A stretch of 64,000 nucleotides of DNA, taken from the NCBI GenBank assembly GCA_028278025.1, contig JANQFE010000054.1, forward strand, positions 4,160-68,159, given 5' to 3'. Both the position numbers and the translations under genes were made by a program. This DNA is from Thermodesulfobacteriota bacterium (GTDB lineage: Bacteria; Desulfobacterota; WTBG01; CAIYCZ01; CAIRTM01). The notes beneath the pieces were generated by a model. It ran no database searches and had not been told where the DNA came from. It saw only the letters and a list, made by a program, of their open reading frames with translations. This document shows, piece by piece, positions 1-64,000 of the stretch. The first letter of the stretch is position 1, and every line of letters starts with the position of its first letter.

Positions 1-1009
1 CCATTTCAGCCTCTTTGGGTGCCGGGGCCAGTATATCGGCTGGACGGGTAGCCCGTATAGCTGAAGCGTTTTTGAAAATATTCAGTTTGCCCTCGTGAAT
101 TATCTGTTTCGGATTGAGAGATTTGTCTGTATTGGTTGCAGGACAGGCAGCCTGGCATCTGCCGCACTCGGTACACGACATAAAATCAAGCAGATCGGTC
201 CATTGAAATTGAACTGCCTTTGAAATACCGAACTCCTCCCCCTTTTTAAATATCAGCCGCGGTACCGTCGAAACAAGTGATTCGCTTTTGAAAAAGCAGT
301 TCGGAATTGCTGTTAAAACATGCAGATGCTTGCTGTAGGGCAGATAATTTAAAAAGAACAAAAGCACTAAAGCATGCAACCACCAGAAAAACCGCGCAAG
401 ACTGTGAACACCCTCACTGCTTAATCCGCTGACAAATATTTTCAACCCATTTGATATCGGCATCCAGGATGCCATGGCTAGTTTACCCATGCTTGCCTCA
501 CAGGCATTCATGCCGAAGAAAGCAATCATAAGCATTGCGACAAGACTTAGTATGAAATAGGCATCCAGCGTTGGGTCAATATGTGCAGGTCTGAAAAAAG
601 TCCTGCGCAGTACTGCTATAACAACACAAACAAGCACAACAAGTGACATGATATCAGCCAAAAACATCAAGATTCCGTAAGGAATCCTGCCCATAAACAA
701 CAGGCTGAATCCCTTTACTGTTGACGTATCAGGGAAAAGTCCCGCAACCAGGAATTCGAAATTCACAAAAGCAAGGACCATAAATCCCCAGAAAAGGAAA
801 AAGTGATTGATCCCGAACCGTTCGCTGACAACCCGTAGCTGGCCGAATCCGTAAACCAGCATGTTGCGCAAACGAGACCATAGCCGGTCAAACCTGTTTG
901 CCGGTCGCCCCAGACATATAGTGGCAATCAGGCGAAAAACATTCTTCAGGAAGAAGGCAACCGCACCAAAAAAGACAATCGCGAATAGTAATCGTTCTAT
1001 GCTACTCAA
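1..1009 (-). CDS. Membrane-anchored Fe-S oxidoreductase (HdrD/GlpC-like CCG-domain protein, Etf-associated); 3' end runs off the window
   Basis: Translating the minus strand by hand gives a TTG start at 1009-1007 preceded by AAGGAG (1020-1015). The N-terminus has several hydrophobic helices, followed by FMSCTECGRCQAACPATN (a 4Fe-4S motif) and a CCG-like C-terminal region. The reading frame stays open to position 1. It is absent from the ORF track only because there is no stop codon in the window. It lies downstream of etfBA, a typical arrangement. Confidence 0.65.
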   Translation of the reverse strand, partial: MSSIERLLFAIVFFGAVAFFLKNVFRLIATICLGRPANRFDRLWSRLRNMLVYGFGQLRVVSERFGINHFFLFWGFMVLAFVNFEFLVAGLFPDTSTVKGFSLLFMGRIPYGILMFLADIMSLVVLVCVVIAVLRRTFFRPAHIDPTLDAYFILSLVAMLMIAFFGMNACEASMGKLAMASWMPISNGLKIFVSGLSSEGVHSLARFFWWLHALVLLFFLNYLPYSKHLHVLTAIPNCFFKSESLVSTVPRLIFKKGEEFGISKAVQFQWTDLLDFMSCTECGRCQAACPATNTDKSLNPKQIIHEGKLNIFKNASAIRATRPADILAPAPKEAEM

Positions 1010-1045
1010 GGGAACTCCTTTCTGCTTTAGGCTTTATGGTTTGAA

Positions 1046-2380
1046 TTATTCAACAATCTTAGCGTTAGACTGTTTCAGTTTTTCAATAATAGCCGGTATA
1101 ACGTCAAAGACATCCCCTACAATGCCCAGATGGGCTACCTCAAAAATCGGGGCGGTCTTATCTTTGTTGATTGCGATAATGTAATCAGAATCCTGCATGC
1201 CGACTAGGTGCTGAATAGCACCGGATATAGCACAGGCAATATACAGTTTCGGATGTACGGTTTTACCGGTCTGGCCCACCTGACGCGGATGTTCTATCCA
1301 TCCCTCATCAAAAGCGCAGCGTGAACCGGCGACCACACCGCCAATCAGGTCCGCCAGTTCCTGAAGCATGTCGAAATTTTCTTTGTTCAGCAGACCGCGG
1401 CCGCCTGAAACCAGAATCTTGGCCCCGGCAATATTAACAGAGCTTTCCTGGGCGGCAGAAATAATCTCCAACACCTTGGTGGGAATCTTATCTTCAGAAA
1501 GCGTAAATGATTCTTCGATCAACTCGCCCTTTCTGCCCTGCTGAAAATCGCGCTTGGGCATAACGTGTGGACGCACAGAGGCCATCTGGGGGCGTCTTGT
1601 TTCTGTGAGAATCGTGGCCATGATGTTACCGCCGAAGGCCGGTCGAGTTTGTTCCAATATCCGCATTTTTTTATCAATACTGAGCTGCGTGCAGTCTGCT
1701 GTTAGACCGGTCTTCAGATCAGTTGCCACAGCACCGGCCAAGTCTCTGCCCAGCCCGGTAGCACCCATAAGTACAATCTCAGGTTTATATTTATTCACCA
1801 GTTCAACACAGCCGTGCAGATAGGACGTAGTTCGGTAGAGTTTTAAGGCAGGATTGTCGATGACATATACTTTGTCGGCACCATAGCCGAACGCCTCATC
1901 TGACAAATGTTTGATGTTTTCACCCAGTACAAAGGCTGCAAGCTCTACGCCCAAATCATCTGCCAGCTCCCGGCCCTTTCCAAGAAGTTCCCATGATACT
2001 TCATGGGCCTTGCCGTCAACCTGTTCGACATAGACCCATACCCCTTTCCACAGAGCAATATTTGACTCTGCATTCTGGACAGGGGCAGCCACTTCCTCTT
2101 TAACCTCGGGTTCAACAGCACCTTCAGCTTCAAGTTCTTTGAGAAGTTTCTGCTCCTCGGGCGTGAAGTAGATCTCAAGTGCATCTGCAGGACAAACTTT
2201 AACACATTTTTTACATCCGATGCACTTGACTTCATCTATAATCGGCTCTTCCTTTTCGTTCATTTCTATGGCATCAACCGGGCAGGATATCTGACACCGC
2301 GCACCACATGCAATACATTTTCCTTCTATGAGACAAGCCTTACCTTTTGGTTTCTTTTTCTTCTTAGACCTTTGCTCCAT
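1046..2380 (-). CDS. etfA: Electron transfer flavoprotein alpha subunit with N-terminal 2x[4Fe-4S] ferredoxin domain
   Basis: The N-terminus has CIACGARCQISCP and CIGCKKCVKVCP dicluster motifs. The rest shows the EtfA/FixB FAD-binding fold (…LVSGGRGL…, …AISGAIQH…). Confidence 0.85.
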   Translation of the reverse strand: MEQRSKKKKKPKGKACLIEGKCIACGARCQISCPVDAIEMNEKEEPIIDEVKCIGCKKCVKVCPADALEIYFTPEEQKLLKELEAEGAVEPEVKEEVAAPVQNAESNIALWKGVWVYVEQVDGKAHEVSWELLGKGRELADDLGVELAAFVLGENIKHLSDEAFGYGADKVYVIDNPALKLYRTTSYLHGCVELVNKYKPEIVLMGATGLGRDLAGAVATDLKTGLTADCTQLSIDKKMRILEQTRPAFGGNIMATILTETRRPQMASVRPHVMPKRDFQQGRKGELIEESFTLSEDKIPTKVLEIISAAQESSVNIAGAKILVSGGRGLLNKENFDMLQELADLIGGVVAGSRCAFDEGWIEHPRQVGQTGKTVHPKLYIACAISGAIQHLVGMQDSDYIIAINKDKTAPIFEVAHLGIVGDVFDVIPAIIEKLKQSNAKIVE

Positions 2381-2413
2381 TTATCCTCCACATTCTACTT
2401 TTAATCATTGAGG

Positions 2414-3229
2414 TCATTTAACGGCAACGATATCTTTTTCAATAAGTTTGTTGAATATGGCTTCAACTGCATTGTCCTTCTGATCACCCTCGCCCATCAT
2501 GATTTCACCCTTTTCTCTTTCCGGTGCAAAAATTCTACGGACCTGGGTTGGTGAACCCAGCAGTCCGATACTATTCGGATCAAGCTTCAAGACATTATTA
2601 CTCCAAACCTGAATATCAATATCGTCAGCATCCAGCCTTCCGGGTACTGTTGGATAACGCGGGGTGTTAATCTCACGCTCAACGGTAATCATACAGGGCA
2701 TCTGCGATTCAACTATTTCATGATACCCTTCAAGTTTGCGTCGAACCTTTATGGTTTTTTGATCCTGATTTACTGATAAGACTTCATCAACAAGGGTAAG
2801 CTGCGGGATATCCATGCGGCGCGCTATACCCGGCCCGACTTGGGCGGTATCTCCGTCAATGGTCTGCTTGCCGCACAGTATGATATCAACCGGCCGTTTT
2901 TCGGCAATCCTTTTAATAGCTAACCCCAGGACAGTACTGGTTGCAAGCGTATCCGCACCACCAAAGGCCCTGTCGCTTAACAGGATACCCTCATCAGCGC
3001 CTATTGAAATTGCTTTTCGCAATACACTCTCTGCTGCTGGAGGCCCCATGGAGACAGCTGTAACGTAGGCCCCATACCTGTCCTTGAACCTGATTGCCTC
3101 TTCAACCGCATTTGTATCAAACGGGTTGGTAATGAACGGAACCCCTTCGCGTACAAGTGTGTTGGTTACCGGATCAATACTTACCTGAGTTGTATCAGGT
3201 ACCATTTTTACACAGACAACAATATGCAT
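2414..3229 (-). CDS. etfB: Electron transfer flavoprotein beta subunit
   Basis: MHIVVCVKMVPDT… is a typical EtfB N-terminus, and VSMGPP and DIILCGKQTIDGDT are conserved EtfB motifs. It lies directly upstream of etfA. Confidence 0.85.
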   Translation of the reverse strand: MHIVVCVKMVPDTTQVSIDPVTNTLVREGVPFITNPFDTNAVEEAIRFKDRYGAYVTAVSMGPPAAESVLRKAISIGADEGILLSDRAFGGADTLATSTVLGLAIKRIAEKRPVDIILCGKQTIDGDTAQVGPGIARRMDIPQLTLVDEVLSVNQDQKTIKVRRKLEGYHEIVESQMPCMITVEREINTPRYPTVPGRLDADDIDIQVWSNNVLKLDPNSIGLLGSPTQVRRIFAPEREKGEIMMGEGDQKDNAVEAIFNKLIEKDIVAVK

Positions 3230-3947
3230 TACATATCTCCTTAATAAAATTAGTTCTCCGTTGTGAATGCAAAAACAAAGCCACTATAAGGAATGTGGTG
3301 TGTTGAACTTATATTTATTGAGCCTCGCTCGCTGAGCATATATAACCCATTGTTATTACTTTATAAAAAAATTACTGGATCTCGACTTCAGCGCATAATG
3401 TGAGCGATTTCGGGTATATATCTGCACATCAGCGTCAGGGTGAGGGCCGTAATGTTTGCCAGATTGTCACAATGGATAGTATTGTTATAGCAATTTATTG
3501 TAAAAAAATAAAAAAGAAATTTATGTTGCACAATAAATGTGTCAAAATGACAATTGGGTAGTCCGGATATCTGTGTTCTTAAGGATTAATGTATTAGCTG
3601 CTTTAGTTAAAAAACATCGTTACAAATTTACAAATTAAAAGCATCTATCACATTAGAGGCTTAAAAGCAAGCCTATATTCAAACGGCCATAAACATCTCT
3701 GCAAAATACTATAGTATTTGCTACGTAACACAACTATGCATAAAAATCACATGGACTGTAGTGTCAAACAACACACATCTTTAACTTTTACTTGACATAC
3801 TATTTTATATTTGGAGCTGTAAAATATGCTTAATTTTTAAAAAATGCTTTTTAAAAGATGATATTATTTTATTATCTGGATTACTATGAAATTTTATATT
3901 GTATAATATTTTTTCAATCTACATCTAAACAGATTGAGGAGTCTGTT

Positions 3948-4196
3948 ATGAGCTCATCATGTTCCGTAGGAATTGAAGTCCTGGCAGAAATTGCTGAAAT
4001 GAAACGGACGTACGCGGCAATCTTGACCAGGATTGGAAAGATGAAATTGCAATCGGTCGGGGCCAGGGGAGTGAAGGCCGGCTGGAGCTGTACGACTTTA
4101 AACTGCACTCATACACACCTGCAGCCTACATACAGATCCAATCAGATGACTATATTACCTCAAATGGTGCATCCCGCCCGGCAGTCAAGGGTCTGA
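3948..4196 (+). CDS. Small hypothetical ORF (83 aa)
   Basis: An internal ATG sits behind a GAGGAG RBS (cagattGAGGAGtctgttATG). It has no recognisable domain and lies in an AT-rich intergenic region; it may not be expressed. Confidence 0.2.
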   Translation: MSSSCSVGIEVLAEIAEMKRTYAAILTRIGKMKLQSVGARGVKAGWSCTTLNCTHTHLQPTYRSNQMTILPQMVHPARQSRV

Positions 4197-4290
4197 AAAA
4201 TGCATCGAGCTGGGTTAGACGACTTATGCAGCTCATGCTGCACAAAATGCTTCGCAATGGTGAATAATCATTACTTAATAAAAGCGTTCG

Positions 4291-4905
4291 CTATTGTGCC
4301 AGTTTTTCTGCCAGAACAAACATGGTTTCCAAAGCTTCCGGGGTTGCATAGCCCTGGTCCTGCCAGCGAATAATGCCCTCACGGTCAAGCAGCAATGCAT
4401 GCCCCTCTTTTGGATCAATATTCAGGGCGTCACTATAATACTCCACATCACCATACATCGTTACAACATGTTTATGCTTAAACTGCGGCAGCCCACCACG
4501 CATTCCCCGATCGATCACAGGCTTCATGAACATGTAGCCGCTGGAAATCATTGGCACCTCATAGAACATAAAATCATCCCGTGCTGCAAACTTTTCAGCA
4601 AACGGGTTGAGCCATGAATCAAGCTGTCCCTGGTTTTGCTGCAAAAAAGCAACCGTTACAAGGGTTACCTTGCCACGGGCCGACTCCGGGACCGACGCCG
4701 GGTTACCTTCGAGGGTTTCAGCACTAACCGTGGGAAACGATTTGCCGATGTTAGACTTTTCTGTCATGGCGGTTTCCTCCTGCTGAGGTGCGTCTGCTTT
4801 TTTTGAACAACCGGCTGCAATCAAGCCAAACAGTAAACAGATTACAGCCGCTGGAGAACATATCCTTTTATAGTAGACACTAAGTGTTATACTCCTCCTT
4901 AGCAT
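4291..4905 (-). CDS. Lipoprotein, redoxin/thioredoxin-fold-like but without a CxxC motif
   Basis: Signal peptide with lipobox LIAAGC. The layout resembles the TlpA/AhpC fold (KVTLVTV…, …LLDREGIIRW…), but the active-site cysteines are missing. Confidence 0.45.
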   Translation of the reverse strand: MLRRSITLSVYYKRICSPAAVICLLFGLIAAGCSKKADAPQQEETAMTEKSNIGKSFPTVSAETLEGNPASVPESARGKVTLVTVAFLQQNQGQLDSWLNPFAEKFAARDDFMFYEVPMISSGYMFMKPVIDRGMRGGLPQFKHKHVVTMYGDVEYYSDALNIDPKEGHALLLDREGIIRWQDQGYATPEALETMFVLAEKLAQ

Positions 4906-4969
4906 TGTTTATTGTTTCCTTTCCCAGGTAATATTATAGATACCTTTCCGAGTATTGCCGTACCTGATC

Positions 4970-6049
4970 TTAATTGTTTTTATCTGTAAGGGCCTTATGG
5001 ATACTCTCCTGAAACGGCGGCCTGAGAATACCTTTTTCAGTCATAATGCCGGCAATATACTTATTGGGAACCACATCAAAGGCCGGATTCCACACCTTGA
5101 TCGACTCCGGAGCTATTTGGGTTCCCCGCACAGAAATCACCTCTTCGCCAGAACGCTCTTCAATCGGAATCTTATCGCCGCTCTGTGTTGATCCGTCTAT
5201 TGTCGAGACTGGTGCGGCAATATAAAAAGGGATACCGTGCTCTTGAGCCAAGATGGCAAGTGCATAGGTGCCGATCTTATTGGCAGCATCACCATTAGCG
5301 GCGATGCGGTCGGAACCTGCAATAACCAGGTCAGCCCCACGGGTCTTCATAAAATGCCCTGCCATGCCGTCGGTAATAAGCTCAAACGGTATCCCATCCT
5401 TTTTCAACTCCCAGGCTGTAAGACGGGCCCCCTGCAGCAAAGGACGGGTTTCACAAGCTGCTACACATACGTTTTTGCCCTGCTCTACTGCAGAGCGGAT
5501 TACACCAAGTGCGGTACCGTGACCGGCCGTAGCCAATGAACCGGTATTACAGATTGTAATGATTGTGGCCTGGTCAGGCACAACTTCTTGCCCGAGTCGT
5601 CCCATCCTGCGGTTAATCTCAATATCTTCATTGAGTATCTTAAGAGCTTCCTGTTTTAATATATCTTGTAAAACTTCAATGCCGGCACTGCTGTGCTGTC
5701 TGGCCAGGCTCAGCATCCTTTCAAGGGCCCATCTCAGGTTAACCGCTGTCGGTCTCGTTCCCAGCAAACGTTCATATATCTGATCGAGGTGCCTAAAAAA
5801 CTCATCGTTATTCTGCGCGGTTGATTGTCGGCATGCAAACGCGAACCCCATAGCCGCAGCAACGCCAATAGCAGGTGCCCCGCGAATCGACAAGCGCTGT
5901 ATCGCTGCTGCGATAGATTCAAGGTCGCGACATTCAAGATATACCTCCTGTACGGGCAGCTTGGTCTGGTCAAGTATGCGCACATGATCTTCCTGCCATG
6001 ATATGGATTGGATACTGTTAGCTTTCAAGTTTCCTCCGTAAAATATCAT
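4970..6049 (-). CDS. mtnA: S-methyl-5-thioribose-1-phosphate isomerase (eIF-2B-like family)
   Basis: Motifs of the MtnA/e2B2 family: ...[12 protein letters not shown]..., ...[10 protein letters not shown]..., ...[10 protein letters not shown].... Confidence 0.8.
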
Positions 6050-7472
6050 TTACCAGTTTGGGATTTGCCTTTCCTTTGGTGGCTTTCATGGCCTGTCCTA
6101 CAAAAAACCCGAAAAGCTTTTCTTTACCGCTGCGATAATCAGCAACCTCGTTTTGATTGGCATCGAGCACATCCTGGATTACTTTTTCAATCTCACCCTC
6201 ATCAGACACCTGCAGCAAACCTTTTTCTTTGACAATCGCCCCGGGCATACTGCCGGTTGCCCGCATTTCATCAAAAACGGTTTTTGCAATTTTACCGCTG
6301 ATTGTTCCTTTGTCGATCAGCTCGATCAGCTCGGCCAGATGCACGGGTGTAACCACAAAGCCGGTGATGTTGCGGGGGTCATTCAGATGTCTTAAAATAT
6401 CACTCATTATCCAGTTGCTGATTTTCTTAGGTTGCTCATAGCATTTAACACACTGCTCAAAATAATCGGCAAGCTGCCTACAGGCGGTAAGAATCTTGGC
6501 ATCATATTCCGGTATTTTATATTGTTTGACAAAACGCAGAACCTTTTGCCGGGGAAGTTCCGGAAGCTGTTTACGTACATCCTGCACCCAGGCTTCATCA
6601 ATTATCAGCGGTACGAGATCAGGGTCAGGAAAATAGCGATAATCATGGGCCTCCTCTTTACCGCGCATCGAAAACGTAACACCTTTATCAGCATCCCACA
6701 GCCGGGTCTCCTGGATTATTTTCTCACCATCCTCGATCATTTCCTGCTGCCGCTTTATTTCATATTCAAGGGCCCGTTCTACATTACGAAAAGAGTTCAT
6801 GTTTTTCAGTTCAACCTTTGTGCCGAGCTTTTCAGTCCCTTGCGGACGCAGTGACACATTAGCATCGCAGCGAAAACTGCCCTGTTCCATATTACCGTCG
6901 CACACTTCCAGGTACTGTACAATTGTGTGCAGCATTCTGAGATACGCACCGGCTTCCTCAGGACTGCGCAAATCCGGCTCGCTGACAATCTCAATGAGGG
7001 GTACACCGGTACGGTTAAAATCGACGTAGCTTGCATCAGAAGATACCCCGGCAAGTTCATGTACGAGTTTGCCGGCATCCTCTTCCATATGTATGCGGGT
7101 AATGCCGATGCGCTTTGTCCTGTTGCCCTCTTCCAGGTCAATTTCCAGATAGCCATGCTCTGCTATGGGAAGTTCAAACTGTGAAATTTGATACCCTTTA
7201 GGCAGGTCAGGATAAAAATAGTTCTTGCGTGCAAATTGATTTTCGGGATTAATACGACAGTTAGCGGCTATGGCTGTTTTCATTGCAAACTGCAGCGCCT
7301 GTTTGTTCACTACCGGCAACACCCCCGGCATACCCAGGCAAACCGGGCAGGTCTGTATGTTGGATTCGCTGCCGAAGGCAGTAGGACAGCTACAGAAAAT
7401 CTTTGTTGCAGTCAGCAGCTGGGCATGAACTTCCAGCCCTATAACCGGTTCATAGTACATACATGTCTCCAT
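6018..7472 (-). CDS. gatB: Asp-tRNA(Asn)/Glu-tRNA(Gln) amidotransferase subunit B
   Basis: [25 protein letters not shown] and the C-terminal YqeY-like domain. Overlaps mtnA by 32 nt. Confidence 0.9.
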
Positions 7473-7570
7473 ATTACCGGATTTTTGCAGTACAAAAAAA
7501 ATTAAAAGATTGTATACTATACAATAATATAAATTACATTAAAAATTTTATGTGTAATTTTATAGGGTAT

Positions 7571-8584
7571 CTACATCACCCGCATACCTTCCGGCCCGAA
7601 AAGTTGCACGAATTTCTCAAAAAAATCTTTATCAAATTCTTTTTGCAAAAGCGTATCGCGAATAACATTGAGCGTATCAAACGCACTAAAAGCTTGCTGA
7701 TAACATCTTTTGGTTGTCATTGCATCAAAGACATCCGCAACAGAGCAGATTTTCCCATATAAATTTATCCTGTCACCCTGCAGCCGTTGCGGGTAACCTG
7801 AGCCATCAGCCCTCTCATGGTGCTGAAGTACTATAATTGCTGAGTCCCTGGTGATAAATCCTGACTCCTTAAGGATATTATATCCTTGCTCAGGATGGGT
7901 TTTCATAATCTTCCATTCTTCTTCATTTAAAGGGCCTTTTTTGTTAAGTATCTCCAGAGGGATTCGTGATTTGCCGATATCATGCAGAAAAAAACCAAGA
8001 CCGAGATCATAAAAAATTTTTTCTGAAATTCCCTGCAGCAGGTTTCTGGCAAAAGCAACACTGAACACACCGACATTTACTGAATGCGTATAGGTATAGT
8101 AGTCATACTCTGTAATACGGATGAGGTGGTTGGTGGTTGCAGTGTCAGAAAGAATAAGACTTACAATATTGTTAACGGTTTTTTTTGTCCGCCCGATCAT
8201 GTCAATATTAGGATTATCAAAAAGTTTTTCCATGAGATACCGGCTTGAATCATACACTATCTTTGACTTTTGCTCTGAAACAATACGGTTATCCTGTATG
8301 ATATTCTGCAGGTTATCTTCAATATACTGCTGATAGAGATCACGATCATCTTCCGGTATGTAAATAGTATGTACTCTATTTTGCAGAAGTTTTTCTTTAA
8401 CCTCGGATGTAAAGTAGGTTCCCTTGCTGGAATAGAGTACATAGTTTTGCCTTTTTTGACACAGATAAATATCAAAAGGTTTTAATGTATCAATCCTCAA
8501 AACACTTAAATCTACCGGCAAAAAGCTTTGCTGCTCCATGTTCATATCCAGTGAGTAGTAGGTAAGAAATATTTTGACTTGCAA
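7571..8584 (-). CDS. HD-GYP domain phosphodiesterase
   Basis: HDIGK ... HHERADGSGYP are the HD and GYP motifs. Confidence 0.8.
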   Translation of the reverse strand: MQVKIFLTYYSLDMNMEQQSFLPVDLSVLRIDTLKPFDIYLCQKRQNYVLYSSKGTYFTSEVKEKLLQNRVHTIYIPEDDRDLYQQYIEDNLQNIIQDNRIVSEQKSKIVYDSSRYLMEKLFDNPNIDMIGRTKKTVNNIVSLILSDTATTNHLIRITEYDYYTYTHSVNVGVFSVAFARNLLQGISEKIFYDLGLGFFLHDIGKSRIPLEILNKKGPLNEEEWKIMKTHPEQGYNILKESGFITRDSAIIVLQHHERADGSGYPQRLQGDRINLYGKICSVADVFDAMTTKRCYQQAFSAFDTLNVIRDTLLQKEFDKDFFEKFVQLFGPEGMRVM

Positions 8585-8764
8585 GCTCCAGCAGTATAAA
8601 AAAAATGAGCCCTCGTGTCAAAATATAAGATATGGTACCGGCCCCAAGGTGTTCGGCCAGCCTATTTTTTGCTGGCGATCCTTAGCATCTATTACTAAAA
8701 CAGACTGCTGATATTGATTTAGCATAAAGATTCTGATAGTATAAAATCTTTATAATACAAAGCA

Positions 8765-9736
8765 ATGGATAAACATTTTATAATACTTACTAAGCTTTTT
8801 CTCATCCTGTACTTCACCGGTATCACCTGCGGAGTGTGCTACCGGCTGACATATGCTGAAACTCTGGAAAACTGCAACGATAACGCTTCCCTAACTACTG
8901 CATCGGTATCTGTGATGCTGTTCGACAATCAGACTTCGCACGTGCCCAGCACCTCTAATAATAATGCAGATACTCAAGACAATGCGACCGTCTTTCAGCA
9001 GCCTCGTCTTTCTGAAAAATACTCCGACAACCGGACAGACAAAACCGGAGCTGTTCCCGTAGAAGAGCAGGATTTTGATTTTACAGAAGATGATGTTTTT
9101 TTCGACCCTTTTGCAGACAATGCAACAGATGCCGCAGCACAGCTCGAAACCATACCGGACCCCATCCAAAAATATAACCGGGCTATGTTTGTTTTCAATG
9201 ATAAGCTGTATTTCTGGGCTCTGAAACCGGTTGCTATCGGTTATAAGTTCATTGTATGGCCGGAAGCAGTCCGCAAAAGTATTAAACGTTTCTGCCACAA
9301 TGTTGCTATGCCGAAAAGATTTGTCAACTGCCTCTTGCAGGCAAAGTTTAAGGGGGCCGGTGTTGAGCTCACGAGGTTTGTGACCAATACTACTATCGGT
9401 ATTGCCGGCTTTTTCGATCCTGCCAAAAGGTTTTTTCATCTGCGGCCATATGAGGAAGACACCGGCCAAACACTTGGGGTGTATGGAATGGGACCCGGCT
9501 TTTACTTTGTCTGGCCTTTTTTCAATGCATCCAGCGGGCGTGATACTCTGGGAATGCCGTTCGACATTCTGCTTGACCCTTTAACCTACCTTCCAGGGCT
9601 CTCACAATTCAGATTGATAAATAATACATCACTAACACTCGGTGAATATGAAGACCTGAAAGCCGCCGCTCTGGATCCCTACATCGCCATACGTAATGCC
9701 TATTTTCAGTACCGGGAAAGCGCTATAAAAAAATAG
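8765..9736 (+). CDS. mlaA: MlaA/VacJ-family outer-membrane lipoprotein
   Basis: Signal peptide with cysteines, then the MlaA core NRAMFVFNDKLY…LKP…VR…F.NV..P…CLLQ…TRFVTNTTIGIAGFFD. Confidence 0.7.
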   Translation: MDKHFIILTKLFLILYFTGITCGVCYRLTYAETLENCNDNASLTTASVSVMLFDNQTSHVPSTSNNNADTQDNATVFQQPRLSEKYSDNRTDKTGAVPVEEQDFDFTEDDVFFDPFADNATDAAAQLETIPDPIQKYNRAMFVFNDKLYFWALKPVAIGYKFIVWPEAVRKSIKRFCHNVAMPKRFVNCLLQAKFKGAGVELTRFVTNTTIGIAGFFDPAKRFFHLRPYEEDTGQTLGVYGMGPGFYFVWPFFNASSGRDTLGMPFDILLDPLTYLPGLSQFRLINNTSLTLGEYEDLKAAALDPYIAIRNAYFQYRESAIKK

Positions 9737-9766
9737 CCCCTATGGTGTGGCAGCTTTTTTCTTTTT

Positions 9767-10444
9767 TTACGAATCTTGTGCAGTAGCAGTGTGCTGCCTA
9801 CTAATTTTTTTGGATCGCAGCTTGGCAAGCAATTCTTCAAATGATGAATTTGCAATTATCTCATTGAATTGCACCCGGTAATTCTTCAGCAGGCTTACTC
9901 CTTCGATCGCGATATCACAAACCAGCCATTTTTCCAGGCTGTTCTTCAGCAGATAGGATACGGAAACTTCAGTTTCCTTATTAACCACTACTTTAGTCTC
10001 CACAATCGTATATTTTTTGGCTGCCTTTTCTTTAAGATAGAGAATACTGCCTTCTGAGAAATTATCCATCTTGACCACATAGCCGTCAAGCTTGTCAAAA
10101 TAAGTGTTCTCAAGAAGATCACTAAACAACCTGCTGAATTCCCGCTTTTCTTCATCGGTACGCCCACGCCAGTGGGCACCCAATGCTCGCCTGGATATTT
10201 CCTGTTCATCAACTTTTTCTTCAAGCAGTTTTTGGACAATCTTTCTGCGCTCAACTATCTTATCAGGTGTTTTCAACTTTGGATCATTCAGAAATCCTAT
10301 TACTTGGTTAATGGTCTTGCGGAGGCTATCGGTAGCCGGACCGGCCCACGCAGATGACGGCAGCAGCATCACGAAAATATAAAACAACATCATCAAACTA
10401 TGTATCTTCTTTCTTGCGTGCAGATTTTGCATCCATGAATACAT
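9767..10444 (-). CDS. MlaC/Ttg2D-family periplasmic phospholipid-binding protein
   Basis: Signal peptide followed by the Tol-tolerance/MlaC fold pattern (…EISRRALGAHW…, …LLENTY…). The N-terminal start is uncertain (several Met). Confidence 0.65.
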   Translation of the reverse strand: MYSWMQNLHARKKIHSLMMLFYIFVMLLPSSAWAGPATDSLRKTINQVIGFLNDPKLKTPDKIVERRKIVQKLLEEKVDEQEISRRALGAHWRGRTDEEKREFSRLFSDLLENTYFDKLDGYVVKMDNFSEGSILYLKEKAAKKYTIVETKVVVNKETEVSVSYLLKNSLEKWLVCDIAIEGVSLLKNYRVQFNEIIANSSFEELLAKLRSKKISRQHTATAQDS

Positions 10445-10473
10445 GCTACAAGTCTCCTTTTCGAGTGTTTTAC

Positions 10474-12990
10474 TTATTTCTTCCGTGCTTGTTTATTCAT
10501 ACCATACACCCTGAATGGTTTCCATGCCAAAATTAATTTAGGCATCAGAGTCAAAACAGCAAACATTGCAAAAAATATGGCAATTCCGGTAAAGATACCA
10601 AAGTAAATGCTGGGTATAAAATTTGATAATACCAGTATTGAAAATCCGAATATAATAGTGATTGAAGCATTCAGGACCGCCTTGCCCACGTTCCGGTGGC
10701 AAATATCCAGAGTTTCAGGATAGCTGCCGTTATCATAAAACTCTTCCCTGAATCTATAGATATAATGAATGCTGTTATCAATGGCAATACCCATGGTAAT
10801 TGCTGCAATGGTAATGGTCATCATATCAAGGGGTATATTCATCAAGCCCATCATCCCGAGCACAATGCCCACCGCAAGTATATTCGGTATAATCCCGATG
10901 ACGGCAAGCAGCAGTGATCTGAACAAAACAAACAGCATGATTGCAATACCCAACATAACAATTCCCAGCGTTGCAATCTGGGACCGAAACAGACTTTGCA
11001 GCATGTTATTATACAAAACAAGCAGCCCGGAGACGGTAAATTCATCTTTTGCAAGGCCCAGCTTATGTTGAAGCTCGTGATCGATTCTCTCCAGCAGTTC
11101 TTTTCGACGCAAATCCGTCCGAGAGTCCAGAATGCGAAGGTTTATGCGTGCTTCATTATGCTCAAATGAAATATAGGGATCAACCATTTCAGACTTAATA
11201 TCTTCAGGTACTTTTTTATACAGCACTCCCAGCTCCAGGCTGTCGAAGCTTTTGCCTTCATTGAGTTCTTCAATGGTCCTGATAATTGAAGCAAGAGACA
11301 GGACTTTGCCCACTCCGGGCAAACGTTCAAGGTAATCATGGACCTGTTTGATCCTGTTAACCTTCCGCGGGGTAAACCAGTAATCTCGGGGGTCGTAATT
11401 ATCGACCCAGCCAAAATCATCCTCCTCTGAGAAATCATCTTCAGCGTCAGCATCCGTTTCGGCAGGCTCCTTCCCGAAATGAAGTATAATGTCAAGGGGT
11501 GTTGTGCCGCCCAGCTGTTCATCAATAAGCTTTAACCCTTTGTATATTTCAGTTTTTTCCCTGAAATAATTTATAAAACTATTTTCAACCTGCAGCTTGT
11601 AAATCCCTATAATACTTGCCGCAGCAAGCCCAACTGCGATAACAATAACTTTGCCGCCATGCACTTTTGCAAGCAAGGCCAGCCTGTCGGTAATAAACAA
11701 TTGCCGGTCCTGCCTGGTGTGAACGTGTGATTTTTTAAGCATCACAAGCACTGCCGGAAAAAGCAGGAAGGAAGTTAAAAACAGCACCGTTAATCCAATC
11801 GTCATCATCCAGCCAAAATCAATAACCGGCCTGATATCACTCAGAATCAGGGACATAAAACCAAGAATTGTTGTAAGCACCGTATACAGGCACGGTGATA
11901 CCATTTTCTTAACGGTGATAAACACAATCTCCTGCTGACTTTTATCGGGCATATCTCGGCAGAGCTGCCGGTAGCGAACAGCCAGATGTATATTGGTTTC
12001 CAGGGTGAGTATCAACATCAATGAAATGAAATTTGATGAAATAACCGTCACTTTCCAGTTTAAGATTCCCAGCAGCCCGATCATGAGCACCACGGAAAAA
12101 AAACAATTCAGCAGGGGGAGCACTACCCAGCGCACCTCACGAAAAATTATCGCAAGGGTGATCACGATAAACACGAAAACTCCGAAGCCGAACACTATCA
12201 GGTCATTCCTGATGAAGGTCAGCATGTCATCGGTAATCATGGGAACACCGCCCAGATGCACCCTGCCATACTGCTTGTAAGGAACAATGGTTGCTCTAAT
12301 GTCCTCAATATCCTGATGTCTTATTTCTTTTAAAGCGTTATTATACCTGTCATATTCAGCAAGAACCCGTTTCAGTTCAGTGTGCTCTTCACGCGTAAGT
12401 TCGCCGGATCGTTTTTTTGCATTGAGCCGATCTCTTTGCTCTATAAGTTTTGAAAAAAAAGGGTCGGTCTTCAGATAAATCAACAGGGCCGTGGTGCGCC
12501 CATCAGCACCTATAAACAAATCTTTATATATAGGGCTTTCCATAAATTCTTTTTTGGCGCGCTGCTTATCAACTGCCGGGTCTTGCAGTGTTTTTAAAGT
12601 CTGCGGACTGATTTCAGAAAGGGGAACACCGGACGATTTCAAAAGCGGCATATCAAGTACTGAAGAAACAGAATCAACCCGCTCCAGATTCGCCAGGTCG
12701 GTCTTTAGCTCTTTTAGATGGTTTAGAGATGCAGGAGAAAACAGATCACCATGAGGTGTAAACGTGACCATCAGCATTTCCTGCACTTCATAGCGCTGGC
12801 TCATTTCACGAAAAATTTTCAGATCTTTGTCGTCTTCCAGCATGAGGGAATCAGCAGAGGCATCAAGTTGAAACTTGTTTGTGTGGTATGCAAAAAAGCA
12901 AAGCAGAACTACAAGCACAATGAGAACTGCAAGGGGATGGCTTAAAACAGTTTTGTTATATGCTTTGGCAAGACTGACAAACATAGTCAC
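10474..12990 (-). CDS. MMPL/RND-superfamily exporter (HpnN-like)
   Basis: 838 aa with two 6-TM bundles and two periplasmic domains, the typical RND/MMPL architecture. Confidence 0.8.
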   Translation of the reverse strand: MTMFVSLAKAYNKTVLSHPLAVLIVLVVLLCFFAYHTNKFQLDASADSLMLEDDKDLKIFREMSQRYEVQEMLMVTFTPHGDLFSPASLNHLKELKTDLANLERVDSVSSVLDMPLLKSSGVPLSEISPQTLKTLQDPAVDKQRAKKEFMESPIYKDLFIGADGRTTALLIYLKTDPFFSKLIEQRDRLNAKKRSGELTREEHTELKRVLAEYDRYNNALKEIRHQDIEDIRATIVPYKQYGRVHLGGVPMITDDMLTFIRNDLIVFGFGVFVFIVITLAIIFREVRWVVLPLLNCFFSVVLMIGLLGILNWKVTVISSNFISLMLILTLETNIHLAVRYRQLCRDMPDKSQQEIVFITVKKMVSPCLYTVLTTILGFMSLILSDIRPVIDFGWMMTIGLTVLFLTSFLLFPAVLVMLKKSHVHTRQDRQLFITDRLALLAKVHGGKVIVIAVGLAAASIIGIYKLQVENSFINYFREKTEIYKGLKLIDEQLGGTTPLDIILHFGKEPAETDADAEDDFSEEDDFGWVDNYDPRDYWFTPRKVNRIKQVHDYLERLPGVGKVLSLASIIRTIEELNEGKSFDSLELGVLYKKVPEDIKSEMVDPYISFEHNEARINLRILDSRTDLRRKELLERIDHELQHKLGLAKDEFTVSGLLVLYNNMLQSLFRSQIATLGIVMLGIAIMLFVLFRSLLLAVIGIIPNILAVGIVLGMMGLMNIPLDMMTITIAAITMGIAIDNSIHYIYRFREEFYDNGSYPETLDICHRNVGKAVLNASITIIFGFSILVLSNFIPSIYFGIFTGIAIFFAMFAVLTLMPKLILAWKPFRVYGMNKQARKK

Positions 12991-13333
12991 CCGTTTTTGA
13001 CTCTGTACGTATCCAAAATTTCGGTAAGGGATAAGGCTTACGAGCAGGCCCGACGATGAATTCTGTCGGCCATTATGCTATATGCCTTTTGCCTGCATCC
13101 CCAAACAATATAAAAGGCGTGGGATGATGAAGCTTCCGGCCGCAGGGCAGTCTCCTACAGCACCCATATGTTTATAAAAACTATATAAAACAACCCGTCT
13201 GCAATTCAAGTATTATTTTTTTTATTAAATTTTTTACTTCATTAAAAAAATATGGTATAGGTTCATGCTATGGCTACCGGACAGCTGTTCAACCTTGCAG
13301 CATTAGTCCCACAACCTGAAAAAGGAAAAGTAC

Positions 13334-13966
13334 ATGTTAGTGTTAGGCATTCTGGGAAGTCCGAGGATCAACGGCAATTGCAGCAAGCTGCTCACCAAAG
13401 CGCTGGAAGGAGCCCGCAGCACAAGTGCCGAAACCAAAAGAATTGATCTGATAAGCAAGCATATTGAATTTTGCAGAGGATGCAGCACCTGTGTGTATGA
13501 AAACCATGAACTGCCGATTGGAAAATGTCCGCAACAAGACGATATGGAATCATTGTTGGAGGAATACGTGCAGGCCGACGGTTATATTTTTGCTACTCCG
13601 GTGTATGACGGCTTTGTTACCGCTTTAATGAAAATGTTTCTTGAAAGAAAAATTGCTCTTATGTACAGGGATCCTGGTGCATACGGGAAAATACCTGCTG
13701 TCCGGCGGCCGGCTGACTTTAAAAAATGTGCTTCCATGATCGTTACCGGTAATTGCAGTGATGAATACCGGGAGGTTATGGGTGATCCGTGTTTTGAAGG
13801 TATGGAAGCCCATTTAATGATTGAGCAGGTACTGACCATTGACAAATTCTATGTTGGTGGGGTGGAAAACATAACGCAGCAGGTATTTTCTGAAAAACTC
13901 GATGAAGCTTACCGCATGGGTGTACGGCTGGTAGAGGAAATCGGCAAGGCCCAGGCAGAAAATTAA
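13334..13966 (+). CDS. Iron-sulfur flavoprotein-like NAD(P)H-dependent FMN reductase (flavodoxin-like fold)
   Basis: N-terminal LGILGSPRINGN (FMN_red signature) and the compact Cys motif CRGCSTC…C, as in Isf proteins. Confidence 0.6.
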   Translation: MLVLGILGSPRINGNCSKLLTKALEGARSTSAETKRIDLISKHIEFCRGCSTCVYENHELPIGKCPQQDDMESLLEEYVQADGYIFATPVYDGFVTALMKMFLERKIALMYRDPGAYGKIPAVRRPADFKKCASMIVTGNCSDEYREVMGDPCFEGMEAHLMIEQVLTIDKFYVGGVENITQQVFSEKLDEAYRMGVRLVEEIGKAQAEN

Positions 13967-13968
13967 AA

Positions 13969-14664
13969 ATGGCACAGCTTGAAGACATTCACCTCATTAC
14001 ATATGAAAAATTAAAAACCCGGTTTAGTCTGCAGGAATCACCCTTACAGCACCCTTTTCCGCAGCGGCCTCTCAGAATGCTCGGCATTGTGAAAATAGAC
14101 GGCCGGGCCCTGCATTCAGTAAAATTTCTGCGCGTTCTTATTATGAAAACAACGTTCATGTCCCGCGGCGTCCGTTCAATATTCTTATGTCCGCAGGCAG
14201 AGCTCCACCAACCTGTTTTCAGTTGTGAAAGCATTTTTTTTGGAAAAAAACGCGTTTTTCTTGTTGACGTGCAGCAGGCGTTTCCTTACAGCAGCCATAA
14301 TAATGAAGAATTGTTCGATAAACTTATGTCTATCCGCGAAACCTATTCTGATCTTCTGCATGATACCATCAGACCTGAAGGTAAAATCATGGAGACATTT
14401 TCCAAGGCCTCCTGTTATGTAAAATTAAATGCTGATCAGGACAGCCGAGCACTTGCGCTCTACCATGAATACCTGGACTTCTACCTTGATGTAATCGAAA
14501 AAGCCCATCCTGTACCGGATGAAAGGCTGCCACAAGCCCGACAGGATTTGGATACCTTTGTTGACATAATGATTAACCATGATCCTGCTATGAAAATATT
14601 TGCAAAACTGTTCGGTAAAAAAGGCAGCCGTAAACGGGCCCTGGAACTATTTTATAATCGATAA
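13969..14664 (+). CDS. Hypothetical protein (start uncertain, possibly an internal Met)
   Basis: An ORF with no recognisable domain, sandwiched between the two Isf-like paralogues. Confidence 0.35.
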   Translation: MAQLEDIHLITYEKLKTRFSLQESPLQHPFPQRPLRMLGIVKIDGRALHSVKFLRVLIMKTTFMSRGVRSIFLCPQAELHQPVFSCESIFFGKKRVFLVDVQQAFPYSSHNNEELFDKLMSIRETYSDLLHDTIRPEGKIMETFSKASCYVKLNADQDSRALALYHEYLDFYLDVIEKAHPVPDERLPQARQDLDTFVDIMINHDPAMKIFAKLFGKKGSRKRALELFYNR

Positions 14665-14882
14665 GAAGTCCCCTGACCACCGTCTCTGACAAAACCCAGC
14701 CACTTGAAAATCATAATATTTATAAATCAAGTCCATTGTATTCATACTAAAAACTATTTTTTTTATTTTAGTATTGCAAAATATGTGTTATGCTAATTAA
14801 ATAGTCTATTAACCTCTACCGGTTCTGTAACTCATTTTGTCATTCTACAGATCAGTTCACCAGCTATGCAAAGGAGTAGTAC

Positions 14883-15521
14883 ATGAAAATTTTGGGTTTT
14901 TTGGGTAGTCCTCGACTGAAAGGTAAGTGCAGTAAATTACTGGATAAAGCACTTGAAGGTGCTGCAAGCAAGTCGGCTGAAATTAAAAAGTTTGAACTTA
15001 TAAAGTACAATATTCAATACTGCCGGGGATGCGGCAACTGCTATTTAAAGAAACCTGAACTTTCCATCGGCATATGCCCTTTAAAGGATGATATGGCCTT
15101 GATTCTTGAGGAATACACTCAGGCTGACGGTTATATATTTGCCAGCCCGGTATATGACATGTTTATAACTGCGTTGATGAAAACCTTTGTTGAGAGAATG
15201 ATAGCCCTTACCTACAAGCCTCCCAGCGATCATGCTAAAATACCCGATGCGCGTACCGGCATCGCCGCTAACTTTACAAAGATGGCTTCCATTATTATTA
15301 CCGGTAACTGTGCTGATGAGCTGCGAGAAGTTATGGGTGAGCCCTGTTTCGAATCCTTTGACGGACATTTGATGATACAGCAGGTCGACACCGTTGATAC
15401 ATTTTATGTTGGCGGACTTGAATATATGACCGACGAAATATTTGAAAAAAGACTGGATACAGCCTATCAGCTGGGGGTGCGATTAGTAGAAAAAATTGAA
15501 AAAGCCCGGCAACATCTTTAA
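14883..15521 (+). CDS. Iron-sulfur flavoprotein-like NAD(P)H-dependent FMN reductase, paralogue of 13334..13966
   Basis: Colinear similarity to 13334..13966 over the full length (LGFLGSPRLKGKCSKLLDKALEGA…CRGCGNC…EEYTQADGYIFASPVYD…). Confidence 0.6.
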   Translation: MKILGFLGSPRLKGKCSKLLDKALEGAASKSAEIKKFELIKYNIQYCRGCGNCYLKKPELSIGICPLKDDMALILEEYTQADGYIFASPVYDMFITALMKTFVERMIALTYKPPSDHAKIPDARTGIAANFTKMASIIITGNCADELREVMGEPCFESFDGHLMIQQVDTVDTFYVGGLEYMTDEIFEKRLDTAYQLGVRLVEKIEKARQHL

Positions 15522-15616
15522 TACGCCCGTCGGCAGGCTGCCGACTACCAGCCGACAGCATCTTCAGCAAGAACATCATCCGGTTGCTGATGATGGATTC
15601 TTACAGATAATACGAA

Positions 15617-15820
15617 TCAACTTTTCGTTTTTACTTTAACTGCCTGAAGCCCTTTTTTACCTTCTTCATAATCAAAGAAAACTGATTCGCCTTCCTTCAA
15701 AGCACGGAACCCTTGGTCTTCAATAGCGGTGTAGTGTACAAACACATCACCAAGCTCATCCGACTCGATAAAACCGAAACCTTTTTTTTCATTGAACCAC
15801 TTTACGCGTCCTTCTGTCAT
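15617..15820 (-). CDS. cspA: Cold-shock protein (CspA family)
   Basis: KWFNEKKGFGFI and VFVHY match the RNP1 and RNP2 motifs. Confidence 0.9.
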   Translation of the reverse strand: MTEGRVKWFNEKKGFGFIESDELGDVFVHYTAIEDQGFRALKEGESVFFDYEEGKKGLQAVKVKTKS

Positions 15821-15895
15821 GATAGTCCCCTTATCTTTATGTATTGTGCAGATAAGTTATTGTGAAAGTGTGTATAATAATTTTTTGGTTTTATG

Positions 15896-16984
15896 TCATG
15901 CATTTTGAGCAGAAACTGCAGATGCTGGAATTGTGACGAAAACTTCGGTTCCGGATCCCTTGATGCTCGATATATGAATATCACCGCCATGGAGTGCCAG
16001 GATATGCTTTACCATGGCAAGTCCCATGCCCGCACCCGACATTTTTGATGTGTAAAACGGGCGAACGATCTGAGACAACTCACTTTCCGAGATACCGATA
16101 CCTGAATCGGAAATGATTACATTAATTTTGTCTGCATGCGGTTGCACCGTAAGTGAAAGCACGCCTCCATTATCCATGGCTTCCACAGCATTCTCAATGA
16201 GATTGCAAAAAGTTTTTTTTAAATGCCCACTATCCCCATGTATTAGAGGTAACGCGGGGATAAAATTCTTTTGCACACTAATCTGTTTTGCTTTTATGGA
16301 TGACTGAAACTGCTGCAGGGCGCTTTCAAGCGCGTTGGTAATATCAACGTGTTCATCTAGGGAGACCACTATGGTTTTCAGCTTAATGATTTCATTAAGC
16401 ATTGTTTCAAGACGCTCAACTTCATGTGCGATGTGGTCGGCATACATTCTTAGATTGTCTTCAGCGGGAAGCCTTTCCCTTATTCTTCTGGCAAACCCCC
16501 CTATGGCCACGATAGGGTTGCGCACTTCATGCGCAACACTTTCAAGCATTTTTTCCAGTGCCTCCAGTTTCTCATCTTCAGACTTTTTCCGCTGATAAAG
16601 CCGTCGTTCAATCAACCCTTTTATACGCAGAGCAAATTCTTTTGCATTAAAAGGCTTGGTAATATAATCATCGGCTCCCTTTTCCAGGCCTGTGATTTTA
16701 TCCTCGACAAAGTCTTTTGATGTCAGCATTACAATGGGAATAAGGCGTGTATCTTCACTGCTTTTAAGTCTGCGGCATACTTCAAGACCATTAAGTTTGG
16801 GCATATTAACGTCAAGCACTATCAGGTCGGGGTTTGACTCAGATACTTTCCGGAGGGCTTCTTCTCCATCGTAGGCTTTTAAAATCTGATAGCCTGTTCC
16901 CTGCAGTATCTTTTCAATCAGGGATATAATGAAGAGTTCATCATCGACAACAAGAATTTTAGGTGTGCTTTGCACTATGTTCAC
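15896..16984 (-). CDS. Hybrid two-component protein: N-terminal receiver domain fused to HisKA-HATPase histidine kinase
   Basis: REC domain (VVDDE…DLIVLDVNMP…), H-box (AHEVRNPIVAI) and G-boxes (DSGIGI…GAGMGLA). Confidence 0.8.
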   Translation of the reverse strand: MNIVQSTPKILVVDDELFIISLIEKILQGTGYQILKAYDGEEALRKVSESNPDLIVLDVNMPKLNGLEVCRRLKSSEDTRLIPIVMLTSKDFVEDKITGLEKGADDYITKPFNAKEFALRIKGLIERRLYQRKKSEDEKLEALEKMLESVAHEVRNPIVAIGGFARRIRERLPAEDNLRMYADHIAHEVERLETMLNEIIKLKTIVVSLDEHVDITNALESALQQFQSSIKAKQISVQKNFIPALPLIHGDSGHLKKTFCNLIENAVEAMDNGGVLSLTVQPHADKINVIISDSGIGISESELSQIVRPFYTSKMSGAGMGLAMVKHILALHGGDIHISSIKGSGTEVFVTIPASAVSAQNA

Positions 16985-17240
16985 CTGTGGGAATACTGAT
17001 CCTCTAAAAATCTTACCAGGAAAAGCGGCCTAAAGATGTGCCGACAGGAAAAACTGGTGAGTGTAAAAGTTAAGCAAACAACCTTCATAAATGTTAATCC
17101 AGGCAACAGCATTGTACAGGAAAGCCTACCATCTTATGCCGGATAATTGCCAAAGATGTAAATGTCGCTTTTGTATACCTACAATGTATACTAATTGCTC
17201 CGCAATATCAAGCAGTAATGCATCTGGCTTGCGTAATTGT

Positions 17241-17426
17241 TTACTCTTTTCGGTTTTTCTTTTTAATTATAGCAGCGTTGGGACATACCCGCGCACAGGC
17301 TCCGCACTCGACACAGGTTTCCTGATTGATACTGTAATACCATTCGTATTCTTCGATAGAATCAGTTGGGCAAATTTCCCAGCAGGTTCCGCATATTATG
17401 CAATTTTCAGTTATATAATAGGCCAT
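17241..17426 (-). CDS. 2x[4Fe-4S] ferredoxin
   Basis: Two cysteine motifs, CIICGTCWEICP and CVECGACARVCP, in 61 aa. Confidence 0.8.
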   Translation of the reverse strand: MAYYITENCIICGTCWEICPTDSIEEYEWYYSINQETCVECGACARVCPNAAIIKKKNRKE

Positions 17427-17452
17427 GGGATTCTCTCCTTGTAAACGTACGG

Positions 17453-18139
17453 TTACATTACCTCTCCACTGGATATATTCTCAATGTTTTCAACAATGAG
17501 CGGTAAAAGATCATAATGAATAAAGCAGTACATCTCGCCCGGTTTAAGCTTCATAAGAAACCGGGAAGGCGGATCTCCCATATTAAAGGTCATAGTCTTG
17601 GTCCTGTACACAAGCGGCAGTGAATTAGCGCACCAGGCCGTTCCTGAAATGCCGTGTACCAGTTCGCCGGTCTTCCACGTATATACTTTGCACAAACGCA
17701 TAACCCGGTTTGCATCGGCAACAATCATTATCACATCAGGATTTTCAACATCCTCGAGTTTTCCAAGAATCAGATATTTATGATATTTAAAATGGTGGGG
17801 GATCTGCTGGTTCACCCTGCGCATCACCTCTCTGGAGGCATAGGCCTTCTGCGGACCTATGCTGGTTGCCATGCCGACATCAAAATCCTCTTTTGTCATT
17901 CGCCTGTTGCCAATCCCGGAATACACAGCACCACCGCATAGAACATTTTTATTATTAATATAAAACGGTTTGCGCCCCTCTTCCCACACCTCAGAGAACG
18001 TATAACATTCAAATGACATATCATCACCGTAGGGCTCTACACCTTCAGGGACTTCATCACAGAGTTTAATCGCAATAATATCCCGCTCATAGCCTTCTAT
18101 CTCTTTCAGTTTTTGTGCGTATTCTTTGTTTTTACTCAT
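17453..18139 (-). CDS. DUF169-family protein
   Basis: DUF169-like architecture. The start was moved from the track's 18223 to the ATG preceded by GGGAGG (MSKNKEY…). Confidence 0.55.
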   Translation of the reverse strand: MSKNKEYAQKLKEIEGYERDIIAIKLCDEVPEGVEPYGDDMSFECYTFSEVWEEGRKPFYINNKNVLCGGAVYSGIGNRRMTKEDFDVGMATSIGPQKAYASREVMRRVNQQIPHHFKYHKYLILGKLEDVENPDVIMIVADANRVMRLCKVYTWKTGELVHGISGTAWCANSLPLVYRTKTMTFNMGDPPSRFLMKLKPGEMYCFIHYDLLPLIVENIENISSGEVM

Positions 18140-18328
18140 TGGGGCCTCCCTGGTTTCGTGATTAGTAACTTGTAATTCGTGATGGGCAGGAGCACCTACC
18201 GGTGCAATTTTTTTCGCGGCCACAATCCGTTCCTGCTTCTTAATCCTTTAATTCTGAATCATTATTTACTCCTTTCGGCCTGCCTCTTAGCCATTCACTC
18301 TTATCCAGTTGCTCTTTTAATGCTTATT

Positions 18329-19303
18329 TCACATCTGATCAAGCATTTCATCAAGATTCATACCCATTTCTGCCATCTGTTCTTCCATTGACTTTCGTGA
18401 AACCTGCTCATAGCCCTTCTTGCGTGCAAATTCCTCCGAGTTGTTTACAACCATTTCCAGAATCCCCTCAGGCACTTTTTTTAAAATCTGCCCGGCTTCG
18501 TCATTCCACGGCATGCTGAAAGAAATCTCTCCTGTCTGATCAGGAGCCTGCTCTGCAGCCTGTGTTTTTGAATTCTTGCCCTTGTTCTGCCAGAATGGTG
18601 AATGGACCGGTTTGGTCATCTCGCGGGAACGTTTCACATCAACTCTAATATTCTGCAAAATTTTTTCCACATAGTCGGCAAATTCAATTGGAATAATAAC
18701 GAACAGCTGATCCTGTTTAATCCGGTTATGCATTCGGCCCCCAAAATCCCCGCCAACTACCATTACATTTCTAATGTGCCAGGGAACCGCAAAAATCTCT
18801 CCGCACAACGAAGTACCGAAGGTTCCGTAAGGTGGAATACCTTCCTGCGCAAGCCTGCAACCGCCGATCGTATTTGCATTGTGAGGGTTGCAGACAACGA
18901 CAATCCAGTCAACCTGGACACCATCAGGGACCTGATCAAGCGGTGCAGCACCAATTGCTTTTACCATACCGGCAGGCAAAACGGGTGTGCCTGATTTCAG
19001 GCGGGCAGCACCTTCTTCTGTGAAAAAATCACTTGTTTTTGACAGGTACTCGCCAGCCACAATCTCTTTCTTCCCAGGTGTAATACCTGCATGGTGCACA
19101 CCGACTAAACAGTCGTGATGTTCTGCATCAAAGTAGACCTTTTTACCTGCATCCATTGCATAGCGGACAATTGCACAAGGTGTGACCTGTATGGGCTCAA
19201 ATCCCGCCGGGATTGCACCGCGAAACAAACTTATAGCTACCGGATTTCCCCTTACCTTGCCTTTGTTTTTCAATATTTCTGCTAATGCCTTTAAGTCAGC
19301 CAC
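18329..19303 (-). CDS. DUF169-family protein with C-terminal PCP-reductase-like (PF08369-type) tail
   Basis: The N-terminal 250 aa parallel the neighbouring DUF169 protein. The C-terminus (PWNDEAGQILKKVPEGILEMV…ARKKGYEQVS…) resembles the protochlorophyllide-reductase 57-kDa C-terminal domain. Confidence 0.55.
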   Translation of the reverse strand: MADLKALAEILKNKGKVRGNPVAISLFRGAIPAGFEPIQVTPCAIVRYAMDAGKKVYFDAEHHDCLVGVHHAGITPGKKEIVAGEYLSKTSDFFTEEGAARLKSGTPVLPAGMVKAIGAAPLDQVPDGVQVDWIVVVCNPHNANTIGGCRLAQEGIPPYGTFGTSLCGEIFAVPWHIRNVMVVGGDFGGRMHNRIKQDQLFVIIPIEFADYVEKILQNIRVDVKRSREMTKPVHSPFWQNKGKNSKTQAAEQAPDQTGEISFSMPWNDEAGQILKKVPEGILEMVVNNSEEFARKKGYEQVSRKSMEEQMAEMGMNLDEMLDQM

Positions 19304-19425
19304 CGCGACCTCCTTTTGTGAAATTTATTTAATATCCTAAATATTAGCACAACAACTAATAAATATCAAGAAGCCCGATGCTAACGGCCTGGGGGTAGTG
19401 AGAAAATCTTGCTAAATGCGGAGAG

Positions 19426-20358
19426 TTACAATCCCTTGTAAAATTTTTTACCCTCATGACGTATTTCTTGAATCTTTCCTTCACAGAGCATGTTCAGGAT
19501 CCTTTTTTCAATCTCCGCCTCTGTGATACCAAGGGATTGTCTGATTTGTGCAATTGAGCACGGGCGTCTTTTTACAAGCTGTAAGATCCTTTGGCCGGTC
19601 TCTTCCAAGGAGTCGCTTATACTATGTTTATTAAACTCATCAATGAGTTCAGCGGGTTTCCCGAACAGTTTAAGAGCTAACCTGAACACTTCTGGTGAAG
19701 CCGGTTCAATACCGTGCAGAGCAGCAGGTCTTGAAACAGAATTAATCTGGATTTTGTCCGGCCTTATACTCTGAGCAACCGTTGCTATCCTCTCTAACTC
19801 TTGCCTGTTGTCATTAACTCCTTTAACAATCATGACCTCAAGCCAAAGACTGCCCTGAAACTCCTTTCGAAAAGTCTTTATGCCTTCAATAATCTTTGCA
19901 ACATCAAGCTCTGCATGCGGGCAGTTCAGGCGGTCAAACACCTTCGGTGTGACGGCATCCAGCGAGGGGACAACCAGATCAGCCCCCCTAAGGTCACGGC
20001 GAACATCCGGAAGATACAGCAGGGTCCCATTGGTTAACACTGCCACGGGAATAGAACTTATTTGTTTTATTTTTCTGAGAAGCACCCCCAGCGAAGTATT
20101 CAGTGTAGGTTCACCTGAACCGGAAAAGGTTATATAATCTATCTGTTCTCCCCGCGAGAGGGCCCTGACAAGATCGTCGAAGGCGTGATCCGGGTCTACC
20201 CACTGTTTTCTCTCAATGGTCTTTTCTATTGTAGGGCCTACCTGACAGTACACGCAATCAAGCGTACAGGTCTTGCGTGGTACTATATCGACTCCAAGGG
20301 AATACCCCAGTCTGCGCGATGGTACCGGACCAAAAACGTGTGTCATAACTTTTACCAA
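19426..20358 (-). CDS. Radical SAM protein (COG0731-like) with C-terminal winged-helix-like region
   Basis: GPVPSRRLGYSLGVDIVPRKTCTLDCVYCQ contains a CxxxCxxC radical-SAM motif. SGSGEPT matches the SAM-binding GGEP motif. Confidence 0.75.
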   Translation of the reverse strand: MVKVMTHVFGPVPSRRLGYSLGVDIVPRKTCTLDCVYCQVGPTIEKTIERKQWVDPDHAFDDLVRALSRGEQIDYITFSGSGEPTLNTSLGVLLRKIKQISSIPVAVLTNGTLLYLPDVRRDLRGADLVVPSLDAVTPKVFDRLNCPHAELDVAKIIEGIKTFRKEFQGSLWLEVMIVKGVNDNRQELERIATVAQSIRPDKIQINSVSRPAALHGIEPASPEVFRLALKLFGKPAELIDEFNKHSISDSLEETGQRILQLVKRRPCSIAQIRQSLGITEAEIEKRILNMLCEGKIQEIRHEGKKFYKGL

Positions 20359-20420
20359 TTACCAATCACGAATTACCTGTCACGCCATAGCTTCAGCGAC
20401 GGTGGACGAATTACGAATTA
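20356..20420. repeat. Short dispersed intergenic repeat motif (core about AATTCGTGATTGGTAATT / TTCGTAAYTCGT). Related copies at 18161..18195 and 60783..60812
   Basis: Minus strand here: ccttAATTCGTAATTCGTcc…ggtAATTCGTGATTGGTAATTgg. At 60783: gATTCGTAACTCGTGATTGGTGATTAGTA. At 18161: tTTCGTGATTAGTAActtGTAATTCGTGATgg. All three lie in short intergenic spacers. Confidence 0.35.
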
Positions 20421-20966
20421 AGGTTTTTTAATTTGTTTCATAAACCGCTCCTTAATTGCGCGCGGCTCCAGAGGAATCACAGGAACCTCTTCATTCCCCG
20501 GTTCTACCTCTGCAACTATTATTGTCTTTTGCTCTCTGCACCTGGCAAGTGCATTGCAAAGCTCTGTAACGGACTTCACCCTAACAACATACTTATTCCC
20601 CGCACTGTGTGCTATTTCAGCCAAATCTGCTTTTTGGGAAGTATATGTTGGCTGATTGCCTGTGCTGCCGTAAACTTTGTTGTCTATAATAATAAGACAG
20701 AAATTATCAGGTGCATGGTGTGCTATGGTGACCAGAGAACCCATGTTCATTAAAATCGATCCATCACCATCAATCACATAGACAAAGTGTGAACTGCTCA
20801 GTGCCAGCCCAAGACCTATCGAGCTTGCCAGCCCCATCGATCCCAGCATATAGAAATATGCAGGTTTATCGGCAAACGCATAGAGTTCGCGGGAAGGAAA
20901 ACCAAGATTGGCAACCACTAAGCCCTCCTGCCTGGCAACTTCTTTTATAGCATCACCTCGCTTCAT
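20418..20966 (-). CDS. comE: Sulfopyruvate decarboxylase beta subunit (TPP-binding)
   Basis: TPP-binding motif …GSMGLASSIGLGLAL… and …VIDGDGS…N. The start was placed at MKRGDAIKE, so it overlaps the comD stop by 14 nt, the same overlap as at comA/comB. Confidence 0.7.
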   Translation of the reverse strand: MKRGDAIKEVARQEGLVVANLGFPSRELYAFADKPAYFYMLGSMGLASSIGLGLALSSSHFVYVIDGDGSILMNMGSLVTIAHHAPDNFCLIIIDNKVYGSTGNQPTYTSQKADLAEIAHSAGNKYVVRVKSVTELCNALARCREQKTIIVAEVEPGNEEVPVIPLEPRAIKERFMKQIKKP

Positions 20967-21456
20967 CCCAAAGCTCACCTGTAATGAATGCAGCCTGTAA
21001 TAAGCTGCTGTTATATGTCTCTTTGATAAAAGTTTTAAGATTTTCAAGATCCGCTTGTGCAGTTACGGACAGATAATCTATCTTTAGTGTATCTAACAGC
21101 AAAGGGGCTGCTTTTCCCATAGGAATCTGGGCTGATATTTTTTCACCCTGGCCGCCCCGATGACTCATGAGCATAAACAAGGGCAAATGATACAGGGCCG
21201 TAAGCGACATAAGGGCGTTAATGCAGTTGCCCAGTCCTGAATTTTGCATCAGCAGTGCTGGTTTTCTGCCTGCCAGCGCAGCGCCTGCAGCAATACCAAC
21301 ACCCTCCTCCTCCCTGCAAACAGTAATATGCTGAATGGAAAGCCGTGTATCTATTTCAGACAGAATACCTGTCAGCATATTACAGGGTAAACTCACGACA
21401 ATATCAATTCCGGCAGATTCCATTACATCAACTATGAGTCTATCTACCATAAACAC
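20953..21456 (-). CDS. comD: Sulfopyruvate decarboxylase alpha subunit
   Basis: About 167 aa with a TPP-enzyme N-terminal pyrimidine-binding domain (…VSLPCNMLTG…, …GIAAGAALAG…). The split alpha/beta arrangement is typical of ComDE rather than fused phosphonopyruvate decarboxylase. Confidence 0.7.
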   Translation of the reverse strand: MFMVDRLIVDVMESAGIDIVVSLPCNMLTGILSEIDTRLSIQHITVCREEEGVGIAAGAALAGRKPALLMQNSGLGNCINALMSLTALYHLPLFMLMSHRGGQGEKISAQIPMGKAAPLLLDTLKIDYLSVTAQADLENLKTFIKETYNSSLLQAAFITGELWDEAR

Positions 21457-21493
21457 ATTCCCTATTGCCTATTCACTATTCCCTGTTTACTGT

Positions 21494-22144
21494 TCACGGA
21501 GCAATAGTAACAATTTTCTTTCCATCAAAATGCGGGATAACATTAAATATATTGACACGTGTGATAAAATCAATATCTTTACCATAGCCGATATTTATCA
21601 GATGTTGTGCTGCTTGTGATTCTCGTGCAAAGCAGGTTATCAGACTCGTATCAAATATAGTCCTGCTCATACAGGCTTGCAGAGCAAAGGCTACACCAAG
21701 ATCCTCTGTAGCGCCCTTGTGTCCCCCTACTGCAAGTATACAGACGTTTTTGTTTTCAAGATAGGCTGCAATTGATGCAAGATTAAGACTGGAACAGATC
21801 AATGCCTCAGGTAGTCGGCTGAGCAGTGGTATTAAATTTGAAGTTTTAAGGACCAGTGTGGTAAATGGTGATGTATTATAAAATTCTACAAGCTCCACCG
21901 GGGAATTGCCTAAATCGTAGCCCTCAATTTTCTCTCCTCCGGATTCCCCGGCAATAACAGCTCCATTATTCCGTAAAGCAAAAGCCTCTTCATCATCCAG
22001 GACAGGCATTATTTTTTCAACACCAAGAGCCAGTGCAGTTACTATGGTGCTCGAAGCCCGCAGGTTATCAATAACTACCACAGCCTCTTGTGCGCTTATC
22101 TCATCCAGCAACGTGTTGCCGATACCTATCCTATAATTTGCCAC
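21494..22144 (-). CDS. comB: 2-phosphosulfolactate phosphatase
   Basis: ComB family (PF04029-like) pattern. A probable GTG start (VANYRIG…) gives a 14-nt overlap with comA. Confidence 0.65.
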   Translation of the reverse strand: MANYRIGIGNTLLDEISAQEAVVVIDNLRASSTIVTALALGVEKIMPVLDDEEAFALRNNGAVIAGESGGEKIEGYDLGNSPVELVEFYNTSPFTTLVLKTSNLIPLLSRLPEALICSSLNLASIAAYLENKNVCILAVGGHKGATEDLGVAFALQACMSRTIFDTSLITCFARESQAAQHLINIGYGKDIDFITRVNIFNVIPHFDGKKIVTIAP

Positions 22145-22907
22145 ATGTGTCGCCTCGAATGCCCCGTCTGAGTGTTTCCAGGGGTATAACATCGTCAGGC
22201 TTAATATTGCCCAGATTTACATCACTGTTAAAAAGTATAATAAGACGAGCCTGCTGGCTTTTATCCGGAGCTTCAAACATAATATTTTCAATGCCAATGC
22301 TGTCTACCAGCTGTTGTGCCATCTCTTCTTTGAGTCCTCCAGTATCATCATAGACCCCCAGGCTTTTGCCTCCTTCCCTGGCTTCTATAATAATGAGATG
22401 GGCTCCTGCTTCCAGATCACTTTGGGCCTCGGTTGTGCGGTCCTCCAAGGAAAGCTTGCGGTCTTCTGCAGGATCTTTCTTGCCGACCTCAGAGATAACA
22501 TAAAAACCCATTGCCCGGGCAGTCCGTATAATCTCTGCCTTCTGTTCAATATTTATAGGTACTACTCCATTGGATACCTCAATAATCTCAAAACCAAACC
22601 CCTGGCAATATTCAAGGAACTGTTCTAATTTTTTTTGCTGATACATAATTTCAAGCAGCGTACCGCCATTGCCAACCCGAATAGCATGTTTGCGGTAAAC
22701 ACTAATTTTCTCACGAATTATATCCTCTGAAAAAAGCCGTGGTGTACCCCACCCCAGTTTTATTATATCAATGTATACAGCCATATGCATGAGATCCTGC
22801 ACATGATGCAACCCTAACCCCTTATCAAGAACCATGGTAAGCCCTTTTCGTCTCGGCTTTTCGCTGCGTACAGGTATATCCAGAAAACCAAATGCGTTAT
22901 CTTTCAT
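22131..22907 (-). CDS. comA: Phosphosulfolactate synthase
   Basis: …YIDIIKLGWGT… is the hallmark (2R)-phospho-3-sulfolactate synthase motif. The start was placed at MKDNAFGF. Confidence 0.7.
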   Translation of the reverse strand: MKDNAFGFLDIPVRSEKPRRKGLTMVLDKGLGLHHVQDLMHMAVYIDIIKLGWGTPRLFSEDIIREKISVYRKHAIRVGNGGTLLEIMYQQKKLEQFLEYCQGFGFEIIEVSNGVVPINIEQKAEIIRTARAMGFYVISEVGKKDPAEDRKLSLEDRTTEAQSDLEAGAHLIIIEAREGGKSLGVYDDTGGLKEEMAQQLVDSIGIENIMFEAPDKSQQARLIILFNSDVNLGNIKPDDVIPLETLRRGIRGDTCGKL

Positions 22908-23460
22908 GGTACGCGTCCATCCTTTTACTAAATATACATCCACAGTATTGTTGACGATAAAATCCGTAACGCCGGCTTAATTCACAACTTTTTCTGAAAC
23001 CATCTTTTTTTTTGAAATCATACTCAAGAAACTGTATTTTGTATTCTTTAGCCGCTTCAGTACCAATCGTATTAATGACACGGGCATTTTTGTGAGGACT
23101 TATCGTAAGTGTTGTTGTGACGTTCGGTATACCTTTCTGGTGAGCAGCCTCAGCTACCTTTGCAAGCCTTATCCGAAAGCACATAGTGCATCTGTGTTTA
23201 CCCTCTGGTTCATCTTCCAACCCCCTTATCTGTGCAAACCAGGCTGATGCATCATACTGTGGGACTATAAGCTTTATTTTTTTTATTTCACAAAGCTTTT
23301 CTAGATCCTTCAGACGTTTTGAATATTCGCTTTCTGGCTGGATGTTAGGGTTGTAAAAAAAAGCGGTGATTCTGTATGTTTGTGAAAGCGTATCAATAAC
23401 ATGCGCAGTGCATGATGCACAACAGGTATGCAGCAGAAGTTCTTCGTTCACGCTCTGCAC
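22897..23460 (-). CDS. queH: Epoxyqueuosine reductase QueH (DUF208)
   Basis: LLLHTCCASC and the C-terminal CGC cysteines are typical of QueH. GTG start. Confidence 0.7.
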   Translation of the reverse strand: MQSVNEELLLHTCCASCTAHVIDTLSQTYRITAFFYNPNIQPESEYSKRLKDLEKLCEIKKIKLIVPQYDASAWFAQIRGLEDEPEGKHRCTMCFRIRLAKVAEAAHQKGIPNVTTTLTISPHKNARVINTIGTEAAKEYKIQFLEYDFKKKDGFRKSCELSRRYGFYRQQYCGCIFSKRMDAYHER

Positions 23461-23905
23461 GACAGTTCCTATCTTCTTTTGCCCCTGCCGATCCGTTTCA
23501 CTTTTCTTTTACGGCGCTTTCTTTTAGCTGTTTGCTGTCGGCTGATTTTGCCCATCTTTACTCCTTAATAAGTATTAAAGAAAATATAAGTTTTACCTGT
23601 AGTATTACGTTCTTTCTTGCAATTCAGTAAGCAATTTTCATCTTTTACTATTCACTATCTTAAGCAAATGTTACAGAGCCTACAAAAGTATCTCATTTTC
23701 CTGTTCATTTCAACTATTTTTCTGGTGTAGCTGTTTGCTCAAGAATATGCCGGTTTTTTTAAATAGTAATAAATACTTTATTATAAAAAATCATAATAAT
23801 ACCGCATACAAAAAAAGCCCCTGAACCATGTCAGGGGCTTATTACATACATGCATATCCACTCCTGAGGACTTGCTGCTATTAGGCTGGCATAATATAAA
23901 AAAAT

Positions 23906-24109
23906 CTACGCAATCTTTTTTGTGCCTACACGTGCGATTTCGTCAATGGTTTCTCTGTTGTATCTCCAGGAACTGCCGATTCTGAAACCAGGGATCTCAC
24001 CCTTTTGTGTAAGTTTATATACAGTTATCTTAGAAAGTTTAAGATATTCTGCAACTTCATCGACTGTCATAATGATTGAATCAGTCTTTTCCTTTTTTTC
24101 CTTCTTCAT
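23906..24109 (-). CDS. Excisionase/MerR-type helix-turn-helix DNA-binding protein
   Basis: MTVDEVAEYLKLSKITVYKLTQKGEIPGFRIGSSWRY matches the excisionase-family HTH_17 pattern. Confidence 0.6.
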   Translation of the reverse strand: MKKEKKEKTDSIIMTVDEVAEYLKLSKITVYKLTQKGEIPGFRIGSSWRYNRETIDEIARVGTKKIA

Positions 24110-24504
24110 CCTTTATCACTCCTTTCGCTAAAGCATTTTCCCCTGAAGGTACGGACTGTATGCTTTGATTTTCTGTGTATTGCATATGTACACATTATAA
24201 ATTATATAAAATTTTTTGAAAAAGTCAATATTCTTCTTAAATTAATAGCTGCTTTGAAAAATATTACATATTACATGAGGTTATAAAATATTGCAAGCAG
24301 ATTTAATTATTATGTAAAAATATCGTTTGATACTTTACTGTGAAACAATGATAATTAACGTAACTTATTGTAAAAGCTCTAATTTATTGTAATATTGGTT
24401 TGGATTATAAAATAATTTCTTTTGTATTTACTATGATGCTATTTTATTATATATTTATTATTATAACGTTAAAGCTAATCGTTTGCAATTAAAGGACTTT
24501 GTAA

Positions 24505-24866
24505 TGGCTGATGATTATGATTTGCATGTAAAACCTATTGATCAGCATAAAGGATTTGGTGAACAGCACAAGCAGGGCAAGAAAAAGAAAAGGAGAAAAC
24601 CGGATAATCACAGTGAAGCAAAGGACCATGTGAAGGACCTGGCACTGACCGTGGAACGGGTGAATGGATTGCTTACCAACAAGAAGTCACCCTATCGTTT
24701 TTCTATTGAACAGAAACAAGATGAAATTTTCATTCATCTCATTATCCTTGATGAACAGGGTAATCCTCAAAAAAAGATAAAAGAGAATATAACTCACCAG
24801 GAATTTACAAAAATAATTGAACAGATTGAAAAACTTGATGGTTTCTTAGTAGACTATACGGTATAA
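24505..24866 (+). CDS. FlaG-like protein
   Basis: The C-terminal half (RFSIEQKQDEIFIHLIILDEQGNPQKKI…ITHQEFTKIIEQIEKLDGFLVDYTV) follows the FlaG pattern (RFS.DEETGR..V.V.D.ETGEVIR.IP.EE..…L.GLLVD). The start was moved to the ATG after AAAGGA. Confidence 0.45.
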
Positions 24867-25184
24867 AGACAGTAATGAGTAACGAGCAATGAGTGCTGAA
24901 AAAAAATAGCTTATGGAACATTTGGGGTCAGGCTAACCTTTTTAACTCTTGTGTAACATGACAGGAGTCTTAGATTGAGAATGGTTGGAGGGTGTTTAAA
25001 ACAGTGCTGAGAGAACTGGATTCTGGATGCTATTTGCTTGATGCTGGATAATAAATGTAAAACGAAAAGCGTAAGATGTAAAGCGAGAGATCAGCTAAAG
25101 GCTGGTAAACAAAATTGTCGGATTTTATTTCATTCTATCCGACCTACCGGCTAACTCAAAAGTGGCTCATACAAAGGGGTAAAG

Positions 25185-25400
25185 TCAAGACAACCTACCC
25201 AAAGAACCGTTCAGAAAAAACATATATAATAAAACCACAGAAAATATGACGTTTAATAGTCCTAAAAATAAAGGAAGGCCAACAGCCATTTTACGTCCTT
25301 TTATACCAAGAAAAGGACTTTTAGGCTTAGGCAGTTTCTCTCCTGCGATCTCTTCACATTTATTCATATACTGTGAATCCCTATGCATTAGTAAACTCAC
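25185..25400 (-). CDS. Small hypothetical membrane protein
   Basis: 71-aa ORF with one strongly hydrophobic C-terminal helix, in a low-GC islet. Confidence 0.2.
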   Translation of the reverse strand: MSLLMHRDSQYMNKCEEIAGEKLPKPKSPFLGIKGRKMAVGLPLFLGLLNVIFSVVLLYMFFLNGSLGRLS

Positions 25401-25486
25401 GTATACTAGAAGAACAGCACTTAAAAATAAAACACATATGCTTATAATAAATTGAGAAACTCTGTATATGCTATCTTCCTGAAAAT

Positions 25487-26554
25487 TTACAGATACTTTT
25501 TTCTATCATCATCCTCTTTCAGCAGTTCTACCACCCCTTTAACATCCTGGACTTTATCTGCATCGCAAATCAGCAGGGCATCCTCTGTATCCACAACAAT
25601 AAGATTGCTTACGCCCACAACGGCAGTAAGTTTTTTGGGAGAGTGCACCAGGTTGGACTGGGAATCTATGGCAACCACATCCCCACGCAGCACATTTTCG
25701 TTTTCATCCTTTGGGGAAAGATCAAATATTGCCGACCAGCTTCCGATATCATTCCAGCCAAAATCACCCGTGAGCGTAAGCACATTGGTTGTCTTTTCCA
25801 ACACACCATAGTCAATGGAGATGGAAACGGTTCTTTCATATGCGGATATGATTGCCTGTTCGATATCAGGCGTGTGCCACAAAGGTTCAATCGCTGTAAT
25901 GGTGGAATATAGTTCGGGAAGGTGTTTTTCTATTTCCTGCAGAATAGTAGACACCTTCCATACAAACATACCGCTGTTCCACAGGTAATTGCCTTTTTGA
26001 AGGTACTCCGCGGCTTTTTGTGCATCCGGTTTTTCATGGAAACAGGTAACCCGGCAGGTTTGCGATTCTCCATCCAGCTGTCGGTCAAACTCTATATAGC
26101 CGTAACCGGTCTCGGGTGCCTGTGGTTTAATACCGATAGTGATCAGTGTACTGTGTGTGCGAGCCGCTTCTTCGGCCTTATGAATACACCTGTAGAAAGC
26201 CTCGCGGTCAGCAATGTAATGATCGGCCGGTAAAACAGCCATTACTGCTTCAGGATCACGCTGGTGTATCCAGGTTGCCGCAAGACAAATACATGCGGCC
26301 GTATTCCTGCCAAAGGGCTCGGCAATGATGTTCTCTGCAGGTAATTGGGGAAGCTGGGCTTTTAGTTCCTGCGCCTGCTGCTTATTGGTAACTACTATAA
26401 TCCTGTCATGATCAACAAGCGGTTCAATTCTTTCTACCGTTTCCTGTATCATGGTCTTACTGCTGATAATATCAAGGAGCTGCTTAGGCTTGGCAGCCCT
26501 GCTTCGGGGCCAAAAGCGTGTTCCTTTACCACCTGCCATGATTACGACGTACAT
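25487..26554 (-). CDS. manC: Mannose-1-phosphate guanylyltransferase (GDP-mannose pyrophosphorylase)
   Basis: VVIMAGGKGTRFWP and the nucleotidyl-transferase fold. The start was placed at MYVVIM. Confidence 0.8.
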   Translation of the reverse strand: MYVVIMAGGKGTRFWPRSRAAKPKQLLDIISSKTMIQETVERIEPLVDHDRIIVVTNKQQAQELKAQLPQLPAENIIAEPFGRNTAACICLAATWIHQRDPEAVMAVLPADHYIADREAFYRCIHKAEEAARTHSTLITIGIKPQAPETGYGYIEFDRQLDGESQTCRVTCFHEKPDAQKAAEYLQKGNYLWNSGMFVWKVSTILQEIEKHLPELYSTITAIEPLWHTPDIEQAIISAYERTVSISIDYGVLEKTTNVLTLTGDFGWNDIGSWSAIFDLSPKDENENVLRGDVVAIDSQSNLVHSPKKLTAVVGVSNLIVVDTEDALLICDADKVQDVKGVVELLKEDDDRKKYL

Positions 26555-26598
26555 ATGCTCCTCCTTCCCGAAGAATTTTTCACTCATCAAACAAGGGG

Positions 26599-27387
26599 TT
26601 ATACTTTACAGGCATCACGCCAGTCCCCTAAAAACAGGAGCAGCTCTTCCGGTGGGACCAACCATATATCTGCACTGGTGGAGCGCAGCTCCCGGCGTAC
26701 CAGTATGCGCAGTCCTTTTCCCTCAAGCTCATGAAATGCATCTTCATCGGTAGTATCATCACCCAGGTATGCAGCTGCACAATCAGCATCTGATTCAGAA
26801 AGTATCTGCCGCACGGCATCACCCTTATTTTTGCCGGGTATTCTGAATTCGAACCCGCCATCAAATTCTTTTAGTTCAAGATGGTTGCTATGCGGAATAA
26901 GGAACCAGTTGTCCTTAACCTTTTCTTTAATCAGCTCAATGCGTCTTTGGCCCAATCCCCGCCAATGCAAAGCAACGCATGCCGGTTTGGGTTCACACAG
27001 CTCGTATAGACCTTCTTGCTGGAGCCAGTCCTCGGCACAGGTAAGTGCTTTAAGAGCATGCTCGGGTATTGCAGCAATCCGGCAGGAACTGTCCGGCAGC
27101 ATTCTTTCCCAGCCATGGGAGCCCCAGATTTCCGGTCTCCTGTTCAGGTGTATAAGCTTAAGCAAATCTTTTGTCCAGCGCCCGCTAACCAGCACAACTC
27201 TACACAACTGTGTCTCCATAATGGCATTTAATAACTCTTCTACACCTTTATATGGTACAGCCTCGTCCCTTTTGGTTTTAAACGGGGCCAGCGTACCGTC
27301 ATAATCAAGCATAAGAATACGCTGACGGGACTCGGCCAGTCGAGCAAAAAAATCATTTAATGCTATTTTATTGTTAAGTACTTTCAA
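26599..27387 (-). CDS. otsB: Trehalose-6-phosphate phosphatase-like HAD-IIB phosphatase
   Basis: LDYDGTL and YLGDDTTDEDAF are signatures of OtsB-type phosphatases. Confidence 0.65.
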   Translation of the reverse strand: MKVLNNKIALNDFFARLAESRQRILMLDYDGTLAPFKTKRDEAVPYKGVEELLNAIMETQLCRVVLVSGRWTKDLLKLIHLNRRPEIWGSHGWERMLPDSSCRIAAIPEHALKALTCAEDWLQQEGLYELCEPKPACVALHWRGLGQRRIELIKEKVKDNWFLIPHSNHLELKEFDGGFEFRIPGKNKGDAVRQILSESDADCAAAYLGDDTTDEDAFHELEGKGLRILVRRELRSTSADIWLVPPEELLLFLGDWRDACKV

Positions 27388-27454
27388 TATTTTATCTATA
27401 TTGTATAATATTTTATGTTAAGTAAAAAAAATTGGGCAGATTACCGGTAAATTT

Positions 27455-28123
27455 CTATACAGGCTGATTTATAAGTCGCACAACCGGCGTGCTCTCAAAA
27501 AAATCAATAATATTCAAACAGGCATAGGCCTGGTCAATTTTAACAAGGTTATTAAGGTCAAGCCCCAGCACGTGACACAGAATCACCCTGTTGACACCCC
27601 CATGCGCTACAAGCAAAATATTTTCTCCCCTGTGCTTTTTGATACATGCCTCAAGTTGAGGAATAACCCGTTCATATACGTCCTTGAAACTTTCACCACC
27701 GCTAACTCTGAATGTTGCCAGATTTGATGATCGTTCATCAAATTCCTCTTTATACTCAGTTACTATTTCCTCAAGGGTCATGCCTTCCCAATGACCGATA
27801 TTAATCTCACGAAATTCCTTATAGCTCACCGGGGTAAGACCGATCATTGCACCAATAATCTCAGCTGATTTTACACATCGCTGTAAATCACTTGCCAGCA
27901 CGTGATGTATATTTTCCTGCAGCAGCCGTATGCCAAGCTTTTTTATCTGATTAACACCATTATCATTAAGTTCAACATCCATGTGGCCTACATAGCGCCA
28001 TTCTCTGGACGTTGTCAATTCACCATGCCGCACCAGATACAGCCGTGTCCTGTTATCACTATTACTTTCGAGTTCCTGCTGGATTGAAACTGTTTTATGC
28101 ATTGTGACTTGTTGGCTGCTCAT
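27455..28123 (-). CDS. Histidine phosphatase family protein (phosphoglycerate-mutase-like)
   Basis: LVRHGE … AHGG match the catalytic motifs. Confidence 0.7.
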   Translation of the reverse strand: MSSQQVTMHKTVSIQQELESNSDNRTRLYLVRHGELTTSREWRYVGHMDVELNDNGVNQIKKLGIRLLQENIHHVLASDLQRCVKSAEIIGAMIGLTPVSYKEFREINIGHWEGMTLEEIVTEYKEEFDERSSNLATFRVSGGESFKDVYERVIPQLEACIKKHRGENILLVAHGGVNRVILCHVLGLDLNNLVKIDQAYACLNIIDFFESTPVVRLINQPV

Positions 28124-28257
28124 ACTATTATCAGATCTTAAAAGCCTTTGTTAGAAAGTGTGCCGGATTTTTAAGGAAGGTAAGCTGCAGACTGTTTGTG
28201 ACAGGGATTATGAATCTTACATGTGTTCTTGTGCTACATTCTTCATATCCCCGGTGT

Positions 28258-30441
28258 TCACAGGTGCATATTGTCACGAATCATGCGAACAAGAGTTGCA
28301 TTTTCACCGTGACCTGTCATGTTTGCCGTTATCTTACCCTTGATAGGACGACCCAGTAAATACAGGTCACCCATCATATCCAGAATTTTGTGCCGGACAA
28401 ATTCATCCGGAAACCTGAGGTCAGTATTAATAATTTTTTCATCATCTATCAAGATGAAATTATTTAACCGACCGCCATCGGCCAAGCCCTTTTGTGACAA
28501 CGCTTCGATATCTTTCACAAATCCAAATGTGCGTGCAGGTGCAATTTCATTTTTAAAAACTTCTTCATCATCCAAGACAAAGGTAAATTCCTGAACCCCT
28601 ATGGGCTTAGGATAACGCAGCGTATAATGAATTGAAAATTTTTCCGATGGTTCAACTACAACAAATTTACTTTTGGGGTTAACATCACCAACAGTATAAC
28701 GATCAGTAATAACAATTTCTTCCAGTTCCTCATCCTGTTCCTCGATGCCGGCATCTTCAATAATCTGGCAGAAGTCAACTGCAGATCCATCCATAATTGG
28801 TACTTCATTGTTGATTTTAATCATCAGATTAGTTATGCGGTAGGCATGCAGGGCCGCAAGAAAATGTTCTGTGGTGCGGGCAACAGTGTTTGTGCTTTGC
28901 AAACACGTTGCATAGTCGGTTGACACAACATAGTCTATATCAGCAGGAATAGTTTCACCACTGGAAATACTGCCAAAAATAATTCCGCTGTTTGGCGGCA
29001 GGGGTGTCAGCATAAGACCGGTCTTGTCCCCTGAATGCAGTCCGCGACCGCTCATGACCATGCTGCGCTTGAGGGTTCTTTGAAGCCGTTTCCTGGTCTT
29101 TTTCTCACGCCCGAAGACAATACCATATTCCTTAATATATTTCTTTAAATTTTTCTCCTTAATATATAATTTTTTAGATGTTTTTTTAACATCCTTATCA
29201 TTTTTTCTAAGATGATAAAGAATATAATTTTTTCTCCAAGCAGCTTCTGCTTCTTCAAAGCTTTTATACCGTTCATAGAACCGGGCCATGCTGGATTGCA
29301 TATCATCTCGCAATGAAAGCGGAATATCATGGGCGGAAATATTCTTGGTCGGGACTGAAACAACCAGTTTTTCAGCCAGATTTTTGACTTCCTTCACATT
29401 ACCAGGCCAATCATAATTTACCAGTATTTCAACAGCATCATCTTCCAGATGTTTCTCCCTGAACCCATACTCCTCACAAAATTGTGAAATAAAAAATGTA
29501 AGCAGTAAAGGTATATCAGACCTCCTATGCCGTAATGCGGGCACACGCAGAGTATGACTGAAACATTCCAGCAGCTCAGGCTGAAAAACGCCTGCCTCTA
29601 CAATATCATCCGGGTCTTTTATCGTTGCTGCAATAATTCGCATTCCGGATTCTTTATGTTTTGATGATGAAATACTTTTAGTAATTCGTTTTTGTAATTT
29701 GACCGGTAGTGCATCAACTGCCTCAAGAAACACCGTACAGTCTGAAGTGTTTTGCAAAATGCCCTGCTTTGCGGAAGCCTCTTCTTTGCTCTTGTGAGAG
29801 CCAAAAAGCTTCACTTCAAGTTCCTGAGGGCTATAAAACGAACAATTAATTTTTATAAAAGAGACCGCATCTTTTTTTGACTGGGCATGTATATGCCAAG
29901 CAATCAATTCTTTCCCGCTGCCAAGCTCGCCCTGGAGAAAGATATGCTCATTGTGTGTGGCCAACTGTCCAATCTCTTCCTTTATAACCAAAACAGCAGG
30001 TGTTTCCCCTGTCAAGTCAGGCACAATCTCTTCGTCTACCGGCTTCTCAGGCTGCACAGCAGTTGTAGAAGCTTTTTGTTTCTCGGTAACTTTTTTGATG
30101 ATATTAATTACCGTATCCAGAGAAAATGGTTTTTCCAGGAAATCAAATGCTCCCTGCTTTACAGCCTGGACTGCGGTGTTGACAGTACCATGCCCTGTCA
30201 TCATAACTACATCAATATCGGAATCAAAATCCTTGATTGCCGTGAGTGTTGTCATTCCATCCATTTCCGGAAGCCATATGTCAAGGAAAACAATGTCGAC
30301 CGGTTGGAATTTGATTATCTCCATTGCTTTCATTCCATCCGAAGCAGTCAAGACAATGTACCCCTCATCCTCAAGACTGCCGCGCAATGAATTCACAATC
30401 GTATTTTCATCATCAACCAGTAAGATTACCGGGGTCTTCAT
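28258..30441 (-). CDS. lpxC: Fusion protein: NtrX-like response regulator (REC + degenerate sigma54 AAA+ + Fis HTH) fused to complete LpxC, UDP-3-O-acyl-N-acetylglucosamine deacetylase
   Basis: The N-terminus is a REC domain (LLVDDE…DIVFLDIWLPEMDG). This is followed by a sigma54-type AAA+ domain with Walker A GELGSGKE but without a GAFTGA loop, and then a Fis-like HTH. The C-terminal 274 aa (about 28261..29082) carry all LpxC hallmarks: QRTLKR, GLHSG, TEHFLAAL, PIMDGSA, ARTFGF..DIE.L…GLA.GG, FVRHKILDMMGD and TGHGEN. A single continuous frame of 727 aa runs through all of these. Confidence 0.8.
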   Translation of the reverse strand: MKTPVILLVDDENTIVNSLRGSLEDEGYIVLTASDGMKAMEIIKFQPVDIVFLDIWLPEMDGMTTLTAIKDFDSDIDVVMMTGHGTVNTAVQAVKQGAFDFLEKPFSLDTVINIIKKVTEKQKASTTAVQPEKPVDEEIVPDLTGETPAVLVIKEEIGQLATHNEHIFLQGELGSGKELIAWHIHAQSKKDAVSFIKINCSFYSPQELEVKLFGSHKSKEEASAKQGILQNTSDCTVFLEAVDALPVKLQKRITKSISSSKHKESGMRIIAATIKDPDDIVEAGVFQPELLECFSHTLRVPALRHRRSDIPLLLTFFISQFCEEYGFREKHLEDDAVEILVNYDWPGNVKEVKNLAEKLVVSVPTKNISAHDIPLSLRDDMQSSMARFYERYKSFEEAEAAWRKNYILYHLRKNDKDVKKTSKKLYIKEKNLKKYIKEYGIVFGREKKTRKRLQRTLKRSMVMSGRGLHSGDKTGLMLTPLPPNSGIIFGSISSGETIPADIDYVVSTDYATCLQSTNTVARTTEHFLAALHAYRITNLMIKINNEVPIMDGSAVDFCQIIEDAGIEEQDEELEEIVITDRYTVGDVNPKSKFVVVEPSEKFSIHYTLRYPKPIGVQEFTFVLDDEEVFKNEIAPARTFGFVKDIEALSQKGLADGGRLNNFILIDDEKIINTDLRFPDEFVRHKILDMMGDLYLLGRPIKGKITANMTGHGENATLVRMIRDNMHL

Positions 30442-30533
30442 TAAAAAATCCTTTCTTTTACGACTGTTCGGTTCCCTGCCCCTGCTGCCGGTTTTCTTAG
30501 CTACTTTTTTAACTTCGATTTCTGTTTTTGACT

Positions 30534-32774
30534 TTATATATTTACTTTCTGGCGTACCGGCAGTTCAATAACAAAACAGGTTCCCTTGGGCTTATTATCA
30601 CGTACGCGGATGTATCCGCTATGGTCTGCAATAATCGTATTTACTATTGCCAGCCCCAGTCCGGTGCCGCCCTTTTTAGTGGAAAAATTAGGCTCAAAAA
30701 GTTTAGACTTTAGTTGGGGTTGTATGCCGTAGCCGGTATCCGCAATTTCAATAGTAACAACCTCCTGGGCATCATTGTAGTGGGTACGGATTGTTACCGT
30801 GCCACCATTTTCCATGGAGTCAACTGCATTGTCAAGCAGATTAATCAGGGCTCTCTTTATTTGATCTCTATCAAGGTTAAAGCGCTTTACGGCCTCACCC
30901 TTTATAAATTTAAACGTTATATCTTTATGTGCTTCTTTGTACAAAAGCAGGGTCTCATCTATGATCTCATGCAAATCATTGGGAAGGGGTTTTGTGGCAG
31001 GCATTCGTGCAAAGTTTGAAAATTCATTAACCAGGGTTTTCAGTTCATCAACCTGGTTGATAATAGTCCATGTACATTCATCAAAAATTTTAGCCTCATG
31101 ATTAATCTGGGACTGAAATTTTTTTCTCAGGCGCTGTGCAGATAGTTTAATTGGCGTAAGCGGGTTTTTAACCTCGTGGGCAATTTTACTTGCAACTTCC
31201 TTCCAAGCGTAGGCCCTTTGGGCCTGCTGAATTTGAGTGAGGTCTTCAGCCACAATTACCAGCCCCAAATAATTTTGTTCCTTGTCAAACAGCATGTTGG
31301 AACGTATGTAGAGAAATATTGTCTTTTGTGGAAAAGCAAGTGTGATCTGCTTTTCAGCTGCTCTGAGACAAAATTTATTTATCTCATCTATAAAATCACA
31401 CAGGGGTTGCAGCGGTTCGGAGGCAAAAACTTCTGCATAGGATTTAGCAAGTGCCCTTTCCATCTGAACATCAAGCATTTTCTCAGCAGACTTGTTAAAG
31501 GCCGTAATTATGCCTTCTTTATTAATGGAAATAACCACAGATGCAACATTATCCAGTAAAATTTCCATATATAGTCTGCGGTGATCAAGCTCCCCGATTG
31601 TATCGCGCAAATCATTCGTGGTTGATTCGACCTGCTCCTTGCTCACTTTTAAATCACAGGTCATCTGGTTAAAGGCATTGACCAGACTGCCGATCTCATC
31701 ATCAGTTGCAGGTTCAATCTGAAAATCAAGGTTGCCCTGGGAAACTTGATGGGTCGCATCAGCAAGCGAGCTTATCGGTACAGTAATAACCTTAGACAAA
31801 TGGAATCCAAACCACGTTGCAGAAAATATTATTAATAGTGTCACTACAGACAGCAGAATCATATAAATAAGCTTTATAGGATTTTTGTAAATTTTAAGCT
31901 GTTTGTACTCCTGAAATGCCCGGGAGATTGTATCCATTTTGGAAACAAGGCTCTGTGGCACATAATAATTAACAACTACTACTCCAACCACGTCTTTACG
32001 CTTCCAGGTAGAAAGCACGGGTACGACACCTCGTATAATGTCACCTTCGCCGGCTGGTTGTATACGGGTAACCTCTTTGCCCTCCAGAGCCTGCTGCACT
32101 AATGAGGACTCTGCGCTGATAAAATCGCTGTCAGGTATATTAGGATTCATTATTTTAAGAAGTTCTTCACGCTGAGATGAAAACACCTCCACTACTCCCA
32201 GATTATATTCCACCTGCTTTTCCGTTACATACTCTTCAAGATTGTCCAGATTTTTCTCATTAAGCAGTTTTTTATCTGTAATTTTACCGCTTATCTGACG
32301 TGCATAATAAAGGGCATTAGCAGCAGAACTTTTATAGTATACCTCAGCCACATTGAGTGACTCTTCAAGAGAACTTTCAACTTTAAAACTGAACCAATTC
32401 TCTATGGTATTTGTTATGAAACCGATGGAGACCCAAAAAAGCAGCAGGGTTGGTATAAGCGACAGGCCAACAAAGGCCATGACCAGTTTAGTTCTGAGCT
32501 TTGAGCCGAGAATGCCTTTCCTGCGTTCAAAAAAAAGTTTAACAACATTGCGCACAACCAGAAATATAAGCAGCAAAAGCAGCATCGCATTAACATTTAT
32601 AAGACTGAAAACCAGGATGTTTTGAGGCAGTAAGGCTTCGCCTTTCAGTCCGCTCAGATATACAAGCAGTGATGTCAGTACGACCACCAGAAGGATAACA
32701 ACTATTATTATAGTTCTTTCACGTCTGCGCCTTTTCTTTTCCGCTTTCTGCTGTTTGTGTAATTCTTCGTTCAT
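30534..32774 (-). CDS. ntrY: NtrY-like sensor histidine kinase (TM-HAMP-PAS-HisKA-HATPase)
   Basis: N-terminal TM segments, HAMP and PAS domains, the H-box AHEVKNPLTPIKLSAQRL (NtrY signature) and the HATPase G-boxes. Confidence 0.8.
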   Translation of the reverse strand: MNEELHKQQKAEKKRRRRERTIIIVVILLVVVLTSLLVYLSGLKGEALLPQNILVFSLINVNAMLLLLLIFLVVRNVVKLFFERRKGILGSKLRTKLVMAFVGLSLIPTLLLFWVSIGFITNTIENWFSFKVESSLEESLNVAEVYYKSSAANALYYARQISGKITDKKLLNEKNLDNLEEYVTEKQVEYNLGVVEVFSSQREELLKIMNPNIPDSDFISAESSLVQQALEGKEVTRIQPAGEGDIIRGVVPVLSTWKRKDVVGVVVVNYYVPQSLVSKMDTISRAFQEYKQLKIYKNPIKLIYMILLSVVTLLIIFSATWFGFHLSKVITVPISSLADATHQVSQGNLDFQIEPATDDEIGSLVNAFNQMTCDLKVSKEQVESTTNDLRDTIGELDHRRLYMEILLDNVASVVISINKEGIITAFNKSAEKMLDVQMERALAKSYAEVFASEPLQPLCDFIDEINKFCLRAAEKQITLAFPQKTIFLYIRSNMLFDKEQNYLGLVIVAEDLTQIQQAQRAYAWKEVASKIAHEVKNPLTPIKLSAQRLRKKFQSQINHEAKIFDECTWTIINQVDELKTLVNEFSNFARMPATKPLPNDLHEIIDETLLLYKEAHKDITFKFIKGEAVKRFNLDRDQIKRALINLLDNAVDSMENGGTVTIRTHYNDAQEVVTIEIADTGYGIQPQLKSKLFEPNFSTKKGGTGLGLAIVNTIIADHSGYIRVRDNKPKGTCFVIELPVRQKVNI

Positions 32775-33199
32775 TCTGGTATAATTAATTATAAAACATT
32801 ATTTTTGTTAACAATTTGCCAAACAATCAAAACAGAAAAATATAAAAAAACTAAAGTCTTAAATGTAACATTATCTGTTTTTGTGTCAATATTAAAAAAA
32901 ACATCGGTTTTTCTCCAAATGCGCTGTGCGGTGCAACCACATTCGTGCCATCCTCAGGCCGGCCGGCAAGCAGTCTAAGCAAGCGTTAACACCTCGTAGT
33001 TATAGAAGTCAATTAAGCCTCTTTTTCCGGGGAATATCTATTATGCAAATCATCTTGACAATAAAATAAATTTATGTTTTTCTATTACATTATCTTAATT
33101 ATTGTTAAATCAGCAACTTATGTAAGTATACCTATACTTGTGCTGTGTGTCATTACAACGCCGGCATACACATGCAACTGTTTATAAAAGGAGACTACC

Positions 33200-33334
33200 T
33201 TGAAACGGACATTTCAACCAAGCACATTGAAACGAAAACGCACACATGGTTTCTTGCATCGCATGAGCACGAAAGCAGGGCAGAATATTATCAAAAGAAG
33301 AAGAAGGAAGGGCCGCAAAACACTCAGTGCATAA
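33200..33334 (+). CDS. rpmH: 50S ribosomal protein L34
   Basis: Hand translation from the TTG after AAGGAG gives (M)[43 protein letters not shown]. It is not in the ORF track because it is under 60 aa. Confidence 0.85.
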
Positions 33335-33382
33335 TAATATACTATACCCACATCGGATTATAATCAATTTTGCATATGCCCC

Positions 33383-33754
33383 TTGAATATGAGCCCCTTC
33401 TCTTTTAAAAAAAAGGAAAGAGTTCGAAAACGTACTGATTTTATAACAATATATAATAAAGGAGTTAAGCAAGAGACGCAGCACTTTAAAATTGCAACGT
33501 TACCTAACAACTTACAATGGAGCCGTTTAGGGTTAACGGTTAGTAAAAAAGTCGGGAAGGCAGTGCAAAGAAATTATGTAAAACGCCGGCTGAGGGAGTA
33601 TTTTAGACTACACAAAGCATATTTACCTATGTCGTGTGATATAGTTATAACTTCTAAATCAGGTGCACAAAAACTTACGTATGTTGAAATGTGCCAAGAG
33701 CTTAACGCAATCTTGTGTCCTGATTTACAGATGCCGGACAGAACTAAAGGGTAA
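33383..33754 (+). CDS. rnpA: RNase P protein component
   Basis: Basic approximately 120-aa protein immediately after rpmH, with a …KRRLRE… RNR-like motif. Confidence 0.8.
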   Translation: MNMSPFSFKKKERVRKRTDFITIYNKGVKQETQHFKIATLPNNLQWSRLGLTVSKKVGKAVQRNYVKRRLREYFRLHKAYLPMSCDIVITSKSGAQKLTYVEMCQELNAILCPDLQMPDRTKG

Positions 33755-33772
33755 TTCTTTGCTGGTTTTATC

Positions 33773-33988
33773 ATGGATACACTTAGCAAATTGTTTATTT
33801 ATCCCATAAAATTTTATCAATTTTTTATCTCTCCCCTGCTTGGTTCAAACTGCCGTTTTATACCGACGTGCTCCACGTACGCACTCAGTGCTTTTGAAAA
33901 GTACGGTCCCTTGAAGGCACTAATGATGGTGGGAAAACGAATCCTGAAATGCCATCCTTTTCATCCTGGCGGAATAGACCCTGCCTAA
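33773..33988 (+). CDS. yidD: Membrane protein insertion efficiency factor YidD
   Basis: FYQ..ISP…C.F.PTCS.YA…HPGG.D matches the YidD signature. Confidence 0.8.
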
Positions 33989-34091
33989 AAAAATCGTGTA
34001 CCCGTAAGAGTGTGTAGGTAACATAAACAACCTGTAATTGCACAGGTGGGCTGCTTGCGTTTTACTGCTTCTATTTTAAGGAATACACTGC

Positions 34092-35867
34092 ATGGACAAT
34101 GAAAAAAGAGTTTTGCTTGCAATAATACTTTCAATAGCAGTCCTTTTTTTGTACCAATCGTTTCTGGCACCCCCGGCTCCCCAAAAACCGCCTGAGAAAG
34201 GACCGGCAGAGTACCAGCCGCCGCAGGAAATGCCCAAGCCTGCAATCACACCCAAGGCTGCCCAAAGAAAACTTTCGATTACATCAATGCCGCAGACTCC
34301 TGAGGCTGTTAGCGACACTACACCAAAGCAGGTTACGGTAAAGACACAAATGTTTTCTGCGGTGTTTTCCTCCCGGGAAGCTGCTTTGCAAAGCTTCAGA
34401 CTGCACAACTACAAAGAAAAACTTGCAAGCCCGGCCATTATACGGTTTGTTAATAAACTCATTTCTGCAGACAGCTCTGATGAATCCACTGATAATGAAC
34501 AGATGTTTAAGGAGCTTGTCCACATACAGCAGCCCCAGCCTCTTCCGCTGCTGGCGTCATTTTTGAATACAAACGGCAACCCTGCGGCACATACATCCTG
34601 GCATACGGATAAAGACCAGCTTTTGCTGGAAGATACCCGTCCTGAAGGTACTCTTACATTTACGCGTACCGACCCTCAGGGGCTTACCCTACAAAAAGAA
34701 TTTGTATTCAATGATGGTGAGTATAAAATTGACTTTAACTTTACAGTGTCTAATGCATCGGAAACACAGCTTGAAGGCAATCCGTTTATTGAATGGACGG
34801 CACCTTATCCTGCAGGAAACGGCGGTGGTTTTTTTAGTATGAACACCCAAAATATTTCCCGTTTTGCTTATTTTATCAAGAATAAAGTTAAAAAAAAGGA
34901 ACTGCAAAAAATCGAGAAAAACATCACCCTTGAAGGTGATATCCTCTGGACCGCTATTGAGCAAAAATACTTTACTTCTGCCATTATATCCAATGGCCAA
35001 AAACCCGTTCAGGTGCTTCTGGGGAAAGCCGGTGAACAGACATTTGCATATCAGCTTGTCTACCCTTTTGTCTCGCTCCAGCCCGGCGAGCAGAAGACCT
35101 ATTCATTATCTCTCTATCTGGGGCCCAGGGATATTGACATTTTGAAGGCCCAGGGTGCTCGACTGGAAAAAACAATTGATTTTGGTGTTTTTGATGTTTT
35201 AGCAAAACCTCTGCTGCTGACCGTCAAATTTTTCTACTCTTTTCTCGGCAATTACGGCTTGGCAATAATCCTTTTAACTATTATCATAAAAATCCTTTTC
35301 TGGCCGCTTTCTCATAAAAGCATGCAGTCGATGAAGGATATGCAAAAAATTCAGCCGGAGCTTGCCAAGCTGAAAGAAAAATATAAAAACAACAAGGAAG
35401 AGTTTGCACGCCAGCAGATGGCAATGTATAAAAAATATAAAGTTAATCCCCTCGGCGGCTGTCTCCCTATGCTCCTGCAAATACCTGTTTTTATTGCTCT
35501 GTATCGTGCACTGATGGACTCTATTGAACTGCGCCATGCAAATTTTATATCTTTTTGGATCAATGACCTATCTGCAAAAGATCCCACGTATATTGCACCG
35601 ATCATTATGGGTTTATCTATGCTGCTGCAGCAAAAGATGACTCCTTCCACTGCTGATCCCGCCCAGGCAAAAATGATGATGTTTATGCCCATTATTTTTA
35701 CCGTAATGTTTCTGAATTTTCCTTCCGGTCTGGTTATATACTGGCTGGTTAATAATGTCCTTTCAATTGCACAGCAATTGTACATAAATAAAAAATCTCA
35801 TCAGTCAGGAGGTAGCGAATGCAATCAATCGAAGTCGAAGCAAAAAGTCTCGAAGAAGCAATCTTAA
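34092..35867 (+). CDS. yidC: Membrane protein insertase YidC
   Basis: An N-terminal TM segment, a large periplasmic domain and the conserved C-terminal 5-TM core (…GLAIILLTIIIKILFWPL…, …GGCLPMLLQIPVFIALY…). Confidence 0.9.
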   Translation: MDNEKRVLLAIILSIAVLFLYQSFLAPPAPQKPPEKGPAEYQPPQEMPKPAITPKAAQRKLSITSMPQTPEAVSDTTPKQVTVKTQMFSAVFSSREAALQSFRLHNYKEKLASPAIIRFVNKLISADSSDESTDNEQMFKELVHIQQPQPLPLLASFLNTNGNPAAHTSWHTDKDQLLLEDTRPEGTLTFTRTDPQGLTLQKEFVFNDGEYKIDFNFTVSNASETQLEGNPFIEWTAPYPAGNGGGFFSMNTQNISRFAYFIKNKVKKKELQKIEKNITLEGDILWTAIEQKYFTSAIISNGQKPVQVLLGKAGEQTFAYQLVYPFVSLQPGEQKTYSLSLYLGPRDIDILKAQGARLEKTIDFGVFDVLAKPLLLTVKFFYSFLGNYGLAIILLTIIIKILFWPLSHKSMQSMKDMQKIQPELAKLKEKYKNNKEEFARQQMAMYKKYKVNPLGGCLPMLLQIPVFIALYRALMDSIELRHANFISFWINDLSAKDPTYIAPIIMGLSMLLQQKMTPSTADPAQAKMMMFMPIIFTVMFLNFPSGLVIYWLVNNVLSIAQQLYINKKSHQSGGSECNQSKSKQKVSKKQS

Positions 35868-36463
35868 TTGCCTGTGAAAAACTGCACACATCAAAGGATA
35901 AAATGCACGTTGAAGTGCTTGAGGAACCATCCGGTAAGCTCATGTCTCTTTTTTCGAACAAAAAGGCCCGCATACGAGCCAGCATGATGGCAGTATCACA
36001 ACAATCCGACAGTGATGCCATAGATACGTTAAAAGAGATTTTGGAAACAATTGTGTCCGGCATATACCCTAAAGCTTCCGTAAAGATAAAGAAAGAATAT
36101 GACGAAACAGTTCTGAACATCATTGGAGACGGCAGCGGCATCTTTATTGGCAAAAAGGGCCAGACTCTTGAAGCCTTTCAATATCTTATTAATAAAATAC
36201 GGCTCAGCAAATTTAAAAACGCGCCCCATATTACCGTTGACTCTGAATCATACCGTTCACGACATATAGCTTCTCTTGTAAGCCTTGCAAAACGGTTGAG
36301 CGAAAAGGCTAAAAAACGCGGTGGACCGGTAACAACAAATCCGCTCACTCCCGGTGACAGGAGAATTATTCACATGACGTTAAAAAAAGATTCAGAACTG
36401 ACAACCTGGAGCAAGGGCGATGGGAATTTGAAGAAAGTTATTATTGCACCACGTCAATCATAA
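35819..36463 (+). CDS. jag: Jag/KhpB RNA-binding protein (KH + R3H domains)
   Basis: Jag N-terminal domain, a KH-like segment and a C-terminal R3H domain. Conserved position after yidC. A terminator hairpin follows at 36543..36577. Confidence 0.8.
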   Translation: MQSIEVEAKSLEEAILIACEKLHTSKDKMHVEVLEEPSGKLMSLFSNKKARIRASMMAVSQQSDSDAIDTLKEILETIVSGIYPKASVKIKKEYDETVLNIIGDGSGIFIGKKGQTLEAFQYLINKIRLSKFKNAPHITVDSESYRSRHIASLVSLAKRLSEKAKKRGGPVTTNPLTPGDRRIIHMTLKKDSELTTWSKGDGNLKKVIIAPRQS

Positions 36464-36542
36464 TAGATGCTTTTGATACAGTTGTACCCGTAAGGTTAAA
36501 AAGTAAAAAAACTAAAAGTCGACAAGATCCAACAATGACATA

Positions 36543-36577
36543 AAAGGCATGGCCAAAGTAAGGCCTTGCCTTTTTTT
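36543..36577 (+). terminator. Rho-independent terminator after jag
   Basis: Hairpin aaGGCAtGGCCaaagtaaGGCCtTGCCtt followed by TTTTTTT. Confidence 0.55.
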
Positions 36578-36609
36578 ACCTGCAACTTCACTGATAGATA
36601 CGAGAAAAC

Positions 36610-38007
36610 ATGCCTGAAAACAGAATATATGCTCAAGATACCATTGCTGCCATTGCCACTCCCGTCGGCAGGGGAGGTATCGGTATCATTAAAATCAGCG
36701 GTCCTGATGCGATTAAAATTATTCAGCCTTTTTTTCGTTCCGGTTCTTTTGATCCTATCAGGCCAAACACACACCGCATCTATTACGGCAAAGTCATAGA
36801 TCCTGTAGACGGCTGCGAGCTTGATGAAGTTCTGGTATCATATATGCAGGGTCCCACATCCTATACAGGGGAAGATGTGGTTGAAATAAACTGCCACAGC
36901 GGGCTGGTTGTCCTGCAGCAGCTGCTTAATCTGGTAATTAACAGCGGGGCGCGGCCGGCCGAACCTGGTGAATTTACCAAACGCGCTTTTTTAAATGGAC
37001 GCATTGATCTTACTCAGGCCGAAGCTGTTGTCGATGTAATTGAGGCCCAGACAGACACGGGCCTTAAGCTCGCTGCCCGTCAAATGAAAGGAGCCCTTAC
37101 TAAAAAAGCCGCCGAGGTTCAGCAAAAGCTGCTCGAGGTAACCGCTTTTCTTGAAGCTTCGATTGACTTCCCCGAGGATGATCTGGACGACTTGAATCCG
37201 CATACTATGGTACAAAAAGTCCAACATGCCGCTGAAACAATAAAAAATCTTATTGCTACATTTGATGAAGGCCGTCTGTACCGTGCGGGTATACAGGTAG
37301 TCATCGTAGGCAAACCCAATGTCGGCAAATCAAGCCTGCTTAATGCTTTAGTGGGTGATACAAGGGCAATTGTTACAGCGATTCCCGGCACAACACGGGA
37401 TGTAATACATGAAACCATAAGCATTCAGGGGATACCGGTCAAACTGCTCGATACTGCAGGTCTCCATCAGGGTAATGACGAAATCGAAAAAATAGGCATA
37501 GACATAACACTTTCAAAAATACCTGAAGCTGATCTGGTGCTGCTTGTGCTCGACGGCAGCAGTAATCTTGACGAGCGTGACTGGTCGATCATCGAAACAG
37601 TCAGGGATACATCTGCAATTATCATAGTAAATAAGTCCGACCTTCCTCAGGTGCTTTCAGTGCAGAAACTGCCTAATGAAGCCTACCATAAAAACATTGT
37701 CAAGGTTTCCGCCCTGTATCACCACGGTATTGATGAGCTGAAAAAAACCATCACACACACTATTATACATGAAAAACATGATATAACCTCAAACATCCTT
37801 ATATCAAATGCCCGCCATAAAAATGCACTTGAAAAAACCCTTGCATCTTTGCAGATCGTTTTGAAAGGATTTCAAGAGCAGCTTGCTGCTGAACTTGTTG
37901 CCGTTGACCTCCAGGCCGCCCTCAGTTACCTTGGAGAACTTACCGGTGAAACAACCACTGATGATATTCTCGATATGATTTTTAGCCGTTTCTGTATTGG
38001 AAAGTAA
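36610..38007 (+). CDS. mnmE: tRNA modification GTPase MnmE
   Basis: DTIAAIATP..GGIGIIKISG at the N-terminus, G1-G4 GTPase motifs (GKPNVGKSS, DTAG, NKSD) and the C-terminal CIGK. Confidence 0.9.
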   Translation: MPENRIYAQDTIAAIATPVGRGGIGIIKISGPDAIKIIQPFFRSGSFDPIRPNTHRIYYGKVIDPVDGCELDEVLVSYMQGPTSYTGEDVVEINCHSGLVVLQQLLNLVINSGARPAEPGEFTKRAFLNGRIDLTQAEAVVDVIEAQTDTGLKLAARQMKGALTKKAAEVQQKLLEVTAFLEASIDFPEDDLDDLNPHTMVQKVQHAAETIKNLIATFDEGRLYRAGIQVVIVGKPNVGKSSLLNALVGDTRAIVTAIPGTTRDVIHETISIQGIPVKLLDTAGLHQGNDEIEKIGIDITLSKIPEADLVLLVLDGSSNLDERDWSIIETVRDTSAIIIVNKSDLPQVLSVQKLPNEAYHKNIVKVSALYHHGIDELKKTITHTIIHEKHDITSNILISNARHKNALEKTLASLQIVLKGFQEQLAAELVAVDLQAALSYLGELTGETTTDDILDMIFSRFCIGK

Positions 38008-38155
38008 GGTAAAAAGATCAAGAGATTAAAAAGTTTTGTCACTCATTACTCATCACCTTTTACCCCTTGACTCGGCAATTCCTTTCCATTATACTTCCAC
38101 AGAATAGTATAACCATACAAAAATTCATTAATAATTCATTGTGTGATGGTATTCC

Positions 38156-39013
38156 ATGAAGGTATCGGTGGTTATCCCTGCCCATAACGAAAGCCACTCA
38201 ATTGGGAGGGTTATTACATCCGTGCGTAACAAAGTTCCGGGATGCGAAATTTTTGTGGTTAATGATGCTTCTACCGACGACACAGTAAAAATTGCCCAGG
38301 AGGCAGGCGCCTGGGTTTTTAGCCATCCTTACAATATGGGAAACGGTGCGGCAGTTAAAACCGGCATACGCATGGCAACAGGTGATAAGATCGTTTTAAT
38401 AGATGGAGATGGACAACATAATCCTGAGGATATCCCCCGTTTGTTAGAGGCTTCCAAGAATTATGATATGGTGGTTGGTGCGCGCAGCCCCCGAACCCAG
38501 GCAAACATACTCAGAAGATGTGCTAATTTCATGTACAATATCCTGGCCAGTTATGTTACCAGAAGAAAAATTAAGGACTTGACCTCAGGGTTTCGGGTGG
38601 TAGATCGTAAAACAGTTTTAAATTACCTAAGCCTGCTTCCAAATACTTTTTCCTATCCCACCACCATTACATTATCGTATTTGCGCAGCGGTAGATCCGT
38701 ATGTTATATCCCCATACATGCGGGCAAAAGACGTGGAAAAAGTAAAATACGGCTCCTGCGTGATGGTGTCCGCTTTTTCTTAATTATCATTAAAATATCC
38801 ACACTTTTTTCACCGCTGCTGATCTTTTTACCGGTGAGTTTTACTTCCTTTATGATTGGAATGCTGTACTATGCTTACACCTACCTTGCCCAGCACCGTT
38901 TTACTAATATGTCGGCACTTTTATTTATCAGCTCTGTAATAATCTTTATGATGGGACTTATAAGTGAACAGATAACACAGCTGCGCTATGATCGCCTGGA
39001 TAACGGCGGCTAA
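38156..39013 (+). CDS. GT2-family polyprenyl-phosphate glycosyltransferase (DPM1/ArnC/GtrB-like) with C-terminal TM helices
   Basis: VVIPAHNE, VNDASTD and DGDGQH (DxD) motifs, followed by C-terminal hydrophobic segments. Confidence 0.8.
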   Translation: MKVSVVIPAHNESHSIGRVITSVRNKVPGCEIFVVNDASTDDTVKIAQEAGAWVFSHPYNMGNGAAVKTGIRMATGDKIVLIDGDGQHNPEDIPRLLEASKNYDMVVGARSPRTQANILRRCANFMYNILASYVTRRKIKDLTSGFRVVDRKTVLNYLSLLPNTFSYPTTITLSYLRSGRSVCYIPIHAGKRRGKSKIRLLRDGVRFFLIIIKISTLFSPLLIFLPVSFTSFMIGMLYYAYTYLAQHRFTNMSALLFISSVIIFMMGLISEQITQLRYDRLDNGG

Positions 39014-39026
39014 CAGGAACCTGTAT

Positions 39027-41264
39027 ATGGCACGTAAAAAAAAGCAAAGGGCCAGCAGTAAAAAAAAAACAGCTGCACCGGCAGCTACCCTTACAAAAGG
39101 CAAAGATTCAAAGATAATCAATATTTCAAAAAAAGGGGCGGTTTCGGCTGAAAACTTTTTTAAAAGCCTGTCAAAATATAGCCGCTGGATAGAGATTTGC
39201 GCGCTTGTGGCAATTATTGTCACCGGCGTTCTTTTTCGTCTGGAAGACCTGAGCCAGTGGCAGAACCGTGAACAGAAAGCCTTTTTTGATAATCAGCCTC
39301 TGCACACTACATTTGATGCGTGGTTTTATCTAAGCCTTGCTAAAGATATTGCCGAAGACACCTATTATCCTATTGACGAAAAGCGCGGTGTCCCTGACAG
39401 TCCTCCCCGCCCTTCCCCGCCACCGCTTATTTCTTGCCTGACTGCTGTAATTGCAAAAACAACATCATTTTCTATGAGCTGGATTGGTGCCATACTGCCT
39501 CCTCTGCTTGGTCCTCTGCTTGCTATTCCGCTGTTTTTGCTCGGACGCTACTATGGCGGTCCTATTATGGGACTCAGCGCTGCGCTGATGGCGCTTCTCT
39601 ATCCATTCTATGTATACCGGAGTAATGTGGGCAGGTTCGATACAGACTGTATGAATGTTACCTGGGCTGCATGTGCTGCGTATCTTTTTTTAAGGTTCGG
39701 CATTCTGGAAACAAAAAAAAGATACATTTATTTGCTCGGCGGGTTTATCGTGTATGCGCTGTTTTTATGGTGGTGGGATCAGACTCCTGCCGTAGTGGGC
39801 GCCATTACGTTTCTTCCTCTGGCAGTAGCTCTGGCATTATTCTATCGCCCGCCCAAAAAAGAAGCCTTCCTGCTGTATGGCGGTCTTGGTGCCGGAGTGG
39901 TCATACTTCTTGCAGTTAACGGTATTGCTATGCCGGTAAAAATCTTACAGTCAATCTGGCACCAGTATCTGTATATTACCAAGGATGCCTCCGGAGATTT
40001 CCCCAACATCGGCCTTACCATAAGCGAGCAGTCCCGGCCGTCTTTTGACCTGGTATTAGGCTATACCACAAAGAACATCCTTGCCTTTGTTTTTAGTGTT
40101 GCCGGAATTATTTTGCTTGTGTGGAAACGTTTTAAAGATGCCCTTTTTCTGCTTTCTTTGATTATTTTATCTATTATGGCGGTCACCACTGCAAACCGTT
40201 TCCTGATTTTCCTGATTCCCATCCTGGCGCTCGGCGCGGGCTTTTCCCTGTCGATGCTCTGGGGCCTTCGTAAGCAATTCACAGCGCTTACAGTTGTTTG
40301 CCCCGTGCTGATACTGTGTATGTGCATCCCGCTCTATAAGGCCAATTCAGATTACGTGCAGTGGCCTAAAGAATCCGCGCCTATCATTGCCGGCATGGAC
40401 ACTGCCAAAAAGAAAACACCTTCAGACGCTGTAATCTGGGCCTGGTGGGACCATGGGTATGCCCTTACTTACTATGCCCGGCGTGCCACCATCAATGACG
40501 GTTCCATTCACAGCGGTGAACGAACCGTATATACGGGAATCCCGCTTGCTACAGACAGTTTTCAGCTTGCTGCAAACTTTATGCAATTCTACGTCATCCG
40601 CGGCATGAAGGGCATCAAGAAATTACACAATGCAACTGATGATAATCCCGGCAGCGGGTTAACCCTGCTTAAGAAGATCCTCCGCGCCGGCCCTGATAAA
40701 GGCCGGGCACTTATAGCAGAGGCTAACTTGAAGCCGGTTGGAAACTGGAAAACTGTTGATGACTGGCTGCGATTCTTTTATCCTCCCGAAAAGCGCCCGG
40801 TTTACCTGTTCGTTGACAACCTTTTAACTAAGACCAGCTACTGGTGGCACTGGTTCGGCACCTGGGACATGCAAAAGCAGGAAGGCCTTCACCCCGTGTA
40901 CCAGCCTTTCTACAACGTTAAGAAAAAAGGTGGCATGATAAGAGGCACCGGCGGGCTGCAAATAAATATGGAGACAGGTGATCTTTACACAAAAAACAAT
41001 CGCATCAAAATATCTAATTTGTTAATCCGCAAGAAAAAGGATATTAAAGAACAAAATTACGGCACTAAAAAAGGTTATAGATTTGAGATGCTTGAGCAGG
41101 CTCGCTACGGTGCCCTGATGGATGCACGAATTTCAGAATCAGTTTTTAATAAACTGTTTATCCGCCATATCTTTCCGAAAAAATATTTCCGCCCCGTAGA
41201 AATCAACTCCCCGTTTTATCAGCTCTGGGAAGTCCGGGGTGATTCCCTCCCAGATGCTGCCTGA
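39027..41264 (+). CDS. AglB/PglB/STT3-family oligosaccharyltransferase homologue
   Basis: About 13 predicted TM helices and then a soluble domain containing WAWWDHGY, a variant of the WWDYG catalytic motif. The start was placed at MARKKKQ to avoid overlapping the GT2 gene. Confidence 0.6.
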   Translation: MARKKKQRASSKKKTAAPAATLTKGKDSKIINISKKGAVSAENFFKSLSKYSRWIEICALVAIIVTGVLFRLEDLSQWQNREQKAFFDNQPLHTTFDAWFYLSLAKDIAEDTYYPIDEKRGVPDSPPRPSPPPLISCLTAVIAKTTSFSMSWIGAILPPLLGPLLAIPLFLLGRYYGGPIMGLSAALMALLYPFYVYRSNVGRFDTDCMNVTWAACAAYLFLRFGILETKKRYIYLLGGFIVYALFLWWWDQTPAVVGAITFLPLAVALALFYRPPKKEAFLLYGGLGAGVVILLAVNGIAMPVKILQSIWHQYLYITKDASGDFPNIGLTISEQSRPSFDLVLGYTTKNILAFVFSVAGIILLVWKRFKDALFLLSLIILSIMAVTTANRFLIFLIPILALGAGFSLSMLWGLRKQFTALTVVCPVLILCMCIPLYKANSDYVQWPKESAPIIAGMDTAKKKTPSDAVIWAWWDHGYALTYYARRATINDGSIHSGERTVYTGIPLATDSFQLAANFMQFYVIRGMKGIKKLHNATDDNPGSGLTLLKKILRAGPDKGRALIAEANLKPVGNWKTVDDWLRFFYPPEKRPVYLFVDNLLTKTSYWWHWFGTWDMQKQEGLHPVYQPFYNVKKKGGMIRGTGGLQINMETGDLYTKNNRIKISNLLIRKKKDIKEQNYGTKKGYRFEMLEQARYGALMDARISESVFNKLFIRHIFPKKYFRPVEINSPFYQLWEVRGDSLPDAA

Positions 41265-41313
41265 AACATCTTATTTCCTTTAGATAGAGTAAAGCTGCGG
41301 GACGGCGCAAAAA

Positions 41314-41415
41314 AATCGCCCGGCTCCCAAAGCCACGAAACAGAGCCGGGCGATAAAAAAGTTGTCCCGGATATGAGGGGTTTAAGGTAGGAAATCACCC
41401 GGGACAACTGTATGT
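41314..41415 (-). terminator. Two consecutive stem-loops with T-tracts on the minus strand (TCGCCCGGCTC…GAGCCGGGCGA and GTTGTCCCGG…CCGGGACAAC), terminator candidates
   Basis: Perfect 11-bp and 10-bp inverted repeats read from the sequence. On the minus strand each is followed by TTTTTT(T). They sit between the convergent OST gene and the GGR-family gene. Confidence 0.4.
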
Positions 41416-41687
41416 AATTATAAAAAATATAATACAAAAAATGTGCCATCACAGCTTTATATAGCCGACAAAAACAAATCCAGCAAAATTAGATAATTAC
41501 ACTATTCCAGGTATTTGTGCTGCAAGGAGGATAATCAGGACTTGTCTTACCGTGCAAGAGAAGTCTTGAGGAGCAAGACAAGTGCTTTATAGTTATAGGG
41601 GAGAAAACATATTGTTTTCGATGCAATAAATTTCTTGCGAATTGCGGACTTGCCCTGACGCATCGTGGTTATTTTTGAAGCCAACGG

Positions 41688-42959
41688 TCAGGCCAGCACC
41701 ATGCTGTCCAGGGCTTTAATTTTTTCATGGATTTCAGGTTTTTCACGAGCGATTCGATCCTGATGACGAAGAATGGACTCCCACATCAATCGTGGTGTTT
41801 TGTACTGACTCAAGGTTCCCTCAAGCACTTCATCCTCCGTCAGGGAAAACAGGTAATCCAACTCATCATCATTATAGGTGGGGGAGAGTGAATACCCTTG
41901 CGCAACCCGCAAAAAATCACTACTATTAAATTCAAAGGTATCATTCCACCACCTGGTGTATTCACTGAATCCTTTTTTTCCCTGCAGCTCACGGACAATT
42001 GCAATTCCTGCATGATAGCCGCACATGATACCACCCTGAACCTGCACCTCGACAAATGCAGCTGCATCACCAATAAGCAGAGCACTGTCCTTGTACGGGA
42101 CGGGGATGGTGCTGCAGGCCTTGAGGGTACACCCTGTAGTTTCGACCACTTCGGCATCTTCAAACATGTAGGCCAGTGGGCTTTGGGTGGTGAAATAATG
42201 AAAGATCTCTTTCGGTTTCAGCTCCGTGTCCCCTGACACCAGAAGGTCCATGGTGTTGTCCCCCAAAAGGGTTGGCCCCATGAGAATCGGGCGCTTTGAG
42301 CCGTAAACTAATCCGTTGGCATTTTTAAAGGTATGGGGCTCAAACCCTTTGACTCCTTCCATTACGGTCATGATACAAAGTGCCGTTGTAAAATGGGTGC
42401 GGTTTTGATTGAAACCAAGACAGGCTGCGAGTTTTGAATTTACTCCATCGGCAACAATCAGCTTCTTAGCCCGCAGCTTTTGTTCCTTTCCACCCCTGCT
42501 GAAGCGAACGGAGATACCCTCCGGGCTGTTGTGGGCATCACGGGTAATGGCACTATTGATAAACTCTACCCCCAGCCTTTCACACTGCTGCAACAGCTGC
42601 TGTAGCAGGCGACCCTTGTCATATCGCAGCCCAATGGGTTGTCGGCCCTGATGAGAAAAGTGTATTTTGTGCCCCCTGGGAGAAAGATAATACTTTTCAT
42701 TAATATCAACTGTCGGCCCATCGTAATCTATTTCAAAATTGTTTCGGGTAAAAACAATCTTTCCTTGTTTAACACTGATGCCTTCATTTTGATAATCATT
42801 ATCCATAATGAGCATCTGACAGCAGGAACGGGTTATTCTTGATATATCCCTCTGTTTTTCCACTAGGACCACCTTCAGGCCCTGTTGAGCTGCGGTGATG
42901 GCGGCCTGTAGACCAGCCGGCCCAGCTCCCACAATGATTACATCCCATTTTTTTTCCAT
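41688..42959 (-). CDS. FAD-dependent oxidoreductase of the geranylgeranyl reductase family
   Basis: DVIIVGAGPAG is a Rossmann FAD motif. The …LIGDAAAFV… region and overall length match GGR-family reductases. Confidence 0.7.
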   Translation of the reverse strand: MEKKWDVIIVGAGPAGLQAAITAAQQGLKVVLVEKQRDISRITRSCCQMLIMDNDYQNEGISVKQGKIVFTRNNFEIDYDGPTVDINEKYYLSPRGHKIHFSHQGRQPIGLRYDKGRLLQQLLQQCERLGVEFINSAITRDAHNSPEGISVRFSRGGKEQKLRAKKLIVADGVNSKLAACLGFNQNRTHFTTALCIMTVMEGVKGFEPHTFKNANGLVYGSKRPILMGPTLLGDNTMDLLVSGDTELKPKEIFHYFTTQSPLAYMFEDAEVVETTGCTLKACSTIPVPYKDSALLIGDAAAFVEVQVQGGIMCGYHAGIAIVRELQGKKGFSEYTRWWNDTFEFNSSDFLRVAQGYSLSPTYNDDELDYLFSLTEDEVLEGTLSQYKTPRLMWESILRHQDRIAREKPEIHEKIKALDSMVLA

Positions 42960-43061
42960 TGATTATGTTTTCCTCTCGTTTTCTTTTAGTTTTTCTTTGA
43001 GCATATCACAATTAACAGAAAATACTTTCTCTTCTGAGGGAGGGCATAAAGTCCGCACCGG

Positions 43062-44822
43062 TCATTGTCTATCCGTGACAGACACAGCAAATTCCAAAAC
43101 ATGCTTTGCAAGAATTTCACCAACCCGGGGGTCATCATTTGCCTGCTGAGCGATCTCCCAGGTACCCGTGTACTGTTCCTGAACAGGCATGTGCGAATTA
43201 AGCGAATCCGATGCCGGATCATAGCCAAGATGTCCGTAATTGCTCACATCAAAAGCAAGCGAAGGATCAAGATTACTGATAGCTTCGTCAATCGGAGTCT
43301 GGCGGGGGGGAGGATAGGGTCTTCCGTCAGCACAGCCGCCCATTTCAAAGCAGCACTCAGCACCGTCGCAGTCAGTAGTGACATAGGTCCCCCAGTAATC
43401 GGCAAAAGGATCCCCATAGTCAGGGAATCTTGCGTAATCAAAAACACCCCATTTCGCCCATGTTCTCATGCCAATCTCTTTGCCGATCTGGTTGAAGAGC
43501 TCAACGCCGTGGAGAGCGTTTTCAGTCAGTAACTGCGGCCAACCAATAATAATATGTTTGATACCACGATCCTTTAAATATTCCAGTCCATCCCAGTAGC
43601 GGTATCCCCAGGGATGGCCCGACAGCGGCTCATCTGCCTCATGCAGGTAGCATGCAGCAAAAGATTCACCCCTCATGTTGCGAGTATATTCCTCGATGTC
43701 GTTCTCAGGATTCACCTCTTTTTCTCCACCAAAGGAGCCGATTATGTTGTCGGGGTCAAAACCGGGATGCCGTTCAAGCAGAAGTGTTTTAATATTTTCA
43801 TTAAACAGATTAGTATCATTCATTTTAGGGTCAAAATAACGTCTACTTTTCCTAAATAGGCCGTGGTTAAAAAATAAAATACCGGTTTGATTGTCAGGGA
43901 CTGTTTCAGACAGGACAGCTTCGATTCCTTCCACATGAAGCAAGGCATAGTCCATATCTTCAATCAGCGGATTCTGGCCTGCTGCCACATCAGCATGCTG
44001 GTCTGTGGTTGGCTCGCCATACCAGGGAGTCCAGTCCTCAGGCTCGCTCGGATATGAGCGTTCCATAAGACCGGTATAATCATTAACCCAGGTGAGTTCA
44101 ACATCCTTCAGGTGCTTGGCATTCCATTGTTCCAGCACGAGCTTGCACATCTGGACAACATCATAGCCCTTGTAAAAACGAACTCCCCCGACCGCGGTGT
44201 CGATCACGATAATATGCTGTACACCTTTTTTAAGCAGCCGCTCTACCGGACCGTCCACGTTGTATCGTTGCGGGTCACAGTCTTCCCAGGGGCCATCATC
44301 CAGCCCTTCGCCGCAGTAGTTAATATGCACCCCTTTTTCATCGGGCAGATTATAAATATATCTTGGATAAGCATAGTGGTCAGGATAGCCTGCCGGGCTC
44401 CAACCTGCCCAGTCAACCTCAAAAGTTATACCGTGGGTGTTTTTGTCCAGTTCGGTCTTCATATCCTGTAGTTGCGTCATCGTAAAGTCCATGAACGGCT
44501 CAACCCCTCCTACCCGGTCATAGGTAAAACGAAACCGCTCGGCATACTCGGCCACAAAAGGGTTCAATTCTGGGGTTACAAGCACAGGCCACATTGCCGG
44601 ATTTTTTATAACAAATTTATGCACATGATCATACGGGTCATACGATGCCATCTGGACTGCCACGTCCCACAGGTACTGAAGTTTGTAGGTATCGGCTGTC
44701 CCGTGGACAACATAGATGACACCAATTTTTGTTTTTGTCACCGGAGCACAGGTCAGCATAGCAGCTGAAAGACTCAAGACTAAAATGCATAGCATGATTT
44801 TGTTTCGCACATGTGACCTCAT
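43062..44822 (-). CDS. Secreted protein of unknown function, member A of a three-gene paralogous family (possible class-II chelatase-like fold)
   Basis: Signal peptide, then KIGVIYVVHGTADTY and a later ILFFNHGL. Both are hydrophobic-strand-HG elements reminiscent of CbiK/CbiX chelatase half-domains. The same N-terminal pattern recurs in 45722..48364 and 49538..52108. Confidence 0.6.
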   Translation of the reverse strand: MRSHVRNKIMLCILVLSLSAAMLTCAPVTKTKIGVIYVVHGTADTYKLQYLWDVAVQMASYDPYDHVHKFVIKNPAMWPVLVTPELNPFVAEYAERFRFTYDRVGGVEPFMDFTMTQLQDMKTELDKNTHGITFEVDWAGWSPAGYPDHYAYPRYIYNLPDEKGVHINYCGEGLDDGPWEDCDPQRYNVDGPVERLLKKGVQHIIVIDTAVGGVRFYKGYDVVQMCKLVLEQWNAKHLKDVELTWVNDYTGLMERSYPSEPEDWTPWYGEPTTDQHADVAAGQNPLIEDMDYALLHVEGIEAVLSETVPDNQTGILFFNHGLFRKSRRYFDPKMNDTNLFNENIKTLLLERHPGFDPDNIIGSFGGEKEVNPENDIEEYTRNMRGESFAACYLHEADEPLSGHPWGYRYWDGLEYLKDRGIKHIIIGWPQLLTENALHGVELFNQIGKEIGMRTWAKWGVFDYARFPDYGDPFADYWGTYVTTDCDGAECCFEMGGCADGRPYPPPRQTPIDEAISNLDPSLAFDVSNYGHLGYDPASDSLNSHMPVQEQYTGTWEIAQQANDDPRVGEILAKHVLEFAVSVTDRQ

Positions 44823-44926
44823 GGCATGTCCTCCCTCTAAAAAATTTTATAAAAAAGTAGTTCACCTCTTAATATCATTGCTTCGGGAAGTAAGGATTGA
44901 ACTTTTTTCTTTCTCCAAGCATTTTT

Positions 44927-45718
44927 TCAGTTGTTTTTATTGGAAACGTGTCGTGTCCATCGCTGCCATGGCCGGTAGTCCATTTTTCTGAATTCTACGT
45001 TGGTGATTGTTGCCTCTTTGACGGTTATCCTGCTTCCCACCATCATCTGTTTAAACATCGTCCGGCACTTATCCGGGGAAATTTTTCTTGCGCTTGCCTG
45101 TGCCTCGTATGGAATAAACTCCTTTAAATTTTTTTCAAATTCAGGATCACTACCTTCAATAAGTTCCGCGGTTCCGCTAAACTGTATGCAAAGGAGTTTG
45201 GTAAATGATTCATATTCACGATGCCAGTTAATGCTGACCCTGGGGTTTTGCTGTATGTGGAAAAGCTTTGCGGTGCCTTTTTCATGAATACCGTAAAGGG
45301 TCATTTCACTCGGGTCCAGGGTAAATTCTGCTGTTGTACTTAAGGGCGTGTTATTAACACAGGTGGAAAGTACACAGGTCTTACTTTGTTTTTTTCCACC
45401 CATAACATCTGCAATGGCCTTCTCTATTTTATCACGGGACATCATTCCCTCTTTGGCATTAAAATCGGCATAATCTCCTGAAAGCCAGACCTGTGTCGCA
45501 GTGGTTTTTGCATCCAGTTTAATTTCATGACAGTCCACGCAGCTAACTCCTGCTCCTACCTCTGGATGATTTTCCTGTATCTCTTCAGACGCTTCAATTT
45601 TTTTTGCCTCTTTTACATCCCTTCCGTCATTTTCTGCAGACAGTGTTGATATCATACAAACAAAAATTATTGCAAAACAGCCCGCAATAACTGTAAATGC
45701 GTTGTTTCTCCTTGCCAT
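44927..45718 (-). CDS. Secreted protein with a single CxxCH haem-binding motif and a PNPOx-like (general-stress-protein-26-type) FMN-binding fold
   Basis: Signal peptide, GVSCVDCHEI, and a C-terminal region resembling the pyridoxamine-5'-phosphate-oxidase-like fold. Confidence 0.45.
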   Translation of the reverse strand: MARRNNAFTVIAGCFAIIFVCMISTLSAENDGRDVKEAKKIEASEEIQENHPEVGAGVSCVDCHEIKLDAKTTATQVWLSGDYADFNAKEGMMSRDKIEKAIADVMGGKKQSKTCVLSTCVNNTPLSTTAEFTLDPSEMTLYGIHEKGTAKLFHIQQNPRVSINWHREYESFTKLLCIQFSGTAELIEGSDPEFEKNLKEFIPYEAQASARKISPDKCRTMFKQMMVGSRITVKEATITNVEFRKMDYRPWQRWTRHVSNKNN

Positions 45719-45721
45719 CGT

Positions 45722-48364
45722 TTACGCTCCTGTCTGTTTATTCTCAAAATTAAAAAACGGCACCCACATAACGACCCACACATCACACCTGCCGTCATTC
45801 TGTGTCGTTATCGGCACCCGCGCAATGTGCAGACCTGCATCCAACCCTGATCGACCCACTGTGAGCATTAGCACTACTGAGCCGGATTCTTCCACAAGAC
45901 CAGCAGAAGGAGCCGGAGTCAACCAATTACCATCTTCACCACGTTCGCTGCCGAAAATATACTCCGGGTCTCCTACTTTCCATAACAGACTTCCGGATCC
46001 ATCATTGTGGATAGTTATGCCATATTTTGTCATTTCACGATTTAAAAAGACCAGTTGCGGATCTACTCTGATAAGCGGCATCTCTGAGATAATCGGTGTC
46101 TTGTAAGTCAGCACCTCCTCAACACTCCGGTAAACGGCCTCGACCAGGTTTGTACGCACATCGGCATCGGCGACAGTCAGTTGAGGCCCGGTGATGATCA
46201 CGGTTGTCGGGTTGGTCGTGCTGCCCTTATAAACGGTTACCGGCGGATCTCCGGACGGTGCGATGCAGGTATATGAGCAAATAGAAGGATTACTCGACAT
46301 CGGCTCTGAACAGAAGCAGTCATCTGCACCGATCGTGCAGGTGCATTCGGCGGGTGCGCTGGGGATGTGGACGGTTTCAAAAACAGTACCGTCCAAGTTT
46401 ACCATAACAAAATACTCTCCGTCAGTTTCATTATAATCAGTGCCTGGTATATACCCCACATAGTCCTGCGGACCGAACCGGTCACCATCCGGGCTTAATC
46501 CGTTGCGCTCACTATGTTGTGCCTCCAAATGATATTCCATACTTGAAAGCGCTTCTTTTTTTTCATGGAAGTCGCCGGAGAACCCTTCAAAAAAGTACGG
46601 TACGGCAATTATGTAGCTGTATCTGTCATTACCGTTATCAATAATATCTCCATAGTAGTTCAGATAGGTACCGTTGGTGCAGTTGTCAACCTGTTCACCC
46701 AGTGACATGACATTACCGAACCAGCTGTACTCCGGTATCGAGTCCGGCGGCAGGGGTTTGGCAGGCGGAACATCACTGGTCGAATAATGACCTTCAGCAT
46801 ATTCGCCGGCACCGCGCACTACCTTCATTTTGCTGAACCTGTAAGGCAGATCAGTTTTAGTCATGAGGTACTCATGTGCCTGGTCAAATCTCACCGCATC
46901 CTCAACAAAACCGACATCACAGGTAGCAGAATCTCTGTGTACGCCATGATAGCCGTGATCAACGAGTATAACTGCCAGGGATTGTGTGCCGTTATCGGGG
47001 ATGGAGAATTTGTTTATCGTGTAGTTGATCATAGCTTCAACCGATTTGTCAGCCTCTTCATATTTTCCGTATGCCGGAGCAAACTGAAGATCAACCTCGA
47101 CACCATTGCTGGTTGCAATAACATCTACCATTTCAACAATTTCAGGCCATGGATTATTCGGGCGATACTCTTCTGGCTTTTCACTGAAATAGGCATCCCG
47201 TTCTGCCGGGTCATGTACCGTACCGGCTGTGTAGCCGGGCCCGTAGTCGTCATCAAGGTCTTTAATGCACTGCAGATAGGTTTTGCCGGGTACACGGCTG
47301 ACAGGGGTACCATGATCAGGGTCATATCGATACTCTTTTTCATACCAGCTATCACCGTATTGGGTCATATTATAAAAAGCCGAATTGTTATGTACTACCA
47401 GAATTCTATCAACCCCATCAACTACAATAAAATTTTCCAGTGCTGTTTCCACACTTTCGGGAACCGTTGCCGGCAATCCTGTCGGACCCAAATTTTTTAT
47501 GGCAACTTCCCAGCCGTAACGGAAGACAAATTCAAAATCGTCTGTCAGGTCTGATGCAAGGATGCGGTCCTTAACATTGGCGAGCTCAGGAGTGTCTCTT
47601 CCACAGCCGGGATCAATCCCTTCACAATCGGCATCGTTTCCAAACCAAAATTTCCGGTAGTCTTTTCTGTGCGGATCATATCCCCATGTACCATAGGCTG
47701 CTGGAAGTTCAGCATGGTAATCAAAGCGTCCCCAGGCTACAATTTCATGGAATTCGGGAAACCCCTGACCGGGATTAAATGCAGCTTCGGGTTCAAGGAC
47801 CGGACCGACTATGTTAAGGCCGGTGGAGGGATCGATCGTGTGGTTTGCAGAAGAAAACATTGCATAGGACCTGCCGAAATTCGGATAGCAGTCGTCAGAG
47901 AAAGAACCGTCACCCCCCTGAGTGACCGGACCATATTCTTTTATTGAATGTACCACTGTCATTGGAGGATATTCATTGCAGAACACATCGATCAGATCCT
48001 CTGCTGCAACATCACTGAAACCCGCCGCCTGACAGCCCAAGGCTTCGTTTTCAGTTGCATAATGAACCTGTGTATAACATTTGAGCTGGTCGGTCGGCTT
48101 ACCTATAAAACCACCCACGTGAAAACCGTCAGCGAAGATACTCCACATGTTGTTAAAAAACGCCGATACCCACTCACCGCTGTTCGGATAATATTCACCA
48201 GCACCCGTCCGGATAAAAAGCACCCCGACTTTTTCCTTGCCGAACGACACAGCAGGAGTGCTTGCAGTAATGATCAGAGTCAGTGCAAGACCCAATAATT
48301 TTCGAAAAAAAGTTTCTTTGTTCCTTTTTTTTAACTGCAAAATTTCACAATAGATTAGTTGCAT
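45722..48364 (-). CDS. Large secreted protein (880 aa), paralogous family member B, cysteine-rich Ig-like C-terminal region
   Basis: Signal peptide, KVGVLFIRTGAGEYY, RILVVHNNSAF and LAVILVDHGYHG elements, and a C-terminal Cys-rich stretch (CTCTIGADDCFCSEP…). Confidence 0.6.
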   Translation of the reverse strand: MQLIYCEILQLKKRNKETFFRKLLGLALTLIITASTPAVSFGKEKVGVLFIRTGAGEYYPNSGEWVSAFFNNMWSIFADGFHVGGFIGKPTDQLKCYTQVHYATENEALGCQAAGFSDVAAEDLIDVFCNEYPPMTVVHSIKEYGPVTQGGDGSFSDDCYPNFGRSYAMFSSANHTIDPSTGLNIVGPVLEPEAAFNPGQGFPEFHEIVAWGRFDYHAELPAAYGTWGYDPHRKDYRKFWFGNDADCEGIDPGCGRDTPELANVKDRILASDLTDDFEFVFRYGWEVAIKNLGPTGLPATVPESVETALENFIVVDGVDRILVVHNNSAFYNMTQYGDSWYEKEYRYDPDHGTPVSRVPGKTYLQCIKDLDDDYGPGYTAGTVHDPAERDAYFSEKPEEYRPNNPWPEIVEMVDVIATSNGVEVDLQFAPAYGKYEEADKSVEAMINYTINKFSIPDNGTQSLAVILVDHGYHGVHRDSATCDVGFVEDAVRFDQAHEYLMTKTDLPYRFSKMKVVRGAGEYAEGHYSTSDVPPAKPLPPDSIPEYSWFGNVMSLGEQVDNCTNGTYLNYYGDIIDNGNDRYSYIIAVPYFFEGFSGDFHEKKEALSSMEYHLEAQHSERNGLSPDGDRFGPQDYVGYIPGTDYNETDGEYFVMVNLDGTVFETVHIPSAPAECTCTIGADDCFCSEPMSSNPSICSYTCIAPSGDPPVTVYKGSTTNPTTVIITGPQLTVADADVRTNLVEAVYRSVEEVLTYKTPIISEMPLIRVDPQLVFLNREMTKYGITIHNDGSGSLLWKVGDPEYIFGSERGEDGNWLTPAPSAGLVEESGSVVLMLTVGRSGLDAGLHIARVPITTQNDGRCDVWVVMWVPFFNFENKQTGA

Positions 48365-48564
48365 TGCGATCTCCTTTTTGAATTAGGTGTTCGGTCAGCG
48401 TTTGTCTATTGAAACCGTCCAAAACGCCGGGTAGCGGGCATTGCTGAAACAAAGTGATGCTCACCAGTGTATGGCCGGATCAACCAATACAATAGATGCT
48501 GTTTTTTGTCATATCTGTTTCACCGGACCGGCCTCCACGCCGGCATTCCCTGGCGGCTATATTA

Positions 48565-48582
48565 GAATTAGAATTCTAATTC
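48565..48582. promoter_or_regulatory. Perfect palindrome GAATTAGAATTCTAATTC (extendable to the 22-bp palindrome TAGAATTAGAATTCTAATTCTA at 48563..48584), putative TetR operator upstream of the 880-aa secreted-protein gene
   Basis: Read directly from the sequence. It equals its own reverse complement. It lies between the tetR stop (48630) and the start of gene 45722..48364. Confidence 0.55.
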
Positions 48583-48629
48583 TATTTATGGTTAAAAAAG
48601 AATGCTACTTACTTGAGTATTACGCCTGA

Positions 48630-49247
48630 TTACTTCTGAATAAATTCTCTAATTAAGCTCTTAAGGGCCCTTAGCGCGTCACCAGCAGTATAGTCGATAG
48701 CTCTATTCTGATACTGACCGTAGTACAGCCCGTCCAAAACGGCCCGGATGCTTCCCCCCAGAATGGCTCTCAGGAGGCTAGGTTTGTATATCGAATTAAA
48801 TAGACCGGCTTTTTGACCAGCGAGAATGACGCCATCAATGGTTTGCATCAAAGTGGCGTTCTCGTTGTAGATTTTACGGCGCTTGCCAAGTAGTTTTTTG
48901 TTCTTAACCACTGAAATCTGGGGCCAGGCTTCACTGAGCACTTTCATTACGGGCAGTTTATCGTCTTGATTACAAAGGGATAAGAAATTGTCCACAATAC
49001 CCAACAAGGCCTCCACCGGATTAAGTGTTTTTTTGATCACCTCCTGGCTGCTTTGGTTCAACTTTTGGAAAAACCCCAGCACGATGGAGAGAATGATGTC
49101 ATCTTTGTTGAGAAAATAGGAGTATATCAGTCCGGTTGAAAAGCCCGAAGCTTTCACAATGCCGGTGATGGTGGCATTGTGATAACCGTTCTCGGCGAAT
49201 ACCCGGGTTGCGGCGATGAGTACTTTCTGTTTTTTTTCTTTATTCAT
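48630..49247 (-). CDS. TetR/AcrR-family transcriptional regulator
   Basis: The N-terminal HTH (AATRVFAENGYHNATITGIVKASGFSTGLIYSYF) is the classic TetR_N domain. It is flanked by palindromic operators. Confidence 0.85.
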   Translation of the reverse strand: MNKEKKQKVLIAATRVFAENGYHNATITGIVKASGFSTGLIYSYFLNKDDIILSIVLGFFQKLNQSSQEVIKKTLNPVEALLGIVDNFLSLCNQDDKLPVMKVLSEAWPQISVVKNKKLLGKRRKIYNENATLMQTIDGVILAGQKAGLFNSIYKPSLLRAILGGSIRAVLDGLYYGQYQNRAIDYTAGDALRALKSLIREFIQK

Positions 49248-49257
49248 GACCAATATA

Positions 49258-49275
49258 GAATTAGAATTCTAATTC
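49258..49275. promoter_or_regulatory. Second copy of the palindrome GAATTAGAATTCTAATTC, about 11 nt upstream of the tetR ATG (putative autoregulatory operator)
   Basis: Identical 18-bp core to 48565..48582, located over the RBS/promoter of tetR. Confidence 0.55.
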
Positions 49276-49537
49276 CAATATAGCATGGCATTTGATCATG
49301 TCAAGTTTTTTATCGCAGAGGTAAAATTCAATACAAGCTACTAATTACTTGGTAACATATAAAGAGTATCAACATTGTAATTTACTATGGCTGAAACCCC
49401 GTTGTACATGTCTGGGCAGGACCGACAATATCAAGTATATCTTCTTCCGTATAGGTGATCACTGTTGGGGTTTCATATTCTTTAATTTGTTTCTTCCATG
49501 CTGTAAATCCTCCAATTATATCGCTATGTTATTTTCC

Positions 49538-52108
49538 TTATTTCACCCTAATGGTAGAGGAAACAGGTCCATGCAAAGTTGAGACTCCATTAACATCCAC
49601 ATCCTCCAGTTTATACCAGCACGCTTGCCGCATCTGTACATCCCTATCGACGAACTCATAATCTGCTCCCTGTGTAGCAGAGCCCTGGGCTGGGATAAGA
49701 CTATCATTTATCTTTATATACTCCCCGTCCTCTGTAACGGAACGGTACAGGTTGAACCCGGCATTGTCAACCTCGCTGGAGGTGGCCCATTTTATAATAG
49801 CGGTGCGAGCAACCTTACGGGCTTCAAATGATTCAAGGGTTATAAGCGTGGGGGTATCCACCGCCAAGACAAAAATACCAAGTGTTTGCACATCAAAAGA
49901 AACCGTGCTGGCAACATCGTCTACAACCAGGCCGTCACCAGCCGGCACCGGGTAGACCCTGTCCCAACCATGTGTCAAATCGTTGAAGATATACGGACGT
50001 ATCTCAGCCGGGTCAGCTACCTGTGCAGGATTATACGGCAGCGTGATCCGGGCCGGTTTGTTGAACAGGGTCCGGTAAGGTCCGAAGTAGACCTGCGGGC
50101 CGACCATAGCAGCACCGCTCATATCCGGCAGAGCCGCCCCCGGTTCAACCTCCGCCTGCTCGCCGATATAGGCCGTAAAGTCAAACCAGGCCCCGATCTT
50201 GGGATCCTCGGGGTCATTGATGGTTTCGTAAATAATACCATGCTCATCAGTTGGGTAATATCCTTCCGGTAAATCAGGGTCGGGATCTGCCGGAACCACG
50301 ATTTTAGCCCCTGTCCGGGGGCCACTGGTCACTGCGGCTGATCCTCCGGTAAGCATGCTGACCGGTCCCTGGGCATCAACCGTTATGTTAAGGTCAGGAA
50401 AAATTCCGAAACGTTCGACCCCACCCCGAATTCGCTGAGCATAGCCGTGAATAAACTCGGTTGCGACATCGTCAAAAGTCTGGGTAAAAAGAATATGTAT
50501 GTCATCAGGATCCGAGCAGGCATATCCTGCAGGGCTTATTTCGGTAAAAGTGTTGTCGCCGGGCACAGGACTTTCACACCAGTCGAGCCAGAACTTGTCA
50601 TTTTCAAGGTCCTCGTACGGGTTGAATGGAAGCTCGTTGACATCCCGCATGGCATGCCCGTTATCAATGCTGTCGTAATACCAGTGCGAAAGCAGAATAA
50701 CCGCTTCTTTCCTGCCATCCTGTTTCATGAGATCAATAGTCTCACGGACATTCTTGAACGTGCTCTCATTATCCCCGGGTATTGTGTAATACTCCGGCTG
50801 AAACATACCGTAGATGTAGTAATTGTCCAGCCTGTCATCGCCGGTTGTGCCGGCCCGGTTGTAAATCAGGTTGTAGGTATCACCCAGTACATCCTCGGCA
50901 TAGCGCTTGAAGTTCAGATAATTATAATATGCATTTTCCATATATACATCGCTCACCCACGGGTGTGGAACACCAAAGGGGGTATTTGGGTTAGAGCTTG
51001 TGCCGGGCCATGGATTACCGTAAGTCACATACCCAAGGGCCACGGGATCTGCCCCCGGATCGAGCCTTTCAAGATGAGGGATCAGGTTTGCCAGTACCAT
51101 GGTGTTGTACTCAGGTGTCCTGCCCACCTGCTTGACCTGTTTTATATCAACCTCGGTGTCATAGCCGCTGAGGCATAGTTCCCGGTCCACATAGTAGCGG
51201 GTCATAAACATGTTGGCGTAATTGTTGTTGTCGGTGGTCTCCCGGGTCAGCACCATCTTGGTCAGGCCGTCCTGGGCCATCTGCAGGGCCACGTCTTCAT
51301 GGCGTTCGGTCAAACCCTCTGTTTCCTCGTACATACCAAAGCGTATATCAACCGTATCGCCGAAAAACGTGTCAAAATAGTGGGTTAAATCCTCTTCGAT
51401 CTGCAGTGTAAAAGGATGTATACGCGGGCCGTCAGCATACTCCGGGATAGCCATCATTCTTACCACTCGCCACCAGTAGGCCAGATCAAGTTCTACCGCA
51501 TCGTGCACACCATTGGCAAATCCCTGGTAGTGAATCTTACCGGTTGCGGGGTGTAGGTAGGGCGCTCCTATGATGTAGAACCCTTCAAGGTGGTCTGTTC
51601 CATTACGCGTATCAGGTGTAAAAATTGCCCTGCCGCGGCCGAACTCAATATTGCGTGCGGGCTCATAAATGACAGGTGCAATGATACTGCTTTTCAATAC
51701 GGTATTGCTCGGCTCAAGCACATTGACGAAAGTTTCGTTGTCCTCGCTCAGCCAGTAAAGCCCGTAGGCATCATAGGCTGATTCATAAAAAGTACCGACC
51801 ATTTTAAAACAGATCATATAGGGCATCACACCAATTTGCTGGCGCAGCGGATAAGTCCCCACATAGTTTTCAGTACAGGGTTCGGTTTCTGAAGATGCAT
51901 TGTCTCCTATTCTGGAACGGTGCCCGATCTTGCTGTAATAGTTGAAATCCATGCCATCCGGTGTGCCCCAGTCCGTTACCAGGATGCCGACTTTATCCTC
52001 AACAGGGGTCTGTGCCAGGGCAAGACCGGCTATAGCTATAGTGATTGTCAATACAACTGCTCCCACAACACTCAGTACAACTTTCAGATTAAAGTGTTTT
52101 TTCTGCAT
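49538..52108 (-). CDS. Large secreted protein (856 aa), paralogous family member C, with C-terminal beta-sandwich (FN3/Ig-like) domain
   Basis: Signal peptide, KVGILVTDWGTPDGM and EAVILLSHWYYD elements, and a C-terminal approximately 100 aa with a …W.T.SE.DN.GFNLYR…YKLEDVD.NG.STLHGPV pattern. Confidence 0.6.
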   Translation of the reverse strand: MQKKHFNLKVVLSVVGAVVLTITIAIAGLALAQTPVEDKVGILVTDWGTPDGMDFNYYSKIGHRSRIGDNASSETEPCTENYVGTYPLRQQIGVMPYMICFKMVGTFYESAYDAYGLYWLSEDNETFVNVLEPSNTVLKSSIIAPVIYEPARNIEFGRGRAIFTPDTRNGTDHLEGFYIIGAPYLHPATGKIHYQGFANGVHDAVELDLAYWWRVVRMMAIPEYADGPRIHPFTLQIEEDLTHYFDTFFGDTVDIRFGMYEETEGLTERHEDVALQMAQDGLTKMVLTRETTDNNNYANMFMTRYYVDRELCLSGYDTEVDIKQVKQVGRTPEYNTMVLANLIPHLERLDPGADPVALGYVTYGNPWPGTSSNPNTPFGVPHPWVSDVYMENAYYNYLNFKRYAEDVLGDTYNLIYNRAGTTGDDRLDNYYIYGMFQPEYYTIPGDNESTFKNVRETIDLMKQDGRKEAVILLSHWYYDSIDNGHAMRDVNELPFNPYEDLENDKFWLDWCESPVPGDNTFTEISPAGYACSDPDDIHILFTQTFDDVATEFIHGYAQRIRGGVERFGIFPDLNITVDAQGPVSMLTGGSAAVTSGPRTGAKIVVPADPDPDLPEGYYPTDEHGIIYETINDPEDPKIGAWFDFTAYIGEQAEVEPGAALPDMSGAAMVGPQVYFGPYRTLFNKPARITLPYNPAQVADPAEIRPYIFNDLTHGWDRVYPVPAGDGLVVDDVASTVSFDVQTLGIFVLAVDTPTLITLESFEARKVARTAIIKWATSSEVDNAGFNLYRSVTEDGEYIKINDSLIPAQGSATQGADYEFVDRDVQMRQACWYKLEDVDVNGVSTLHGPVSSTIRVK

Positions 52109-52407
52109 GGTAACCTCCCTGCTTAAAGGTTAATAAAGTTTAAAATAATAAATATAGAAATAATCAAAGGTACTTGTCTGGATGCCCAGCATTGGCTGGG
52201 GTATTTAAGTAGAAGATAATTACATGTTATGTGCCGAAAAGATGAAAAATCGAAAAATATTTTTTATAGTTTTTTCAAATATTTATGCAAATCATACACA
52301 AAAAGGATAAACATAGACTAAGGCATTATGCCTAAGTACAGGACGGCTGTTTACTCGAGCAGAACTAATTTTGTAAGTTAATTAAAATAGTTATAGAATG
52401 GGCGGCA

Positions 52408-53826
52408 TTATGCCGTAGTATACGGCGTTTTGCCGTCTTCTGTGGTAAGTTTTTTCAACTTGCGCTGGAGGGTACGCAGATCAATTCCCAAAATCACGGC
52501 AGCCCTGGTGCGGTTGCCGTCGGTAAAATCAAGTACCCGCTTTATATGCATTTTTTCCATCTTTGCCAGGGAAATAAGCCCCCCGTCATCTGTGTGCCCG
52601 GTTACCTTTTCAGAAAAGACATTCAGACCATAAACAGAAGCCTGTGACAGGATGCTACCAGGTTCTAAAATGACTGCTTTAGCCATTACACTTTCGAGTT
52701 CCCTGACATTGCCGGGCCAGTAATACCTGAGCATAACCTCTTCAAGATCAGCAGCGAGGCTGGTGATCTTTTTTTTGTTACGAGAGGCGTGCACTTGCAG
52801 AAAGTGGCGAGCCAGTGGAAGGATGTCCTTGGGACGCATCCTGAGTGGAGGAATATGGATTGCAAACATGTTGAGCCGGTAAAACAAATCCTCTCGAAAT
52901 GCCTTCTTCTGGATTTCTTCAGAAATGTCCCGGTTGGTTGCCGCAATAATGCGGACATCCGCTTTTTGAGGCCGGGCACTGCCCAGACGGTAGAATTCAC
53001 CTTCCTGGAGCACCCGCAAGAGCTTGGCCTGCAAATTCGTATCCAGTTCGGTTACTTCATCCAGAAACAGGGTGCCGGTGTGGGCTGCTTCAAAAAAACC
53101 CTGCTTATCACTGAGGGCTCCGGTAAAAGCACCTTTTACATGTCCGAAAAATTCGTCCTCAAAGAGCTGGTGGTTGAACGCAGCCATATTAACCGGAACA
53201 AAAGGACCGTCGGCACGTGTGCTCAGGGAGTGTATAGTCCGTGCCAGCAATTCCTTACCCGTACCGGACTCACCGGTTATAATCAAGCTGTAATCGGTTG
53301 GCGCAATGGCTTCGGCCTGGTTGAAAATACGGGCCATGGTCTCATCCGCCGCTACCATATCTGCAAAAGCATCGGGGTGCTCCAGGCTGGCAAACGAAGG
53401 CTTGCTCTTAAAAAAAGCGAGTTCTCTACGCATGGCATAACGTTCCAGGGCATTCTTAATAACCACTACCAGTTTTTTCCGATCTACAGGCTTGACAAGG
53501 TAATCATAGGCACCCAGTTTTATGGCCTGGACCGCTGTGGAAACGTCATCAATGGCAGTTATAATGAGGCATTCGGTTTCCGGGGCAATTTCTTTAATCT
53601 GCTGCAGCAGTTCGATCCCGCCTATATGGGGCATGATAAGATCAAGGAGAACCAGAGAAAAATGTTGTTCCCCGATAACATCCATCACCTGCCGGCTGTC
53701 TGACAGAAGGGTAGGTTCAGGCATTCCGGCACTGATCAGAGCCGCTTCCATGCTGGAAAGCAGTCCCTTATCATCATCCACAATGAGGATCGGCGTTTTC
53801 TCAAACGGCAGCAATTCCATATACAC
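52408..53826 (-). CDS. Sigma54-dependent response regulator (NtrC family: REC-AAA+-Fis HTH)
   Basis: REC domain, Walker A GESGTGKE, an intact GAFTGA loop, an arginine finger region and a C-terminal Fis HTH. Confidence 0.85.
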   Translation of the reverse strand: MYMELLPFEKTPILIVDDDKGLLSSMEAALISAGMPEPTLLSDSRQVMDVIGEQHFSLVLLDLIMPHIGGIELLQQIKEIAPETECLIITAIDDVSTAVQAIKLGAYDYLVKPVDRKKLVVVIKNALERYAMRRELAFFKSKPSFASLEHPDAFADMVAADETMARIFNQAEAIAPTDYSLIITGESGTGKELLARTIHSLSTRADGPFVPVNMAAFNHQLFEDEFFGHVKGAFTGALSDKQGFFEAAHTGTLFLDEVTELDTNLQAKLLRVLQEGEFYRLGSARPQKADVRIIAATNRDISEEIQKKAFREDLFYRLNMFAIHIPPLRMRPKDILPLARHFLQVHASRNKKKITSLAADLEEVMLRYYWPGNVRELESVMAKAVILEPGSILSQASVYGLNVFSEKVTGHTDDGGLISLAKMEKMHIKRVLDFTDGNRTRAAVILGIDLRTLQRKLKKLTTEDGKTPYTTA

Positions 53827-53873
53827 TATTCCTCACATTGAGCAGCCGCTACCACGTGATTCCCTGCGGGCGA

Positions 53874-55619
53874 CTATGTCACTATTGGAAACGATACAAC
53901 AAACGTAGTCCCTTTATCAAGCGTACTCTCAAAGGTAATGGTTCCGTCATGGTCCTGTACAAGGTTATAGGTAATGGAAAGCCCCAGGCCGGTACCGCCC
54001 CGCTCCTGCTTGTCGGTAAAAAAGGGATCAAAAATATTTTCAGCAACCTTCGGATCAATACCGCATCCATTATCGTTAACCGTCACGAACACTTCACGGG
54101 TCTTCTCCCGGAAGCCGCTCTTGATCGTGACCAGGCCATGCTCATGCTCCACCGCCTCAATCGCATTGATGAGCAGGTTCAGGATTACCTGCTCAATCTG
54201 CTGCGGCATGCCCTGCATCAAGGGTGCCTTATCGACAAGCTGGAGATCCAAATCCACCCCTGCTTTCCTGAGGGCTGTTTGCGACAAGGTTACCGCATTT
54301 TTTACAGCTTCATTAATATCCATATGCCGTTTGTCTTCATAGCTTGAGTGGCGGCTGAAACTCTTTAAGCTTTCAACAATTTTTGCAATCCGGCTGGCGG
54401 CAATTCCCATATCATCCAGCAGGGTGTCCAGCTTGCGCTCCACATAGCCATAGGGGAGACCACCAAACTTTTTCTGCGGGTCACTGCATCCCGCTGCTTC
54501 AAGCACCGGCTTGGCATCCCGCCACACATCCTGCACCAGAGGCAGATTGATCATGATCAGGTTGACGGGGTTGTTAATCTCATGCGCAATGCCGGCCACA
54601 AGGGTTCCCAGCGAGGCCATCTTAGCAGCCTGAATCAACTGTTCCTGCTGCCTCTGTGCTTTTGCCTCCATCTGTTTGCGTTTTGTTATATCACGGACCG
54701 AGCAAACGCTGCCGATCAGTTGGTGTTTGTTATCCTGCAGGGTCGTTATATTAAGCTCCACCGGATAGGTAGTGCCGTCTTTTTTTACCTGTTTCGATTC
54801 GAAACCTTTTACAATCCCCTCTGTGAAGAGCTGTTCAACCAGGGGGTGTCCTGTACCTGGTTTTAAAGCCGTTGGCGCTAATTCGGTCACATGCTTTCCG
54901 ATAAGCTCCGGTTCGGTATAGCCTGTCATCTTATAAAAGGTACGGTTGGCCATCACCAGAAGGCCCTGAGCATCTGTGACAAAAATACCGTCACCGGTGG
55001 TCTCAAAAACATTCTCAATAAATTCCTTGGATTCCCGCAGCTCTGCCTCACCTGTTAAAAGCTGTTGATTGGCCTCCTGGAGTTCGACAGTTCTGGTCTT
55101 GACCAGTTCATCCAAATGGTCACGATGCAGCATCAACTCGTGCTCGGCCCGTTTTCTTTCTTTTACCTCAGCATTTAAGTCCCGGTTGACAAACCGCAGC
55201 TGCAGACTGACGTCACGCAGACGGCCCACCATAGCCCCGATAAACGTGACTGCCGTGGTGCCGATGATAATCGTACCCCAGGAAAAGCCCTGGTGAAGAA
55301 CGTGTTCACCCAGCATGAGATACATGAGGATATTGACCGGTGCTGCCAAAATGCCCGCACAAAAGCCCCGCCCGAACCCGTACAGCCATGCAATCACAAT
55401 CACCGGTATGACGGCAATAATAGAGCTGCCGAACCCTGCCAGACGATACAGTACGACAAAACCCAACACATAAAAAGCAACTGCACCAAGGGCAAAAAAG
55501 AGATAACTTTGGGGAGTTTCGTATAGCGCGGTGGTTTCGACTATCATTTCGTTATCTCTTGCAGGCTGGGGCATCTTCGGCACCTCGTCATTTAAACATT
55601 CGAATTGTATCCATGACAC
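53874..55619 (-). CDS. Sensor histidine kinase (multi-TM N-terminus, PAS, HisKA, HATPase)
   Basis: Five or six hydrophobic helices, a PAS domain, the H-box AHEINNPVN and G-boxes. It is the cognate partner of the upstream-transcribed NtrC-family regulator. Confidence 0.8.
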   Translation of the reverse strand: MSWIQFECLNDEVPKMPQPARDNEMIVETTALYETPQSYLFFALGAVAFYVLGFVVLYRLAGFGSSIIAVIPVIVIAWLYGFGRGFCAGILAAPVNILMYLMLGEHVLHQGFSWGTIIIGTTAVTFIGAMVGRLRDVSLQLRFVNRDLNAEVKERKRAEHELMLHRDHLDELVKTRTVELQEANQQLLTGEAELRESKEFIENVFETTGDGIFVTDAQGLLVMANRTFYKMTGYTEPELIGKHVTELAPTALKPGTGHPLVEQLFTEGIVKGFESKQVKKDGTTYPVELNITTLQDNKHQLIGSVCSVRDITKRKQMEAKAQRQQEQLIQAAKMASLGTLVAGIAHEINNPVNLIMINLPLVQDVWRDAKPVLEAAGCSDPQKKFGGLPYGYVERKLDTLLDDMGIAASRIAKIVESLKSFSRHSSYEDKRHMDINEAVKNAVTLSQTALRKAGVDLDLQLVDKAPLMQGMPQQIEQVILNLLINAIEAVEHEHGLVTIKSGFREKTREVFVTVNDNGCGIDPKVAENIFDPFFTDKQERGGTGLGLSITYNLVQDHDGTITFESTLDKGTTFVVSFPIVT

Positions 55620-55678
55620 AAATCAGAAAAAAATACATGAAAACAAGGTGAGTCTTGGAGGGGCAATAATGAGTATTA

Positions 55679-56800
55679 TTATTTAATCGAACGTACCGTT
55701 GTAATAATAAATTCGGCATATTTTTTATGGCCGGAATTGTTAAAATGCCCGTCCGGGGGATCGACATAGTCTTGATCAGTAAAAGAATCCGGCGAAGGGT
55801 GATAAAATGAAAACCCTCTGAAATTATACTTATTATATTCGATACTATTGTTCTTATCTCTCAGCTCAGGATGAGGCGGGATTAAAAAAAACATACAGCG
55901 CGCCCCGTGTTGTTCAGACACACGCTTGATTCTGCTAAAGCATTCCCGCACATTAGACAGAGCTTTTTTTCTCCTGGGATCTTGTATTGTATGGTGATCC
56001 TTCGCAACCGATTTTACAGTACGAACATAGCGATAGATATTTCTAGTTTTCTCTTTGGCTGCCGACAAGCCGGCCCAGCAATATGAACCGACAACCGACT
56101 TCAAAAAAACACTTCGCATGACTCTGTGGAACAAACCCTCTGTTTCTTCAATAAAAGCTAAATTTGTTTTAGGCAGGTAATAATCATATGTTTGCTGCGG
56201 AGACATGTAATTGCCCTTGTGATCAAAAGCATACAACCAGCCTGCATTGGTAATGTGAAACAGATTTTTATTGGGCAGCATGGGTTGAGCCTCTAAAATA
56301 TCATTCCCTCTGAAAAACATCGTCGCCACTATATCCGGTTTAAGGGTGGGTACATACTTTTCGGCTAAATATGCATACTGATTGGGATGTCCGCATGGAA
56401 TGCCGGTATTGAACGTCAGAAAATCATTTCTGGTGACAATGTCAACAAAGCTGTTTGTTAACGGTTGTGCCTCTCCCCCCCAGGTATATGAATCTCCCAG
56501 AAAAAGTATTTTTGTCTTTTCGGTTTCATAGTGCTTAAACTCAATACTGCGAAATCCATCAGAGTTTATTGAGCACTCTTGAGGCCATGGGTGCTTGGGA
56601 TCAGCCTTAAACACTCCCTCATCATCGGTGTAAAAAAAACGATCAACTTCTAGCTGCTCTACATGCTTGTATCCCACATGATATCGGGAAATATATCCGG
56701 GAGCTTTGCCTGCAAAACGAAGAAGCAACTCTATAACAATCAGGCAGATTACAATAGAACAAACAACTAAACCAAAATTTAAAATAAATCCGCGTTTCAT
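55679..56800 (-). CDS. Membrane-anchored SGNH/GDSL-family hydrolase
   Basis: N-terminal TM helix, FLGDSYTWG (GDS block) and a distal DGHFN (DxxH). Confidence 0.6.
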   Translation of the reverse strand: MKRGFILNFGLVVCSIVICLIVIELLLRFAGKAPGYISRYHVGYKHVEQLEVDRFFYTDDEGVFKADPKHPWPQECSINSDGFRSIEFKHYETEKTKILFLGDSYTWGGEAQPLTNSFVDIVTRNDFLTFNTGIPCGHPNQYAYLAEKYVPTLKPDIVATMFFRGNDILEAQPMLPNKNLFHITNAGWLYAFDHKGNYMSPQQTYDYYLPKTNLAFIEETEGLFHRVMRSVFLKSVVGSYCWAGLSAAKEKTRNIYRYVRTVKSVAKDHHTIQDPRRKKALSNVRECFSRIKRVSEQHGARCMFFLIPPHPELRDKNNSIEYNKYNFRGFSFYHPSPDSFTDQDYVDPPDGHFNNSGHKKYAEFIITTVRSIK

Positions 56801-57151
56801 AATCTTATTCTGGGTAACCCTCTGTTTTTTTTAATTTAATTATAATTATCTTTCATGTCAAATCATTTTATTAAACATTGTAGTATAAAGATATCTGTAA
56901 TAAGCCGCACTTTCTAAAAACCGCTCATCATGAATTACATTATTGTAATTTGCCGCTCTAACAATTAACAATATTGTGATTTATTGACCGGTAAGGTTTT
57001 TGACTGATGTGGCGTGCCGGTACAAGTTGATTGATTTAGTGTAGTTTTTTCAATAGGTTGAATTACAAAACGGCTTTTAGCTGGCTTTAGGCATCTATAT
57101 TGCAAAATATTGTATTTAAAAAGGATAGGCGCTAAAAAGCAACCCAAAATT

Positions 57152-57589
57152 ATGATGTATGGGAAAACAGTCATGCAACCAAACATAACTATCTTTCATT
57201 GTATCAATACTTTCGCTGATGGCAATTTTTTGCCTGTCGGCGATAACGTTAATTGTGAACTCAACATGGTAAAATTGCCCTGCTCGGGAATGGTCAAGGA
57301 TGTATTCCTCCTGCGTGCTTTTGAATCAGGGGCTGATGCGGTTATCGTAATGGCCTGTCCCGAAGGGGAGTGCCGTCATGTTGAGGGAAATATTCGTGCT
57401 CAGAAACGGGTTGAGTGGACAAAAAAGATACTGGACGAAATCGGTCTTGATAGCAGGAGGCTAACGCTTGTCAACATCTCTCCGGGAGATGTGAATTCTG
57501 CCATAGACGCAATTCAACAAACAATTTCAAGCTTAGCGGATTTTATTCCCAATCCGCCTGCTACCGTCAGGGAGACAGCTGTTGCCTGA
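57152..57589 (+). CDS. mvhD: MvhD/FlpD-like hydrogenase-delta-subunit-domain Fe-S protein
   Basis: ITIFHCIN, LPCSGMV, GADAVIVMACPEGECRHVEGN and AQKR follow the MvhD (PF02662) pattern. The start is uncertain: TTG 57110, ATG 57152 or ATG 57173. Confidence 0.65.
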   Translation: MMYGKTVMQPNITIFHCINTFADGNFLPVGDNVNCELNMVKLPCSGMVKDVFLLRAFESGADAVIVMACPEGECRHVEGNIRAQKRVEWTKKILDEIGLDSRRLTLVNISPGDVNSAIDAIQQTISSLADFIPNPPATVRETAVA

Positions 57590-57693
57590 CATGTGCAGCG
57601 CTATCTGACAAGCTGAAATTACCGACAACCTGGTTTTTCACAAACTGATTCTCCGGCACATAACCGCTAATTTTAAACTCACAGGAGTTCTCC

Positions 57694-58362
57694 ATGATAG
57701 TTGGCGAACAAAAAACTATTGCAGAAATTAAGGAAATAATAGCACCCTACAGCAGAGTGCTTGTTCTGGGCTGCGGCACCTGTGTCAAAACATGCTTTGC
57801 TGGCGGCGAGGATGAAGTAGCAACCCTTACATCCGCCCTGCGCCTGGCGTATAACAAAGACGCTAAGCAGATTTCGCTTGAGGAGTTTACGGTAGAGCGC
57901 CAATGTGAAGACGAATTTATTCAGGAAGCATCCGCAGCCATCAGCCGTAATGACGCTGTGTTGTCTCTGGCCTGTGGGGCCGGTGTGCAGGCGATCGCTA
58001 AACGCTTTTATAAAGTTCCTGTTCTGCCCGGTGTTAATACAACCTTTATCGGAATGCTTGAAAAGCACGGCCTGTTTACCGAAGAATGCCTGGGCTGCGG
58101 CGACTGTAAGCTTGCCGTTTTCGGCGGAATTTGTCCGATTGCACGCTGCTCTAAAAAACTGCTCAACGGTCCCTGCGGCGGCTCACAAAACGGAACCTGT
58201 GAAGTCGATCCCGAAACCGAATGCGCCTGGCAGATAATTATTGAACGGCTAACAAGCCTTAAGCAACTTGATAACTTGAAAAAATACATTGCTCCCAAAG
58301 ACTGGCGTTCCAGCAACGCCGGCGGACCACGGAAATTAGTCAGAGAGGATCATATCATATGA
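57694..58362 (+). CDS. metV: MetV-like zinc-ribbon/Fe-S subunit of acetogen-type methylene-THF reductase (MTHFR C-terminal-like domain)
   Basis: CSKKLLNGPCGGSQNGTCEV is the hallmark motif of MetV/MTHFR_C proteins. Cys clusters are present. The 3' end overlaps metF by 4 nt (ATGA). Confidence 0.7.
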   Translation: MIVGEQKTIAEIKEIIAPYSRVLVLGCGTCVKTCFAGGEDEVATLTSALRLAYNKDAKQISLEEFTVERQCEDEFIQEASAAISRNDAVLSLACGAGVQAIAKRFYKVPVLPGVNTTFIGMLEKHGLFTEECLGCGDCKLAVFGGICPIARCSKKLLNGPCGGSQNGTCEVDPETECAWQIIIERLTSLKQLDNLKKYIAPKDWRSSNAGGPRKLVREDHII

Positions 58363-59291
58363 ACAATGGATCATACAGCCGATTGCAGCAGGTTTTGTCA
58401 AAAGGTGATTTTGCCGTTACCGCTGAGTGCGGGCCACCCCGCGGAACAGATGCCGGGATTATCCAAAAAAAATGCAGTTTGTTAAAAGACTGTGTTGATG
58501 CTGTTAACGTAACCGATAACCAGACTGCTATTGTACGGATGTCAAGTATTGCGGCCTGTGTCCATCTTCTGCAGAACGGCATTGAACCGGTTATGCAGAT
58601 GGTAACCAGGGACCGCAACCGCATTGCACTGCAATCGGATATTATGGGGGCGTTTTCACTGGGCATCACCAATATCCTCTGCCTGACCGGTGACCACCAG
58701 TCTTTTGGCAGTCAGCCGGATGCACTGAATGTTTTTGATATTGACTCAATGAACCTTATCCATGCTCTGCGGGATATGCGTGACAGCGGGACCGATATGA
58801 GCGGATACAAGCTTTCTGAACCTCCCAAAATGTTTATCGGCGCGGCTGCCAATCCTTTTGCCGATCCGTTTGAATACCGTGTGTTGCGCCTTGCCAAAAA
58901 AATCGATGCGGGTGTGGATTTTATCCAGACCCAGTGTGTGTACAATACAAAACGGTTTTGGGAATGGATAAAAATGGCCCGTGATGAAGGCCTGGCCGAA
59001 AAGGTTCACATCATTGCAGGGGTTACCCCCTTGAAATCAGCAGCAATGGCTAAATACATGGCCGGCAAGGTCGCCGGAATGGATGTGCCTGATGAAATCA
59101 TTAAAAGAATGGAAGGAGTACCCAAGAAGAAAGCTGCTGAAGAGGGTATTAAGATATGCCTGGAGACTATTTCCTTCCTGCGTGAAATTAGCGATGTCCA
59201 CGGCGTACACATTATGGCCATTGAATGGGAAGAGAAGGTACAGGAAATTGTAGAAGCTGCCGGACTGCTACCGCGTCCTCAGCTTACATAA
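58359..59291 (+). CDS. metF: 5,10-methylenetetrahydrofolate reductase
   Basis: TIM-barrel MTHFR pattern (…VTAECGPP…, …VNVTDN…, …LCLTGD…) of the acetogen/SRB type. Confidence 0.8.
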   Translation: MNNGSYSRLQQVLSKGDFAVTAECGPPRGTDAGIIQKKCSLLKDCVDAVNVTDNQTAIVRMSSIAACVHLLQNGIEPVMQMVTRDRNRIALQSDIMGAFSLGITNILCLTGDHQSFGSQPDALNVFDIDSMNLIHALRDMRDSGTDMSGYKLSEPPKMFIGAAANPFADPFEYRVLRLAKKIDAGVDFIQTQCVYNTKRFWEWIKMARDEGLAEKVHIIAGVTPLKSAAMAKYMAGKVAGMDVPDEIIKRMEGVPKKKAAEEGIKICLETISFLREISDVHGVHIMAIEWEEKVQEIVEAAGLLPRPQLT

Positions 59292-59369
59292 ACATTGGTT
59301 TTTATTCTAACAATATTCTGGTGTATAACAGCACACCGGTTAAACAGCATATAGAGTCTGGAGGCTTGC

Positions 59370-60782
59370 GTGCCAAAGAAGTATCACATACCTGTTGAAA
59401 ATACCCCGCCGCGTTTTCTGGTGGTGGGCAAATATGCCACCCTAGAGTTTCGCGAAGACTGTGCCGGAAGCTGTCGCGAATGCGTTAAGAAAAAATGCGT
59501 CTATGATATCTTCAAAGAAAACCAGCAGCATATCAGCTCTATGGACGAGCCTGAATATCTTTACACATGCATGAGCTGCTTTCGCTGTGTTCAGGAGTGT
59601 ACCAAGGGTATTTTTTCACGTGTAATTAACCCTGATTACCGCAGCCTTGGTGATGATTACTGGCATGCCGACATTATCAGCCGCACCTGGTACCAGGCAC
59701 ATACCGGCAAGATACCTGTATCCGGTGCAGGATATCGCGGGCCTTTTGTTGGTAAAGGGTTTGACTCCATGTGGACTGACATGTCAGAGATTGTGCGCCC
59801 CACCCGGGACGGGATTCACGGTCGTGAATACATAAACACCTCCATTGAGCTCTCCCGCAGGTTAACCCGTCTGCAGTTTAATGAAGATATGAGCATTGCT
59901 TCAAAACTACCGCCGATTATGGAAATACCTCTGCCGCTGCTGTTTCAGCTGCCTGATTTCGGTGTTCTGGGTCAGGGAGTAGCAGAATCAATCGCACGTG
60001 CTGCGCACAGGCTGGGTACGTTGCTGTTCATCAGACCCGAACAATACAGTGATGCCCTGTCTGCCTATACTGACAGTCTCATCCCGTGCCTTACTAAAGA
60101 CAACTATACAGAGCATCCCAGTCTTATTAAACAGAGTCGCATGATCGAACTGGAATACAAAACCGGAATCGGCCAGGAAATTTCTGCTGTGCGTGCTATC
60201 AACCCCGATGTGATTGTATCCGTGGGCATTCCGCTTAATAGTCGTGCTGCAGAGCGTGCTGTTGTGCTGACCCAGGATGATGTGGATACGCTGCATTTCT
60301 ACGCGGACAATCACGGCAATGAACTGGGTAGTGACGATCCCCGCTTTCTGAAAGAAATGATCAGAGAAATTCATCTCAGGCTGGTAAAGGGATTGATACG
60401 CCAGAAGGTAAAACTTATCTTTTCAGGCGGTATTGCCATGGCAGAGCACATGGCCAAGTCAATTATCTGTGGTGCTGATGGTGCCTCAATTGATATACCG
60501 CTTCTGATAGCGCTGGAGTGCCAGGTATGCTACCGCTGCAAAAAAGACCAGCCCTGTCCTGTCAGTCTTGAAGAGGTAGAGCCCGAATGGGGCAGTAAGC
60601 GTATCATGAACCTCATGGGTGCCTGGCGCAATCAGCTCCTGGAGGTTATGGGGGCTATGGGCATCCGTGAGGCCCGCAGGCTGTGCGGCGAGGTCGGCCG
60701 TTCCATGTGGTTTGAAGACCTTGAAAAAGAATGCTTTGGGCCGTTGTTTGGAGAACGCAAGGTAAAAGGACTGGGATGCTAG
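59370..60782 (+). CDS. Ferredoxin-fused GltB-domain-2-like (glutamate-synthase FMN-domain-related) protein, divergent/degenerate copy
   Basis: N-terminal Cys clusters (CAGSCRECVKKKC…CMSCFRCVQEC). The C-terminus is colinear with the next gene (IFSGGIAMAEHMAKSIICGADGASID…ECQVCYRCK) but lacks a clear DGxxGGTGA FMN loop. Confidence 0.55.
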   Translation: MPKKYHIPVENTPPRFLVVGKYATLEFREDCAGSCRECVKKKCVYDIFKENQQHISSMDEPEYLYTCMSCFRCVQECTKGIFSRVINPDYRSLGDDYWHADIISRTWYQAHTGKIPVSGAGYRGPFVGKGFDSMWTDMSEIVRPTRDGIHGREYINTSIELSRRLTRLQFNEDMSIASKLPPIMEIPLPLLFQLPDFGVLGQGVAESIARAAHRLGTLLFIRPEQYSDALSAYTDSLIPCLTKDNYTEHPSLIKQSRMIELEYKTGIGQEISAVRAINPDVIVSVGIPLNSRAAERAVVLTQDDVDTLHFYADNHGNELGSDDPRFLKEMIREIHLRLVKGLIRQKVKLIFSGGIAMAEHMAKSIICGADGASIDIPLLIALECQVCYRCKKDQPCPVSLEEVEPEWGSKRIMNLMGAWRNQLLEVMGAMGIREARRLCGEVGRSMWFEDLEKECFGPLFGERKVKGLGC

Positions 60783-60888
60783 ATTCGTAACTCGTGATTG
60801 GTGATTAGTATTCAAACTAAACAAAACACTAAACACAATTATTACTGTAACACTTTAAGTCCTCAATAGAGCAACTGGGATTATTCAT

Positions 60889-62433
60889 ATGACAGACAAG
60901 AAAACAACATTGCCTTTGACAGCCGAAACGCCTTCACGATTTCGCAATACCATCGGGAAGTATATAATCAGGCGCAATTCCCGCTGCACATCCTGTGGGC
61001 TGTGTGCTAAACTGTGTCCTTACGGTGTGCATCCCCGCTACGATAATTACGCGAAGCCGATGCGCCCACAAACTCATAAATGCGTCGGTTTTGCCTGCAA
61101 AGATAATGATTACTACTGTGTTGATCGCTGCCCTGAAAAAGCCCTGAGTCTCAGGCTTAATCCAATCATGGAAACACTTGGCGATTACCGCTGGACAACA
61201 GAGATGATTTTGGGTCACTGGGCCATGGCAGAATCCGGTGAGCTTCCGGTTGTCGACCTGGAATACAGCCTTGGCAACAGCGGCGGTGGCTTTGACAAGA
61301 TACGCTTCAAAAAGGCCCCTAAAAAAGATCGCTTGGACATATCCGATGAGGAAATTGACACAAGCATCATCCTGAACAAACGCGGTGACGGCAGGCCCGA
61401 GAAAAAAATTTCAATACCCTGCTACGGCGGCGGCATGTCCTACGGTTCAACCGCTCTGCCGGTTATTATTGGCCGTGCCCGGGCCGCCAAACGACTCAAT
61501 ACCCTGACCTGCACCGGAGAGGGCGGCTATCCTGAAGAGCTTGTTCCGTATAAAGATCATGTTATTACCCAGATGGCTACGGGTCTTTTTGGCGTACGTG
61601 AAGAAACAATTCAGCATGCTCCTGTTCTTGAGTTCAAGTATGCTCAGGGTGCCAAACCCGGTCTGGGCGGCCATCTGCTTGGTGACAAAGTAACACCAGA
61701 GGTGGCTGCCATGCGCGAGACCGTGGTCGGCAATGCCCTTTTTTCTCCTTTTCCGTTTCATAGCGTTTACTCGGTTGAGGATCACAAAAAACATGTTGAT
61801 TGGGTTAAACAGGTGAACCCGCGCCTGCTGGCATCGGTAAAGGTTTCAACACCTACCGATGTTGACATGGTCGCTGTGGGCAGCTATTATGCCGGCGCTC
61901 ATATTGTGCATATCGACGGCAGCTACGGCGGCACTGGTGCCGCGCCGGACATTGCTAAAAAAAATATTGCTATGCCTATTGAATATGCCATCCCGAAAGT
62001 ACATCGATTTTTGCTGGATGAAGGCGTACGCGACAACATAACTCTGATTGCCAGCGGCGGTATTCGCAATGCCATGGACGTAGCCAAAGCCATAGCGCTT
62101 GGAGCAGACGGGGTGGTAATCGGTACTGCGGAAATGGTAGCAATGGAATGTGTTCGCTGCGGCAACTGTGAAAGCGGTCGCGGCTGCGCGCGCGGCATAG
62201 CATCAACCGATTCCGAGTTGGGCTACATCATCACCCAGGAGTGGACTGAACAGCGCATTGTCAATATGTATATGGCCTGGAGAAAGCAGTGGTGCAATCT
62301 GCTGCGCAGCTTCGGCATGCGCTCTATCAGGGAACTTGTAGGCCGTTCTGATCTGCTTGTGCACCTTGATTATCTTGAGGAGAAAGAAAGGTCCCGCTAT
62401 CAGCCGGCACCAAGTGAAGCCCTAATACTATGA
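60889..62433 (+). CDS. Glutamate synthase FMN-binding domain protein (GltB domain 2) with N-terminal ferredoxin-type cysteines, archaeal split-GOGAT type
   Basis: CTSCGLCAKLCP … CYGGGMSYGS … CTGEGG … QGAKPGLGGHLLGDKVT … HIDGSYGGTGAAP … ASGGIRNAMDVAKAIALGADGV are canonical GltB FMN-domain motifs. Confidence 0.75.
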   Translation: MTDKKTTLPLTAETPSRFRNTIGKYIIRRNSRCTSCGLCAKLCPYGVHPRYDNYAKPMRPQTHKCVGFACKDNDYYCVDRCPEKALSLRLNPIMETLGDYRWTTEMILGHWAMAESGELPVVDLEYSLGNSGGGFDKIRFKKAPKKDRLDISDEEIDTSIILNKRGDGRPEKKISIPCYGGGMSYGSTALPVIIGRARAAKRLNTLTCTGEGGYPEELVPYKDHVITQMATGLFGVREETIQHAPVLEFKYAQGAKPGLGGHLLGDKVTPEVAAMRETVVGNALFSPFPFHSVYSVEDHKKHVDWVKQVNPRLLASVKVSTPTDVDMVAVGSYYAGAHIVHIDGSYGGTGAAPDIAKKNIAMPIEYAIPKVHRFLLDEGVRDNITLIASGGIRNAMDVAKAIALGADGVVIGTAEMVAMECVRCGNCESGRGCARGIASTDSELGYIITQEWTEQRIVNMYMAWRKQWCNLLRSFGMRSIRELVGRSDLLVHLDYLEEKERSRYQPAPSEALIL

Positions 62434-62467
62434 TCTAACAACGATTATACCCGTACCAGAGGAATAT

Positions 62468-64000
62468 ATGCAGCACAATCATGATGCCCTCATTGAGACA
62501 ATTTTAAAATCCAGAGCAAAACTGCCCCGTAGCGCTGTGCCGATGAACAAAGCCGCTGAGGAAGGCGGTTGCGGTGTGACCGGCTTTATCGCGTCCATCC
62601 CGGTAGCAGGCCGTCATATTTTCGAGCCTTCCGTGCAGATGCACAACCGGGGTAACGGCAAAGGCGGCGGTATTGCTGCTGTTGGGCTATCCGCCAAGGA
62701 TTTAGGGGTAACCCAGGATATTCTGGATTCACATTATCTGCTGCAGATTGCCCTGCTTGACCCGAAATCACTGCCTGAAATTGAATCTACATTTATCGAT
62801 CCCCTTTTTGAAGTGCACAAGGCCCAGCAGCTTCAAACCGTTGATGATTTTAGAGATATTGACGGTCTGGATGTAAAGCCTCCTGATGTTCAGCGCTATT
62901 TTGTCAGAGTCAAAAAAGGTTTTTTGGACCAATACATTGAAGATAATAATCTCTACAAGATGGATCCTCGTAAGATTGAGGATGAGCTTGTATATCAGAA
63001 CTCTATCCGTATAAACCAGCAGTTTTATGCCTCTTTGGGAGAAAAACAGGCTTTTGTACTGTCCCACGGCCGCAATATCATGATCCTGAAGATTGTCGGC
63101 TATGCTGAAAAAGTCGTACAGTATTACTGTATGGACGATTTCAAGGCCCACGGCTGGATTGCACACCAGCGCTACCCCACCAAAGGCCGCGTGTGGCATC
63201 CTGGCGGTGCCCATCCTTTTATCGGTATGGATGAAGCTCTGGTGCATAACGGTGATTTTGCCAACTATCATGCGGTCAGTGAATATCTGCAGGAGCATAA
63301 TATCTTTCCGCAGTTTTTAACCGACACAGAAGTATCGGCCCTGCTGCTTGACCTGTATAACCGCACCTTTGAGTATCCACTTGAATATATTATCGAGGCC
63401 CTGGCCCCTACAACCGAACACGATTTTGATCTGCTGCCTTCTGAAAAACAGCAGGCATACCGCTATATACAGGCCGGCCATACCCAGGGCGCTCCCGATG
63501 GTCCCTGGTTTTTTATCATTGCCCGCAATAACCCTTATAAAAACTATTTCCAGTTAATCGGCATCACCGACACTGCCATGCTGCGCCCCCAGGTTTTTGC
63601 TCTGCAGGAGGGCGAGGTGCAGATTGGCCTCATCTGCTCTGAAAAACAGGCTATTGATGCCACGCTGCAAAGCCTGTCTGCAGAAGACAGCCGCTTTTGC
63701 CCGATAGCCGATAAATACTGGAATGCCCGCGGCGGCAGCGCTACTGACGGCGGATCATTTATCTTTACGGTAAAAGACTCTGATGCTCGGGACGGCACCA
63801 AGGATCTCGTTTGCACAAATAAGTTCGGTGATGTTGTCAAAACCATGGGCAACCAGACCCATTATACGGTTACACCTGAGCTGCGTATACCGTCAAAACC
63901 CGACGTTATCGCAGAGACAATTCTGGACGGCCTTTCCATGGCAGACATCTCGGATTTCAAAGACTACTGTATCAAGAATCTGGCTATCTGGGATTACGAT
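62468..64000 (+). CDS. Class-II glutamine amidotransferase domain protein (GltB domain 1), 3' end beyond window
   Basis: ATG after GAGGA. GGCGVTGFIAS contains the N-terminal nucleophile Cys of Ntn-type amidotransferases. The frame stays open to the window end (511 codons). It is not in the ORF track because it has no stop. Confidence 0.65.
   Translation, partial: MQHNHDALIETILKSRAKLPRSAVPMNKAAEEGGCGVTGFIASIPVAGRHIFEPSVQMHNRGNGKGGGIAAVGLSAKDLGVTQDILDSHYLLQIALLDPKSLPEIESTFIDPLFEVHKAQQLQTVDDFRDIDGLDVKPPDVQRYFVRVKKGFLDQYIEDNNLYKMDPRKIEDELVYQNSIRINQQFYASLGEKQAFVLSHGRNIMILKIVGYAEKVVQYYCMDDFKAHGWIAHQRYPTKGRVWHPGGAHPFIGMDEALVHNGDFANYHAVSEYLQEHNIFPQFLTDTEVSALLLDLYNRTFEYPLEYIIEALAPTTEHDFDLLPSEKQQAYRYIQAGHTQGAPDGPWFFIIARNNPYKNYFQLIGITDTAMLRPQVFALQEGEVQIGLICSEKQAIDATLQSLSAEDSRFCPIADKYWNARGGSATDGGSFIFTVKDSDARDGTKDLVCTNKFGDVVKTMGNQTHYTVTPELRIPSKPDVIAETILDGLSMADISDFKDYCIKNLAIWDYD

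Follow-up and report, generated by a model that had tools for sequence, protein, structure and literature searches.

What is the function of the three large proteins (A, B and C; 586, 880 and 856 aa) that are encoded on the minus strand around a TetR gene in a 64,000-nucleotide stretch of a Thermodesulfobacteriota genome (hereafter the window)? The host is a sediment-type bacterium. An initial annotation had proposed that A, B and C are secreted paralogs resembling class II chelatases (here, the ferrochelatase/CbiK/SirB superfamily), accompanied by a small CxxCH protein and together forming an inducible system for handling metals or tetrapyrroles. The observation itself is confirmed, and the interpretation is partly supported. 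On balance we lean towards the explanation that A, C and probably B are very divergent extracytoplasmic class II chelatases which bind or dechelate metallotetrapyrroles, with a cytochrome as redox partner.

Organisation of the locus

The three large genes are present as described (Table 1). In each translation a hydrophobic N-terminal signal is followed by K-[IV]-G-[VI]-[IL] (KIGVIYVVHG in A, KVGVLFIRTG in B and KVGILVTDWG in C), and the further segments that had been highlighted (ILFFNHGL, RILVVHNNS, LAVILVDHGYHG and EAVILLSHWYYD) were all found. These strand motifs are more than chance, as they are kept within each protein's own family. The repeated 'strand-HG' element that they were taken to represent exists but is not uniform, the His positions of A being Trp and Tyr in C. 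The proposed paralogy is not supported at sequence level, where no relation between A, B and C is detectable; they belong to three separate families which differ in distribution (approximately 400 members for A, approximately 60 matches, mostly fragments, for B, and more than 100 for C). An extracytoplasmic location is indicated by the signal peptides on A, B and C, the lipobox Cys of the A family, the c-type haem motif of the partner protein, and a tetrahaem fusion in a relative of B.

Table 1. Positions in the window of the genes, domains, residues and regulatory elements discussed in the text.
Feature	Position	Strand	Remarks
Cytoplasmic FAD-dependent oxidoreductase, geranylgeranyl-reductase family	41688..42959	-	TIGR02032, 6e-26
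Member A	43062..44822	-	586 aa ORF
A His320 codon	43863..43865	-	end of C-lobe first strand; invariant (60/60)
A His40 codon	44703..44705	-	end of N-lobe first strand; invariant (60/60)
Cytochrome/PNPOx protein	44927..45718	-	263 aa ORF
CxxCH haem c attachment motif	45527..45541	-	C60-V-D-C63-H64; translation
Member B	45722..48364	-	880 aa ORF
Operator O2	48563..48584	.	perfect 22-bp palindrome TAGAATTAGAATTCTAATTCTA; ~200 nt upstream of B start codon
TetR	48630..49253	-	207 aa ORF
Operator O1	49256-49277		just upstream of tetR
tetR promoter	49304..49277	-	TTGACA-16-TATATT; abuts O1
Member C	49538..52108	-	856 aa ORF
C FN3 domain	49556-49846	-	residues ~755-851
C ZU5-like beta sandwich	49853-50386	-	residues ~575-752
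C ferrochelatase-fold domain (predicted)	50399-51997	-	residues ~38-570
NtrC-type sigma54 response regulator (putative)	52408-53826	-	ORF; domain read from translation
Histidine kinase (putative)	53874-55619	-	ORF; domain read from translation

Members A and C

A, B and C all score under the Pfam thresholds for Ferrochelatase, CbiK and CbiX. The suggested class II chelatase resemblance is upheld by the folds predicted for A and C, each with high confidence of the ferrochelatase (class II chelatase) type, but not at that level for B, where the indication comes from profile scores.

A is probably a lipoprotein, with a lipobox Cys in 43 of 60 relatives, and carries a C-terminal extension of ~125 aa with four conserved Cys. 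G34, V35, H40 and H320 are each present in all 60 relatives. In hhalign alignments H40 takes the place of Tyr13 of Bacillus subtilis HemH, and H320 aligns with the metal-binding His183 (GILFFNHGL..FDP in A, MLIVSAHSL..GDP in HemH). The 'YxRIGGxxP' segment of A is a weak echo of the ferrochelatase 'YEAIGGISPL' (E 0.08 in a PDB profile search, 0.057 against Pfam). For the ferrochelatase catalytic Glu (B. subtilis E264) hhalign shows no clear equivalent in A; the A family reads T-D-S-V-L at this segment, where the alignment is unreliable.

C is secreted. In its family S474, H475 and W476 are each conserved in at least 53 of 57 sequences, whilst Y363 stands in place of HemH H183. The cleft His of A is absent at both positions.

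Member B

B is secreted, and its residues ~43–660 probably form a chelatase-like domain, to judge from profile comparison. Beyond ~660 lie a Cys-rich linker (~670–705) and a C-terminal beta domain; Cys-rich C-terminal regions had been ascribed to both longer proteins, but among A, B and C such a stretch occurs in B only. The B family is rare, with 61 matches among 1.84 billion representatives, none of them in the A family, the C family or any chelatase. Nonetheless, hhalign scores of B against A (32–35) and against C (27) exceed those of all 12 controls (at most 23–27) and are at least equal to the score of A against C. The B alignments are colinear and place H470 of B on H320 of A; within the B family H470 is conserved in 15 of 16 and G471 in 16 of 16 sequences, this C-lobe His being the only cleft His kept in B. 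One relative, P0238, carries a fused tetrahaem cytochrome c module with four CxxCH motifs.

The cytochrome/PNPOx protein and the flavoenzyme

The small protein between A and B bears out its initial description: it carries a signal or anchor plus one CxxCH, and its PNPOx_N match (2.6e-9, 37.9 bits) is above the cut-off (28.1); a match to the TIGR03618 Rv1155/F420 class is weak. It combines a monohaem c-type cytochrome and a PNPOx-like split barrel in one chain, which is secreted or anchored, and its start codon shares the sequence ATGA with the stop codon of B. L004, the one further B-family locus that comes with context, has a homolog (2.4e-21), also with a signal peptide and a CxxCH (as KCIDCHK). 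The PNPOx partners adjoining A at other loci are cytoplasmic and without CxxCH, which counts against our preferred reading. The geranylgeranyl-reductase-family gene starts 102 nt downstream of A and probably closes the B–cytochrome–A unit; homologs occur near relatives of A or B at L004, L032, L035, L038 and L043.

Regulation

The TetR gene is confirmed (TetR_N, 3.8e-12), its likely true start being the ATG at 49247. The palindrome reported for the tetR and B promoters is common to both, although not perfect in both copies as had been stated, O1 having one mismatch to O2; no copies are expected by chance (100 shuffles). A related TetR (1.4e-8) is encoded directly upstream of an A homolog at L068, in the order FDBR-TetR-A. 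TetR operators precede tetR and B only. None is present in the region upstream of C, which contains two GGCATAATGCC palindromes 82 bp apart, with the NtrC-type sigma54 response regulator and histidine kinase genes directly upstream. As C has no operator and directly follows a sigma54-type two-component system, the genes do not all form a single TetR regulon; the operators speak for the proposed TetR control of tetR and B but not of C. We infer that TetR controls B–cytochrome–A, possibly with the FAD-dependent oxidoreductase, whilst C appears to be under separate regulation, tentatively by the NtrC-type regulator/kinase pair.

Gene neighbourhoods of relatives

Neighbourhoods were surveyed at about 160 related loci. 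At 15 of 36 Thermodesulfobacteriota-type loci a Fe_bilin_red homolog is encoded no more than 7 kb from A, as against none of 25 Alpha/Gamma A loci and none of 80 C loci. A conserved operon reads MMPL-DUF1302-DUF1329-BNR-A-FDBR-c22-PNPOx-flavin-reductase-like-MFS/OYE, and other neighbours of A are coproporphyrinogen-oxidase-like, chlorophyllase-like, CpeT/CpcT-like and CtaA proteins. Relatives of C adjoin a TonB-dependent receptor (22 loci), an MFS transporter (25) and the same chlorophyllase-like family as at A (13); at L025, A, PNPOx and C are found within one operon. Taken together, the neighbours of the relatives suggest the binding of porphyrin-type pigments, or the stripping of their metal, outside the cytoplasm. 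The chlorophyllase-like neighbour could be a generic esterase, since the Chlorophyllase Pfam match also hits PETase and PAF-acetylhydrolase models. The window itself contains FMN_red-Fe_bilin_red-FMN_red at 13.3–15.5 kb. Two points count against the preferred explanation: this Fe_bilin_red gene lies 30 kb from the cluster, and the genes adjoining the cluster in the window include neither a bilin reductase nor a TonB receptor or MFS transporter.

Comparison with known systems

Ferrochelatase inserts the iron of haem. Relative to HemH/CpfC (PF00762), the proteins described here have ~13% identity, below the Pfam threshold, and 250–550 more residues (insertions, C-terminal extension, ZU5, FN3); they are exported rather than cytoplasmic, are encoded outside a haem-biosynthesis context, and do not evidently conserve the catalytic Glu. 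The periplasmic CbiKp of Desulfovibrio vulgaris (PDB 2xvx) is a recognisable CbiK by sequence, with a single domain of ~260 aa, whereas A, B and C are 2–3 times larger, resemble ferrochelatase more than CbiK, and belong to different operons. The Porphyromonas gingivalis lipoprotein IhtB/FetB (PDB 9b86) binds haem, has a CbiK fold and is a proposed reverse ferrochelatase, encoded beside a TonB receptor (PMC12094164). It has no sequence similarity to the present proteins and is CbiK-like where they are ferrochelatase-like; its partner is an ABC transporter, as opposed to cytochrome/PNPOx, flavoenzymes, bilin-reductase homologs and MFS here, and its dechelatase activity is itself a proposal. HmuS of Bacteroidota, which carries out anaerobic, reductant-dependent haem dechelation (PMC12583661), is a functional analogue of the proposed chemistry (haem iron removed, ring uncleaved, uptake operon), but is a membrane-bound, NADH-dependent homolog of class I (CobN-like) chelatases and shares neither fold nor size with A, B and C.

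Plant and algal chlorophyll breakdown employs chlorophyllase or pheophytinase, the Mg-dechelatase SGR, the Rieske oxygenase PaO and RCCR (bilin-reductase superfamily). Across lineages the neighbours of A match these kinds (chlorophyllase-like hydrolase, Rieske oxygenase, bilin-reductase homologs and candidate dechelatase), a likeness at Pfam-family level only, with no single locus having all parts. The Rieske protein here resembles VanA rather than PaO, SGR differs in fold, and the anaerobes are without any oxygenase; the parallel is one of analogy, not membership.

Alternative explanations and proposed function

A rather unlikely alternative is that A, B and C are non-catalytic, hemophore-like or periplasmic carriers, which would leave the metal in place and deliver haem or porphyrin to transporters. 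The Tyr of C at the His183-equivalent position, the TonB-dependent receptors and MFS transporters beside its relatives and the lack of a clear catalytic Glu counterpart in A are consistent with such a role, as are the structural matches to D. vulgaris CbiK (periplasmic) and P. gingivalis FetB, known mainly as haem binders (PMC12094164). Carriers do not account well for an invariant His at the metal position of A with a second in the opposite lobe, and three distinct chelatase-fold proteins at one locus exceed a simple carrier's needs; moreover, the redox partner translationally coupled to B and the cytochrome fused to a B relative argue for chemistry rather than passive binding.

Less likely still is recruitment of the chelatase scaffold for a different ligand that is bulky and hydrophobic or chelates metal, such as a fatty or aromatic ester, a metallophore of the siderophore kind, or fragments of humic matter or lignin; neighbours from tetrapyrrole families would then be coincidental or equally re-purposed. 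In Pseudomonas, DUF1302/DUF1329/BNR/RND genes have been tied to the use of fatty esters (10.1101/2020.07.04.188060). Among the neighbours in aerobes are a Rieske/VanA-like oxygenase, SDR, luciferase-like monooxygenase, CN-hydrolase and generic alpha/beta hydrolases, the first four of which, at Alpha/Gamma loci, also fit non-tetrapyrrole aromatic or ester catabolism; AFOR and OYE-type reductases are characteristic of the anaerobic metabolism of aromatics, and the set of TetR, TonB receptor and MFS fits metallophores too. Against this, all structurally close proteins handle tetrapyrroles, the metal-position His is invariant, and no fewer than six independent Pfam families with tetrapyrrole links recur beside A (two Fe_bilin_red subfamilies, Coprogen_oxidas, CpeT, Chlorophyllase, COX15 and PNPOx, with a weaker PCP_red tail under the Pfam cut-off). 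Forward chelatases, inserting metal into porphyrin outside the cytoplasm to mature an extracytoplasmic cofactor or load an excreted porphyrin as a metallophore, are very improbable despite the ferrochelatase fold, the conserved His and one JGI record auto-naming a relative 'protoheme ferro-lyase', as haem, sirohaem and cobalamin biosynthesis genes are absent nearby (window and about 160 related loci), the transporters, reductases and hydrolases that neighbour them point to uptake and catabolism, matches to every chelatase family are under Pfam thresholds, and TetR control suggests substrate-induced use.

In the preferred explanation, that of divergent extracytoplasmic chelatases, A, B and C would bind exogenous metallotetrapyrroles of the haem or chlorophyll type, either periplasmically or at the cell envelope. 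A and B, with His at the metal-binding position, would remove or exchange the central metal, the two invariant His of A, one per lobe, facing opposite sides of the bound macrocycle. The coupled cytochrome c/PNPOx protein may supply the electron that makes the metal labile, e.g. by reducing Fe(III) to Fe(II), and the geranylgeranyl-reductase-like flavoenzyme may work on the imported product in the cytoplasm. C, with Tyr and Trp for His and TonB-receptor neighbours in relatives, would be the binding or hand-over part, not a catalyst. Until it binds a ligand, presumably the substrate, TetR would repress tetR and B–cytochrome–A (perhaps also the flavoenzyme gene) via the palindrome. A metal/porphyrin-pigment system of this kind would be previously undescribed.

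Sequence relationships of A, B and C

Pairwise BLASTP among the three large secreted proteins A, B and C gave nothing significant, and hhalign comparison of their family profiles returned probabilities of 4–33%, with the first strand ‘EK-I/V-G-V-L’ alone aligning; recent paralogy is therefore rejected, and the paralogous relationship proposed in the initial annotation is not detectable by sequence. Pfam and NCBIfam scans placed none of the three in a family, the exception being a sub-threshold Ferrochelatase match for A (PF00762; 12.8 bits, E 0.057, residues 80–139 only, below the gathering score of 27 bits); B and C gave zero matches to PF00762 and likewise nothing in NCBIfam. Sequence and profile searches of the PDB returned nothing for B and C, and for A the sub-threshold ferrochelatase motif only.

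A has approximately 400 relatives at about 50% identity, all unnamed save one with an automatic ‘protoheme ferro-lyase’ label, and C has more than 100 at 35–60% identity. For B, a word-indexed search found two relatives and an exhaustive HMMER search of 1.84 billion representatives about 60 matches, mostly fragments; the latter search, run with the B profile, recovered no A or C family member and no chelatase, and a Pfam scan of all 16 B-family members revealed Ig-like and TSP3 tails only. As judged from these searches, A, B and C are three sequence-orphan families.

Predicted class II chelatase fold

For both A (pLDDT 92, pTM 0.90) and C (pLDDT 87.9, pTM 0.85), AlphaFold modelling from the family alignments gave high-confidence structures. 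The model of A comprises two Rossmann-like α/β lobes enclosing a cleft and superposes on solved chelatases over the full length of the latter; the predicted structure of C likewise has the class II chelatase fold. In the fold comparison the highest score was for Bacillus subtilis ferrochelatase CpfC/HemH (24.8; 294 of 311 residues aligned), followed by yeast ferrochelatase (22.8), SirB (18.0), periplasmic D. vulgaris CbiK (16.8), P. gingivalis FetB (16.5), CbiK (15.5) and CbiX (14.0), the first unrelated protein scoring 8. Independently, Foldseek ranked 44 ferrochelatase entries ahead of everything else. The confident models and this ranking place A and C solidly, at the level of predicted structure, in the class II chelatase superfamily, where both are remote homologs with ferrochelatase as the closest match. 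The chelatase-like fold proposed earlier for all three proteins thus holds for A and C by models and structural matches, whereas for B the evidence consists of profile scores.

Those scores make it likely that B also belongs to the superfamily. The hhalign probability for B against A is 85.8%, over 25 columns only. After removal of signal peptides and C-terminal domains, B scored 32–35 against A and 27 against C, compared with at most 23–27 for 12 unrelated control families and 23–27 for A against C, which are proven fold-mates. The alignments of B with A and with C are colinear; in those with A, EKVGVLF, GVDRILVV and SLAVILVDHG of B correspond to KIGVIYV, GVQHIIVID and GILFFNHG of A; a HMMER search of B against the PDB found no chelatase.

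Conserved residues at the predicted active site

In ferrochelatases the invariant metal-binding histidine (His183 in the B. subtilis enzyme, His263 in the human one) caps the C-terminal end of the opening strand of the second lobe. H40, H320 and H423 are invariant across the A family (60/60). The A profile was aligned with a sequence that we take to be that of B. subtilis HemH, residues 44–81 of which agree with a ferrochelatase fragment from the PDB profile search; this alignment (hhalign, probability 57%) places H40 on Tyr13 and H320 on His183, the segment GILFFNHGL...FDP of A pairing with MLIVSAHSL...GDP of HemH. B has a histidine at the second position only (H470, 15/16), aligned to H320 of A. 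C carries Trp47 and Tyr363 (54/57) in place of the two histidines, together with an invariant RETTD motif. By alignment, the metal-binding histidine of PF00762 is therefore predicted to be present in A and B and replaced by Tyr363 in C.

Every motif quoted in the initial annotation is present in the translations, and the repeated ‘strand-HG’ element on which it relied is real and marks the first strand of each lobe; its occurrence in both lobes is confined to A. Ferrochelatases have their catalytic glutamate (Glu264 in B. subtilis, Glu343 in human) in the helix that follows strand three of the second lobe. In this region the A family reads F-P-Q-x-x-T-D-S-V-L-x-L-V-E, and the nearby residues D434 (48/60) and E441 (59/60) are out of register in a segment where the sequence alignment is unreliable.

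A also contains a disulfide-like pair (C170/C182) and four C-terminal cysteines. The latter (C485, C490, C491 and C497; C-x4-CC-x5-C) are nearly invariant and lie in a C-terminal extension (residues ~465–586) that also has a conserved PYPPPRQ motif. Some ferrochelatases hold a [2Fe-2S] cluster by four cysteines; for A we judge such a cluster unlikely, and disulfides the more probable state of these residues, because the protein is predicted to be exported by the Sec/lipoprotein route and has no twin-arginine motif.

Predicted extracytoplasmic location and the putative cytochrome partner

Signal sequences are present on A, B and C. A cysteine at the lipobox position occurs in 43 of 60 A relatives, the box of A itself (M-L-T-C) being atypical. 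The 263-aa protein encoded between B and A has a hydrophobic N-terminus followed by a single CxxCH motif (C60xxC63H64, residues 60–64) and a PNPOx_N domain (PF01243; 37.9 bits, cut-off 28.1), so the earlier description of a CxxCH/PNPOx-like partner stands, and the protein is a putative PNPOx/c-type cytochrome. The c-type haem motif implies that it would mature outside the cytoplasm.

Gene context is available for just one further B locus, L004, which encodes a homolog of this partner that retains the CxxCH motif and signal, together with a TetR protein, a geranylgeranyl (GG)-reductase-like FAD protein, AFOR and, between the cytochrome–PNPOx and FAD genes, a DUF169 protein. In one B-family relative (P0238) four CxxCH motifs (residues 36–111) are fused directly before the first strand of the B-type domain. 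This apparent fusion of a tetrahaem cytochrome c links the B domain to cytochrome, mirroring the B–cytochrome gene pair of the window and L004.

Two adjacent DUF169 genes are also present in the window, beside a radical SAM gene and not at the cluster; one has a C-terminal match to PCP_red (protochlorophyllide reductase) of 24.8 bits, under the cut-off.

Gene organisation and proposed regulation

As read from the window ORFs, the cluster comprises five co-directional genes followed by the gene for a GG-reductase-like FAD protein. The stop of B and the start of the cytochrome gene overlap; a gap of 104 nt separates the cytochrome gene from A, and one of 102 nt separates A from the FAD gene. From this overlap and these short gaps, B–cytochrome–A(–FAD) looks like one transcription unit, lying behind the exact palindrome upstream of B (O2).

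Features of the window discussed in the text
Feature	Position	Strand	Remark
FMN_red–Fe_bilin_red–FMN_red trio	13334–15521	+	away from cluster
Fe_bilin_red	13969–14664		
Two adjacent DUF169 genes	17453–19303	−	
Further interval of the DUF169–radical SAM group	19426–20358	−	
727-aa ORF	28258–30441	−	receiver, AAA+, LpxC
GT2 glycosyltransferase and STT3/PglB-type oligosaccharyltransferase	38156–41264	+	just beside cluster
FAD protein, 423 aa	41688–42959	−	ORF downstream of A
A, 586 aa	43062–44822	−	ORF
C-terminal extension of A	43062–43430		
263-aa protein (cytochrome)	44927–45718	−	ORF
B, 880 aa	45722–48364	−	ORF
Palindrome TAGAATTAGAATTCTAATTCTA (O2)	48563–48584		exact, 22 bp; ~200 nt upstream of B
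TetR-family gene	48630–49253	−	TetR_N 3.8e-12
TAGAATTAGAATTCTAATTCTA copy (O1)	49256–49277		one mismatch; abuts TTGACA-16-TATATT promoter just before tetR
C, 856 aa	49538–52108	−	ORF
GG-N10-GT element	near 52236		weak
GGCATAATGCC palindromes (two)	~52322–52345, ~52404–52427		82 bp apart; upstream of C (within 52109–52427)
373-aa ORF	55679–56800	−	directly upstream of histidine kinase

The regulator has an N-terminal TetR helix-turn-helix and a candidate palindromic operator in both its own promoter and that of its presumed target, as expected of a TetR-family repressor. The initial annotation had described the same perfect palindrome at both promoters; the two copies are there, but only the one on the B side is exact. 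The promoter abutting O1 is near-consensus. Chance expectation for copies of the palindrome is 0, and there was no third copy in the 64-kb window with up to three mismatches. Both copies lie elsewhere than before C, and on this operator criterion C as a member of the TetR regulon is rejected.

C lies immediately downstream of genes for a histidine kinase and an NtrC-type response regulator. The search for a σ54 promoter upstream of C found only the weak GG-N10-GT element, which with the two GGCATAATGCC palindromes may constitute enhancer sites for σ54-dependent expression; separate control of C by the adjoining two-component system is plausible, if tentative. The 373-aa ORF upstream of the kinase, which is without a Pfam match, may belong to the sensing module.

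Elsewhere in the window, a 727-aa ORF adjoining an NtrY-like kinase is an odd fusion: a response-regulator receiver and a σ54-interaction AAA+ domain are joined to LpxC (UDP-3-O-acyl-GlcNAc deacetylase), the entire domain of which replaces the usual DNA-binding domain. N-glycosylation of A, B and C by the neighbouring PglB was considered; the proteins contain 0, 1 and 2 bacterial D/E-x-N-x-S/T sequons, respectively, counts that are uninformative and make no link evident.

Genomic context of relatives

In GTDB species genomes, 166 A-family stretches were found. All come from MAGs of uncultured organisms, which belong to Thermodesulfobacteriota, Rhodospirillaceae, Chromatiaceae and other Gammaproteobacteria, and one genome often has several paralogs (three to four in, for example, PL23b_bin.63 and binchicken_co47_113; tandem duplicates in L005, 8001–13297, where an 850-aa gene considered as B- or C-like proved to be a tandem A paralog). 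In some A-family proteins the C-terminus is extended by a TSP3, dockerin, Ig-like or IPTL-CTERM segment, suggesting display at the cell surface.

Among 36 Thermodesulfobacteriota-type A loci with usable flanks, a bilin-reductase homolog (Fe_bilin_red/FDBR; two subfamilies) lies within 7 kb of A in 15, a PNPOx-like protein is nearby in nine and a flavin-reductase-like 288-aa protein in five; the bilin-reductase homolog was found at 0/25 alpha- and gammaproteobacterial A loci and 0/80 C loci. Several genomes share the operon MMPL–DUF1302–DUF1329–BNR–A–FDBR–c22–PNPOx–FlavRed–MFS or OYE. The envelope module MMPL–DUF1302–DUF1329–BNR is immediately upstream of A–FDBR at five loci (L015, L019, L025, L037 and L086; ~3500–10000), apparently as one operon in Thermodesulfobacteriota; the L025 operon terminates with a C-family gene, and L068 has the arrangement FDBR–TetR–A. 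Further recurrent neighbours of A are AFOR, 2,4-dienoyl-CoA-reductase-like flavoenzymes, GG-reductase-like FAD proteins and a coproporphyrinogen-oxidase-like protein (47 bits, cut-off 31.8). Published contexts of pre-PcyA bilin reductases comprise Fe-S, V4R, globin and haem oxygenase proteins (PMC10151467), and the A-adjacent homologs do not match this set.

The window has its own Fe_bilin_red gene, flanked by FMN_red genes, of the same subfamily (276 bits) as A-adjacent ones in other Thermodesulfobacteriota MAGs; such a ferredoxin-dependent bilin-reductase homolog is unusual in a presumably anaerobic, non-photosynthetic bacterium.

At the alpha- and gammaproteobacterial A loci the flanking genes encode a Rieske/VanA-like oxygenase, a CpeT/CpcT-family protein, CtaA, HiPIP, CN-hydrolase and MFS proteins, together with an α/β hydrolase for which Chlorophyllase is the top Pfam family (45 bits, cut-off 26). 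The 80 metagenomic C loci form stereotyped clusters with MFS (25), TonB-dependent receptor (22), CN-hydrolase (13), the same chlorophyllase-like family as beside A (13) and DUF1838 (12).

Proposed function

The fold, the conserved histidine at the metal-binding position, the extracytoplasmic location and the redox partner, together with the recurrence of at least six tetrapyrrole-associated families and of uptake machinery at the loci, indicate envelope-located handling of exogenous metallotetrapyrroles. From this evidence, and by analogy with CbiK, IhtB/FetB and HmuS, we propose that A and B would demetalate a bound tetrapyrrole, with the reducing electron supplied by the cytochrome c/PNPOx protein. 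C, which has the tyrosine and whose relatives adjoin a TonB receptor, may be a binding or hand-over component. When substrate is present, TetR would derepress B–cytochrome–A(–FAD).

Binding without chemistry is one rival to demetalation. A second rival is a hydrophobic substrate other than a tetrapyrrole, in favour of which the DUF1302/DUF1329/BNR/RND set has been tied to fatty esters by Pseudomonas fitness data (10.1101/2020.07.04.188060); the tetrapyrrole-associated families beside A relatives point the other way. Against forward chelation, the third rival, the setting is not that of a biosynthetic ferrochelatase: A, B and C are predicted to be exported, by signal peptide or lipobox, and haem-biosynthesis neighbours were found neither in the window nor at ~160 related loci.

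For the favoured demetalation of exogenous tetrapyrroles, the closest described analogues are three, the first being the periplasmic CbiK of Desulfovibrio. The second, IhtB/FetB of P. gingivalis, is a lipoprotein thus far proposed to act as a reverse ferrochelatase, its gene adjoining that of a TonB receptor (PMC12094164); the models of A and C have the chelatase fold, a lipobox cysteine recurs among A relatives and a TonB receptor beside C relatives, whereas the window itself has no TonB receptor. HmuS, an anaerobic, reductant-dependent haem dechelatase (PMC12583661), would be the functional analogue of the chemistry proposed for A and B. Exported chelatase-fold haem binders are already known, so the kind of protein is itself not new. 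What is new in A, B and C is that they far exceed every characterised class II chelatase in size and are nearer to ferrochelatase than to CbiK (the fold of B being likely only), as well as their domain combinations and conserved gene contexts.

A wider reading, rather improbable, would make A, B and C founders of three families new to science, tetrapyrrole dechelatases and receptors outside the cytoplasm, and put them at the head of a hitherto unrecognised route by which bacteria scavenge or degrade chlorophyll- and haem-type pigments from the environment. It would have an anoxic branch in Thermodesulfobacteriota, with ferredoxin-dependent bilin-reductase homologs, PNPOx/flavin-reductase-like, OYE and GG-reductase flavoenzymes and AFOR, and an aquatic branch in Alpha- and Gammaproteobacteria, with TonB receptors, chlorophyllase-like esterases and Rieske oxygenases. 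The anoxic branch, if true, would be an oxygen-independent reductive tetrapyrrole pathway.

To our knowledge, little is established about the means by which heterotrophic bacteria, especially anaerobes, remove or recycle the very large flux of chlorophyll and haem macrocycles through waters and sediments, and we know of only two established anaerobic routes, radical-SAM ring opening (ChuW) and the recently shown class I dechelatase HmuS. The present analysis offers three protein families that lacked annotation, one of them common in metagenomes from marine and fresh waters. Two, and probably the third, are predicted to be exported ferrochelatase-fold proteins, and relatives of A and C occupy conserved operons that also encode bilin-reductase homologs, esterases, flavoenzymes and transporters. 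They provide clonable candidates and a defined candidate operator/repressor pair with which the tetrapyrrole question can be tested, and the predicted structures suggest that the class II chelatase superfamily reaches well past detection by sequence models.
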